From Octopus sinensis (Eukaryota), in contig NC_043001.1 of the NCBI RefSeq assembly GCF_006345805.1, positions 21,762,001 through 21,826,000 of the forward strand: 64,000 nt of DNA. Direction: 5' to 3'. This document shows positions 1 to 64,000 of this stretch, one piece after another. Under the pieces are notes generated by a model. That model saw only the letters and a list, made by a program, of their open reading frames with translations. It was not told the origin of the DNA and ran no database searches. Each line of letters begins with the position of its first letter. Within the stretch, counting starts at the first letter, position 1. A program made the position numbers and the translations under genes.

Positions 1-297
1 TTAGAAGGCTCGCACTTTCTATGGTCATACAAAACCGTCCAAGGGTGGTCGTGCACATCTTTACATTTCCCCAGTCACCCTACAAAGCCATTAAAAATTC
101 GATAGAAGTGACTTTTTTGTGAATTTTCTATCCAAAACCCAATCAAAATGCCCGAAACTTGATACGCCAATTGAATGCCAGCAGCTGTATGTGACTGGTT
201 GGAGATTTGGACAGTACTCGCGTGTATGTGCGCATGCACGCAGCTGTATATTCATGCACTAGCACTATGACCCAGCATTGCTGGGTCATAGTGCTAG
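1..297 (+). mobile_element. Non-autonomous Helitron, 3' part (truncated by the window start)
   Basis: Homologous to 14630-14930; ends in the hairpin ctatgacccagcattgctgggtcatag followed by CTAG|T. Confidence 0.7.
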
Positions 298-619
298 TAA
301 GATTATATTCATATTATACTAGCATTTCAAGTGAAGGGTTACATCATGCTAAATCAGTTGAGACTGAAATTTCTTCTGACTCAACTTAAGGTTGAAATAG
401 TTTACAACATCCATTTTCCTCCAACCTCTATTTTAGTCAAACCTTAGTAGCCTCATTCTACAGAAGTTGAATTTTACTTGTTATCTAATATATAAAGAAA
501 ATTCTCTTTTGTATATACAGAAATTCTTTCAAATATCTTTTAGCTACAGATGACCATGACTTTTGAACAAGCACAACCCTTGCCCATAGTAAGCTTATAA
601 TATTTTCCAACATTTCTAG

Positions 620-1190
620 TTATTTGTCAAAATAATGCTAATTCAACATCATTTTTACATTCACATTTTCCACAGTTGAATACACTGTACAGGTCTTCTC
701 CCATTTCATGTCCTACCATTTGTTCCATTCCGATGTCATTTCTTTTGTGATTTCAACATCCTGAGATCAACTTCAACCACTTCTGCCCAAATCTCCCTTC
801 ATCTTCCTCTTGCACTGTTTCTTTCCACATGGATCTCCTGGTACTTCTTTACCCAATTACCAACATCCCCATGTATCGACTCTCTTGCAAAACATCCAAT
901 TCATCTCATACCTTGTTTTTTGCTCAGTCCATTGTCCATGCACACTTTCATTACACATCCAATGGAGGAGAACGCTAGCTTCATTTCTTTCCTGCTTTTG
1001 TATATCCTCAACATTCAGTATCTACGTCTCACTACCATGCATTATCACACTTCATACACAATCATTGTACAATCTACCCTTTGCACAAACAGAGAATCCC
1101 CTGGTGTCAGTAGAGGAAATAGCTCCCTGAATTTTTACCACCCTATTCTTATTTTGACTAGTATGATTTCAGAGTAGCCTCCACCACTGT
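620..1190 (-). mobile_element. RTE-clade LINE ORF2 3' fragment (decayed)
   Basis: Minus-strand translation resembles SGGGCSES..RI..GW.KFRELLPLL...GLSL..KGRLY...LRWMC...RPRKTW. Homologous to 8190-8710 and 61130-61610. Confidence 0.75.
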
Positions 1191-1374
1191 TAATTGCATT
1201 GCATAGATAACAGAAGCTTTCAACTACTTCTATAGAACTTTTCAAACATTGTAAAGAGTACATTTTACGGTTATCTTTGAGAGAAAAATTAAAATGAAGC
1301 TTTAAAGCTTGGAACTAGTCAAAGAGTGATATGGCTAAGTTGAAATGGCAGAGATCTTCAGAAATGAAATAATC

Positions 1375-1625
1375 ATCATCATCATTCATCGTTTAACATC
1401 CGCTTTCCATGCTAGCATGGGTTGGACGGTTCAACCGGGGTCTGGGAAGCCAGGAGGCTGCACCAGGCTCCAGTCTAATCTGGCAGTGTTTCTACAGCTG
1501 GATGCTCTTCCTAACGCCAACCACTCCGTGAGTGTAGTGGGTGCTTTTTACGTGCTACCAGCACAGATGCCAGGGGAGGCTGGCAGCGGCCACGATCGGT
1601 TGGTGCCTTTTACGTGCCACAGGCA
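1375..1625 (-). mobile_element. RTE 3'-tail element (5'-truncated LINE end / tail-derived SINE)
   Basis: catcatc..cgtttaacatccgctttccatgctagcatgggttggacgg..ctggatgctcttcctaacgccaaccactcc; family present in more than 15 copies in the window. Confidence 0.8.
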
Positions 1626-2018
1626 CTCTAATGTAAGAACTCGATGTTGGTAATGTAACCAATACAAATGTCACAGTATCCCATATGAAGTGATAGTTTA
1701 CTCTTCAAATGCAAATAAAACTACATATGTAGCCTTATCTGAGACAATGACCTCTCAAATGCTACAGTCATAACCTACATACCTACACAGCTTGGTCACG
1801 GGTTTAAGTAGTGAAACAACCCATCACACAAATTTATATGAAAGAAAAATGTTCAGATGTTGGTTAACTGTGTAACTAGGAATGATATAAACCATGATCT
1901 GAAAATAATAGGTTTGCTGAATAACAATGAATCTCAAAGAAAGCTTCTTCTCGCAAATTTTCTTTTGTCACCTGCCTTTCTCTTTTGCAAAGTTTATGAT
2001 ACAGTGACAGCAGATATA

Positions 2019-2529
2019 CTGTAAATCCTCAAGTATAATCCGCATTTTTTCCCCAAAATTTAAAGGTCAAAATCCTTAGTGCGTACTATACACGAGGTTA
2101 AAAATGAAAATTATTTTCTAAGTAATGTCCGAGTCTCTATTTGCTGTCCGGCAATGTTTATTCAGACGCATTTTGTGATGTCGAGCATGAAAATACCTTA
2201 AGCTAAGCCTGAAAGCAATGAAGTCATAAAAGAATCATCCATAACTTGCAGTAAGCAACATTTACTAAACATTATTACTGTTATTTTTTTATTTTCTGCA
2301 AACAAAATGCACAAAAAAGCTACACGTTTGCATTATGTTATATATACAATAATAATAAAGGACATTAGTGTATACATTTTTACAAACCAAGGACATTATA
2401 TAGACCTCCTTGACTCAAGTTAGAGAAGGGGTTCGTATTATACAAAGGTTTAGGTTTGTCAGAGGTACAGCACCCTAAAAATCCCCTGCATATTATACTC
2501 AAGGGTGGACTATACTCGAGGATTTACGG
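2019..2529. mobile_element. pogo/Tigger-like non-autonomous DNA transposon
   Basis: TIRs c(t/c)gtaaatcctc(a/g)agtata(a/g)tcc at both ends; TA flanks at 2017-2018 and 2530-2531. Confidence 0.7.
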
Positions 2530-3194
2530 TAGATATATAGAAGACAACCTTAGCAGTGGAAGTTCAACAAAAATCATAATCATACTATCACAATGGTTTA
2601 TTCTATAAAAGATCAAAGTATCAAAAAAGGTCCTTCTTAAGTCAAAGTCTCATAAAGTCAGTTTCCTGCATGCTGACATATATTCCCCCCCACCTGGATG
2701 AGACATTGGTTTGTTACAGGAATACTCATTTTCATTAACTGAATGGACTGGAGCAACATGAAATGAAGTGTTTTGCTCAAGAACACAGCACATTGCCCTG
2801 TAACAGGAATTGAAATCACATTTTTACGATTATGAGTACAATCCCCTAAACACTAAGTCGTGTGTCTCCTGGAAAAGGGAGCCAGCCATAAAACGAAATC
2901 CAATATGCACTACAACAAATTATGCAATAAAACCATAGATATATGATGGTGTCAAAACAAAAAAAAAGCACCCAGTGACCTTTGTAAAGACTGGAATTTG
3001 GAAGGGCACCAAGCTGTAGAAACCTTGCCAAAGCAGACATTGGAGACCAACACAACCCTCAAGCTAGGCAAATCCTGTCGAACTGCCCAACCCATGTCAA
3101 CAAAGAACACTGATATTAAATTATGATGATGATGATAAAATACTGAGCCTGTGTTGTACACACTAAATATGGTAACGGTGTGAAGATACATAAA

Positions 3195-3657
3195 GGCGTA
3201 GGAGTGGCTGTGTGGTAAGTAGCTTGCTTACCAACCACATGGTTCCGGGTTCAGTCCCACTGTGTGGCACCTTGGGAAAGTGTCTTCTACTATAGCCTCG
3301 GGCCGACCAAAACCTTGTGAGTGGATTTGGTAGACAGAAACTGAAAGAGGCCTGTCGTATATATGTATACATACATATATGTGTGTATATGTTTGTGTGT
3401 GTGTGTATGTATATATATATACATATATGTACGTGTGTGTGTATGTTTGTGTATTTGTATTTGTCCCCCCAACATCACTTGACAACCGATGCTGGTGTGT
3501 TTACATCCCTGTAACTTAGCAGTTCAGCAAAAGAGACTGATAGAATAAGTACTAGGCTTACAAAGAATAAGTCCTGGGGTCGATTTGCTCGACTAAAGGC
3601 AGTGCTCCAGCATGGCCGCAGTCAAATGACTGAAACAAGTAAAAGAGTAAAAAGAGT
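3195..3657 (+). mobile_element. tRNA-derived SINE (ggcgtaggagtggctgtgtggtaag head, internal (TA/TG)n, (aaaagagt)n tail)
   Basis: A-box/B-box-like head. Multicopy: 10961-11365 (-), 27801-28217 (-), 33351-33737 (+), with partial copies at 9290-9425, 11790-11925, 32680-32840, 36770-36920 and 38340-38760. Confidence 0.85.
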
Positions 3658-4059
3658 ATGAAAGATTATCAATTCATAGCACCAAATTCTTTTATTGAAC
3701 TCATCAGTTTCAGCTTTGTTGATGTTAAAGTGGAAACAAGGAAAGAGGTAGCAGCAGGAGCAGTAGCAGCAGTAGTGTGTAGGCAAACAGTTGTTTTAAG
3801 TTTGAAGTAAGGTGGAAATACTGTGTAAAGAAGATAAATATAAACAGAAGGAAGTGTTGAAACTGCAAGAGAAACTGAGTATTACTGGTAGCAGAGAGAC
3901 AAGTTGTGGTTGTTGCTGTTGTTATTGTTTAGCCCCAGGGTTGTCCTGATCAGGTTGACCTATGATCAATGGCACTCCTGTGAAGACTATCCTGTCTTAT
4001 TCCCAGACATTATATTTATGCAATGTAGTCCAACATTGGCACTTGTGCCTGTGCTAGTA

Positions 4060-4440
4060 GTGTGCCAAGAGCACCATCCGCGCATGATCGTCACCAGAGC
4101 AGCCAACTGGCTCCCGTGCCGGTGGCACATAAAAAACACCATTCGAGCGTGATCGTTACCAACATCGCCTTACTGGCACCTGTGCTGGTGACATGTGTAA
4201 AAAGATTCGAGCGAGGTCGTTGCCAGTACCGCCTGACTGGCCGCACTGCCGGTGGCACGTAAAAAGCACTCACTACACTCTCGGAGTGGTTGGCGTTAAG
4301 AAGGGCATCCAGCTGTAGAAACTCTGCCAGATCAAGATTGGAGCCTGGTGCAGCCAGCTGGTTCGCCAGCCCTCAGTCAAAATCGTCCAACCCATGCTAG
4401 CATGGAAAGCGGACGTTAAACGATGATGATGATGATGATG
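4060..4440 (+). mobile_element. RTE 3'-tail element with internal ~60-bp repeats
   Basis: gtgccggtggcacataaaaaacacc units, then the conserved tail ending cgttaaac(gat)n. Confidence 0.8.
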
Positions 4441-4983
4441 ACAATGTCCTTCTTTTCTTTTTAAGATGGTAGAGTGTGAATTAAGAGAGATTTGGGTGCT
4501 ATTTCCAACAAGTTGAGCAAACACTTAGAAGCATTCTTCTGCGGCTCATAGGGTGTGAGATAATACCAATTAGGTTTGTGAGAGGAAATATCATAGTAAC
4601 TCCAAGATTCCGTTTATAGTCCTCATATATAAAACTCCTTCCAAGTCATCTAGACTCTTAAGGCCAGTTGCCCAGTTTATGTGGATTTTATATTCATCTC
4701 TGGACAGGACACCAGTCCATAGCAGGATTACTCATTTTTGCCAGCTGAGTGGACCAGAGCAATATGAAATGAAGTGGTTTGCTCAAGAACATAATGTATT
4801 GCCTGCTCCAGGAATCAAAACCACAATCTTATAATCATGAGTCCAATACCGTGACCACTAGGTCGCATACCTTCACTAGTCCACATATGTACCCTTAAGA
4901 AGTAGAAAGAACTGTTTTAAGATTACAAATGAGAAACAACTAAGGCAAAAAAAAAAAAATTGCAATATTTGGTGAGGAATTTA

Positions 4984-5205
4984 CTCTGCAAAGCTCTGGC
5001 TGAACTTGGAGTTACAGGTCTAGCAAAGAGGAAGAACACAGATTCAACCACAAAAATGTGCAGAGAGGGCGGCCCCTAGATGGATCTGAATAAAGGGGAC
5101 AGACCAGTGGTTAGCTGCTACAGCATTGCATACTGGGATATGATCAACCCTGGCTGGATCATCTGGGTGAGGGGTCAAATGTTGAAAGAGCTGAAACCCC
5201 ACTTA
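4984..5205 (+). mobile_element. HERO-like (restriction-like endonuclease) non-LTR retrotransposon 3' end
   Basis: Decayed LCKALAELGVTGLAKRK...AERAAPRWI(*)IKG C-terminus followed by a HERO-type 3'UTR gatcaaccctggctggatcatctgggtgaggg...gttgaaagagctgaaacc. Family assignment is from memory of HERO consensus motifs. Confidence 0.6.
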
Positions 5206-5654
5206 ACAGTTAAAAATTTTGCCAAGTTCAACTTTGCCTTTCATTCTTTCAGGGTCAATGAAATAAATACCAGTTGAACACTGGGTTGATGTAACTGACT
5301 AGCCCCCACCCCCAAATTTCAGGCTTTGTGCACATGGTAGAAAGGATAAGAGTCATGAATCCAAGTAATATTTTCATTTGTAATACAAACTTCAGAATAC
5401 AACCAATACAAGTGTCATCCAGTCTGGAAGGACAAAGAAATCAGAGTCAATTCCTATAAATTATTTCCACCATTCTTCACCATGAGAGTAAAACTGGTAA
5501 TCAAATATACAAATATCTTATTATAAGCAAAGGCCTGAAATTTGGTGGGAGGGAGCTAGTCAATTACATCAACCCCAGTGAATGACTGGTACTTATTTCA
5601 TCGACCCTGAAAGGATGAAAGGCAATGCTGAACTCAACAAAATTATAACTCAGA

Positions 5655-5952
5655 ATGAACCATCCGAACGTGGCCGTTGCCAGCTCCGCCTCGACTGGCC
5701 TCCATGCAGGTGGCACATAAAAAGCACCAACCTATCGTGGCCATTGTCAGCCTCACCTAGCACCTGTGCCGGTGGCACGTAAAAAGTACCCAATACACTC
5801 ACGGAGTGGTTGGTGTTAGGAAGGGCATCCAGCTGTAGAAACACTGCCAGATCAGACTGGGCCTGATGCAGCCTCCTGGCTTCCCAGACCCCGGTCGAAC
5901 CGTCCAACCCATGCTAGCATGGAAAGCGGATGTTAAACAATGATGATGATGA
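5655..5952 (+). mobile_element. RTE 3'-tail element
   Basis: Same family; ends gttaaacaatgatgatgat. Confidence 0.8.
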
Positions 5953-6434
5953 ATGTAAAAACAGAAGAAATGCTGCTAAGCATTTTGTCTGACATGCTAA
6001 TGATTCTGCTTGCTCTCCATCTTCATCAAATATACAAATATACAGACAAATGGGTTTACATATAAAAATAGAGACACGTGTGAATAATTCTTTAAATGCT
6101 TGCATTTACAAACTGGAGAAAAAGGTACTCAATTTATAGTTTTTATTTTGAGGTTGGAAGATAAGATACAACCACTAGTGCCATATTTATGATCTTCAGT
6201 AACAAGATGATCACAAATGTAAAATCTGATGGAATTTTGGCATCAAAATAATATTTGTATATGTGTATGCTCTCTCCAAATGTTGGTATTTCGGTGATGA
6301 TAAAGCAATTTTGTACATCTTTTATCTACTGGTTACAGTTAGTATAAGGGAGGCAATCCTTTCTTCGGGTGAAGTAACATCAGAGAGGCTTTGCTCATGT
6401 AGAAACTGCAGGGACTCATGTAGAAACTGTGGAA

Positions 6435-6660
6435 AGCTGGCAGAAACGTTAGCACACCAGGTGAAATGCTTAGCAGTATTCCGTCTGCTGCTACGTTCTG
6501 AGTTCAAATTCCGCCAAGGTCGACTTTGCCTTTCATCTTTTCGGGGTCGACTAAATAAGTACCACTTACACACTGGGGTCGATATAATTGACTTAATCCG
6601 TTTGTCTGTCCTTGTTTGTCCCCTCTGTGTGTAGCCTCTTGTGGGCAGTAAAGAAATAAG
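6435..6660 (+). mobile_element. SINE with Nin/Deu-like central domain
   Basis: gagttcaaattccgcc.aggtcgactttgcctttcatc.tttcggggtcga.taaataagtacca. Further copies at 5200-5345, 5530-5650, 10440-10520, 21660-21860, 29858-30095, 38429-38664 and 61880-62770. Confidence 0.8.
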
Positions 6661-6724
6661 AAACTGCAGGAGCTACTCAGAGGTTTTGAAAATTCTTCTA
6701 AATCCACCTCAATGCTGGTAATCC

Positions 6725-6935
6725 TTCACTATCATCAACAGGTATCTCAGGGTCACAAGTGTTTTGCCCTTTAGCCTGTACACATTACCTGAGTAGGGCA
6801 GCAAGAACTGATCTAGTCTTCACCTGCAGAAAGATTCCACTTGCAATCTCTAATCAATCACAACCACCTTGAGTTGGTTTCAGCTGCTGTGCCAATCTCC
6901 TTGAGATGGCTCTCTGGTCGACCTGGAAAACTGCA
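6725..6935 (-). mobile_element. HERO-like retrotransposon 3' end (second subfamily)
   Basis: ESHLKEIGTAAETNSRWL(*)L resembles the HERO C-terminal AAE.aSRWLW motif; followed by 3'UTR ...gctaaagggcaaaacacttgtgaccctgagatacctgttgatgat. Confidence 0.5.
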
Positions 6936-7139
6936 GTAGGTGAATTCAATGAGGAATGAGGTTGCATGCCATTGCTTGACAAGGGAAAAAAAAATACTCA
7001 CTGCACACTGTAAGGTGGTGGCATTAGGAAGGGCATTCAATTGTAAAAAACATATAACAGACTGGGGCTCAGTACAACCCCGTGGCTTGCCAGATCCTGT
7101 AAAACTGTCCAAGCCATGCCAGCATGGAAAACGGATAAA

Positions 7140-7402
7140 TAATATATAATAAATGCGCCCTTTTAAAGCGTAGCCAGGCTCATGGGCCTGGTTTCCCGGT
7201 TTCAATGGTGTATGTGTTCCCCAGCTGGACGGGATGCCAGTCCATCGCAGCGTTACTCGTTTTTGCCAGCTGAGTGGACTGGAGCAATGTGAAATGAAGT
7301 GTTTTGCTCAAGAACACAACGCACCTCCCAGTCCAGGAATCGAAACCACAATCTTACAATCATGATGCTGACACCCTAACCACTAAGCCACGTGCCTCCA
7401 CA
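7140..7402 (-). mobile_element. tRNA-derived SINE (gtggcttagtggttagggtgtc head)
   Basis: Family also at 2640-2870 (-), 4650-4875 (-) and 12000-12245 (+). Confidence 0.75.
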
Positions 7403-7434
7403 TGGAAAACGGATGGTAAATGATATATATATAT

Positions 7435-8710
7435 CATCATCATTTAATGTCCGTTATCCATGCTGGCAGGAGTTGGATGGTTTGACCAGGGCTGACAAGC
7501 TAGAAGGCTGCACCAGACTCCGGTCTGATCTGGCATGGTTTCTATAGCTGGATGCCCTTCCTAATGCCAACTGCTCCAAGAGTTGTAATGAGTGCTTTTA
7601 CGTGCAACTGGCACAAGTGCCATTTGCATGACACCGGTATCTGCCACAACTGTGATTTCACTTGGCTTGATGGGTCTTCTTCTCAAGCACAACATAATGC
7701 CAAAGGTCTCAGTCATTGCCTCCATGAAGCCCAACACTCAAAAGGAGTTTTTAATGTGCCACCAGTATCAGCTACTTTCCTCCGTGAAGCCCAATGCTCG
7801 AAAGGTGCTTTTCACATGCCACTGGCATGGATGCTAGTTACGTGACACCAACATCAGCCACGACTACAATTTCACTTGGCTTGACGAGTCTTCTAAAACA
7901 CAGCATATCATCAACCATCCAAGAATTTGGACCTGGAAATCTCCATTTCCAGCAACTTTGAGGGCCACCTCCCAGTGGTGTTGGGCGTCAACGAAGAGCC
8001 CTCGACTACAACAAGACGACCAAAGTTTTTTTTTTCCAAGGTCTGGGGTCTCCTGCCCCTAAGCCCTAGACCATCACCTAATCACCCTTACCCGTCTTGT
8101 TGCTTAACAACAACAACAGCATATCATCAAAGGTCTCAATCACTAGTCATTGCCTCAGTGAGGCCCAAAGTTCAAAGTTCGTGCTTCACCACTTCACCCC
8201 ATGTCATCTTGGATCTACCTCCTACTACAGGTTCCCTCCACAGTTAGAGATCGGCACCTCTTTACACAGCTGACCTCGTCCATATGCATCACATGACCAT
8301 ACCAGCACAATTGTCTCTCTTGTACATCACATATGACACCTCTTCTGCCCAACTTACACTGTCAAACATGCACACTGATACAGCACATCCAGCGAAACAT
8401 ACTGGCTTCATTTCTTTCAAGCCTACACATGTCCTCAGCTGTCACAGCCCAGGTTTCACTGCTCTGTAGCATAGCCGTTCACACACAGGGATCATACAAT
8501 CTGCCTTTCACTCTGAGGGAGAGGCCCTTTGTTGCCAGCAGAGGTAGGAACTCTCTGAACTTTGCCCAGCATAATCTTATTCTCACAGCTACGCTCTTGG
8601 AGCACCCACCACCACTACTAACTTGGTCACCTAGATAACGGAAGCTATTTACTACCTCTTGCTTACCTCTCTGGCAGTTGATGGAGTCTATTTTCTGTAC
8701 ATTTTCAGTG
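7435..8710 (-). mobile_element. RTE-clade LINE 3' portion (ORF2 end, 3'UTR, (GAT)n tail), interrupted by a nested insertion
   Basis: ORF 8479-8778 contains VVNSFRYLGDQVSSGGGCSKSVAVRIRLCWAKFREFLPLLATKGLSLRVKGRLYDPCV. It is contiguous with the 3'UTR and tail family found throughout the window. Confidence 0.85.
7915..8115 (+). mobile_element. 5'-truncated retroposon with (ACA)n tail nested in the RTE 3'UTR
   Basis: Flanked by a 15-bp TSD acagcatatcatcaa (7900-7914 and 8116-8130); ends in aacaacaacaac. Confidence 0.7.
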
Positions 8711-8869
8711 TTTATCGTACCTGTACACATGCCACACACACACAGAGAAAATTTCTGACTGACTCTCTGACCTGTCAATTTATTTGACCCCTGATGACTC
8801 CTAGCTCCTTAGATACCATTGACTTTGCTCAACTTCTCAATTTAAAGTGCCCACTACTACCAAATACTC

Positions 8870-9235
8870 ACCTATGTTCATGAATGTTGAGTAATGACCA
8901 AAAGAGTATAATCAGGAATGCAAGTAGCAGAAATGGCATTCCTCCAAAGGATCTCTGAAATAATGTTACTCAACATGGTGCAGCATAACTCACAGATCAA
9001 GGAATCTCTCCAAGTCGAGCTGCTGTTTCTACACAGACAGGTCACCGCTCTGGTACTATGGACATGTGATTAGAATGTGACAGTAAAGAACTGAAAGACA
9101 GATTCTTCAAGCTAAGCCAACTGGAAGGTGACCAGGGACAGACCAAGAACAAGATGGTTGGATGGTTGGGAATCCTGCAAGAAGGTCTAATGACAGCTGC
9201 ATCTGATAGGACCCTACAGAGAAGGAGCCTGAGGA
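8870..9235 (+). mobile_element. RTE-like LINE ORF2 C-terminal fragment (second family)
   Basis: Decayed AEMAFLQRI...LWYYGHVIRM...RPRTRWLD motifs. Confidence 0.6.
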
Positions 9236-10960
9236 CTCTACTCCCATGACCCTCCCAAGAATAGCAAGTAATCAAGATGGATGGATTACCAAATCCACTC
9301 ACAAGGCTTTGATCGGCCCGATGCTATAGTAGAAGCCACTTTCCCAAGGTGCTACGCAGTGGGACTGAACCCGGAATTATGTGGTTAGTAAGCAAGCTAC
9401 TATCCACACAACCACTCCTGTGCCTATATACTCTGTAAATTCATTGGTGTTATGAAGGGCATCCAGCCATAGAAACCATGCCAAAACAGACAACTGGAGC
9501 CAGTTGAAAGCATGCAACATACATGAACGAAGTGAAACATCAAACTACTCTCTAGCACCCTAACCTGTTTAAGGCTGAATTTAAAGATTATAAGTATGGC
9601 CATTCAGGATTTCTTTTAAATTATTTATAAAATTTACAAAGAATTAAGCATAAGACAAAACATACAAAACTGAAAAAAAAAAGAGGATGTGTTTATCAAA
9701 AAGCTGTAAAGTAAAAAGGTATAAAAAAAAATGACTAAAACAATTTGATAAAAGAAAATCAAGAACAGCTTTTTTCACAAGTTCAGAAATCCAAAGTATA
9801 GTAAAGTTAAAACTAAAAGATAGGACAACTAAAAAAAAGCTTCGCTATCATCATTATCATTAATTGTCTGTTTTCCATGCTGGCATGGGTTGGACAGTTT
9901 GACAGGAGCTGTCTGTTTTGGCATGGTTTCTATGGCTGGGTGCCCTTCATAACACCAATCAATTTACAGAGTAAACCATGATCTTGCAATCATGAGTGCA
10001 GCACCCTAACCACATGGCCATGCAATGTCATGTATGCACAAATGAACATACATATATGTATATGCACATCAACCAGTAAAAGATTGTGTAGGGGTAGGGT
10101 TAAGAGGGAGGGGTGACAATGAAGGGAGAGGGGGAATGGAGAAGGTGGCTAGGAGTGAAGAGAGGAGAGTAGGAGTGAAGAGAAGTTAGGAGTCAGAGCA
10201 AGAAAGGAAAGGTGGGTGGGAGGAAGTAGGTGTGAGAGGAGAGGTTAGATGAAGTGGGGAGGAGAGTTGAGCCCATGTGGCACAAAGGAGTGAAGAGAGA
10301 AGATTAATCCCCGTTCACAGCAAAAATGGGAGTCCAGATGGCCCCTGTGCAAGGACAGGTGTTGCAAAGAGTGACTGGTAGAGAGGAAATGGTGTGAGAC
10401 CAAGGTGTCAATGCCAAATCGGATGTCTCAGAGGTGTTCCGTGAACCGGTCGGCCAATTTGAACTCAGAACATAACGGCAGACGAAATACCGCTAACATT
10501 TCTGCCAGCTCGCAATCAAACCATCCAACCCATGCCAGCATGGAAAACGGACGTTAAACGATGATGATGATGATGATATTGCTCGTTTCCAGTCTTCCAT
10601 GAAAACATGTCTGGCCGTGGGGAAATATCATTTTAATTGGAAACAGGCATGTGTTGATGAGAGAAGGGTATCTGCCTATAGAAGATCAGCTTCAACAAAT
10701 TCCATTCCACTCATGCAAGCATGGAAAAGACGATGTTAAATAATGATGATGGTGAAATTAAAATGCTACTTTTCAATACTTGAACTGAAACAGTTCTGTT
10801 CCGTAAAGCATGAACAACAAACTGGAACTCTAACAAATAAAATAAAAGATGTACATCACTCTCTTTCATAATATCCATAATTTTCCACAAATAACAATAA
10901 TAATACATGGCTAATTGCAAGTGCATAGATTTTTTTTTTCTCAGCTAATATAATTCTATA

Positions 10961-11365
10961 CTCTTTTACTCCTTTACTTGTTTCAGTCATTTGACTGCAG
11001 CCATGCTGGAGCACCGCCTTTAGTGGAGCAAATCGACTACAGGATTTATTCTTAGTAAGCCTAGTACTTATTCTATCAGTTTACGTCCCCGTCATTTAAC
11101 GGTGACAGGGATGTAAACACACCAGCATCAGTTGTCAAGCGATGTTGGGGGGACAAACACAGACATACAAACATATACATACACACATACATATACATAT
11201 ATATGATGGGCATCTTTCAGTTTCTGTCTACCAAATCCACTCACAAGGCTTTGGTCGACCCGAGGCTATAGTAGAAACACTTTCCCAAGTTGCCATGCAG
11301 TGGGACTGAACCCAGAACCATGTGGCTGGTAAGCAAGCTACTTACCACACAGCCACTCCTATGCC
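10961..11365 (-). mobile_element. tRNA-derived SINE, same family as 3195-3657
   Basis: Reverse-complement match over the full length. Confidence 0.85.
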
Positions 11366-11999
11366 TATATTTAAAATGATTAATTTTGATTGCACATACT
11401 ATAAAAAGGCCAATTAGTCACATTTCTGAAACACAAAAATCAAGCTACAAAATGTTATCATGTTAAAAGAGCTTTGTAAAAGATATAAGTTAATGATGAT
11501 ACAGCCACAGAGACCAATGGCTAAAGTAGAGTAGATTGATCACTGTTGAGTGCACAACATCAAATGCTGTATTTGATGGCATAAAAGATGCATGGGCATG
11601 TTAGACACATCCCCAATTTCAGCAGCATATATTCAAGAAAAGAAGTTTTAAGTGCTTAAAACATGTAAATATTTAAAGCAATCTAGCAGTACATTGCAAA
11701 ACATTACAAAAGCACTTCAGTTTTAATAGCAATACAAGTAATAATAAAAATGTCATTCTAACTGAATATTATTAATATGGAATCAAGTGTGGCTGTGTGG
11801 TAAAAGAGCTTGCTTCCCAACCACATGGTTCCGGGTTTAGTCCCACTGTGTGGCACTTTGAGCAAGTGTCTTCCACTATAATCTTGTGAGTGGATGTGAT
11901 AGACAGAAGCTGAAAGAAGACCATCATCATCATCATCATCGTTTAGCGTCCGCTTTCCATGCTAGCATGGGTAGAGAGAGAGACAGAGAGAGAGAAGTG

Positions 12000-12245
12000 A
12001 AGGCACGTGGCTTAGTGGTTAGGGTGTCGGCATCATGATCGTAAGATTGTGGTTTCAATTCTTGGACTGGGCGATGCGTTGTGTTCTTGAGCAAAACACT
12101 TCATTTCGCGTTGCTCCAGTCCACTCAGCTGGCAAAAATGAGTCGGGCTACGATGGACTGGCGTCCCGTCCAGCAGGAGAACACATACGCCATAGAAACA
12201 GGGAAACTGAGCCCATGAGCCTGGCTAGGCTTTAAAAGGCTACAT
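12000..12245 (+). mobile_element. tRNA-derived SINE, same family as 7140-7402
   Basis: Reverse-complement match to 7140-7402. Confidence 0.75.
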
Positions 12246-13199
12246 TTATTATTATTACTATATATATAAACACACACACACGTATCTGTCTTTTGTCACC
12301 CATCACAGCTTAACACAGCACTGATATGCTCACATCCCCATAGCTTATTGGTTCCACAAAAGAGACCAATAGAATAAGTACAAGGCTTTAATGGAAAAAT
12401 TAAAAACTGTGATCAATTCATACAACTAAAATTTTTTCAAGGTGGTGCCCCAGCATGGCCACTGTCTAATGACTGAAACAAGTAATAGATAGGTTAGGTA
12501 GAAGAGACTGTCTTGATTAAAATAAGTCTGCAATAGTAGCTAGCATCAGAGACAAAACTAGCTTATGGGAAACCTAGCTTTGCATACAGGACCCAGGGTG
12601 GATTTTTTGAAACCTTTCATTTTTAGACAAGAAGTGCATCTTGCATGTCATCATTTATGGTGCATTATGAACTACACCTTATGAAAATGGACAAAGGATG
12701 TCGACAGAGAGAGACAGGAAAGGGTTTCCGAACAAATGTTTGTTTTTTTTTTATTAAATGCTTACCAAAACAAATTTTCATCTTTCAAACTCAATCAGAA
12801 CGATTTATGCTTGAATGAATATTAAAAACAGAGAGGCATCATTTTCAACATGGCATTAACAAACTATCAGAATTTTAATTATTTTATTCTTAGAGACAGT
12901 TGTACTTCTTTTTCTATTTCCTTATCTCCTTTCATTGCCATATTTCTGATGAAATTCACTGACTTTTGTTTCAATTAATTTTGAAAATAATGACGAATTT
13001 AGTAAAATAACTGTCATTATGAAGTTGGCATAAATTAACATAAATTAACATAAAATTAACATAAAATTTTGATGGAAGACCTTAATGCAGACCATTTTAA
13101 AATAGGAAATGTCTATCAAAAAACTAAGGGCGATCTCATGCAGATTGATATCAAAAAGGTTGAAGAGTACTTATGATTTACGATGACAGCAGCTTCTGA

Positions 13200-13640
13200 A
13201 ATTCATCATCATCATCATCATCGTTTAACGTCCGCTTCCCATGCTAGCATGGGTTGGACGGTTCAACTGGGGTCTGGGGAGCCCGAAGGCTGCACCATGC
13301 CAGTCAGATCTGGCAGTGTTTCTACAGCTGGATGCCCTTCCTAATGCCAACCACTCCGAGAGTGTAGTGGGTGATTTTATGTGCCACCGACACAGGTGCC
13401 GGACGAGGCTGGCGAACGGCCACGCTCGGATGGTGTTTTTTATGTGCCACCGACACAGGTGCCAGACGAGGCTGGCAAACGGTCACGATCGGATGGTGTT
13501 TGTTACGTGCCCACAGCACGGAGGCCAGTCGATGCGGTACTGGCTACGGCCACGTTCGGATGGTTTTCTTATGTGCCACCGGCACTGGTACCACAAAGAT
13601 ACAAATTCCATTGATGTTCATCTATTTTGATTTGGTTTGA
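13200..13640 (-). mobile_element. RTE 3'-tail element with about four ~60-bp internal tandem units
   Basis: Repeated tatgtgccaccgacacaggtgcc.gacgaggctggc.aacgg.cacg.tcggatggtg units. Lies ~70 bp from the BTB exon donor. Confidence 0.8.
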
Positions 13641-13711
13641 TTTTGGTTTGAAATTATAATGCTGAAAACAATTCATTTATACTAGTCATTTTTTAGAAAA
13701 GGTGTACTTAC

Positions 13712-14508
13712 CTATGATGCAATTTTGAGTCAATTTTATCATTGGTTTCTTTTAATTTTAATAAATGAGAATCAGACGAGGGAGAAGAATGATTGTTATT
13801 TTGTGAAAATGAGTATGTTTCTGATATTTCTTGTACTACAAAGTTTTCAGAAGTTGAAGAATTCTGGGGTGCTATATTTGGTTTGATTTCATCATCGATT
13901 ATATTATACTGTATTTGGACGGCTTCGTTAGAAGCTTCAGAAATATTCTTAGATGAAGAACTTTCTCCAGCCTGAGAAGAGGAAAGTGAGTTGCCCTTGA
14001 AATTTAAATTTTCAACATAGAAGCTTTTATCTTTCCGTTCGGAAATAACAATGCTCGTTTCTGATGAGGACAAACTGAGAGGTTTATGGATGATTTTAGT
14101 TTTGATATTGGTACTTTCAGGTTGGTAAACCCAATTACTATTTTTATTAGTGGTTGATTCTGATGATTTGGATAATGATTCATTAAGTACTTTATACAAA
14201 CAGGTGTCATATGGAGAGGAGAGAGCAGCTTTAAGTACAACGTTTTGTTCTTTTGCAGAGTCCAAGAAAGAGAGACAAAATTTTACTACAGTTTCTACTT
14301 GAAGATAAGATGCTATATTAAGCACCTCCATTACACTCTCTTCATTTAAATTTAGGAGTCCTTCATAAAGATACATTATAAAACAGTGAAGAGCATCCAC
14401 GCCACGGAGATTAATTGGTAATTGAACTTGAAGATGTCCTTCACAAGGTCCATTCTGACACAATGCCAACAACGTTGGACTAGCCACCATTAGCACAGTC
14501 TTGTGAAC
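13712..14508 (-). CDS. BTB/POZ-domain protein, second coding exon (BTB C-terminal half plus Ser/Asn-rich linker)
   Basis: Acceptor tttgttgtag|GTT at 14509/14508 (phase 0) joins in frame as ...YKIK|VHKTVLMVASP...FIMYLYEGLLNLNEESVMEVLNIASYLQVETVVKFC, a canonical BTB fold. About 180 aa of low complexity follows. Consensus donor AG|gtaagt at 13712/13711 (phase 2). Confidence 0.93.
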
Positions 14509-14545
14509 CTACAACAAATTATTAAATATGTCATAAATATACACA

Positions 14546-14930
14546 TCTCTATATATATAAACGGCAAAATGTCTGTCTCTGTGTGTGTGTGTGTGTGTGC
14601 GTGTCCTTTATACAAATCCACAATTTTTCAGTTAGAGGGCTCACACATTCTATGGTCATTCAAAACCGTCCAAGGGTGGTCGTGCACATCTTTACATTTC
14701 CCCAGTCACCCCGCAAAGCCATATAAAAAATCAATAGAAGAGACTTTTTTGTGAATTTTCTATCCAAAACCCAATCAAAATGCCCGAAACTTGATAAGCC
14801 AATTGAATGCCAGCTAGCTGTATGTGATAGGTCGGAGATTTGCACAGTACTCGTGTGTATGTGTGCACGCACGCAGTTGTATATGCATGCACTAGCACTA
14901 TGACCCGGCGTTGGCAGGTCATAGTGCTAG
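14546..14930 (+). mobile_element. Non-autonomous Helitron, full length (~385 bp)
   Basis: A|TC...CTAG|T termini at an A^T site, no TSD, subterminal hairpin ctatgacccggcgttggcaggtcatag, internal (TG)n. Second copy at 1-297. Confidence 0.75.
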
Positions 14931-15049
14931 TTTCATATAAATTTCATGTATGCACACACAGACACACATGCGCACATGTGCACACACACACACACACACA
15001 CACACATGCAAGATATTAGCTAAGTATGTAGTCCAACATTGCTTAAATT

Positions 15050-16010
15050 GCAGAGGACATCAGCTGCAAAAACCTCTTTGGAAAAAGCTAGAAAAAGATG
15101 TAAGTAGCCATGGCCAGATCATATTTGGTGCATAGTCCATGTGGAGGTTGTTCTTGCATTAAAATCTCCAAGAACAAACAGCTTATCAGTTGCTGACATG
15201 GTAGCAAGGTATGAGTCCAGCAGGGCTTGGGAAAACTTGGGATCAAAGGGCATTGAAGTTAACTTAGCAAAGACCAAAGTTCTAGGAAAATGGACAGAAG
15301 AAATTCCATATTGTGTACCCTGTGTAAACTATTTTGTTGTTGTTGTTTGTTCCTTCTTGAGCCATGCCTGGCTCATAAGGGCCGGTTTCCTGGTTTCTTG
15401 GTGTATAGGTTCCCCACCTGGACGGGATGCCGGCCCGTTGCAGATGAGCTGCAAGATGCAGGAGGAAAGAGTGAGAGAAAGTTGTGGCGAAAGAGTCAGC
15501 AGAGGTTCGCCATTACCTTCTGCCAGAGCCGTGTGGAGCTCAGGTGTTTTCGCTCATAAACACACACATTGCCCAGTCTGAGATTCGAACCCACGATCCC
15601 TCGACTGCGAGTCCGCTGCTCTAACCACTAGGCCATGTACCTCCACAGCGTAAACTATTGATACATATGAGGTGCAGTGGAATCACAGAAATATCAACAG
15701 AGAAAGTAGACATTGTTTGTGGCAGGTGCACAGAAGCAATACACACTAAGGACACACAGAAAGGAGATTTTCTCAAATAGCCATGAGGTTTCCCAAAGGT
15801 TGTAGATAGTTTCTGTTATCTAGGTGACCTAATTAGCAGTGGAGGAGAATGTTCTATAAGTATAGTTGCTAGAATAAGGACCAGTTAGAGAAAGTTAAGA
15901 GAACTATTGATTTGCTGGTAATAGAAGGCCTATCTCACAGATTGTATGTTTGTTATGAATGCAGAGAATATGTGAGGAATAGAAAGAAGTGAAGCTAGCA
16001 TGCTATGCTG
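15050..16010 (+). mobile_element. RTE LINE fragment interrupted by a SINE
   Basis: Decayed WENLGSKG..VNLAKTKV and DSFCYLGDLISSGG motifs on either side of the SINE at 15334-15649. Confidence 0.65.
15334..15649 (-). mobile_element. tRNA(Arg)-head SINE with a different 3' tail, nested in an RTE fragment
   Basis: 10-bp TSD gtaaactatt (15324-15333 / 15650-15659). Shares its 5' ~170 bp with 20372-20756 but has a different tail ending in (aac)n. Confidence 0.8.
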
Positions 16011-16233
16011 GATGTACAACATCAATATGCATGTACAACGAAATGAAAATAAAGTAGTGGAAATGACAGAGAATAAATGGAGAGAGAGAGAGAGAGAGAG
16101 AGTAGTTGATGTATGACAACAATGAATGATACAAGAATGATGAGAGAGAGAGAGAAAGAAAGAGTGATGAATAAAGGCAGGTGATGGTAAGAGAGAGAGA
16201 AAGAGTAATGCCTAGTGTCAATGATATCGAGTA

Positions 16234-16628
16234 ATGCAGAAGAGAGTGATTAAAGACAGTAAGAATGGTGATGGAGGGAGATTGAATAATGATTGATCTG
16301 CCATGCCTGCTGCATAGGTGGTGTGATGAGACAGAATAATGGGGAGGTAGAGATATAGATAGATGCAGAAGAGAGTGATTAAAGACAGTAAGTATGGTGA
16401 TGAGAGGGGAATTGAATAATGACTGATCTGATGCCATGCTTGCTGCATAGGTGGTGCGATGAGACAGAATAATGGAGAGGCAGAGATATAGATAGATGCA
16501 GAAGAGAGCGATTAAAGACAGTAAGTATGGTGATGGATGGGAATTGAATAATGACTGATCTGATGCCATGCCTGCTGCATAGATGGTGCGATGAGACAGA
16601 ATAATGGGGAGGCAGAGATATAGATAGA
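16234..16628. repeat. Tandem repeat, three copies of a ~129-133 bp unit
   Basis: Units start atgcagaagagag at 16234, 16363 and 16496. Confidence 0.9.
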
Positions 16629-17439
16629 TCCAAATCCCAATTTCTAGCAACACTACCACCAGCTTCCATGGCTAGACAAGTCTTCTCCAACAACATCAGT
16701 TTTCTGTTTAAAAAAAAACCTGTTATCTTTTTCCTCACCATACTTGAGTTTTAAATCAATTTATGACTCTTTACAAAGCACTCAGAGAACATATGTGACC
16801 ATCAAAACCACTCTGAACATTTCTGGGTTGGGGTTTTTTTTGTACAACATATATCTTTTGCAATATATACTGTTCACCCCTTTAAACCAATTTTTCACAG
16901 CGTTTTTCATACTCTTTATTGCATGTAACACATAACCTTTTCCCCATCATTCCTTTATGCAGTTCTCTGGTACAGGACCCACTTTTTTCCATCCACCATG
17001 TCAGCATCCTCATCACTCAACCCCTCTGCCTAACCTCATCACCGATGTGTAGGTGGTTACATTAGATCCCTTGTGCCCAGCTCACTCTACTTTCATCCAC
17101 ACTTCCTGTATTGCCTGTCTCCACCCAATGTCACCCTATCTACCAGCATACACATATTCCTTTCCCTCTGGGTCTCTGAGATCCCTCTGTTATTGCTTTA
17201 TCCACTGAATTACCTCCCCCTTGCCATATCACTTTGAATATTCATACCTAACTCAGAGTATTGAGTTCTCCTCTCACTCATCTTGCTTTCCCACATCCCT
17301 CATATCACTACCATTTGTGCTTCTTGCTCTGTAAAAAGAGGCTGGTAAGCAAGCACAGATATGGTGTTGTGAAGTCCCTTTAGACATGACAATGACATGG
17401 TATCTCTGTAGCACTGATGTCAAGAAAAACACACCCAGT

Positions 17440-17790
17440 ACATCATCATCATCGTTTAACATCCGTTTTCCATGCTAGCATGGGTTGGACGGTTCGACCA
17501 GGGTCTGGGAAGCCAGGAGGCTGCACCAGGCTCCAGTCTGATCTGGCAATGCTTCTACAGCTGGATGCCCTTCCTAACGCCAACCACTCCATGAGTGTAG
17601 TGGGTGCTTTTTACGTGCCACCGGAGGCTGGAAACGGCCACGATCAGTTGATGCTTTTTACATGCCACAGGCATGGAAGCCAGTCAAGGCGCGCTGGCAT
17701 CGGCCACATTCGGATGGTGCTTTTTACATGCCACCGGCACAGGTATCACAACTACAATTTCCCTTTGATTTTTATTTTGATGTTGATGTA
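17440..17790 (-). mobile_element. RTE 3'-tail element
   Basis: Same family, in the BTB intron. Confidence 0.8.
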
Positions 17791-17913
17791 CTTGACTCAA
17801 TAGATCATTGTAAAAATAAGCAATCACATCATTGAAATCTTGAATCTACAAGATAATGCATTACTAATTCAAAATAAGCAATACATTTAACAGAGTAATC
17901 TGAATGCTAAAAT

Positions 17914-18189
17914 GGGATCTTTTCACTTTGACCGGCAGATTTTCATATGACGTCGCCAGAAAATGTTACGGCAGAAATTGAATTCACCTCAATAGACATC
18001 ATTGATTGGTTGAAATTGCCCAAATGCAAGAAATTAAACAACAAATATGTTACAAACTACAGAATTTTCTTAATAAAGCCAAGAGAAAAAGATATTTTAT
18101 ATACACATTCTACCAGTATACGAAGTTTAAAATTTTTTAGTTACATAGAAATTATTTTAAAAATCTGCCAGTCAAAGTGAAAAGATCCC
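17914..18189. mobile_element. MITE with ~29-bp TIRs (GGGATCTTTTCACTTTGACCGGCAGATTTT)
   Basis: Inverted termini at 17914-17942 and 18161-18189. A related right end lies at 30830-30935. Confidence 0.75.
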
Positions 18190-18224
18190 TAAAACGTTAA
18201 CAAGGAATTGAAGAGAATTCTTAC

Positions 18225-18350
18225 TTTAATCTTATATGATCCAGCTTGAACAGTAGCATCACAGAGAGTTTGTTTTTTCCATAATTCACAAAGCACAGTC
18301 ATTGCTTGAGAGCCATGGTCTTGATCCAGGTAAGCTTGTTCATATACCAT
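18225..18350 (-). CDS. BTB/POZ-domain protein, first coding exon
   Basis: ATG at 18350. MVYEQAYLDQDHGSQAMTVLCELWKKQTLCDATVQAGSYKIK is a typical BTB N-terminus (H...L..L..L.....LCD.T). Donor AAA|gtaaga at 18225/18224 (phase 0). Exon acceptor tgtatttgcag| at 18409/18408, so 18351-18408 is 5'UTR. Confidence 0.92.
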
Positions 18351-19749
18351 TTTGCAGGTATATTACAACAGTAGGGGGAATTCAGAAACATAGGAATTCA
18401 AGGTATACCTGCAAATACAATAGAAATATTATAAAAACTGATGACAGTTGCACTAGAAACATTTTCCCTGGATATATGTGTTGAAATTTGGGATGTGTCT
18501 ATTATGTTCATGTGACTTTGTAAGCATTTTTGATGAAATTTCTTGAAATATTCCTTATTAGAAAGCAGTAATGACACAAAAGAATTAAGGAATTATTGTT
18601 TTTGCATCCTTCAAAACTTCCTTGCTTCCTGAGATTCGCCAACACTACACCTGATTTTCTCCCCTCCATACACACACAAGCATGTATCTGACTCATACAC
18701 TGTTCCCTTCCCAGACATTTGTACATTACTGCATATGCTTTATACACACTTTTGACAAGTTGTGGTGCACCTGAGCACTGTATACAATAATTTCATTATA
18801 TTATATTAAGTCAAGAAATTTTTTATTAATTCATCATTATCACCATTTAACGTCTGCCTTCCATGCTGGATGGTTTGACAGGAGCTCGCAAGACAAAGAA
18901 CTGTGCCAAGTTCTGCTGCCTGCTTTGGCAATGTTTCCAAGGAAGGATGCCCTTCTTAACACCAACCACTTTACAGAGTGTATTGGGTGGTTTTTACATA
19001 GCATCACACACAGTATTGTGTGTAAATTGTAAAAACAAAACCCTGAGGACTATTTATATAGAACAGACTTAATTTGAGATAATTAGAAGAAATAATAAAG
19101 ACAACTAGTAAAAGTAATTTTGTAAAAGCATACAATCAGGATTCAAAATTAAGGACTAAAATTCTTATGCTAAAAATGGTTGAGGATGTGTGTGTGTATC
19201 ATTATTAGTATTATTTTATAGCTCCTTATGTGCAATGTACTTTGTAAATATTCTAAGTGCACCAGAACTTTCTTCAATTAATATGCTCTGTTGTTTTCCA
19301 CCATTAGTCTTACCTCAGTTTTGACAGATGAGCAGACCTACGGTTAAAAGCGGTCCAGCCTTATTCACCTCGATTTTTTACATACCTATGTCAATGTTCT
19401 ACAAGGCTTTCTTCAATTTTTTAAGATAGGAAAATATAAGTTAAAGGAATTTGATGGCTACTTCCAAGAGGTCAGGCAACTTACCATTGACCCAAAGATG
19501 AACTTATGTTGGATTGTCTGCCCTTAGTTATACAATTATCTTCCTTGGGCTTGTTTTGTTTAAACATGTTTTATAGAATTAGTCTTCACGTGCAAACTAA
19601 TTGTACCCGTTAAAAATTTTAATTCCGGGTTGAGAAACATTGATTTATGAGACATAATCAATACTAGTCACTAGAGCTAATAGAAGCTGAAAAACGTTAA
19701 GACAAATTCTCAGAATTTTAATAAACCTTTCAAAAGAATGACTGTGGAT

Positions 19750-19975
19750 CAGAGGTTCTCAACTGAGGTCATCCTAAGATTTTGTTGTTAAAAATTATGT
19801 GCAATAAACTGGTTATGCTTCTACAACACATAAATTATTTTAACAACTTTTTGTACAATTCCTAATAATATTTAATTATAAAAGCATAAATAGGGTTTTT
19901 TTAAATACTGAAATGCTTTAAAGGTCCACCAGAGAAAAATAGGATTCAAAGGTAAAAAAAAAATGAGAACCACTG
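19750..19975. mobile_element. hAT/Charlie-like MITE
   Basis: Termini cagaggttctca ... tgagaaccactg; TSD not clean. Confidence 0.55.
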
Positions 19976-20371
19976 CATTAGATGATTCAAAAAGCAATAT
20001 TTTATTGAGATTGAAGAGGGAAGTGAAAACAAGAGAATGTACAAAGAATGAAAAATAAATGGCTTGAGTGTAATCTATTGGACATTAAATATGAATCTAA
20101 GGAATAGACAAATATGTAGGAGGGTAGTGGATGCTAATTTGAAGTGTATTTGTTTATCAAAGAAATGAATCAAGTGGCAACAATATAATTCAGTAATATT
20201 GGGAAATTCTAAAAACAAAACCCTGAGGACTATTTATATAGAACTGACTTAATTTGAGATAATTAGAAGAAATAATAATGACAACTAGTAAAAGTAATTT
20301 TGTAAAAGCATACAATTAGGATTCAAAATTAAGGACTAAAATTCTTATGCTAAAAATGGTTGAGATGAAGT

Positions 20372-20756
20372 GGAAGCACTCCATCGGTTACGACGACGAG
20401 GGTTCCGGTTGATCCGAATCAACGGAACAACCTGCTCATGAAATTAACGTGTAAGTGGCTGAGCACTCCACAGACACGTGTACCCTTAACGTAGTTCTCG
20501 GGGGATATTCAGCGTGACACAGAGTGACAAGGCCGGCCCTTTGAAATACAGGTACAACAGAAACAGGAAGTAAAAGTGAGAGAAAGTTGTGGTGAAAGAG
20601 TACAGCAGGGATCACCACCATCCCCTGCCGGAGCCTCGTGGAGCTTTAGGTGTTTTCGCTCAATAAACACTCACAACGTCCGGTCTGGGAATCGAAACCG
20701 CGATCCTACGACCGCGAGTCCACTGCTCTAACCACTGGGCCATTGCGCCTCCACAA
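20372..20756 (-). mobile_element. Young tRNA(Arg)-derived SINE (octopus OR-type)
   Basis: Head gtggaggcgcaatggcccagtggttagagcagtggactcgcggtcgtaggatcgcggtttcgattccc. 11-bp TSD tgagatgaagt (20361-20371 / 20757-20767). Near-identical copy at 36078-36452. Confidence 0.85.
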
Positions 20757-21282
20757 TGAGATGAAGTATAACTTCATAGGAAGCAATACATGATATCATA
20801 ATTTAATGAATACCAGTTAAATGATCATCAATTTATGAATAACCTTAAAATTTTGAGATCAAATTGACATTAGTTTATCTACATTATTTCTTTTTTACAT
20901 AACTCTCCAGTCACATGTATATTAATTGCCATTTTTTTTCTTTAAAATATTCTTCTAAAATGAACTTTATCACATAAAATCATCAATGATTACCAGCTCA
21001 CAACAGACAACAGTTATTCTCCTTTACATGTAGCATCTTCTGTAAACACTACATGTTCATAAACAGAGCTATCTTGCCCGTGTCAAATCAGTTGACTTCA
21101 TTGGAATTTGTTTCAAAAGTTCAGTTTACCTTATTTTATATCAATTTATTGAATACCTTGTCATCGTTGCCAAAGGCCACTGAATTGCACAATTGTTGTC
21201 GTCAGAAGAGTTAATTTCTGTACAACAGTCTGAAACACAGCAAACTAGTTCTAGTCCCAATGAGCAACTCTAAACAACTTAC

Positions 21283-21620
21283 TCATCGCAAGCAACAAAC
21301 CATCAAAACTCCATAAATCTTGAACCGTGAATTCCTAACTCAGATCTTAGGTACACATCAGATATTACTTCAATATTTTATGTACCTTTTTTGTCCTTCC
21401 CACTTATCACGCCTAGGAAATGGAGCAGCTGTCAATCGTACATAAAGTCTGTCACCTAACTGAGAAGTATCATTTCTCTGATGTTGCTGAACATTAGATT
21501 ATTTGATCATACATAGCTAGTAAAATTTCTATTGAAGTATAGACAATATCTGCAAGATGACAAAACAGCTGTGGCCAACAAACGAGCCCTCAATTGGAGG
21601 TTAGGTCGATCAAAACTGAC
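21283..21620 (-). promoter_or_regulatory. Candidate non-coding first exon / TSS region of the BTB gene
   Basis: Unique sequence containing CpGs. Donor CGATGA|gtaagt at 21283/21282. Inr-like TCAGTT (21619-21614) overlaps a CRE-like TGACGTAA. An alternative donor AAG|gtgaga at 23521/23520 lies next to a CpG-richer patch (23840-23900). Confidence 0.3.
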
Positions 21621-22788
21621 GTAATGCATACAAGTCAAATCACATGGTAATATGATATGAATCGCTAGCAAGCTGGGCAAAACGCTTGGCGGCATTTCGT
21701 TCATTTTTATGTTCTGAGTTCAAGATCCCACCCAGGTAGACTTTGCCATTCATCCTTTCGGTTCGATAAAATAAATACCAGCTGAGCACTGGGGTCGATA
21801 TAATCGACTTACCCAATTCCCCGAGCTTGCTGGCTTTGTGCCAAAATTTGAAACCAAATATCAAATGCTGAAAATTGACATACTAATTGATTTGGATTGT
21901 TGAAAATATTGATTTAAACACTGTCTACACACAGAATAGATTTACAAGTTTTACTTGTTACAAATTATTTAAGTCAAATCGATTACTCCCCAACCTTTCA
22001 TTATTAGAATAATAAAGAATTTTTTATTAAATACGCCAGAAATAATTTTGTTACAGTAAACCATAATTAGGATATTAATTTCTAATGAATTTACAGAGAG
22101 TAATAACAATAAACTTATATTTCATGCTTACAAACTCTTCCGAGAGTTAAAATTATTTGCTCATAAATCTAATACACACACAACACTGCTATATATATAT
22201 AGTCTTAGAAAGTAATCTGTTGTTTAACCCAAAGCGAACCATGACCGAGCAAAAACATTCCATCTATAATCTACTGTAATTAACTATTACATCCATCTCT
22301 GGGAAAGAGCATGGCATTGGGAGAGGGGAGCGAAAATGTAAAAATAAATTTAATTTTGTGAACAAAAATTCTTTTATAGGAGACAAAAAAACGACCACCC
22401 AATTCCTTGCCCTTTTATTTTTCCAAGGGGTAATGATAGCTATTCAGAAAATCCGCCGATCATAGTTTTCAGACAGATACAAATTCTTAAAATTTACCGT
22501 ATGCAGGGCTGCATTTGCTAAGGATTCCTCTTATTATTTAAGAAGCAGATTAGGTTGCTATTTCTAACACATCAAGTGACAACGTCTACATAGAAACTCC
22601 CTCGATTAGCACACAATGTAGCATAGAATCACTTAAGGTGAGGGAATCAGGGAACTATTTTGATATATGAACAAAAAGACTATTCATTTACCAAACAGAA
22701 ATCTAATGAACTACAATAAAATTTTACAGTAATACTTAGCAATGCTTTTTTAATTTTTTACAAGAATCAAAAATTACATTAAATATGA

Positions 22789-22821
<33 letters not shown>

Positions 22822-23899
22822 ACAGTTAATGAGCAACAACCCTTTGTCTTAGGTTACTGAAGTAAAATTAACAGACCCCAGTTAATTTTACATTAATTAC
22901 AAATAATTTAAGGCCTGTAGTTTTTAATTTCAATATTGGAAAATATTTTCGAGAGGAAAACTGAGGCAAGTTATTACAAAGAGGATAAAAACGTTAAAAT
23001 CAGAAATAGATGGAAACTAATTCTATGATAGAATTAGCAATAACTTGCTTGTAAAAATTCTATTTTATGTCTAAGACAAGACAATATTTTAGTGAATTAC
23101 TGAAAATAAATTAGAGAAAAACGGGGAAATATCCAGGGAAAATCTTATGAAAAGTATAAAGGAGAAGAGATTTTGCAGTGACCTCGATTCTTATTAGTAA
23201 ATAAAATGATGCGAGCCAGTAAATTAAAAGATATCACAAAATAATTTTAAATTAATAACACACAGCGGGTACGTGTTGTAATTATCTCTGCTACATTATA
23301 ATTAAGAGTATGGTGCTTGCTAGAGAAGAAACTTTCATCAAACTTAATGTACCAAACGTTATTTACAAGTGTACATCGAGAAACTAGCTGATAATGATTA
23401 GCAAATAAAATTTTTTTACAAAGAAAAACACCGGGGCTAAAATAAAAGACAAAATTTGTGTTACATGTTTCGTATTAATATCAATGGCCAGGCTAGAAAA
23501 TAGTTTTCCTTTCGTCTCACCTTAAAAGACCATTCACAAATAGCAAGGCTTCGAGTATGTTTAGTTTTGTGCTTGTTTATGTTTAGTTCTTCTCTTCAGA
23601 ATAAAGCAAAAGCACTGTTGTCAGGAGAAATGTGTCTGGGATATTATTCTAAAGCATTTTATTTGCTTTTTTCACGCTTTCAGTCAAAACAATGGCGATA
23701 ATTAAGAAAGTCTGTCTTCCTGGGGAAACATTTCATGATATGAATCAATACGGACATTTGAACATTAATTGAAAACAAAAGGAAATTAAACGAAAAATGC
23801 TATAATTACATAAATTATAATTCTTTTCGACTTAAAATAATATCTATGAGGCGTATTTTCGTACGTAGACTATCGCAAAACGCCGATATACCGTTATAT

Positions 23900-24500
<601 letters not shown>

Positions 24501-24726
24501 ATACACATACACAGAAAGTCGGGTTAATAGGCCGGCATTTAGGGTCAACTAAGAAAGTATATAAATGGTCCTTTAACATTATATGCATATAAATATATAA
24601 CATCATCATTAGAGAGACATGCGGGTGTAAATAAAGACATATACATACATATAGTTGGGCTAATAAGCCTGCTTTTAGGGTCAGCTAAAAAGTTGTTATG
24701 GTCTTTGAAAGGAACATGTATATATG

Positions 24727-24890
24727 TATCATCATCATCGTTTAACGTCCGCTTTCCATGCTAGCATGGGCTGGACGGTTCTACTGGGGTCTGGGAAGCC
24801 AGGAGGCTACACCAGGCCCAGTCTGATCTGGCAGTGTTTCTACAGCTGGATGCCCTTCCTAACGCCAACCACTCCGTGAGTGTAGTGGAT
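24727..24890 (-). mobile_element. RTE 3'-tail element (inverted partner of 25330-25480)
   Basis: Same family, high similarity to other copies. Confidence 0.8.
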
Positions 24891-24999
24891 GTATATATAT
24901 ATATTTATATACATATAAGAGGGATGACCCCTAAGTGAACATCCATATGCTAGAAGTCACTCCCCTATGGTCTTATATATATATATATATATTATATAT

Positions 25000-25061
<62 letters not shown>

Positions 25062-25062
<1 letters not shown>

Positions 25063-25187
25063 AATATTACTTTATAAAAATTTACTTTACCACACACCGA
25101 GCTTTTTAGAAATAGCAGCCAAAAATTTTTGGTTGTTATTTCTAAAAAGCTCGGTGTGTGGTACCCTATTTTTATAAAGTAATATTT
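25062..25187. repeat. Fold-back palindrome
   Basis: Inner 38-bp arms 25088-25125 / 25126-25163 plus outer 20-bp arms. Confidence 0.9.
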
Positions 25188-25269
25188 CAAATATACCGTA
25201 AATGGTCATTTTACATACCGAACACTGCTCGGTCGAATTTAGAATTAATTAATTCTACCCTTTTTTATT

Positions 25270-25310
<41 letters not shown>

Positions 25311-25329
25311 CATACATATATATATATAT

Positions 25330-25480
25330 AGTGGTTGGCGTTAGGAAGGGCATCCAGCTGTAGAAACACTGCCAGATCAGACAGGTGCCTGGTGCAGCTT
25401 CCTGACTTCTCAGACTTTGGTTAAACCATCCAACCCATGCTAGCATGGAAAACGGACGTTAAACGATGATGATGATGATA
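25330..25480 (+). mobile_element. RTE 3'-tail element
   Basis: gtggttggcgttaggaagggcatccagctgtagaaacactgccagatcagac...cgttaaacgatgatgatgat. Confidence 0.8.
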
Positions 25481-25550
25481 TATATATATATATATATGAG
25501 AGTATTGTAGTCTGCTTGAAGCATTGTGTATTGTTTGTAAAGAATAAAAT

Positions 25551-25800
25551 AGTTTTGAATGGTACAACAATGCTCTATAATACAGACAATGGACTAAATA
25601 CCTGTTGTAATTTAGTTATCCATAGTCTGATTTGATATTTCGGAATAATATTCCTTCTTCAGATATTCTTAGATGGAGTTGCTGTTATCTGAAGAAGGAA
25701 TATTATTCCAAAATATCATATCAGACTATGGATAACTAAATTACAACAGGTATTTAGCCCATTGCCTGTATTATGGTGCATTATTGTACCAATCAAAACT
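25551..25800. repeat. Fold-back element, ~115-bp arms
   Basis: Arms 25551-25665 / 25686-25800. Confidence 0.9.
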
Positions 25801-25837
25801 TTTTACTCTTCATATATATATATATATATATATATAT

Positions 25838-26132
25838 AAACAACTTATAAATATGGGCAAACGAAAAAAGTTCTAATGCCAAATATGCCAAAAACTGGAC
25901 ATATTGTCCATTACCATATAATTTATCACAATACGCACGCTACTTGAAGAAGCCGACAGAAATTTCTAAAAAATTCCATTATTCCATTATTACTATTTTT
26001 AGAAATTTCTGTCGGCTTTTTTTCGAGTAGCGTGTGTATTGTGATAAATTATATGGTAATGAACAATATGTCCAATTTTCGGCATATTTGGCATTAGAAA
26101 TTTTTTCGTTTGCCCTTATTTATAAGTTGTTT
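25838..26132. repeat. Fold-back element, ~135-bp arms
   Basis: Arms 25838-25972 / 25996-26132. Confidence 0.9.
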
Positions 26133-26928
26133 ATAATTTTAATCTTTAAAGGTATTTTGTAATATGCTGGCCATTGATAAAAATTTTTTTTCGAAAAAAA
26201 TTTTATCCTACTTTAAATATATATATATATACATATGCAGACATTGTGCGTATATGTACGTGTGCATATGCATATATACATTTCTTATGCGCATGCAGAT
26301 TAGTTTTGCCATAACTGTAATAACTATATGATATATTGATATATTGATTGTAAAATCACTATCCTTATAACTATCAAAAATATGTGTTTATATATTATAT
26401 TCTATATTCTATATACTATCTATTGTGAATAACTGAATGCATCTAATACTAATAATATTAGTAATAACGGAGTATTATATATGCTTATGGATGTAGATAT
26501 GTATGTATATTTCAGTATATATATATAAGTATTTATGTATATCTATATTTTTTATTTATATTTATATTTATTATAACTTAACATCATGTACTTTATAATC
26601 TCTGACAAAACCTAGAGATATATACAAGTACCTCATGTTCATCTACTTCAATCCACTTGAGTAATAAAAGTAGAATGGGGTATTTTTATCTATTGGCTGA
26701 AACAGCTGTAAGTTATTTTTCCAATTTATATTCATGTTTTTTATAATAATTACTGGTATCCTTATATATTACTATATTTTATATCTTATATCTTATATGT
26801 CAAGAATATTATGTGATATGTATGTATATTATTGTAATTATCAGTTTAGTAAATAAATAAATAAGTTAACATAATATAATGTCTAAAAGTTGATGAACCA
26901 CCTATTGTTCTCTTGCATTTTCTTATTG

Positions 26929-26968
<40 letters not shown>

Positions 26969-27100
26969 TACAATATTAGATATGTACATATATACACAAG
27001 GGTACTACATGAGTACCTATATCGCTAATGATAGAAGTCAAAAAATACTTCTGTACCACCGAATAGTCACAAATCTATTACAGACAAGATAGGAAAAAAT

Positions 27101-27201
27101 ATCAGTGAACAATAATAGTGTCTTACCTCAAATGGGTCAGAAGAAGTAAATGCTGGCTGTTCTGACCTGTTTGAGGTAAGACATTATTATTGTTCGCTGA
27201 T
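27101..27201. repeat. Fold-back element, ~42-bp arms
   Basis: Arms 27101-27142 / 27160-27201. Confidence 0.85.
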
Positions 27202-27439
27202 GTCCAAAAGTTGATAAACCACCTATCATTCTCCTCCATTTTCTTATTTGCGATATATATATATATATAATCCAAGAGAGAGGTTGTGAATCCAACCAAT
27301 TAAGGGATAATATCTATCCAATATACTGCTGGTAGAATACCCAATTATTAATACACAAGAGTTTTTTTTTCATTGCATGGCAATTACATTACCGAGTGTA
27401 ATAAATGGGTGAGGGTAAAAAGTTATTTTACCTTAATTT

Positions 27440-27562
27440 ATATAACAATAAGAAAATGGAGGGGATCAAGAGTTAATATTCATCAACTTATAGACATTAA
27501 TATAATGTCTATAAGTTGATGAATACCAACACTTGATCCCCTCCATTTTCTTATTGCTATAT
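27440..27562. repeat. Fold-back palindrome, ~60-bp arms
   Basis: aacaataagaaaatggaggggatcaag...cttgatcccctccattttcttattgct, centre at ~27500. Confidence 0.9.
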
Positions 27563-27800
27563 ATATATATAAAGTGATAGACTGGGTCTAAAAATATTGA
27601 TTGCCAGGAGATGAAGGGAGCCCACCTGAAACTACAACACTATCATTTAATTTTTTTTTTTTTCTTTCTTGTTAAAAGTATTCTTTTCAACTGTCTACAA
27701 ACACAGCCAGGCTGAAATAATGCATTCTTCCAGGAGTAAATAAAAAATTCTCAAACTTGAAGGGATGGGCCCCTTAGATACTAACATGGGCCCACATATC

Positions 27801-28217
27801 TCTCTTTTACTCTTTTACTCTTTCACTTGTTTCAGTCATTTGACTGCGGCCATGCTGGAGCACCGCCTTTAATCGAGCAACTCGATCCCGGGACTTATTC
27901 TTTTGTAAGCCCAGTACTTATTCTATCGGTCTCTTTTGCCGAACCGCTAAGTAACAGGGGCATAAACACACCAGCATCAGTTGTCAAGCAATGCTAGGAG
28001 GACAAACACAGACACACAAACACACACACGCACATATATATATATATACATATATACGACAGGCTTCTTTCAGTTTCCATCTACCAAATCCACTCACAAG
28101 GCTTTGGTCGGCCTGAGGCTATAGTAGAAGACACTTGCCCAAGGTGCCACGCAGTGGGACTGAACCCAGAACCATGTGGTCGGTAAACAAGCTACTTACC
28201 ACGCAGCCACTCCTGCG
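27801..28217 (-). mobile_element. tRNA-derived SINE, same family as 3195-3657
   Basis: Reverse-complement match over the full length. Confidence 0.85.
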
Positions 28218-28368
28218 ATGGATTCTAATGGCGCAAGAGCTCACTTGCAATCAGGCAAGCTTGCAACATATCCAGTCCACCCTTGTATATATATTCCGAA
28301 TTTGCGTAAACGTGTATAGAATAATATATCAGTTAAATAACAGACCAGGTTTTAACTTTATTCAACTG

Positions 28369-28406
<38 letters not shown>

Positions 28407-28408
<2 letters not shown>

Positions 28409-28690
28409 TAGCAGCTAAGCCCGGTTTCACCCAGTCTGTTTGGATGATGTGGCTGTGATCATTTTCAGTTAGGCATAATCTATAACAGCTTTTTTCAACC
28501 TTATCATTTTGGGTCCCCTGCTTTGATTGGAGCCTCCAGCTGTATGAAAATTTCCTGACCCCACCCTCCACCCTTGTCAGGAAACAGCTTCAGGAGTTGA
28601 GAAGAAAGAATTTGTACATAGTTTGTTTCTGGGAGCTATGCTATTGGACCTCTGTCTAATCACTTCTTTTAAGGTAAACACACATACATA
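28407..28690 (-). mobile_element. Non-autonomous Helitron (different family) inserted in (TA)n
   Basis: Minus-strand 3' end cagactgggtgaaaccgggcttagctgCTAG|T with a GC hairpin. 5' boundary uncertain. Confidence 0.5.
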
Positions 28691-28994
28691 GAAAATATGA
28701 GGTCATGGTAGAAAATTTTTACGATAGTTGATTTATGGGAAAGATTTCCACTAGAAAATCAATTTTCTCAGTAAGTATGGGGGCTAGGAAAAAAATACAA
28801 ACTGCATTCCAATCTATGCACCCATCTCCACATGTGTGCTATTTTTCACACGAATCCACCCAGCCATTTGGCTGTGAACCTCAGGACAAGAAAGAATACA
28901 ATTATTGCCCATGTCCAAATTATATTATAGCGGCGGTGCCCCAGCATGGCCGCGGCCTTCGGGCTAAAACATTTTTAAGGATTTAAGGATATAG

Positions 28995-29262
28995 AATTAA
29001 GAGACAGAACCTCCATCAAAGTAATTCAGTTCATAGTGAAAGATATTAAGTATAATAAAGTATAAATTTAAATATATTATTAATATTGTTCTAAAAATTA
29101 CTATAATTTAGTACTATATTAGTACAATATTTGTAATTTATGTACAATATTAGTAATTTTTAGTACAATATGTATTTAAATTTATATTTATTTATATTTT
29201 ATTATAGATAATATCTTTCACAATTAATTGAATTACTTTGATGGAGGTTCTGTCTCTTAATT
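28995..29262. repeat. Fold-back element, ~54-bp arms with an AT-rich core
   Basis: aattaagagacagaacctccatcaaagtaattca ... tgaattactttgatggaggttctgtctcttaatt. Confidence 0.85.
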
Positions 29263-29363
29263 GTATATATATATATAATATATTGTGAAATTTGATTTAG
29301 TATTACTAAATTGAGTTTGTTTCCCCCTGTTGCCTTGGAATTTTATATTCCCTACTATTAATA

Positions 29364-29394
<31 letters not shown>

Positions 29395-29857
29395 TATATA
29401 TATACACATATATTTGTAGGGATGTATGTATATAGACTACGCACGCACACGCACACACACACACACACACATGCACACACACACACAGGTATATCCAATA
29501 ACATACAACATAAATTCTTGATTTTATTAAAGTTACCTCTGCCTCTAGAAAATGTTACATGGCAGTTGAGACAGATTCATATGGAAAGGGGAGATAATCA
29601 CAAGACTAAAAAAATTCTCCAAATTGATTTTTCATTGAGAAAATAGTTGAAAATAAGATAAAAGTACAGTCATTGACCTGCATTTCTGTCATAATAGATG
29701 TTATCAGCACAAAACTAAATTAAGAGAAATAACTTACAGTGGCCTGAGGCGTGTATATGAACAGCACACACAAATACCTAATATATGTGAGGTTTTGTGT
29801 GTGTGTGTGTGTGTGTGCATAAACGAAAGAATGAAGATGGTGGTATTACATTAATTA

Positions 29858-30095
29858 CATTTAAGGCGGCGAGCTGGCAGAAACGTTAGCGCGCCGGGCG
29901 AAATGCTTAGCTGTATGTCGTCTGCCGTTACGTTGTGAGTTCAAATTCTGCCGAGGTCGACTTTAACCTTCATCTTTTCGGGGTCGATAAATTAAGTACC
30001 AGTTACGCACTGGGGTCGATGTAATCAACTTAATACCTATGTCTGTCCTTGTTTGTCCCCTCTATGTTTAGCCCCTTGTTGGTAATAAAGAAATA
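29858..30095 (+). mobile_element. Nin/Deu-like SINE with 16-bp TSD
   Basis: TSD ggtattacattaatta at 29842-29857 and 30096-30111. Confidence 0.85.
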
Positions 30096-30241
30096 GGTAT
30101 TACATTAATTAATTAGTTATAGTTGTTTTGAATTATTACATCAATTTACATGCTGTGTAACACAAATAAGAAAATTATGTAAATCCATTTAATATTAGAA
30201 ATCAAGTTCAATCAATCAAACCTTCAGACTTTCTGTTAAGG

Positions 30242-30715
30242 TATTGGGTTGTCCGGAAAGTTCATGCCGATTTGTAGTAGCTTACCTTTCGACTTATTTT
30301 AGAAAATGGTTGAGTCCAGAGGTTTATGAGGTTTTAAGAAGGTTTATGTTCCTATAACCTGTGTTAATTCTGAAATCCTTTAAAATGGAAGATGAGGAAG
30401 TTCATTTTCGGCACTTGATGCTTTTCTTTTTCCGTAAAGGGAAAAATGCCTCGCAAGCAGCCAAAGAAATATGCACAGTTTACGGTGATGTTTCTTTATC
30501 CGAAAGAACTGTATGGAAATGGTTCGCAAGATACCAAGCTGGAGATTATAGCCTTATTGATAAAGAGTGATCAGGCAGACCATCCACTTCAGATGATGAC
30601 CAAATAAAGTCATTGCATGATGACCAAATCAAGTCATTGCATAACCCAAGAATTGGCAGAAAGCCTCAACCTATCAAAATCCGTCATTCATGAGCACCTG
30701 GTAAAGCTTAGGTAC
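30242..30715 (+). mobile_element. mariner transposon 5' fragment (TIR plus N-terminal HTH, pseudogenised)
   Basis: TA-ttgggttgtccggaaagttc TIR; HFRHLMLFFFRKGKNASQAAKEICTVYGDVSLSERTVWKWFARYQAGDYSLIDKE*SGRP. Cut at 30716 by another insertion. Confidence 0.9.
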
Positions 30716-32321
30716 TAGGCCTCGAAACCGGTTTTATAAAACCGGTTAAAACCGGTTTTATATTATGATCAGTAAAAGCAAAACTGATTTGCCAAAACCG
30801 ATTTTAAGGCTTGCCGTTTCGAATCTTTTCAATAAAAGATGTTTTATGTAACACATTCTACCAGTATATGAAGTTTAAAAGTGTTTAGTTACAAATAACT
30901 ATTTTTTTTAATGTGCCGGTCAAAGTGAAAAGATCTGCTGTTTCTTTTCTTTTTCTTTTTTTTTTTTGCAAAACATTTCTCCATTTTTTTCTTTTGAAGA
31001 AATATCGTTGAAACTGAACTAACTGAACTGTTGTCGGTCGCCTTTAGTTGAGAGTGCTGTCTGTTTCATTGAAACATATCGCAACATATCAATTCTCACC
31101 TTCTTTCCCCTTGAACCTTAGATCAGCACCTTATCATCTCCTTCGCTAACCCCTGGCTGACTCTTTGAACTTGCAGGTAACTGAGTTTATTCATAGCAAG
31201 TCAAGGGGATGCTGTTAGTCTTCAGTCGAGTGATCTTTTCCGTTGAGTATATGTAATAACCAGTTCCAGATTCATTTCAAGGAAGTAACACTAAATTTTT
31301 TGATAAAAAAATTGAGGAGATCACTATAACAGACGATAGTGATCGCTGTAACAGACGATAGTGATCGCCATAACAGATGATAGTGATGATGAAGCTGACA
31401 TAAGCCAACAAGACATTGTCAAACAGATTTGAAGAAATATCATTGAAACTTCTAACCAAAGTAATAGATGAGCATGGGTTGAGCCACGCTTTTGTCATTC
31501 TCTGGAGAAAAATGAAATATCAAAATTTTATGAAGATGATCATTTCAATCAAAGTTCTATCAATTTATTCACCTTTTGAAAGCAAAGCATTGCAACAATA
31601 CCATGCCTATGCTGAGGTTGTTGACCAGGTAACCAACCAGCTATTTCAGTTCATTTTGGATTGCAAGTGGAGATAATGATTAGATTAGGATTACAAATTT
31701 TTAGACAGCGATCATAGCATCTTGAATGTATTCAGGCTTACATCTTGGCCGTCCTGTGAAAGACAATAGTAACAGCATCTCCTTGGTGAATTCGTGCATA
31801 TATTTTGGTCATCCTGTGATAGATACAGGATATCGATCTTCAGTGCATTCATGCATTTACCATGGCCATCTTGTGAAAGACAATAGCATTATCTTCTTCA
31901 GAGTACATTGCATATATCTTAGGCATCCTATGAAAGACTATGACATCATCATCATCATCACCATCACCATCATCATCATCATCATCGTTTAACGTCTGCC
32001 TTCAATGCTAGCATGGGTGGGACGGTTTCACTAGAGCCAGCCAGGCAGAAGCCTGCACTAGACTTCTATGACTGTTTTGGCAGGATTTTTACAGTCGGAT
32101 GTTCTTCTTAACACCGTATTAAAAGTATTCATTTTGGCCATCTGTGACAGATGACAGCAATAGCATCTTAAGTGCATTCATGTGGATATTTTGTCACCCT
32201 GTGAACAACCATCACAAAATTGTAAGCTCATCAACATGCAAAGGATCTTGGTGAAGTTTTCTAGCTTGCCAGCTCCAGGTCAAACTCTTCACCCCATGCC
32301 AACATGGATAACAGACATTAA

Positions 32322-32475
32322 ATGATGATGATGACGATGACGACAATGATGACGACTGTGATGATGATGATGACGACGACGACGATGATGATGATGTTGA
32401 TGACTATGATGATGATGATGACGATGACGACGACGACCATGACGATGACAATGATGAGGATGCAGATGATGATGT
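32322..32475. repeat. (GAT/GAC)n trinucleotide array expanded from an RTE tail
   Basis: Follows cagacattaaa, the end of a decayed RTE tail. Confidence 0.9.
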
Positions 32476-33209
32476 TCATATTCTCTAAAGGGTGCTCAAT
32501 CTGAATGGAAGAAGGCCTTCATGTCAGTTTCATTGGTATTTCCAAGAGCTCAAAAATTTTAAAGCCTAGTTACATAGTTATTACATGTGTTAATGTAGCG
32601 TTTGTTGATTATCCTCTGAAATAACAGAAAGGCTACATTGCTCTCAACCTTTCTTTACAATCACCCATGAAGTATAGGCACAGGTATGGCTGTGTGGTTA
32701 AGAAATTGCTTTGCAACCATGTGGTTTCTGGTTCAGTCCTACCACTTGGCACCTTGGGCAAGTGTCTTCTGCTATACCTCTGGGTTGACCAATGCCTTGT
32801 GAGTGAATTTTATTGACAGAAACTGTGTGGAAGCCTATCATATGATCATATGTATGTATGTATGTATGTATATATATATATATCAGACAGCATAGACAAT
32901 AAATGATGATGATGATATATATATATATCTTCACCTTTGAAACGTAGAGTAGATGAAACCATGGCGACTGAAGAGGGGTTTTTTCTTTGTGTTAATTGTC
33001 CTGTACTCCTTTTTTTTTTTGTTTAAAAAAATGTCCAGTTCCTTGGGTTTGTGTCTATGTTTTCGTTTCTCATTGTGTTCGACGTTTTTTTTGGTGTCCT
33101 GTACTCATATATGCGTGTATATATACATGTAGAGGTAGGTACGTACATATATGTTTATATATATGCATATGAACATCATCATTTAATCTTCATTGTCTAT
33201 GCTGTCTGA

Positions 33210-33258
33210 TATATATATATATATATATATCATCATATATATATATATATATATCATA

Positions 33259-33302
<44 letters not shown>

Positions 33303-33311
33303 TATATATAT

Positions 33312-33345
<34 letters not shown>

Positions 33346-33350
33346 ATATA
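33210..33350. repeat. Long interrupted (TA)n tract
   Basis: Directly visible; similar tracts at 24975-25060, 39840-39880 and 52420-52480. Confidence 0.95.
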
Positions 33351-33737
33351 GGCGCAGGAGTGGCTGTGTGGTAAGTAGCTTGTTTACCAACCACACGGTT
33401 CCGGGTTCATTCCCACTGCGTGGCACCTTGGGCAAGTGTCTTCTGCTATAGCCTCGGGCCGACCAAAGCCTTGTGAGTGGATTTGGTAGACGGAAACTGA
33501 AAGAAGCCCGTCGTATATATGTATATATATGTATATATATGTGTGTGTGTGTGTTTGTGTTTGTCCCCCTAGCATTGCTTGACAACCGATGCTGGTGTGT
33601 TTATGTCCCCGTCACTTAGCAGTTCGGCAAAAGAATAAGTACTGGGCTTACAAAGAATAAGTCCCGGGGTCAAGTTGCTCGATTAAAGGCGGTGCTCCAG
33701 CATGGCCGCAGTCAAATGACTGAAACAAGTACAAGAA
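33351..33737 (+). mobile_element. tRNA-derived SINE, same family as 3195-3657
   Basis: Direct match; inserted after a long (TA)n tract. Confidence 0.85.
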
Positions 33738-33774
33738 TACTCATATAAAAAAAAAATATATATATATATACACA

Positions 33775-34195
33775 CAATTGCAGCATAGAAGATGTTTAAT
33801 AAGCCATTTAAAAACACACAGAAAAACTGTTAGATTCATTTCGACATTTAAATTTAATTTGTCAAAATATTTTCATCACTTTGAAACCATGACATGTTCA
33901 CTGACAAAATTTTGTGCTGCACAAAATTTTGTCAGTGAATATTTTGACAAATTAAATTTAAATGTTGAAGTGAATCTAATGGTTTTCCTGTTTGCTTTTA
34001 AATGGCTTATAAACACCTCCCATGCTGCAATTGTTTTTGTTTCCGCACACGATCTCAGATCAAGGCACTTGCTATGCAAGTACATCTCCGTAATATATAT
34101 ATATACATATTACGGAGATGTATTTGCATAGCAAGTACCTTGATCTGAGATCGTGTGCAGAAACAAAAACAATCACAGCATGGGAGGAGTTTATA
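33775..34195. repeat. Double fold-back (three segments in alternating orientation)
   Basis: Palindrome centres at ~33918 and ~34102. Confidence 0.9.
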
Positions 34196-34203
34196 TATAT
34201 GTT

Positions 34204-34250
<47 letters not shown>

Positions 34251-34709
34251 AGCTTAGAGAAGAAGAAGAAACGAAATGAATCGAATCGCTGGGAAATGTT
34301 AGGAACCAATGGTTCCTAACATTTCAAAATAAGAATGAGAGCCTTAAAGATGAGTAAAGGAAGGGGGAACCTTTTGCAATTTACAATGACCAATTAAAGG
34401 GTATTATTGGAGCAGTCACCTGCAAAACAACTTCAGAGACTATGAAAGAACTAAATGCTGAACATTCAACAGTTGTTTGAGATTTGCAACAACCATTGAG
34501 ATACGAAGGGTTATCTCAGTTACCATATTTCTCTGTCATGAACTTAACTCTAGCAGAAGAGACAATCTCCGACAGTAAATTTGTTCAACATAAATTACTA
34601 AAATTTATCAAAAAGAAAAATAGATAACAATACTTCATATCTAATATAATCTGGCTGTTTGTTGTATTTTAAATGGTTTCAAGGTGTTGCAAACTAATAT
34701 ATATATCTA

Positions 34710-35340
34710 TATCATCATCGTCGTTTAATGTCCGCTCTCCATGCTAGCATAGGTCGGACGATTTGACTGAGGACTGGTGAACCAGATAGCTGCACCAGGC
34801 ACCAATCTGATCTGGCAGAGTTTCTACAGTTGGATGTGGGTGTTTTTATGTGCCACTGGCACGAGGGCCAGTCAGGTGGTACTGGCAACGGCCACGCTCA
34901 AATGGTGTTTTTTACGTGTCACCTGCACAGGAGCCAGTCCAGCAGTACTGGCAACGACCTTGCTCGAATGTTTTTTTTCACATACCACCGGCACAAGTGT
35001 CAGTAAGGTGACACGGGTAACAATCACACTCGAATGAAGGTTTTTACGTGCCACTGGCATGGGAGCCAGTTAGCTGCTCTGGAAACGATCACGCTCAGAT
35101 GGTGCTCTTAACACTCCACTAGCACAGATGCCAGTCATCGAATTTGATTTTGATTTCAATTTCGATTTCACTTGCCTCAACAGGTCTTCGCAAGCAGAGT
35201 TTAGTGTCCAGTGAAGGAAAGGTACACATAAGTGGGTTGGTTACACACCCTGGCATAGGCCACAAGGTTATGGTCTCACTTGGCTTGCTGGGTCTTCTCA
35301 AGCACAGTATATTTCCAAAGGTCTTAGTCACTAGTCATTG
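34710..35340 (-). mobile_element. RTE 3'-tail/3'UTR element with ~60-bp internal repeats
   Basis: Same family; similar copy at 37825-38190. Confidence 0.75.
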
Positions 35341-36077
35341 CCTAACAGTATTTGCTTATTTAGGGGGAAATTGCGAGTATATTTCCCTTATTACAACAAA
35401 ATGCTTGTGTTTAAATTTCCAGACCTGAAACTTCTCTCTATATATAAGCTTCTTGCAGTTTCTGTCTACCAAATCCATTCACAAGGCTTTGGTTGGCCTG
35501 AGATTATAGTAGAAGACACTTGCCTGGAACCATGTGGTTGGGAAGCAAACCTTCTTACCACACACCTGCATTTTTTTTTTTACTTTTTACTTGTTTCAGT
35601 CATTGGACTTCAGCGAGGCATGTGGAAACCACCTTGAACCACTAAGAGACAGGGATGTAAACAAACAAACACCAGTTGTTAAGTGGTGGTAGAGGACAAA
35701 CACAAACACACATACACCCATACTCCGTTTGTTATGACGACGAGGGTCCCAGCTGATACAATCAATGGAACAGCCTGCTCGTGAAATTAATGTGCAAGTG
35801 GCTGCACAATCCACAGACACTTGTACTCCTAATGTAGTTCTCAGGGAGATTCAGCGTGACAAGGCTGGCCCTTTGAAATACAGGTACATTTTTGCCGAGT
35901 GGACTGGAGCAATGTAAAATAAAGTGTCTTGCTCAAGGACACAATGCATCGCCAGGAATTGAAATTAAGACCTTACAATCACGAGTTGAATGTCCTAACC
36001 ACTAAGCCACACACCTTCACATATATATATTTTTGTACATATATATATGTGATACATACATACATACATACATATCT

Positions 36078-36452
36078 GGATGGAAGCACTCCGTCGGTTA
36101 CCACGACGAGGGTTCCGGTTGATCCGAATCAACGGAACAGCCTGCTCGTGAAATTAACGTGTAAGTGGCTGAGCACTCCACAGACACGTGTACCCTTAAC
36201 GTAGTTCTTGGGGATATTCAGCGTGACACACAGAGTGACAAGGCCAGCCCTTTGAAATACAGGTACAACAGAAACAGGAAGTAAGAGTGAGAGAAAGTTG
36301 TGGTGAAAGAGTACAGCATCCCCTGCCGGAGCCTCGTGGAGCTTTAGGTGTTTTCGCTCAATAAACACTCACAACGCCCGGTCTGAGAATCGAAACCGCG
36401 ATCCTATGACCGCGAGTCTGCTGCCCTAACCACTGGGCCATTGCGCCTCCAC
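36078..36452 (-). mobile_element. tRNA(Arg)-derived SINE
   Basis: Near-identical to 20372-20756 apart from a short internal deletion; partial copy at 35720-35890. Confidence 0.85.
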
Positions 36453-36934
36453 TATACATATCTATAATATATACATATATACACACACAGAACAGGTTTC
36501 TTTCAGTCTTTGTCAATCAAATTCACTCACAAAGCTTGTCAAGTGATGGTGAGGGGACAAAGAAAGATGCAAAGATATACACAAACTCATTAAGATAAAA
36601 TAGATACACACACGCACACATATATCCGATGAGCTTCTTTCCGTTTCCATCTACCAAATCAACTCACAAGGCTTTGGGCAGCCTAAGGCTATAGTAGAAG
36701 ATATCTACCCAAGGTTCCTCACAATGAGACTGAACCCAGAGCCATATATATATATATATATATATGCAGGTGTGGCTGTGTGGTAAGAAGCTTGCTTCCC
36801 AACCACATGGTTCCGCAGGTTCAGTCTTGTTGCATGGCACCTTGGGCAAGTGTCTTCTACTATAGCCTCAAGTCGACCAAAGCCTTGTGAGTTTGGTAGA
36901 CAGAAATTGAAAGAAGAACGTCATATATATATAT

Positions 36935-37308
36935 ACGGCGGTGGCACGTAAAAAGCACCATCTGAATCGTGGCCGATGCCAGCGCCGCTTTGACTGGCTT
37001 CCGTGCCTGTGGCACGTAAAAAGCACCATCCGAATCGTGGCCGATGCCAGTGCCGCCTCGACTGGCTTCCGTGCCAGTGGGACGTAAAATGCACCAATCC
37101 GATCGTGGCTGTTGCTAGCCTCGCCTGTGCAGGTGGCACATAAAAAGCACCCACTACACTCACGGAGTGGTTGGCGTTAGGAAGGGCATCCAGCTGTAGA
37201 AACACTGCCAGATCAGACTGGAGCCTGGTGCAGCCTTCTGGCTTCCGAGATCCCCGGTCGAACCGTCCAACCCTTGCTAGCATGGAGAATGGACGTTAAA
37301 CGATGACA
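36935..37308 (+). mobile_element. RTE 3'-tail element with ~60-bp tandem units
   Basis: ggcacgtaaaaagcaccatc.gaatcgtggccgatgccag units followed by the conserved tail. Confidence 0.8.
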
Positions 37309-38428
37309 CACACGCATGCACACACTTACACACAGGAACGCACATATACCCCTACACAAATGCCACATACAACCCTACGCAGACACGCTTACACAAACTC
37401 ACAAACATACTGCTATGCTTGCAACTGTGTGTGTGTATTGATATTTTTTTACCATACAGTATTAGGGATCCATTTCAATCGATTTCACCAGCCAGTTTTG
37501 CACACAAGTTGGGTGATAACTGAAGGTGGCACCCGTCAGAAAGGGATATTAATCTACCCATTGAACTGACAAATATACAAGGGCCTGTTTTCACAGATTC
37601 TTAGCTGACTATCTTTATCTTTCACTCGTCTCAATCATTAGACTGTGGTACTACCTTGAAGAATTTTTAGTTGAATGATGAATCAAGACCAGTGCTTAAA
37701 TTTTTTAAAGACTGGTACTTATTCTATTGGTCCCTTTTGCTTAACTGCTAAGTCACAGGGATGTAAACACACCAACACTGGATGTCAAGTGATGGTGGGG
37801 TACAAACAGGCACACACCAATATCCTCATCATCAGCATCGTTTAACGTCTGCTTTCCATGCTAGCATGGGTTGGACGATTTTGACTGAGGACTGGCGAAC
37901 CAGATGGCTGCACCAGGCTCCAATCTTGATCTGGCAGAGATTCTACAGCTGGATGCCCTTCCTAATGCCAACTACTCCAAGAGTGTAGTGGGTGTTTTTA
38001 CATGCCACCGGCATGGGGGCCAGTCAGGCGGTACTGGCAACGACCTTGCTCGAATCTTTTTACACATGCCGTCGGCACAGGTGCCAGTAAGGTGACACTG
38101 GTAACAATCACACTCGAATGGTGCCTTTTACGTGCCAGCAGCATGGAAGCCAGTTAGCCGCTCTGGCAACGATCATGCTCGACTGGTGCTCAACGCAAAA
38201 TATCTGGACAGTCAGATGGGACAACAAAACATCCAGATAGACAATACAAAGAAAACAAGGACGGGTCATTCAGAGTTTTCTTTCCTCAGTCGAGTACCAG
38301 ATTAACTTCGCAATTTTGGCTGATTATACTTGAGATTCACACACACACACAACACAGTTCTTTCAGTTTCTGTCTACCAAATCCACTCACAAGGCCTTGG
38401 TTGACCTGAGGCTAGAATAGAAGACATT

Positions 38429-38664
38429 AGGGCGTCGAGCTGGCAGAAACGTTAACACGCCGGGCGAAATGCTTCGCGGTATTTCGTCTGTCGTTACGTT
38501 CTGAGTTCAAATTCCGCCGAGGTCGACTTTGCCTTTCATCCTTTCGGGGTCGATAAATAAAGTACCAGTTTCACACTGGGGTCAATGTAATCGACTTAAT
38601 CTGTTTGTCTGTCCTTGTTTGTCCCTTCTATGTTTAGCCCCTTGTAGGTAGTAAAGAAATATAT
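38429..38664 (+). mobile_element. Nin/Deu-like SINE nested in an older opposite-strand SINE
   Basis: 13-bp TSD aatagaagacatt (38416-38428 / 38665-38677). Host SINE spans ~38340-38760 on the minus strand. Confidence 0.85.
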
Positions 38665-38879
38665 AATAGAAGACATTTGCCCAAGGTACCATACAATGGG
38701 ACTGAACCCAGAACCATGTGGCTGAGAAGTAAGTTTCTTACCTTACTGCTACACCTGAGATTATCATTATCATCTTGACACAATTTGAGCAGTGAATTTA
38801 CATATAATCTGAATAATTGCACTTCGTTAAGATATCACACAAAAAGTTCTTTAATTTAAAAAAGCTCGCTGAAACTAAG

Positions 38880-38946
38880 CACAAACAAATAAAAAAAAAA
38901 TTAAAAAATAAACAATAAAGAGTATTATTTTAAGAGAAATTTTATT
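38880..38946 (-). terminator. Candidate polyadenylation signal with downstream U/GU-rich element
   Basis: Minus strand reads aaagaAATAAAatttctcttaaaataatactc-tttattgtttattttttaattttttttttatttgtttgtg (AATAAA at 38946-38941). It coincides with the boundary where SINE density resumes. Confidence 0.45.
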
Positions 38947-39154
38947 TCTTTACTTGAAAATTACAAAATAAAATTTTAATTGTTCTAGTAATTATCCCAA
39001 ATAGGTTACCAAGTGATCAAAGCGAGAAGAATTCAATTCAAAATTAATGAAACCTAATAACTTTATTCCAGTGTTAACTCGTTTCACTCAAAATGAAAAG
39101 AATGGCAACTGTTGCATAAAATGGTCCCAAAGAAAGCAGCTGACCAAAATGCCT

Positions 39155-39445
39155 AAACCACTCTTTTGTGGCGTACCAGTGTCCAGCACTCAGTCTATTG
39201 AATGTATAAGTGGTTTGCATGTCAACCACTCAGTTCAGATAACAATTGTTTCAGCGTTCCACTGCTCATCAGTTACTTCAGTCAACACTGTTGTAGTTTT
39301 ACTGCTGCCCACTACTTAGTGAAGTTAAAATTTGTGATGGACTATTGTCCAGCACTTAGTTTAATCAACACTCTACAGTGCATTGCCATTAACGACTTAG
39401 TGTAGTTAACATTAATGCGATGTACTCTTGTCCACCACTCAGTTT
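39155..39445. repeat. Degenerate ~41-bp-period array with a conserved TGTCCA(G/C)CACT(C/T)AGT core
   Basis: Cores end at 39194, 39234, 39273, 39320, 39360, 39401 and 39443. Confidence 0.75.
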
Positions 39446-39836
39446 AGCTAACTTTTCTAATACATCAGAGGTTGATATACAAATATCGCCAGTCATAAAA
39501 TAATTATAAATAAATAAAACAAGATTTCGTTTTCATATGTTTACAACGTTTTTTTTTTATGGTTTTTTTGTTAAAAAATAATTTTTCAGTGAAATCTATA
39601 ATTGCCATACAAATGTGACATGACAATTTTCGCCATTATAGAAAAGTCACACCCCAAAATAAGGTGGAACGATTTCGTCAAAAATCCCCAGTGTAAAGTG
39701 CAATCAGTATCAGGAATAATCTAAACAAAAGCTACCATATATTTGGTTCTGTATTTTTCATAATAAATTATATAAATGATTATTACATTAATTTGGCCTG
39801 TATATATGTATATATACGCACATGCATACATATACG

Positions 39837-39884
<48 letters not shown>

Positions 39885-40329
39885 CATATATACATACATA
39901 TATACATACATATATACATACATACACGCATGCATACAAAATTCACATAATATACACATAAGACTAAACTTGAGCTACTTGAAAACTCAAAAAGCAAAAA
40001 AAAATTGAGAAATAAATTTCAGATACATATATTCATACAGAATTGACTAAAAAGAAAAAAAATTTTTTTTTTAATATATACCAAAAAGTTCACTTTTTAC
40101 CGTTTAAAACATGAATATGTTGTTTTAGGGAGGAAAAAAAAAAAAAAAAAAACCCATCTTGGTACACTGCAACTTCAAAAACATTTTGAAAGAATAACCC
40201 AAAATTGCGAGATCGGTGGGTAGGTGGCTGGCTGCTTTGATACTATCTTACAAGGTCAAGAAATACAAATAGCATTACAAAATTCCAGCAGCTCAACTAA
40301 ATATTATGCAAAGTTTATATATATATATA

Positions 40330-40367
<38 letters not shown>

Positions 40368-43300
40368 TATACATACATATATACATACATACACGCATGC
40401 ATACAAATATTCACATAATATACACATAAGACTAAACTTGAGCTACTTGAAAACTCAAAAAGCAAAAAAAAATTGAGAAATAAATTTCAGATACATATAT
40501 TCATACAGAATTGACTAAAAAGAAAAAAAATTTTTTTTTTAATATATACCAAAAAGTTCACTTTTTACCGTTTAAAACATGAATATGTTGTTTTAGGGAG
40601 GAAAAAAAACAAAAATGAAAAAAAAATAGAAAAGAAAATTATATGCCATCTTCTTACCACTCATAATATACATCAGGTCAGTCCAGTTGTTCTTTAATAT
40701 TAATATTTAAAGAGACAGTCTAAAAGAATTGAATTTGATATAACTATTTTTATTGATTTCATTTTGAATGAAGTTCTTCAAAGATAGTGGAATGTCTTTA
40801 AAGTAGAGAGAACTTGGAATGTAAAACCAGTGATTAATAGTTTGGACCATAGTTATAAATATTATGAAACTGGCAAGGAAGTGGCTCAAATATCACATTT
40901 TTTTAATAATAATAACTCAAATAATGTAGACATGGAGCAGAGAATACAAGCCTTTTAATCCATGAACTGAGAAGACGAGAGAGCTGGAACAAAATGAAAT
41001 GCTCAAGACTGTTATTGTAAAGTATACTTTCAGCAGGGTTGCAAGGGAGAAAATAAACAGTTATTAATGCATATAAAACATTTCTGAATAATAGATGTTT
41101 CTGCGAGTTTATAAACTATTTGTGCAAATCTTTTTAAAATCTTATATGTGGCAACCATTGAAAATGAATGGTGTTTTCAGAAAATATCTTGAAATTTGAA
41201 ACATGCATCAGTGACATGTAAAGGAAACTATTGTATGTTGGTGAATCAGTATCTTGTATTCATGCACAATGGAAACAAACTTACTGATTGATGAATATGT
41301 ACTAAAAATTTGCTACTTTTTCGTGATTGGGACAACAATCTAAAAGAATTTTAGAGTTTTAAGAAATGCTTATACGAAACATTTCAGAATATTTTGGCAA
41401 AGTGGATATAATTTAATTTTTGTAATTTAATAGTTTAAAAGAGGATAGATAGAAAAGAGTTATCATGAGGATTGCAGCCAAACATTAAATAGTATATATA
41501 CCTTATATAATGTAAAGATCCATATTAGATTATTATTATTAAGGACACTGACTAAAATATTGGAATGGAGAGAAATAAGAAAGAGAAACAGAATTTAAAA
41601 GAAAAATAGTTTTAATCCCTTTTATAAATATATTCTACTCTCTTTACTATTTGCACCATTGAAACGAATATAATAGAAATTATAATGATTAAGATATTTT
41701 CTATGTAATAGAGGATTTGAAATCTAAATCAAGTGATTAAAAAAGTAGCCACCGATAAGAAATGACAAGTGAACTAAAGAAAATTTTATGAAAAATGGTT
41801 CATAAAAAAGCGTGTTTTCATTTCAATAAAAATGGTGTTTAAAATGAAAGTCGATTTCTTCTTTTCATATGGAGTAACAATTAAGCTAAAATTTCTACAT
41901 TTAAAGCAACATAATTTATGGGAATAACTGAATATTATACAATTTCACTGTAACTCACAAGCCAGTTAAGCATGGAGTATTGTAATAGAGACAGAACTCT
42001 GATTGTTCTTAACATCTAACTTCATTATACCTACCCTTAATTTCACAGATATATATATGCAAACTTTTATTTAAAAAAAAGTGCAGTTAAGAAAATAAGA
42101 ACACCTAGTTTTTAACCTGAAGAATTTGTTTTAGCAGCATAATAAAAATGGAAACTGTGTTCACGGAACTTGAGAAGTTAAACAGTTTGAAAAATTGACG
42201 GATGACATTTTCATACTCAACCTCTGATGCAACAATCATTAAAAGAAAATAGAAAGAAACAAAAAATTCTACTTTTACATTTGATGAATTGTTGAAGACA
42301 AAAAAATGTCAACACAAAAAATAGCAAGCAAAACAGTGTGTTAGATATTAGCACATTCAGTTGATGTTCCTGATTCTTAGTAAAGATTAAGCATTTAAAA
42401 TACTTAAATTTGACAAGGTTTTCTTCTTTTTTTTTCACAAGCATCAGAGAGATATTGGGCTGGTGTTAAAGGTTTTGGAACAAGTCCAGTGAATAAAGTA
42501 GTTAATCTCATTTTATATTTTAAATCATTGAAAGTAAAGTAGAAAATCCAGAATGTCTAGTTTGTTTTTATGGATTGTGTAAAATGTAAGCTTCTTTTAT
42601 GACAAACACATAAAAAAAAAAAAGAGGCAACATGCAATTCTCCAAATATAATTATCAGTTTCATAAAAGTTGAAGAATTATACAAAGATCTTTACTTTGA
42701 ATAATGTATTCATTAAAACCTTGACTACTGAATTCATTCTATCTTTAAAAACTTCAATTAAAGGGGGGAAAAAATACAGAGTAAAGATAATGCTAGCACA
42801 AAGTTAAATAGAGTGGTGTTGCTTTAGAAAATATTTTATCTTCATCACAATCATAATCTAAATGTATAAGTGTTTCCTCCAAAGTATAATCAATGTTTGA
42901 TACAAATATTTTATTAATGAATGTATCATCATTGTTGTTTTAAGGAGACATCCTACAGTTTTACAGTTTAAAGCTACTATATCTTCAAACTGGACTTTGA
43001 AGAAATTTTGACACGGTGAAAATAGATAAGACTTTAAAGAGTGAAAAATATCAGAAAAACAAAAATGATCTCAATTTAAGTGAGGTTTTTTTTTAAAAAA
43101 AAAAGGAAAAATAATTAAAAGTACCAGTCCATCATTTCCAAGAATAAAAGCAATATCAACAAGTCCAAATCTCACTGAAGATGCGTACAAAAGGATATGC
43201 AAAGAGTATTTAATTGTTTTAAAACTTACTTCCTATATCGCTGTCTCTAAGCAATATTCTAAATTTATAGAATCAAATGTAACGGGAAGACTAACTGGTA

Positions 43301-46136
43301 AAGGCTGTAATTTAAAACATTGAGGAATATTTTTTCCAAAATTTATTCCTATAATCCTTGCTTTTAAAAAACCAAAAGTTTCTTAACAAGTGACAATATA
43401 AAATTAAAAAGAGATTATATTTGCTCCCTACTATATCTACACTATTATATATGCTTTATATATATATATATATATGCACAAATGAATAATACTTCTAATT
43501 TTACTCACATTCCATTACTTTACACTGAGCCCCTGCCACATATATAAAGTATAAATTGACAAAATAGTTTGGAGATATCTTTAATATAAAAACTGGTTTA
43601 TCATTATAAAACTAATCTAATACTATAGTATAATACTTATAAATCTAGCTAAAGGTAAGATATTTAGGATGCTATTTTGAGGAACACTAAAAATTAGATT
43701 TCAAAATAAATTTTAAATGAGTTCTTTTTTATAAATAAAATTCACAATACATATAAAGAAAGGATTTGTAAGTTACAAAATCCATACGCCATCAGAAAAT
43801 TATTTTCAAAGAATAATGCATTTTTATAAAATTAAATTCAGTTTTCATTTTTTTCTCTTTTTTGCTTTTTAACGTCTGTTGAAAACAGTATAAAAATGCT
43901 GCTTAGAGAGATATGGACTTGAGAAATATGCTGTGAAGCTTTAAGTTTGTGCTGGGAACTGCAATTTCACGACTGAAATCGCTTATATTCTTGTAAATCA
44001 TTCTCACATGAGAAATTGGAGGACAGGAGGAGTAATGGAATTTGCAGCCACAGAGCAATATCTATAGAACATCAATTAGTGCTAAGTGGCATTTTTTTTT
44101 TTTACAGACAACACTGCAAAAGAGTGGTATAAGTATTTGAAATAATTCTTTGAAGTGACACATGTATGTATGCAAGCATAACTACATACATACACACATG
44201 TAACTGTCGAAAACAGAGAAATAAGAGATGCAATAAACAAGTAATTTGGTGGGAGAAAAAAAAAAGGAGCTATTAGCCTTTTTTTAAATGGTAAATACTT
44301 GTTTTTTTTTCCTATTGATATGCTGCTTTGTATACATAAAATAAATATCTACATTGAAACAATGTTAACAAAACAGTCATTTGAAACCCTGTTTTTTACG
44401 AAAGAAGAAAACATAATTCAGTTGTACATTGGAAACATATCTATCTGGGCATTTATTTTTATGGAAATGAAGATGTTCGATGTCTTATAAAATAGGTAAA
44501 TGTTTATACACTGCAGAACTTGGGAATTTCTATGAAAGTTTCAATGTTTAAAACAAAGACAGAAATAAACAAAATGAGAAACTTTTTTTGAATATATTTT
44601 AAAGAAAAAAAAAATTAATAAATAAATAAATAAACAAAAGAGAAACTTGATTTGGAATTTTGTGAATTTATATATTTTAATTAATTAATTTTAGGGAAAT
44701 CTTTAAAAAAATATTTAAAGGACTAAACAGATTATTTAAGAAAAGGAAAATGTTGCTTGGTAGTATGTTGAAAATGAATGGAAATCACTACTGCAAATGA
44801 AAACAGAGATAGCAGAAATGGTAAAATGAAATGGAGAACAACTGTTTAGTTTGGCAGCAGTAGCAGCAATAACAGCAGTAACAATGAAAATAACTACCTA
44901 GATAAATAAATAAATAAATGAAATGAAACCCCACAACAATATTGGCAGTAGAACAAATCATAAAATTAACTGATTTTTATGAGTATCAATTATATATTTT
45001 TAACATTCAAGTTAACTTCAATGACAAAAATATATACCTCGTATTGTACCTTTCACCAAAGTATATCTTTGCTAACTTGCAAAATACCACTATCTTATAT
45101 ATATATATATATACTCTAGAATGTAATGTGTGTGTATAGGTTTGGTAATAAAAACAGGAGGAAAAGAAGTTCTAACAGAATATATGTATATATTTATATT
45201 TATTAGCAGTAAAGCTACACAACTTTAAACTTCATAGCTTTGCAGTTAATATATGTATGCGAGTGTGTATGTATGTATGTATGTATATACACACACTCAC
45301 ACGAGTTCAACAATCTGTATATTAAGAGTATTCGGCTCAGCAGTATCCTTAGCATACAGATAGTAGAAATATATAATATTCAGATAGATATGCATATTTA
45401 CTAAATAACATACATACATCATCAGGTGTTCAATTCTGAAAAGCTGTTAACAAATTTCATTATTAATAAGAAAAAAAAAAAAAATCTAAGAGAAGCAATT
45501 TTTCCATATTTTTTCAATCTTATTTATAAGCTTCTTTTTGAGCCAACATGTAACTCTTTGGAAGTTATGATTGAAAGTTCTTTTTAGAGTTTTATAACTG
45601 AAATCTTGGGATTATATCATTTAAATAAACCTTATTTTCTAGTGTTAAATTTTGAGGAGACCTAAAAATTTTAATTCAATTTGTTATGCTACTATTTCTA
45701 TAAATTGCTTGGAAAATCTAAAATTACTAAGGTCGCAACAGAATGATACCAAGGACAAGATTTATGGATACAGTCCATAAATCTCTACTACTATGCTCAA
45801 TGCAAGACAGTGATTCTTGGTGTGGTGTTGTGAACCAATCTCAGTTGTGGCAACTTTAAGATGAAAATACATAAACATACATACACTCACATTCATTCAA
45901 GTACTTCATGTATTATAGATGTCCATCAAGTAATGAACAGCTTATAAAATGAGAGAAACTCAGAGTAGATATGGGAACAATTTAGCTTCACATAAAGGAA
46001 TAGATTTAACTATGTTCACTGAGAACTCTTTTTTCATGTTTGTAAACCTAAGCTCACACAAGCTTACACACACATAATACATGTATTTATTATATAATAC
46101 ATTATTATATTTATTATATATGTATATATATGTATA

Positions 46137-47474
46137 TAAGGTTGGCCAAAAATTACCCGACAGTAAATCAAATTTCCATAAATACTTGATATTCAATTCA
46201 TTCCAATTATGTTTAATAATTGAATGCTGTGAGTTAATATCACTTTTTTTTTTTTTTACATTTGTCTATTTATTAGTGAAGTCTTATATAAGATAATTTT
46301 TTGTTTTAATTTAAGGTTTTTTAAACCCATAAACACGAACAAACTGACTCTACAACAGAGAATCTTTGTCACTGAAAAATACTACAAATATGGTAATGCA
46401 CAACAGGTCCGTGATTTGGATAAACGAGTATGGTGATGAAATAAATCCTCCGCATAGAGATACTATTTATCATCTACGAGATCAATTTCACAAAAACGGA
46501 ACTGTGGCAGATTTACCATGATCAGGTGGGCCACATAGTCTTAGAACCAGAAAAATGGCAGGTTCTGTGGCTACTGCTATCACACAAAGTCCACAAAAGA
46601 GTGCTGAACTTGATATTTCAAGATAGTCCCTTCTGAGAATTTTGCAAGAAAATGGCTATAAAGCATACCACCCTAAGTTAATTTATGGTCTGGTGGAGGA
46701 CAATGCAGATAGGCTACAAATATCATTGTTCATTAGCCAATTTGACAATGTTCCTGAGCTATTCAATAAGACAATGTGTGATGAAGCATCATTCACTTTA
46801 AATGGCATAATTAACCGCCACAATTATGTGATTTATGCTACTGAAAACCCACATTTGACTTACGAACAACTGAATCAGTCTGGTATCACTGTTTGGGGCG
46901 CTCTCAGTTCTGATGGGTTATTAGGCCCTTATTTTTTTTAATGAAACTGTTACTGGCAATAACTATTTTGAAATGCTGAATGAATATGTTTTTCCGCAGC
47001 TGTGAGATAGACCGGACTTTAAATACTTTGCTGTTCATGCAAGATGCTGTGCCTCCCCATTATCCCCAAAGGTACGTAATCTGTTGGACACTTCGCCTGC
47101 AGATTAGATTGGATATAGAGGGTCTATTGAGTGGGCTCCATGTTTATGTGACCTCACACCAATGGACTTTAGTAGTTGGGGAATGATGAAAGATCAAGTT
47201 TTGAAAAGAAAACCAAGGACTCTAGCTGAGTTGCAAGCTGCTATAGCAACTGAATTCAAACTAATTAATGCAAATAAGGTACTTTGTTGTACTACCTGGA
47301 ATTCTGTATAGACTCAAATGGAAAAAATGTGTCGCTCAAAGACTTCAGTTTGAACAATTTTCATGATGTTTCATATTTAGATGCTTTTATTAAATTCATT
47401 CAGCTGTTAAATATAAATAAATCTCGGAATTAAATGTTTTTGATTTACTGTCAGGTGACTTTTAGCCAACACTG
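46137..47474 (+). mobile_element. Near full-length, decayed Tc1/mariner-superfamily transposon (maT/rosa-like)
   Basis: ~35-bp TIRs (gttggccaaaaattacccgacagtaaatcaaa and its inverse) with TA flanks. Frameshifted transposase with CDEASF..NG.INRHN, TVWGALS..GLLGPYFF, QDAVPPHY and DLTPMDF motifs. Confidence 0.9.
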
Positions 47475-50400
47475 TATATATAATTTTTTGTAGAAATATA
47501 CTTGATTGTTGTAAAAGGTAACACTACAATTAACGTCATTAATTTTTAGATCAATATATGTTCCATCATACTTCAAAATGTATGATTTAAAATTTGATTT
47601 AAAGCCTTTTTTCCTTTGAGGTATCTGATAATTTAGGGGATACATAAGTTTAGCAAGTTCTCTAACATCAGTTTTTAAGCAAGCACAAACTCTCTCGAGA
47701 ATTTCGTCCAATTTTCTACTGCCCAATATTTGTTGGTTTAAGGGGTTTAAAATAATAATAACAATAAGGTATTTTTAATGAGAATTTCCAGAACACCTGT
47801 AAGTAAAATTATTAAAATGGTAAACTTTAGAAAAGTTTGCCTTTTTAACAAATTTTAACATGCTTTCAGCTACAAGTGGAACATAGTTTTGAATTCTTGA
47901 CAAATCAAACTGTAACAGTGGAGACTATTATTTCATTACATATGGCAGCTTTCAAAAGTTGTAGTTATTGTGTAAGTTATAATTAAAGTTAGTAGGTTTA
48001 AAGTATTCAACAAGTTGGAGAGAGCACTAGAGATGGCTGCAACCATAAAATTGTACATTTGCAGAGAGTTTTCTTTCTGGCATAAAAAAAAAACTAAGAA
48101 AACAAAACAAAAGTGTAATTATTTAAAAACAAAGATTTTTAAATATACCCTTTTCTTCATATTTCTTAAGTGTTTACAAGCAAGAAATATGACCAATAAA
48201 TTATTTCTATACTTAAAATATGAGCTAAGAAAAAAATGTTTAAAATCTATTTCTGAAAATTTTATTTATCAATCATTTTAGAAATGGAAGGAATTTGTAA
48301 TATAATGCTTCCTACAGCTCATAATCATCATCATCATCATCATCAATATTTTTATTATTACTCATTATTATTAATTGTTGTTGTTAAAGCATTTCATATA
48401 GATTTTTCTTTGTATAGTTAGTTCTCTAGTATTAAAAGGTCAAATAATGAGAATGAAATCTAAAACCTATCTACTTTTTTCGTAGTCCAAAATTATCTGG
48501 AAGACATTCAAATACAAGTTTTAGACCATTCGTAGTAAAGGTAAAGTTTACTATTATTTGTAGACATCATAACAAATAAGCTTTAAAATATAAACTACAA
48601 TAGAAATAAATTCCTGCTTTGAATCTAAATTTTCAACTTACTTAAAGAAGTGTAAGGGTAACATCATGTGCCTGACTGTTTGAATGCATGCCCATACTTT
48701 TTGGTTTTAGTTAACATCTAACATCATATATAATAATAATAATGAAGAAATAGTCAACTTTTACAAAAGTCTAAGTGATATGTTGCAAAAATAGATTAAA
48801 TCTAATTCTAGTTAACAATCATCACATTGTTAGTACCCGACTTGAAGACAAATTAACTTTCTTCCATTCAAAATAAAAGACTTGAATGAAAGAGATGTAG
48901 ATAGCTCAGAATCACATTTGGCTGGCTAGTTAGTCATACCCTCAACACAGAAAAGATAATAATAGTTCATAAAATCGAACAACAATAGTGTCTTTTTCCA
49001 ATGAAATATTTCAATTTTGAATACTATTATCACCAAATCTTTCTAAAGACATTGCTTTCAGGGTACTAATATCACCACTCTGTCAAAAGACAAGAACCTC
49101 AAACATGTGAAAGAATGCCTACATGTTCATAGTAAAAATGTTTCATATTTTTAAATAAAGAAAGAACAGCACCAGAGTTTAAAGCCAGTTTTAGAGCTTT
49201 CTTTATAAAATATTTTTGAAAATTAAGAAATAACATTTCTCAATTACTAATTGAAATTTGTTTTCATTGGTTAATTATCAGTTTAAACACTATACTCTTT
49301 GTTCTCATTCTATAATGTCTATTTTTAAAAATTGTTTTCCATGTATATGACACTATTGCAATAGTAATAATTCACTTTTTTTTAAACTTTGAACGATCAT
49401 TATGACAATACCATCATACTGTGTGTGCATGTGTGTGTGTTTGTGTGAGTGTGTGTACGTGTGTATATATACACACATACACACACTTTTATTTGTATAC
49501 ATACAAACCGTATTTGTATACATACACACGCATATTATATATATATATATATTCACACACACTTATATTTGTATACATACACACACGCACACTATATATA
49601 TATATGTATATATAATGTGGTTGTCTGCAGCTTAAAAATACATACATACATACATGTAGGTATATACAGTTATTTGGTCACAAATTCAATCAAGATATTT
49701 GAATAGTTGCAATCAGAAAATTTTGGTTTTGGTAAATGTAAAATATCAGTCAGTGCTTATTAAAAAATATGTTTATAAAAACACTCTCACAAGGATAAAC
49801 TTTGCATCACATTATGTGAGAGTTAGCTCACCTCTGCTGTCACTCCAACTTGTTTAATACTCAAATAAAATCCTCACTCAAGGATTTTATGCCCTGAAGA
49901 TGAAAAAAATCTTATGGAAATGAAATAAAGCAAAATTCATTTATAATGTCAAGAAAAATGCACAACCTTAAGCAGAAAATAATAGGGATGGGGCAAGTGT
50001 CTTGTTTTGTTTTTTTTTGTTTTTTTTTTCAGTTTTAATGGACAATAAAAGTAAGAAAACATTCAATAGCAATTGTATATGAAATACTTTTTTTTTTTTT
50101 AATCCTTTTACTTTTTCAAGGAAATAAATAATTAGCTGAAAACTACGAAGAGAAATTTAATGGTGAAAATTTAATTGCTCTAGAAACAATATGTATTATT
50201 AAACTATGACACTAGTAATTAATCTCTTCTTATTAACAATAATTATACAAAATGGTAAAATTTTCTCACTAGAAATGATATATTTAAAGGTTCAGAAAAA
50301 TTCAGGCTTTGAACGAAGATGCATTTGAAACAACAACCACAAGGACTAGCATAATAATTAGAATGTTTATACAGTAGTTATCTTTTTATGTTATTTCTCT

Positions 50401-53310
50401 TTTTTTAAATTTTTATTGTTATTAGTATTATCATTTTTCAGTTCAAATACCATAGTAAAATATGCCTCTCCACTTAGCAAAGTCTTTCTCTTCTATGTAG
50501 TTGTTTAAACTGTATGCTTTACTATTCCACGTTGTATTAATTGGTTGAAAGATTTAAAACTCATGAATACAATGTTTTAAAGCTTGCTTTACATGAGACA
50601 CAAATATTGTAAAACCATCATCACCATAATCATCACACAAAAAAAAAAAAATTGTCTAATAATTATTATTAATATTTATAATTATCATTATTATTAGTAT
50701 CATCATTATTATTTTCATGATAAATATTATTATTAAACATTTTCAAGGAAAAATGTAATGAATTCAGATGTGAGTTCCATTATCACCTTTTTTCTTTTCT
50801 CCTTTTTTTTTGCATCAACATATTAGATTTTAATGTTTGCTTTTTTTCCCCCAACAGAGAAGAATATTGAAACTAATAATAAAAGAGATAATCTAAGGGC
50901 AATATTAGTAGTATTTCTATATAGAAAATCAAAATCTCCTGATACCAACTTGATTAAATAAACTCCTACAAATCAATAAAAAATAGAGGTCCTAAATCAA
51001 TAAGTTTTAAAATTGATATAGGATTCATAGTAACAGAAGAAAAGCAAGCTCTGATAAATCATTAATTTATCTTTTAAGAGTGAAAACTATTTTTGAAATA
51101 CACTAATTCAAGAGAAGTCCTAGAGCTGTCTGTTTATCAATGACTGTCAGAAATACAACAAGCTAATTTTTCTGCCATGTGTATACATTATACAGGGTTG
51201 CCAGTCAGGATAATATACCTTCCTGAGAAAGGAATAGGGATTATTTCTTGTATTTTGAAACATAATAATATTTGCCAATTAATACTATGTTATTCATTCT
51301 ACCAAACCATAAATGACTCTTGCTAAGATTTACTTTAATTGTAGGTATTTCACATACTATTTATTATCTGCCTAAAACACAAAACAAATACAGTTAAAAC
51401 TAAAATGAGCAGATGTGGAAGACAAAAATGGTAATTTTTGTATGATGTTTGAAATTGTCTTCAACGCATCATTTTCTTCCTTCACGAATTGATAAATTAA
51501 ACATTGTTTTTTTTATCCTATGATGAAGGAGAAAGTAATTCTTTATCTGTATCTCATGTAATATATTTTATCTGCTTGTTTCAATGATTGCATCCAATTC
51601 ATTTTCTTCCATAAGCCTAAATATTAATCTGTATTTCATTTTTTCAAAATCCACTAATTTCTTGAAAGACAAGGTTAGACTCACATCAGATTGAAGTCAG
51701 AAGCATAAAGAAGAAAATTAGACAAGTTTTTAGTTTATCTTGCCAATATCTATGCTCAATTGTTTATGAAGAAGTTTTGATAGAAAAGAGGCTAAAACCA
51801 CTGTATATGATTTTCTAGAAATACTATCCCTTAACGCTAATGTTACTTTCAAAAAAACATATTAATGAAATACTGGCCAGATATAAAATAAGAATGAAAA
51901 CTAACAAATATCGAATTGGCTAAAATATTACAGCAATAATACTTACAAAAACATCTTTTAAATACATCTGTTTTTAAAACATCTGTTTTAAAAAAGGACG
52001 TATTTAAAATATTTTTTTAAATACAGATTTGAAAAAAATCTGTGTTTTTTTAAAATTTGTATTTAAAAAAATTTTTACCAGCATTGACAAAAGGCAACGG
52101 AAATCAGTATTTGGAAATTGTGATTAAACTTCTATGAGGTTTTCGTAAAATCACTAGAACAGTTTCCTAATCTCAATCTGATATTTTTCAATATTTCTTG
52201 ATTTAAAAAAAAAAAATTGATCCCAAATATATTTTTGTTCAAACCAAGTAAAGGCAACCCTAATATATGTATACATGTATACACATCATGTAAATAACAG
52301 CTTAAAGTGATTCTATATTATATATCACAGTTAGTTGTTAATTACCGTCTACTCCTGATGTCAAATTATCACATTGTAAACAAAAACATCATGGTATTTA
52401 ATTCTGCAAAGAGAATGTTTTATATATATATATATATTATATATATATAATATATATTATATATATTATATATATATATGTACATATATTCCAAACAAGA
52501 TGAAATGAGAACGCTGTTCCTATTTCAAGCTCAGCTATTTGTCAGATTAATCACCATAGCATCAGTTAATATCAATTCTGTATCATAAATTGATGTAATA
52601 ACTAGCCTGTTCTTCCTTTGTCTATTTATATATACATATATACACTTCTATATATACATATAAATAAACTGGGGTCTATATGCCGATTGCAGGATGATCA
52701 CACAGATCCCAAGAAAAATTGCTTTTAATAATAATAGTAATAATAATAATGATGGTAACAGCAATAATAATGACAATCAAATGAGGTTTACTAGAAATGC
52801 TCCTCACAGATAACATTTCAACAAACAATGGTATGCAGAATTGACCAACTCAAGTTTACATTTTTACAATAAACAAATTCCACCATCAAAACCGTTCTAC
52901 TCAAAGAGTAGGTTTTGTCTTCACTGAACCAATAGATGAAAGAAAAAAAAACATTTAAGTAGAAGTTAAGCCACAAATAAACAAGATTTACAAAGTTAAG
53001 TTGGGAAAAAGAAAGGAAACACTAAGCAAAATTATGGAAAGTTCTACATACCTCTTAATATACATGTTGCATGCATACATATATATATATATATATACAT
53101 GAATGTGTGTGTATTCATATATATCTATACATACATAAAAAGTATATATAGTATATAAATTTATATATAATATAAATATATATGCACATATAAATATGCA
53201 TATATAAATATATGGATATATACTGTATATGTATTATATGTATATAATATACAGACACACACATCCATACATACATACATATATAGTATATAGGTGTATG
53301 TAAGTGTGTG

Positions 53311-53941
53311 CAAGGTGTTATCAGAAAGTTTCAGATGGCACATGCTTCATGGTATCTACTTTGTGTGTTCAGTACATAAGGTTTTCTATCTTTATATTAA
53401 AATGGCTCAGCAATTTTTACAATGGCTCACAAATTTGTGCAACAAGTAGCCATACTTTTGCATGAAGCGTGGAAAATCTGTTAATGAGACCCCTAAAATG
53501 CTTCATCAGGTTTGCTGGGCAAACATTCTTTAGGTTAAACACAGTTGTCTTTTTATTATTTTTTTTTTGCAATTTTTCAGTGGCATGCACATTTCAAGGC
53601 CAGTTGAGCTTTGGTTCAAGATGATGACATTTCAGTGAGATTAATAACAGATGAAATGCCAGAGAATTAGGGAAAAACTTTTGAACTCATCCATGAGGAT
53701 CATTGCTGAACAATCCATCAGTTCTCTCACAACAGAATCGCATATAGTGTTGGACGGCCTTCACAAAGAGAACTCCTACTGCATTTTTCAGGTGCAGATG
53801 ATGCACTGGGATCGTTGTGTACATTCCCAAAGGGACTATTATAAAAGGGATGGTACCCAAAGAGAAATAACATATGAAATATATTATGTACTAGTGGGTT
53901 TTTGCTTGCCCTGGCCTAGGAAATTTCTGATACTACCTCAT
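53311..53941 (+). mobile_element. Internally deleted mariner element
   Basis: Imperfect TIRs aggtgttatcagaaagtttc / ggaaatttctgatactacct. Decayed N-terminal (KRGKS..ET.KML; FQWHAHFK...VQDD) and C-terminal (WDRCVHSQ.DYY) transposase motifs. Confidence 0.8.
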
Positions 53942-55003
53942 TTATATATACATATATATATATATGTTTGTACACATATAAGCACACACACACACACACA
54001 CATGTATAGACTTACACAAAGACATGCTTGAATCTATTCCCAAGAGACAGGATTATTATGATGACGTTCCTATCTATGGATAGGAATATAAATACATAAT
54101 GAATATTTACATTTAGAAGTTGAAACCTCTAATCACTTAGCAGTGGTTTGATATGTTTTGCAGTTAAAGAATATCAATAAAAAAGCTGAAATGTACACAA
54201 ATATTAAAAGAAAGCGGTTATAAATATATATATTTTTTTACATAGGCTCCTATATAGGATATGTAAAACAGATACACAGTATATATTCATACTTGTATAT
54301 ATATTTATTTATACATATGCATAAGCAGATGTATACATATATATATACATATATATAAATATATATATGAATCTATATACACACATATATACACAATTGT
54401 ATACATATATATATATATATACACATATATATATATATAAATACAAATCTACACTCATACATATATATAATATAATATATATCAATACATATGTGTGTTT
54501 GTGTGTGTGTAAGTGTATCTATGTATGTGTGTATTTATATGCATCTCTATATAGGCATACATATAGGTTTTTAAAAGTGATATTAATGAAGAAATTATTT
54601 AAATGCTAAAATGCAAACTGTCAAATCATGATAGAAACATTTTCATTTTTAAGCAGTTTCAATGACTTAGCTAATTTTAATCTTCAGTGTAACATTTCAG
54701 TAATTTTTTTTGTCTCTTCTCCAATATATCTAAAATGGAAAATAAGAAGAGATTTCGGTAGGATTTATAATAAAACATTAGTAAAGTGAAATGATGCTTT
54801 CATAAGTTAAATGTTGAAAATTACTTCTAAAGCACATTATATATATAGAAATAAATACACACATAAGTATATATGCATACACACACACACACGCAACACA
54901 TATAAGTATATACATGTATATGTATGTGTGTGTGTGTATATATACATATATATATATATATGTATAAATACCTGTGAATACACAAACACACACATACATA
55001 TAC

Positions 55004-55036
<33 letters not shown>

Positions 55037-55873
55037 ATAATTACATATATGTTGTTTGAAACATGCATGCACATTCATGTTTGTGTATGTGTGAGTGTAT
55101 GTAAATACACATACTACATACTACACTCATTAAAGCAAAATTAATTCTTGAAAACATATTCCAATTAAAGAAAAGAAAGGCAATAGTAATACAATAAGAA
55201 ATGGACACACATTTTCTTCTTTTTTTTTCATCCAATTAAAGGTGGAAATTTTAGTTCTTGAAGTAGAATTCTTTCTAGAGTTCCTTTCAATGGGTGCAAT
55301 GCCTAAAAAGTAGCAGAGTTGCCAAGTGTCTTACACTTGGCTAGCAGAACTCTCAATTTCTCTGACCCATTATAGATCAGAAATTACACACCTTTGTATA
55401 GACAAAATACAGAGCAGATGTTAAAAATCTTTGAAGAAATTTTTTTTCAAAATACTTAAAAACTGAAAGCTTTTTACTGACTTGAAAATTTCTTCATCAT
55501 CATTATGATAATTTCTTTAGTTGACCGTAATAATATGTCAAGATTAAGAATCATAGCAATATCATTTACTTTGAAAGAGAGTTCATTTTTCTTATATATA
55601 CACAAAATTTTTGACTAATTCTAAAATGTTTGAAAATGAATTTCTCTCATTGCATCTTTGAATAAGCAACATATATTGACAACGAACAGAAGAAATGGTC
55701 GCAGAATACAGCAGCTCAACCAGCTAGTGTGAGTGGAATCAGAAAGAAAATGCCATGAAATATATCCACCTTTCATGATGTGAAGATGTATATACTTTTC
55801 AACATTGTAGCAGGTTATGTTTGATAAGCCAAAATGAAGTCAGTCAAAAGCTTTAGTCAACATTTCACAAATT

Positions 55874-55877
<4 letters not shown>

Positions 55878-55929
<52 letters not shown>

Positions 55930-55930
55930 G
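55878..55930. repeat. (GA)n microsatellite
   Basis: Directly visible. Confidence 0.95.
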
Positions 55931-58900
55931 AAACTATATCGATTGAAGCAAACATCAGTTTTAAAAAAGCCTTTCATGGATACATCAAAGCATACAATGT
56001 ATTTACTTCAGTAGCAAGAAATACCCTTTATACGATGTTAAAAATACATATCTAAAATATTACGAAAAGAAACATAGAAATTAGCTCAGCTGAGAGAGCA
56101 ATTTACTTGGAATTTACATTTTCAAGGATTAAATCCCAATTTCTGATTAATATGTGACAAAACTTATCATCACATAATCTATATATTTTTTTTTAATTCT
56201 TCAACATTATAACCTTGATTGCTTCCCCATTGTTCTTTATAACAGTAGTAAGTCAGCCAAGAAGAAACTAACAATGCCACCACTTAGTGAGACAGGAAAA
56301 TAACTAACTTTGCACAAGAAAAACATTTGATCAATCAGTTGAGATAAAAGAAAATATTTTACAAAATGCAGCAAGGAACAATTTTAAAATAAGATTAAAA
56401 TTCTTATTTCAAATTATAATGTCATGATTGATGAGTACAAAAAGTTTCTTTTTGAAAGAAACTAAATAAATATGTTTTTTTTAGGATGAGAAACGAAACC
56501 TAACAAAAAAAAAAGAAGAAAAAAAGGGACAATGGTATATCAAATACTATGAAGAAAATCCATGTGCATGCAAATGAATCTGAGGTTTGTGTGTGCATGT
56601 GTGTGTGTGTTAATACAGATAAATGTATTTCTCTACGCCCTTGTTCTCTCTTTCTCTCTGGTATACAAATTAGAGAGAGAAGTCAATCAATTAATGTAGA
56701 GAGAGCGAGATAGGGGAAGAAATATTATTCAAATATAAAATATTTGCTTTCTAGAGATTTTCTTCAAATGTGAAAAGGCATATATAAATCTCCACAATAT
56801 AATTTTACACACATGCGCATCATGATAAACATCGAGTACATGTATGCATGCAAGTATATATATGCACACACACTTGCACATAGCCATCTACTGAACATGA
56901 ATGAATACATTGTTTCTCTTACATTTATGCGTATGTATGTTTGTATATATATGTATATACATATACATATATATATATGATACACACACACACACACATA
57001 TATATATATACTTATCTACTTATAAGCAAATATATGTGTATACATAATGTTAAAAATACACCTATATTTTCAATTTGAGACAGTTTTTCCCATATTTATG
57101 TAATATTACCAGTTCCTGTATCATACACTTTAAAGTCTCATGTATCTGTATTTAAATGTAAATAACTCTTAAAATATTGAAACAAGGTTTCATGATACAT
57201 TGACTGTGGTACATCAAGACATTTAAGAGTTCTTTAAATATAGATAGTGAGAACAAAATTCAAGTTCCATTAATCTCCTGTACACAGACAACTGGTTTCG
57301 ATTATGTTCCCTAAATACACGACTGAATACACACCGTTTTTATTCACTAACAACACAAGAGCTGATTTGAAATAAAAGATCAGAATTTAATCAAATTCAT
57401 ACACTTCCTAGCTTAGAAGAATAGCTGGTAATCTGTCTTACCAACTAGAAACCTTGAAAGATAACAACTTATTTCTTGAGACATGATTGATCTTAGATAT
57501 GTAAAGATAAAAGATTGTTTATGTGGGTGCATGTATTTGTGTATATGTGCATGCATATATTCGTGTGATGTGGATACACACATGCACATGTATAATTGGA
57601 ACATGATTAATTTTGGTCGTTTTTTTTTTTAAAGTCTTTTTAAAACACTTGTAAACACACACAGACACACACAACTTATGTACATGAAAAATTCTAAAAT
57701 ATACATTTTATAAAAGAAATCTTAGGTGGGTTTTAACTGAAGAAATAGTTCTCTGGTGTCTTACATTTTTAAGTTCATCAGTAGTTAAATACATCCACCA
57801 AAATGTAGACAACTGTTTCAGAAACAATATCTGGAACTTTTTATGGTAGGGAAATTAGGGTTTCCTACAATTTCTATTGTTTTTCAATGATAGGATGTTG
57901 CCAAATGAGACATTTTACTATTCAGATGACACTTGCAGAGAACTGTTGAGTTCTTTCTCGTTGTATAGTTTCCTTAAACTCATGTAACTGTCTACATTAT
58001 ACATGCTGAACATCATAGCGGTTTGATTGGAAAAAAAAAATCTGTACAAATAAGATTTAAAAGAGACGAAAAAAAAAATGTATACAGAATTCAATAAAAG
58101 ATAAATTACATTGATATATGGAGGAGACATAAATATAGATGACATTTTACCAAGAACTGTCAGAACAACCAGAATATTTAAAATGTATTTGCATTAATAA
58201 AGTCCAATCAATGGCAAATGTATGTAGGAATCAGACTGAACATTCTAATGAGATTTAACGATATACATCCACAAAAAGACAGCATTATCAGCAAAATGTT
58301 ATTTCATGTGCACATAGTTGTTCAAATTTAATTATGTTGCAGAGGAATCATGGTTTTCATTTTTTTTCTTTTCAAAGTTATATCAGAAAAAAAAAAAGAT
58401 TTATGATATTAATTACAAGTTTGACAATAAACCTAAGCTGTTTTAAAAATTTGGCAAATATTTCTACATAAAGCCTTAAAAATATCTAGCACCAATTATA
58501 AATGTTATTTTAAAAGCTTTCTAAAAGAACAAATAGTTATAATTTTTTCTTACAATTTGAATAATGGTGGATTATAGACGGTTCGTAATAAAACCTTACA
58601 AATATTTAAAAAAAAAAAAAAAGCCATCAAGGAAAAGCAAATGTTCTGGAATTATTCACAGCAACAACAATTAGACTAGAATTGGATATAAATGTCTGTG
58701 TGTATGCATGTTGTGTAAGAGATGCTTTCAATTGAGTTATAAGTGTTATAAGCAAATGTGGAAGTAGTTTGATATGTAATCCAATTTACAAAGTATCTAT
58801 TAAAAGGAATCAAATTTTTTTTAAAAAAAAAAGAGATCAAGGTAATTTTTGGTAAACTGACAGATTATACAAGAAAAACATTAAATACATAATAATTATA

Positions 58901-59629
58901 TTGTTCAAACAACAGTCTAATGTTTGTTACTGGCACTATTATTGCTAAAAACAGTTTCATTTGGTTGTAATAAACAATGTGAATATATTGATTGTTTTCA
59001 AGAAATCAGTTTTAGAATTAATACAATAAATAAGTGCTTTTGTTATCAATGTTTCTTTAAGTGCAACTTATTGTTCTCGTCCTAGACCAAGTTGTTTTAA
59101 TGAAAATTGTGATTATTTTGAAACAGGGAGGTAAATAAAATAAAAATTAATTATTGGAGTTTTAGAATCAGATTAACTCACATATTCTAGCAAAACTGTG
59201 ATTGCAGTGAATTACTTAGCTAATCAGTAAATATTTTCAATATGATAAACGTGTGTTAACATCAGTTAACCACAAAAAGATGTCGAAATCAAAAGAAGTG
59301 TAAATCATGCAAATTGAAATCAAATAGATTACTGAAATACTCTAAATGTCTGAATTTAATTATGTCTCCTCCAAGTGATATTTAACAAGCCAACTAACAA
59401 GATTTCTAAATTTCCTAACAGCATGTAAATTGGCAAAATTCAAGATATATGGTTATAGACTGTTCAGTTTCTCCTTGGAACGATAACACTACTCTGGAAA
59501 ACCAATATCGGTGAAAAAATATTGGTAAAACAGCCACTGAGCTGAAGAAAAGACATGATTTTAATTTTGTTGTTCGTTTTCTGTCTATTGTACCTGGATT
59601 GAAGCAAAGTGAAGTTTCCTTGAATACCT

Positions 59630-59861
59630 CTAAGCAAACATTTCTTCTTCAATGGGTTTTGATACCCAGGTACCACAATTGTTTTCTTTTAATTTTTTCA
59701 GCATCACATTTTTAGCTGTCTGGAAGGGAGTAGCCATCATCTTGGCTTTGTTATAAGAAGGGGCAGTAAGCAGGTCATTACGATCAAATTTGCGGCAGAC
59801 TCTCTTAAATTCTTCATACAAGTTGTGCTTTGTTAGACGAGAGAATAGATTTTTCTCAATC
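59630..59861 (-). CDS. ADAR: ADAR1 terminal coding exon (IP6-binding C-terminus, stop codon)
   Basis: Acceptor ttattctag|G at 59862/59861 (phase 2, matches the upstream donor). Translation IEKNLFSRLTKHNLYEEFKRVCRKFDRNDLLTAPSYNKAKMMATPFQTAKNVMLKKLKENNCGTWVSKPIEEEMFA* matches the ADAR C-terminal motifs SR..K, Y...K.....Y...K and G.W..KP.E. Confidence 0.96.
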
Positions 59862-60170
59862 CTAGAATAAAATGAAAAATGAATTTTATTTTATAAATTG
59901 TTATATTGGTTAGTTTATTTATACATAAAATCATTATTAAAAAAAAAAAGAAATTAATTTGCTTTTAACAGAGGATATTGAAGTAGAGAAAGTTATAGAC
60001 AATAGCATGTGAATATTTAGTTAATATGTAAACATGGTCCAATGGTGGAACATCTGTCATGTTTACAGAAGATGTGGGTTCAAGTCCTATGGACAGCCTT
60101 TGATATTTTCTATCCAAATGGTTTTAACCCAACATTCACATACTTATTTATATTTATAGTTTTATAAATA

Positions 60171-60512
60171 ACAGTGAAGATGCATGGCTCAGTGGTTAGA
60201 GTGTCAGGCTTACAATCGTGAGGTTGTGAGTTCAAATCCTGGACCAGGCTGCGTGCTGTGTTCTTGTGCAAGACACTTTATTTCACATTGTTCCAGTTCA
60301 CCCAGCTGTAGAAATGAGTTGCGACGTCACAGGTGCCAAGCTGTATCAGCCTTTGCCTTTCCTTGGATAACACTGGTGGCGTGGAGAGGGGAGGCCAGTA
60401 TGCATGGGCAACTGCTGGTCTTCCATAAACAACCTTGCCCAAACTTGTGCCTGGGAAGGTAACATTCTAGGTGCAATCCCATGGTCTGTGTCGTGATTGA
60501 AGGGGGTCTCAG
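60171..60512 (+). mobile_element. tRNA-derived SINE with 15-bp TSD in the ADAR1 last intron
   Basis: Head tggctcagtggttagagtg...gagttcaaatcc; TSD atagttttataaata (60156-60170 / 60513-60527). Confidence 0.8.
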
Positions 60513-60709
60513 ATAGTTTTATAAATATAGTTATTTATAGTTTTATCTAATTCAAGTTTTTTTTATAGTATTATCTGCTTCAATTTTAGTTTTTAGTTTT
60601 ATCTATAATTGAAAGCAAATTATTTCATGTTCTCTCAAAGGTTCTAAATTCTCATGGCATTAAGAACTTCATATCATGTAATTACCAGAGATAGAAAACC
60701 TTAGGTACA

Positions 60710-61610
60710 TCATCATCATCATTTAATGTCCGCTTTCCAAGTTGGTATGGGTTGGATAGTTTGACTGAAAACTGGCAAGCTAGATAGATGCACTAGGTTT
60801 CCATCTGATTTAACATGGTTTCTACAGCTGGATGCCCTTCCTAACACTAACCACTCCATGAGTGTAGTGGGTGCCAGTTACGAAACACTGCATCAGCCAC
60901 AGCTATGATCTCACATGGCTCGATAAGTCTTCTCAAGCACGGTACATTGCCAAAGATCTCGGTCACTTGCCACTACCTCCATGAGGCCCAACATTCAAAG
61001 GGTGCTTTTTATGTGCCACCAGCACAAGTGCCAGTTACACGACACTGGTATTGACCATGACTGTGATTTCACTTGGCTTGACGGGTCTTCTCAAGCACGA
61101 CGTATCGACAAAGGTGTTGGTTACTTGTCATTACTGCCATGCGGTCCAACATTGGAAGATCATACTTCATCACCTCGTCCTATGTCTTCCTGAGTCAACT
61201 TCTTCCAAAGATTCTCTCCACAATTAGAGATTGGCACTTCTTTACACAGCTGTCCTTGTCCATATGCATTACACAACCATACCAGCACAGTTGTCTCTCT
61301 AGCGCATGATGCCTCTTCTGACCAACCTTTCTCGCAAAACACTTACGCTCCATTGTACATGCACACTGACATTGCACATCCAGCGAAGCATACTAACTTC
61401 ATTTCTTTCAAGCCTGCGCATATCCTCGGCAGTCACAGCCCATGTTTCACTGCTGTGTAGCATGGCTGTTCACACAGTCATTGTACAATCTGCCTTTCAC
61501 TCTGAGGGAAAGGCCTTTTGTTACCAACAGAAATAGGAGATCTCTGAACTTTGCTCAGCTTATTCTTATTCTAGCTGCTACACTCTTGGAGCATCCACCT
61601 CTGCTACACA
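60710..61610 (-). mobile_element. RTE LINE 3' portion in the ADAR1 last intron
   Basis: ORF2 C-terminal motifs (GRLYNDC...SETWAVT...LCWYG.VMHMDKDSCVKKC) contiguous with the 3'UTR and (GAT)n tail at 60710. Confidence 0.8.
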
Positions 61611-61879
61611 AGCAGTAAAATCAAAGAGAACTGGTAGAAGTAAAGTACCCATTACGAATACAAAAACTATTTTATTAAAAAACTTTTGTATTAAGAATAA
61701 CAATAGAAAATTTTTTAAATAGTCAAAATTAGGTGCAGAAAAATGATTAGAATAGAAAAAAACTGAACAAGAATTTCTAAATTTATATTATGGCGGAAGC
61801 AATAATTCTACAGTTTGATGAATTCATCTAATATTTCTTTGGAGTAAAAATGGTATCAGTTGCCAACCAGGTAGATATA

Positions 61880-62770
61880 AGCGAGCAGTATTGTTAGCAC
61901 TTCAGACAACATTCTACCAGCTCTTTACATTCTGAGTTTACTTTCTGCCAAGGTCAACTTTGGCTTCATCCTTTCAGGATCAATGAAATAAAGTACCAAT
62001 CAAGAAATGGGAATGGAAGAGGGGTGTTTGTCAATGTAACCACCTTATCTCCTCCCCATCAAATTGCTGGCCTCGTGTCAAAATGTGAAACCATTATTTA
62101 ACAGATGCACTGATGATACATGCTGGTAGAATCACTAGCATATCAGGCGGTGAGCTGGCAGAAGCGTTAGCATGCCGGGTGAAATGCTTAGCGGTATTTC
62201 GTCTGCTGTTATGTTCTGAGTTCAAATTCCACTGAGGTCGACTTTGCCTTTTATCCTTTCGGGGTCGATTAAATAAGTACCAGTTATGCACTGGGGTCAA
62301 TATAATCGACTTAATTCGTTTGTCTGTCCTTGTTTGCCCACTCTATGTTTAGCCCCTTGAGGGTAGTACAGAAATAGGTATTTCGTCTGCCGCTACGTTC
62401 TGAGTTCAAATTCTGCCAAGGTTGACTTTGCCTTTCATCCTTTTGGGGTCAATAAATTAAGTACCAGTTATGCACTGGGGTCGATGTAATCGACTTAATC
62501 CCTTTGTCTGTCCTTGTTTGTCTCATCTATGTTTAGCCCCTTGTGGGCAATAAAGAAATAAGTATCATTAGCATATCAGACAAAATGTGCACAGTATTTC
62601 TTTTGGCTTATGTTCTGGGTTTAAATTCCACCAAGTTTTGCCAGCCCTTTATCATTTTAGGATCAATAAAGTAAAGTATCAGTCAATTACCAGTGTTGAT
62701 GTAACTGACTTGCCCTTCCCTTCAAAACTGCTGGCCTTGTACCAAAATTAGAGTTACTACTGAACTTAGT
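61880..62770 (+). mobile_element. Stack of four Nin/Deu-like SINE copies in the same orientation (ADAR1 last intron)
   Basis: Central domain seen at ~61930, ~62215, ~62395 and ~62610; the middle two form a tandem dimer. Confidence 0.75.
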
Positions 62771-62840
62771 CATTTTACAAATAAAAATGGTTATCACTGA
62801 ATAATGTTTAAATATGAAGCAAAATAAAAAGATATATTAC

Positions 62841-63081
62841 GCTGTATAACAGATGCCAGCTGTGCCATCAAGAACTTCAGACTTCTCATCATCATAACAC
62901 CAGTTTATGCTCAGAGATTTTGTCTTTTGGGTTTCTCTTGGGGGGTCGCAAGCAGTTACCCTGCCAAGCCAGGGATGGTTCAAACGATAGCCTTCTGGTA
63001 ACAGCTGATTTACAGAGGCTTCTCCACGTTCTATACGGCAACATACTGCACGAGCAAGGTGACCATGATCATAAAGATAAC
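62841..63081 (-). CDS. ADAR: ADAR1 adenosine deaminase (dsRNA-specific), penultimate coding exon, deaminase domain
   Basis: Translation (G)YLYDHGHLARAVCCRIERGEASVNQLLPEGYRLNHPWLGRVTACDPPRETQKTKSLSINWCYDDEKSEVLDGTAGICYT(A) is colinear with human ADAR1 GYLFSQGHLTRAICCRV...VNHPKVGRV...KTKETSVNWC...EILDGTRG. Acceptor tatttacag|GT at 63082/63081 (phase 1); donor GC|gtaata at 62841/62840 (phase 2). 241 nt, consistent with both phases. Confidence 0.96.
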
Positions 63082-64000
63082 CTGTAAATATAACAAAATA
63101 GATAAAACATATATACACCCACCATGGTTTAAAGTAATTACTAGTAAGTACCAAAGTAATTGCTACTTCTAGTTCCTTCTATTATATTATAGAGATGGCC
63201 ATTCAGATAACATGTGTCAAAAATGAGAATTCAAGGAAAATAATGAGATGATAATAGTAAAAGCTAAAAGGCCCTAAGATATATTTAAACGTTTACAGGT
63301 TGTGTTTCATGATGGGAAGAGTATTTCAACATTTCAGACAAGGTTCATTGTTGAAGGGCCCTGCCTCTATAACTAAAATTCACTTCTCATCATCATACAC
63401 ATTTTACTGATCTGGGTTTTTTTTCCAATACAAACTAGTTTCCTGAGATTGTTATGTTATACTTTATATCTAAATCTTCTATGGAAGATTAACTATAACT
63501 GACTTTGATTACCTATTCACAGATTAATGATTTCAAATATTTCATTGTATTTCTACAGTGACTCAGTCCATCTAACAAATCGGGTATTGGTAATAAGTCA
63601 TCTGTTACTATTAGCCTCAGACAGACCAGTATCCTAATTACAGTGAGATTTGTCTCTCATTCACTGAATGCCATGAAATCAGAGCTAAATAGAGACACTT
63701 AAAAGTCTTTTGAAGCTAAGGAACCATTTAAGGTATCCATTTTTATATTTTTAATTATTTAATGTTCTCAATTTCTCAAACTGAAATATTTTCTTTTATT
63801 TACTGGGTCTGAAGGAAAGAAGTGTGCTCATGGTGTTTGCACACTCTCTGAGAATGGTAAGATTGATGTCATTAATGGTCCTCTTGAACTATTGCAACTC
63901 AGCACATGTGAAAAGGACGTGCGCAAGGAAGGAGTTCCAAAATGGCCAGCATTCTAGGAAAGAATTGGGCATTGTGATCACTATGAGCCCTGGGGTGAGG

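What the first reader, a model, noticed from the sequence alone, without database searches (positions are those of the whole stretch)
38920..59629. ~21 kb SINE/LINE desert directly 3' of the ADAR1 stop: candidate giant 3'UTR
Seen: in 1-38.8 kb and in the ADAR1 last intron (60.1-62.8 kb), tRNA-SINEs and RTE tails occur roughly once per kb (about 40 copies by my reading, not computed). From 38.77 to 60.05 kb I found none beyond a 13-bp match at ~49991; the only clear TEs there are two old Tc1/mariner relics. The desert starts at the stop codon and ends at an AATAAA plus U-rich tract. Established: coleoids edit RNA massively, ADARs act on duplexes formed by inverted repeats, and octopus neural transcripts have extended 3'UTRs. 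Inference: this is one ~20.7 kb exonic 3'UTR purged of retroposons, possibly so that the ADAR1 mRNA does not become its own dsRNA substrate, or because it is dense in miRNA/RBP sites.
Basis: partly seen in the sequence, partly recalled or inferred. Interest (0 to 1): 0.75.

Follow-up and report, generated by a model that had tools for sequence, protein, structure and literature searches.

The report
Repeat-free 21-kb tail behind octopus ADAR1
Right after the stop codon of the octopus RNA-editing gene ADAR1 lies a 21-kb stretch free of the jumping elements that fill its surroundings. Indirect sequence evidence suggests that much or all of it is an unusually long untranslated tail of the ADAR1 message, but no transcript data could be consulted.

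Summary
The window is Octopus sinensis. Profiles of the window's own SINE/LINE families give 102 hits (68 blocks, 1.6 per kb) outside 38757-60174 and none inside, even at E<=10. The next-largest gap is 2.9 kb.

The giant-3'UTR reading is partly supported, and only indirectly:
- The gap begins just upstream of the last ADAR1 exon. It ends about 180 nt past the AATAAA with the most U-rich downstream region of 55 sense-strand hexamers.
- CpG depletion of unique sequence in the gap matches gene bodies (0.27). It rises to 0.43-0.70 beyond a change point near 40 kb.
- Cuttlefish (Sepia pharaonis) shares a collinear chain of short conserved islands out to 11.6 kb past the stop. These carry sense-strand seed matches for miR-29, miR-76 and miR-7.
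- Six of the nine islands pair with each other as long-range helices.

Against it: no transcript data were reachable, the median octopus 3'UTR is about 380 nt, and a good conserved-context poly(A) signal sits at 2.3 kb.

This is most likely a long, alternatively polyadenylated ADAR1 3'UTR, an extreme member of a known kind.

The parts
62840..63083 (-). Penultimate ADAR1 coding exon in the window (deaminase domain)
   Evidence: 84-86% nt identity to cuttlefish transcript and locus; A_deamin.
59862..62839 (-). Last ADAR1 intron, rich in SINE/LINE fragments
   Evidence: Repeat blocks at 60174-62738, an RT-like peptide near 61.3 kb, and a SINE-like head at about 60045-60110 seen by eye.
59630..59861 (-). 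Last ADAR1 coding exon; stop codon TAG at 59632-59630
38762..59629 (-). Repeat-free interval 3' of the stop; candidate long 3'UTR (20.9 kb; 20.7 kb to the distal poly(A) signal)
   Evidence: no family hits; CpG o/e 0.27-0.39, like gene bodies.
57310..59629 (-). Proximal 2.3 kb holding five islands (I1-I5) conserved and collinear with Sepia pharaonis
59360..59373 (-). Arm of helix I1-I3 (UGGAGGAGACAUAA)
   Evidence: It pairs perfectly over 14 nt with 58119-58132. One compensatory and two wobble changes versus Sepia.
58119..58132 (-). Partner arm of helix I1-I3 (UUAUGUCUCCUCCA)
58487..58494 (-). Conserved 8-mer TGGTGCTA, the Ovu-Mir-29-P1 target 8-mer, inside a 13-nt block identical in Sepia
57958..57964 (-). 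Conserved 7-mer ACAACGA (7 of 8 nt of the Ovu-Mir-76 8-mer ACAACGAA). It also pairs with the UGUUGUUAGU block of I5
57339..57355 (-). Conserved block TGTTGTTAGTGAA running into AATAAA (57344-57339), followed by a GU-rich element: candidate proximal poly(A) site 2.29 kb after the stop
50892..50927 (-). Conserved island I6 (8.7 kb after the stop)
49840..49861 (-). Left arm of the conserved inverted repeat I7-I9 (AGTATTAAACAAGTTGGAGTGA), 9.8 kb after the stop
   Evidence: (pair I8 in that output).
48476..48522 (-). Conserved island I8, inside the loop of I7-I9. It holds GTCTTCCA (48505-48498), the Ovu-Mir-7 target 8-mer. Single copy in the window and in the Sepia locus
48002..48023 (-). Right arm of the conserved inverted repeat I7-I9 (TCTCTCCAACTTGTTGAATACT), 11.6 kb after the stop, 1816 nt from the left arm
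46233..47308 (+). Degraded Tc1/mariner-like transposase relic (frameshifted), antisense to ADAR1
   Evidence: ORF pieces; weak DUF4817 and HTH_Tnp_Tc3_2 hits; no PDB match.
39847..40622 (.). Local duplication (39847-40152 and 40316-40622, 96.8% identity) with microsatellites
38870..38946 (-). Distal candidate poly(A) site: AATAAA at 38946-38941, then a U/GU-rich tract (U 0.70, U10 run), 20,684 nt after the stop
38427..38761 (-). First SINE after the gap. Its tRNA-like head faces the gap, in the same sense as ADAR1
13708..18350 (-). Downstream neighbour on the same strand: BTB/POZ gene LOC115211989. ATG exon 18225-18350, next exon 13708-14510

Best explanation
The repeat-free interval is the terminal exon of Octopus sinensis ADAR1. 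It is a long, alternatively polyadenylated 3'UTR.

A proximal site about 2.3 kb after the stop probably gives a common, shorter mRNA. Read-through isoforms extend at least 11.6 kb, and probably to the strong AAUAAA/U-rich site 20.7 kb after the stop (window 38.94 kb).

New SINE or LINE insertions have been removed by selection because, inside an exon, they would bring poly(A) signals, splice sites and new inverted-repeat partners. In the neighbouring introns and intergenic DNA such insertions are tolerated.

Sequence-level constraint within the UTR is sparse. It consists of short islands, some of them miRNA seed matches (miR-29, miR-76, miR-7), and of arms of long-range RNA helices.

Shown: the repeat gap, its boundaries, the conserved islands and their complementarity, and the CpG pattern.
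Inferred: transcription of the interval, its being unspliced, use of the two poly(A) sites, and selection as the cause of the gap.
For: 1. Gap statistics and boundaries. There are 0 hits in 21.4 kb against 68 blocks (1.6 per kb) outside, and the next gap is 2.9 kb. SINEs resume about 185 nt upstream of the last-exon acceptor and about 180 nt beyond the distal AATAAA.

2. Poly(A) signals. Of the 55 sense-strand poly(A) hexamers, the one at 38946 has the most U-rich downstream region.

3. CpG. Unique-sequence CpG o/e is 0.27 at 42-59.6 kb and 0.27 in the ADAR1 intron. It is 0.11-0.25 in the BTB gene body and 0.43-0.70 at 21-38.8 kb. The maximum-likelihood change point is at 39.9-40.4 kb (LLR 11.2), and the GpC control is about 1. 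In octopus, 5mC clusters on the bodies of constitutively expressed genes and is low in intergenic DNA (PMC9476566).

4. Conservation. The collinear chain of 8 conserved islands with Sepia pharaonis scores 277.5. Thirty block-permuted controls score 223.5 or less, and reversed, complemented and reverse-complemented controls score 91-174. The chain reaches 11.6 kb in octopus and 15.5 kb in Sepia, which is the end of the held sequence.

5. miRNA seeds. Blocks identical in the two species contain 3 sense-strand and 0 antisense matches to 40 conserved miRNA seeds. The expectation is 0.14 per strand (P about 4e-4, or about 0.009 without miR-76). The three 8-mers are listed for Ovu-Mir-29-P1, Ovu-Mir-7 and Ovu-Mir-76 in PMC9699675.

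6. Helices. Island pairs I1-I3, I4-I5 and I7-I9 are complementary in both species. Variable positions keep pairing through G-U wobbles (4) or a double change (1) on the sense strand. The I7-I9 duplex is more stable on the sense strand than on the antisense strand in both species: -49.4 vs -42.9 and -43.2 vs -32.9 kcal/mol.

7. Precedent. Octopus 3'UTRs longer than 12 kb are in use in the literature: a conserved site lies at position 12,857 of the RFX1 3'UTR alignment.
Against: - No transcript evidence of any kind could be reached. Octopus ADAR1 proteins and octopus read-assembly contigs are absent from the searchable collections.
- The median octopus 3'UTR is 350-380 nt, so 20.7 kb would be more than 50 times the median.
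- The sense strand carries 20 AATAAA and 35 ATTAAA, so an AATAAA at the edge is weak evidence on its own. AATAAA depletion on the sense strand is also seen in the SINE-rich region, so it is not specific to the gap.
- A well-formed AATAAA with a GU-rich element lies at 2.29 kb, next to a conserved block. No conservation with Sepia is detectable between 2.3 and 8.7 kb, and none could be tested beyond 11.6 kb.
- The interval holds a decayed transposase relic, a recent duplication and many microsatellites. Most of its sequence is therefore not constrained.
- The CpG step is gradual: o/e is 0.39 at 38.8-42 kb.
- The Sepia locus is CpG-poor and repeat-poor throughout, so it gives no independent test.
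- The miRNA seed list came from memory, and miR-76 was added after seeing the table.
Confidence: 0.5

Rival explanations
1. ADAR1 has an ordinary-to-long 3'UTR of about 0.3-2.3 kb that ends at the conserved proximal poly(A) site. The remaining 18 kb or so is a separate functional non-coding domain that does not tolerate insertions. It could be a same-strand long non-coding RNA or downstream-of-gene transcript, or a block of cis-regulatory DNA for ADAR1 or the BTB neighbour, like the transposon-free regions near regulatory genes in mammals.
For: - An AATAAA with a GU-rich element lies at 2.29 kb, directly after a block identical in Sepia.
- Five of the nine conserved islands lie within the first 2.3 kb. 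There is then a 6-kb stretch with no detectable conservation.
- The median 3'UTR is 380 nt.
- The distal islands (8.7-11.6 kb) form a compact module: an inverted repeat around a 1.8-kb loop. This could be a unit of its own.
- A transcription-factor-like BTB gene is the next gene on the same strand.
Against: - The gap is continuous from the last exon, with no repeat between the proximal site and the distal module.
- CpG depletion is uniform across 42-59.6 kb at the level of the ADAR1 intron.
- The distal islands carry a sense-strand miR-7 8-mer and wobble changes that fit sense-strand RNA. This suits a transcript better than an enhancer.
- 20 kb of SINE-rich DNA separates the gap from the BTB coding start.
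Confidence: 0.3
2. The gap reflects where SINE/LINE insertions land or survive for reasons unrelated to any function of this DNA. Examples are a closed-chromatin or late-replicating AT-rich block in the germ line, or ordinary heterogeneity of repeat density. The coincidences with the exon and the poly(A) signal are chance.
For: - Repeat density is uneven elsewhere in the window: 22-24 kb has none and 19-32 kb is sparse.
- The gap is the most AT-rich part of the window.
- Most of it shows no conservation and contains decayed transposon remains and microsatellites.
- No genome-wide distribution of repeat-free windows could be computed.
Against: - The gap is 7 times longer than the next largest. 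P is below 3e-9 even at the rate of the sparsest flank.
- Both edges are sharp and coincide with gene features.
- The microsatellite and A/T-rich targets present in the flanks are also present in the gap.
- CpG depletion at gene-body level argues for a germ-line-methylated, transcribed unit rather than a silent intergenic block.
- Conserved islands in cuttlefish show that at least parts are functional.
Confidence: 0.12
3. The conserved inverted repeats and the island between them are the ends and an inner piece of an ancient DNA transposon. They are retained or independently inserted in both lineages, not RNA structure. The gap itself would then need one of the other explanations.
For: - The arms are 22-34 nt and about 1.8-2.0 kb apart, a typical size for a non-autonomous DNA element.
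- A Tc1/mariner-like relic lies 700 bp away.
Against: - The module is single copy in 64 kb of octopus and 63.6 kb of cuttlefish sequence.
- It has the same order and orientation relative to ADAR1 in both species and is collinear with the other islands.
- The interior is otherwise unalignable, which does not fit a recently shared element.
- No target-site duplication or familiar terminal motif is visible.
- Two further island pairs in the proximal UTR are also complementary, which transposon ends do not explain.
Confidence: 0.05

Closest known systems
Extended 3'UTRs made by alternative polyadenylation (up to about 18-20 kb in Drosophila and mammalian brain; Hilgers 2011 and Miura 2013, cited in PMC9699675). 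Octopus examples include conserved miRNA sites 7.2 kb (ELAVL4) and 12.9 kb (RFX1) into the UTR
   Same: - A terminal exon of many kb, contiguous with the stop.
- A proximal and a distal poly(A) signal.
- Sparse conserved miRNA seed matches on the sense strand.
   Different: - Transcription and tissue use are not shown here.
- At 20.7 kb it would be at or beyond the top of the known range.
- The gene is ADAR1, not one of the neural genes named in the octopus table (ELAVL4, RFX1).
Transposon-free regions of mammalian genomes (Simons et al. 2006, recalled from memory)
   Same: An interval of more than 10 kb without interspersed repeats, in repeat-rich surroundings, with sharp edges. It is explained by selection against insertion rather than by base-level conservation.
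   Different: - Those regions cluster around developmental regulators and are thought to be cis-regulatory.
- This one abuts a stop codon.
- It is not strictly transposon-free, since it holds an old DNA-transposon relic.
- It was defined only against the repeat families seen in this window.
Double-stranded 3'UTR elements formed by inverted repeats (inverted Alu pairs, mouse CTN-RNA) that are bound and edited by ADAR and affect nuclear retention or translation (recalled from memory)
   Same: Long-range complementary arms within one 3' region. They give an imperfect duplex of about 30-55 pairs around a 1.8-kb loop.
   Different: - Here the arms are single-copy sequence conserved between octopus and cuttlefish, not recent repeat copies.
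- Editing or binding was not tested.
- The host gene is ADAR1 itself.
ADAR self-regulation: ADAR2 edits its own pre-mRNA to create a splice site (cited in the supplement of PMC9699675)
   Same: An ADAR transcript that carries a conserved double-stranded element, which could be a substrate of the enzyme family it encodes.
   Different: - The known case lies in an intron and changes splicing.
- Here the helices lie downstream of the stop, in ADAR1.
- No editing site is known.

Membership tests
3'UTR (terminal exon) of a protein-coding mRNA | Lies directly downstream of the stop codon on the coding strand, with no intervening gene | tested here: met
   The stop is at 59632-59630. No Pfam-supported ORF lies in 38.8-59.6 kb other than a transposase relic. 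No Rfam family reaches threshold. The next gene starts at 18.35 kb.
3'UTR (terminal exon) of a protein-coding mRNA | Continuous, unspliced coverage by polyadenylated transcripts that also contain the coding exons | not testable with these tools
   No octopus RNA data are reachable. Searches with ADAR1 and BTB exons returned no octopus read-assembly contigs. Exact look-ups failed.
3'UTR (terminal exon) of a protein-coding mRNA | Ends at a functional cleavage and polyadenylation site | tested here: inconclusive
   The AATAAA at 38946-38941 has the most U-rich downstream region of the 55 hexamers. Another AATAAA with a GU-rich element lies at 57344-57339. These are sequence signals only.
3'UTR (terminal exon) of a protein-coding mRNA | Strand-specific post-transcriptional elements under selection | tested here: met
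   This holds for 0-2.3 kb and 8.7-11.6 kb only. Conserved miR-29, miR-76 and miR-7 seed matches occur on the sense strand and none on the antisense strand. Helices show sense-strand wobble or compensatory changes. Only two species were compared.
Transposon-free region | At least 10 kb without any interspersed repeat | tested here: inconclusive
   The interval is free of all 13 interspersed families that recur in the window. It contains at least one decayed Tc1/mariner-like relic. No species repeat library was available.
Gene-body-methylated transcription unit (invertebrate mosaic methylation) | CpG depletion of unique sequence at the level of the gene body, ending near the transcript end | tested here: met
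   CpG o/e is 0.27 in the interval and in the ADAR1 intron, against 0.43-0.70 beyond. The change point is at 39.9-40.4 kb. This is a proxy; methylation itself was not measured (pattern in O. bimaculoides).
ADAR1 (double-stranded-RNA-specific adenosine deaminase) | C-terminal adenosine deaminase (editase) domain | tested here: met
   A_deamin at E=4e-29 covers profile positions 180-329 of 329. The sequence is 92% identical to the Sepia pharaonis protein that its source names double-stranded RNA-specific adenosine deaminase.
ADAR1 (double-stranded-RNA-specific adenosine deaminase) | N-terminal Z-DNA-binding and dsRNA-binding domains that separate ADAR1 from ADAR2 | not testable with these tools
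   These exons lie outside the window. The Sepia relative has dsrm and A_deamin. The ADAR1 assignment rests on source names and on C-terminal motifs compared from memory.
ADAR autoregulatory dsRNA element | The transcript's own duplex is bound or edited by ADAR, with an effect on its expression | not testable with these tools
   Only the duplexes are shown: -49.4 and -43.2 kcal/mol, with 47-54 pairs. No editing data are available.

The most novel reading that the evidence does not exclude
The ADAR1 message of coleoid cephalopods carries, in a giant repeat-free 3'UTR, long-range double-stranded helices that have been kept since octopus and cuttlefish split. One is a duplex of about 30-55 pairs closing a 1.8-kb loop that holds a conserved miR-7 site, 10-11.6 kb past the stop. 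Through these helices ADAR1 would bind or edit its own mRNA and so set its own level. New SINE insertions would be excluded because they would add competing inverted-repeat partners.
Probability: 0.15. Interest if true: 0.85.

Novelty: new member of a known kind. Interest (0 to 1): 0.55.

Why it matters
Coleoid cephalopods edit their RNA far more than other animals do. How the dose of their ADAR enzymes is controlled is an open question.

A 3'UTR of 12-21 kb on ADAR1 would be among the longest known. It would point to heavy post-transcriptional control of the editing enzyme. The candidate handles are concrete: miR-29, miR-76 and miR-7 seed matches and three long-range helices conserved with cuttlefish. 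All can be tested with public RNA-seq, long-read and editing data.

The case also shows two sequence-only indicators that may help flag long terminal exons in repeat-rich invertebrate genomes. One is the exclusion of young retroposons. The other is CpG depletion at gene-body level.

If transcripts stop at 2.3 kb, the interval becomes a different kind of object. It would be an insertion-intolerant non-coding domain, and the same conserved elements would be the place to start.

Tried and rejected
- tRNA detection. ARAGORN and Rfam at gathering threshold found nothing in the window.
- Permissive Rfam scan of the interval. All 76 hits are microsatellite matches to repeat-derived miRNA families, far below threshold. 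Rejected.
- First repeat-family build. One family was contaminated by a microsatellite and gave 29 false hits in the gap. It was redone on a masked window.
- Close relatives. The ADAR1 query returned no octopod sequence, only a cuttlefish cluster and distant molluscs.
- L002, an unknown mollusc contig (75% aa identity). It shares none of the non-coding islands.
- L001, a cuttlefish transcript contig. It has only 81 nt of UTR.
- Exact look-ups of a desert ORF and of the BTB isoform. Not on record.
- A third protein search with desert ORFs. Not spent, because the 262-aa BTB exon ORF drew no octopus read-assembly hit. Such contigs are evidently not in the collection.
- The Sepia locus as an independent test of a repeat desert. 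It has almost no intra-locus repeats anywhere.
- The Sepia locus as a test of the CpG step. It is CpG-poor everywhere.
- AATAAA depletion on the sense strand (0.56 vs 0.96 of expectation). It is also present in the SINE-rich region and not significant against a 4th-order expectation. Not used as evidence.
- T>A skew. It is 0.068 in the gap and 0.03-0.05 in intergenic DNA, about 2 standard errors apart. Weak.
- Second 'mariner relic' (53.65-53.9 kb) and a LINE-like peptide (45.73-45.86 kb). No Pfam support.
- PDB search with the first relic. No match.
- Supplementary tables of PMC9699675. No ADAR1 row in the stored part.

Full report
**What the window is**

The C-terminal ADAR exons lie on the minus strand at 62840-63083 and 59630-59861, with stop TAG at 59632-59630. 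Together they match the adenosine-deaminase domain at E=4e-29. They are 92% identical to a cluster that contains the Sepia (Acanthosepion) pharaonis protein named double-stranded RNA-specific adenosine deaminase.

A BTB/POZ gene lies on the same strand. Its ATG exon is at 18225-18350 and its next exon at 13708-14510. It is 100% identical to Octopus sinensis LOC115211989 isoform X3, so the window is O. sinensis.

The order on the minus strand is therefore:
- ADAR1 stop at 59.63 kb;
- repeat-free interval from 59.63 to 38.76 kb;
- SINE-rich DNA from 38.76 to 18.4 kb;
- BTB coding start.

Self-BLAST shows no multi-copy sequence between 38762 and 60141. I masked tandem and low-complexity DNA. I then built 14 profile families from the window's own repeats and searched them back.

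- 102 hits in 68 merged blocks (1.6 per kb) lie outside 38757-60174.
- None lies inside, even at E<=10 against the interval alone.
- The only exception is a local duplication, 39847-40152 / 40316-40622.
- The gap is 21,418 bp and the next largest is 2,889 bp.
- P(0) is 1.5e-15 at the window-wide rate and 2.7e-9 at the rate of the sparsest flank.

The repeats are GC-rich (45-47%). The interval has 27.8% GC, against 32-37% in non-repeat flank. Its low GC is thus partly a result of lacking repeats.

By eye, a tRNA-like SINE head sits at about 60045-60110, 185 nt upstream of the last-exon acceptor. The first SINE on the far side (38427-38761) has its head facing the gap.

One frameshifted Tc1/mariner-like relic at 46233-47308 (+) has weak support. 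A second could not be confirmed.

Limits: only families that recur in these 64 kb can be seen. I had no octopus repeat library and no genome-wide distribution.

**Is it transcribed as part of ADAR1?**

No RNA data could be reached. The protein collection returned no octopus ADAR1 and no octopus read-assembly contigs, not even for the 262-aa BTB exon ORF. Exact look-ups failed. The evidence below is therefore indirect.

*Poly(A) signals.* The sense strand of the interval has 20 AATAAA and 35 ATTAAA, so a hexamer at the edge means little by itself. The AATAAA at 38946-38941, 20,684 nt after the stop, does have the most U-rich downstream region of all 55 (U 0.70, a U10 run). It lies about 180 nt before the first SINE.

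A second well-formed site lies 2.29 kb after the stop. It is AATAAA at 57344-57339 followed by GGTGTGTATTCAGTCGTGTATTT, directly after a 13-nt block identical in cuttlefish.

*CpG.* In unique, non-low-complexity sequence, CpG observed/expected is as follows (GpC control about 1):

| Region | CpG o/e |
|---|---|
| Interval, 42-59.6 kb | 0.27 |
| ADAR1 last intron | 0.27 |
| BTB gene body | 0.11-0.25 |
| 27-38.8 kb | 0.43 |
| 21-27 kb | 0.70 |

A single change-point fit puts the step at 39.9-40.4 kb (LLR 11.2). The step is not sharp: o/e is 0.39 at 38.8-42 kb.

In O. bimaculoides, methylated CpGs cluster on the bodies of constitutively expressed genes. They are scarce in intergenic DNA and on transposons (PMC9476566). 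The interval thus looks like part of a germ-line-methylated transcription unit that ends close to the distal poly(A) signal.

*Conservation with cuttlefish.* The S. pharaonis ADAR1 locus (L003) holds 15.6 kb past the stop. After masking, sensitive BLAST gives a collinear same-strand chain of eight islands scoring 277.5. Thirty permutations of 200-nt blocks score 223.5 or less. Reversed, complemented and reverse-complemented controls score 91-174.

- Four of the chained islands, plus a fifth conserved block (I5) found separately, lie within 2.3 kb of the stop.
- Four lie 8.7-11.6 kb past the stop (window 50927-47998). They correspond to 12.0-15.5 kb in Sepia, where the held sequence ends.
- Nothing is alignable between 2.3 and 8.7 kb.
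- Beyond 11.6 kb there was no Sepia sequence to compare.

The split of octopods and decapods is usually put at more than 200 million years (my own knowledge). The islands are therefore very unlikely to be neutral.

*What the islands are.* Blocks identical in the two species include three miRNA target motifs:
- TGGTGCTA at 58494-58487;
- GTCTTCCA at 48505-48498;
- ACAACGA at 57964-57958.

PMC9699675 lists TGGTGCTA, GTCTTCCA and ACAACGAA as the target 8-mers of Ovu-Mir-29-P1, Ovu-Mir-7 and Ovu-Mir-76. I tested a list of 40 conserved miRNA seeds against the 57 conserved 7-mer positions. The list was written from memory, and miR-76 was added after seeing the table. It gives 3 sense and 0 antisense matches against 0.14 expected per strand. 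P is about 4e-4, or about 0.009 without miR-76.

Six of the nine islands pair with each other.

- I1-I3: UGGAGGAGACAUAA (59373-59360) pairs perfectly with UUAUGUCUCCUCCA (58132-58119). In Sepia the helix is kept but extended on the other side. There are one double change and two G-U changes.
- I4-I5: ACUAUACAACG pairs with UGUUGUUAGU. An A-U pair in octopus becomes G-U in Sepia.
- I7-I9: the arms at 49861-49840 and 48023-48002 are 22 nt at 91%, 1816 nt apart. They extend to 47-54 pairs. Duplex energy is -49.4 kcal/mol in octopus and -43.2 in Sepia on the sense strand, against -42.9 and -32.9 on the antisense strand. Both variable core positions are G-U compatible on the sense strand only.

Island I8, with the miR-7 match, lies inside the I7-I9 loop. 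It is single copy in both loci. Random 65-nt pairs reach the energies seen for I1-I3 and I7-I9 in about 1% of trials per species.

The I7/I9 arms could be the ends of a very old DNA transposon. Five points argue against that:
- they are single copy;
- they have the same place and orientation in both species;
- the interior is unalignable;
- there is no target duplication;
- two further complementary pairs lie in the proximal UTR.

**Reading**

The best-supported explanation is that the interval is ADAR1's terminal exon, with alternative polyadenylation. A proximal site at about 2.3 kb probably gives a common shorter mRNA. Longer isoforms reach at least the I7-I9 module (11.6 kb) and probably the distal site (20.7 kb).

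The repeat gap would then reflect selection against retroposon insertion into an exon. Most of the sequence evolves freely, which fits the relic, the duplication and the microsatellites.

My estimates are:

| Reading | Probability |
|---|---|
| Long, alternatively polyadenylated ADAR1 3'UTR | about 0.5 |
| Short UTR plus a separate insertion-intolerant non-coding domain (same-strand RNA or regulatory DNA) | about 0.3 |
| Insertion bias or chance | about 0.12 |

- The region is not purged of double-stranded potential. It has conserved inverted repeats and (TA)n tracts of about 180 bp at 53075-53251 and 54296-54482.
- It is not densely conserved.

**Comparison with what is known**

Octopus 3'UTRs have a median of 350-380 nt, and nervous-system genes use the longest. 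Conserved miRNA sites are nevertheless tabulated 7.2 kb (ELAVL4) and 12.9 kb (RFX1) into octopus 3'UTR alignments.

A 12-21 kb UTR would therefore be an extreme member of a known kind, not a new kind. The conserved helices in the 3' region of an ADAR gene are the unusual part. That they serve self-regulation is a hypothesis I put at about 0.15.

**Verdict**

The novelty class is a new member of a known kind, and interest is 0.55. Public RNA-seq and long-read data would settle the matter in an afternoon.

Noticed in passing
window 13708-18350 (-): BTB/POZ gene, O. sinensis LOC115211989. The ATG exon is at 18225-18350 and is preceded by an acceptor-like tttgcag, so a 5'UTR exon should lie further upstream in the SINE-rich 18.4-38.8 kb. 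The next exon is 13708-14510. CpG o/e of 0.70 at 21-27 kb may mark its promoter region.
   Followed up: partly
window ~61200-61400 (-): RT-like peptide (SETWAVTAEDMRRLERNEVSMLRWM...) inside the ADAR1 last intron. It looks like the tail of an RTE-type LINE. Pfam gives no hit.
   Followed up: partly
window ~60045-60110 (+): tRNA-like SINE head (GGTTCAAGTCC box), single copy in the window, 185 nt upstream of the last-exon acceptor. ARAGORN, Rfam and my repeat profiles all missed it.
   Followed up: no
window 53075-53251 and 54296-54482: (TA)n tracts of about 88-93 units. In RNA they would fold into long A-U hairpins. They draw many sub-threshold Rfam hits to repeat-derived miRNA families (mir-297, mir-466, mir-3149).
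   Followed up: partly
window 39847-40152 and 40316-40622: Two copies of a roughly 306-bp unit, 96.8% identical and 469 bp apart, each carrying microsatellites and an A-run. This is a recent local duplication near the distal end of the repeat-free interval.
   Followed up: no
L003:47861-53595 (Sepia pharaonis): The deposited gene model CAE1321271.1 leaves the canonical last exon at an internal GTAATG. It adds ORF pieces 2.2 and 5.6 kb downstream (50128-50247 and 53542-53592). This replaces the conserved C-terminus. It is probably a model artefact inside the 3'UTR, or a hint of transcription there.
   Followed up: partly
window 63820-64000 (+): Open stretch on the plus strand (CAHGVCTLSENGKIDVINGPLELLQLSTCEKDVRKEGVPKW), next to the ADAR1 intron and running toward the window edge. 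Its identity is unknown.
   Followed up: no
window 45731-45856 (+): Peptide GRNRMIPRTRFMDTV...SQLWQL resembles the conserved C-terminal tail of LINE ORF2 products. If real, it is an ancient LINE fragment inside the repeat-free interval. There is no Pfam support.
   Followed up: partly
window 3000-6000 and 60000-63000 versus 36000-39000: With repeats included, CpG o/e is 0.38-0.39 where the SINEs lie in gene bodies and 0.70 where they lie in the intergenic stretch. SINE copies seem to lose CpGs faster inside the two gene bodies. This fits gene-body methylation, or it could reflect age differences.
   Followed up: no
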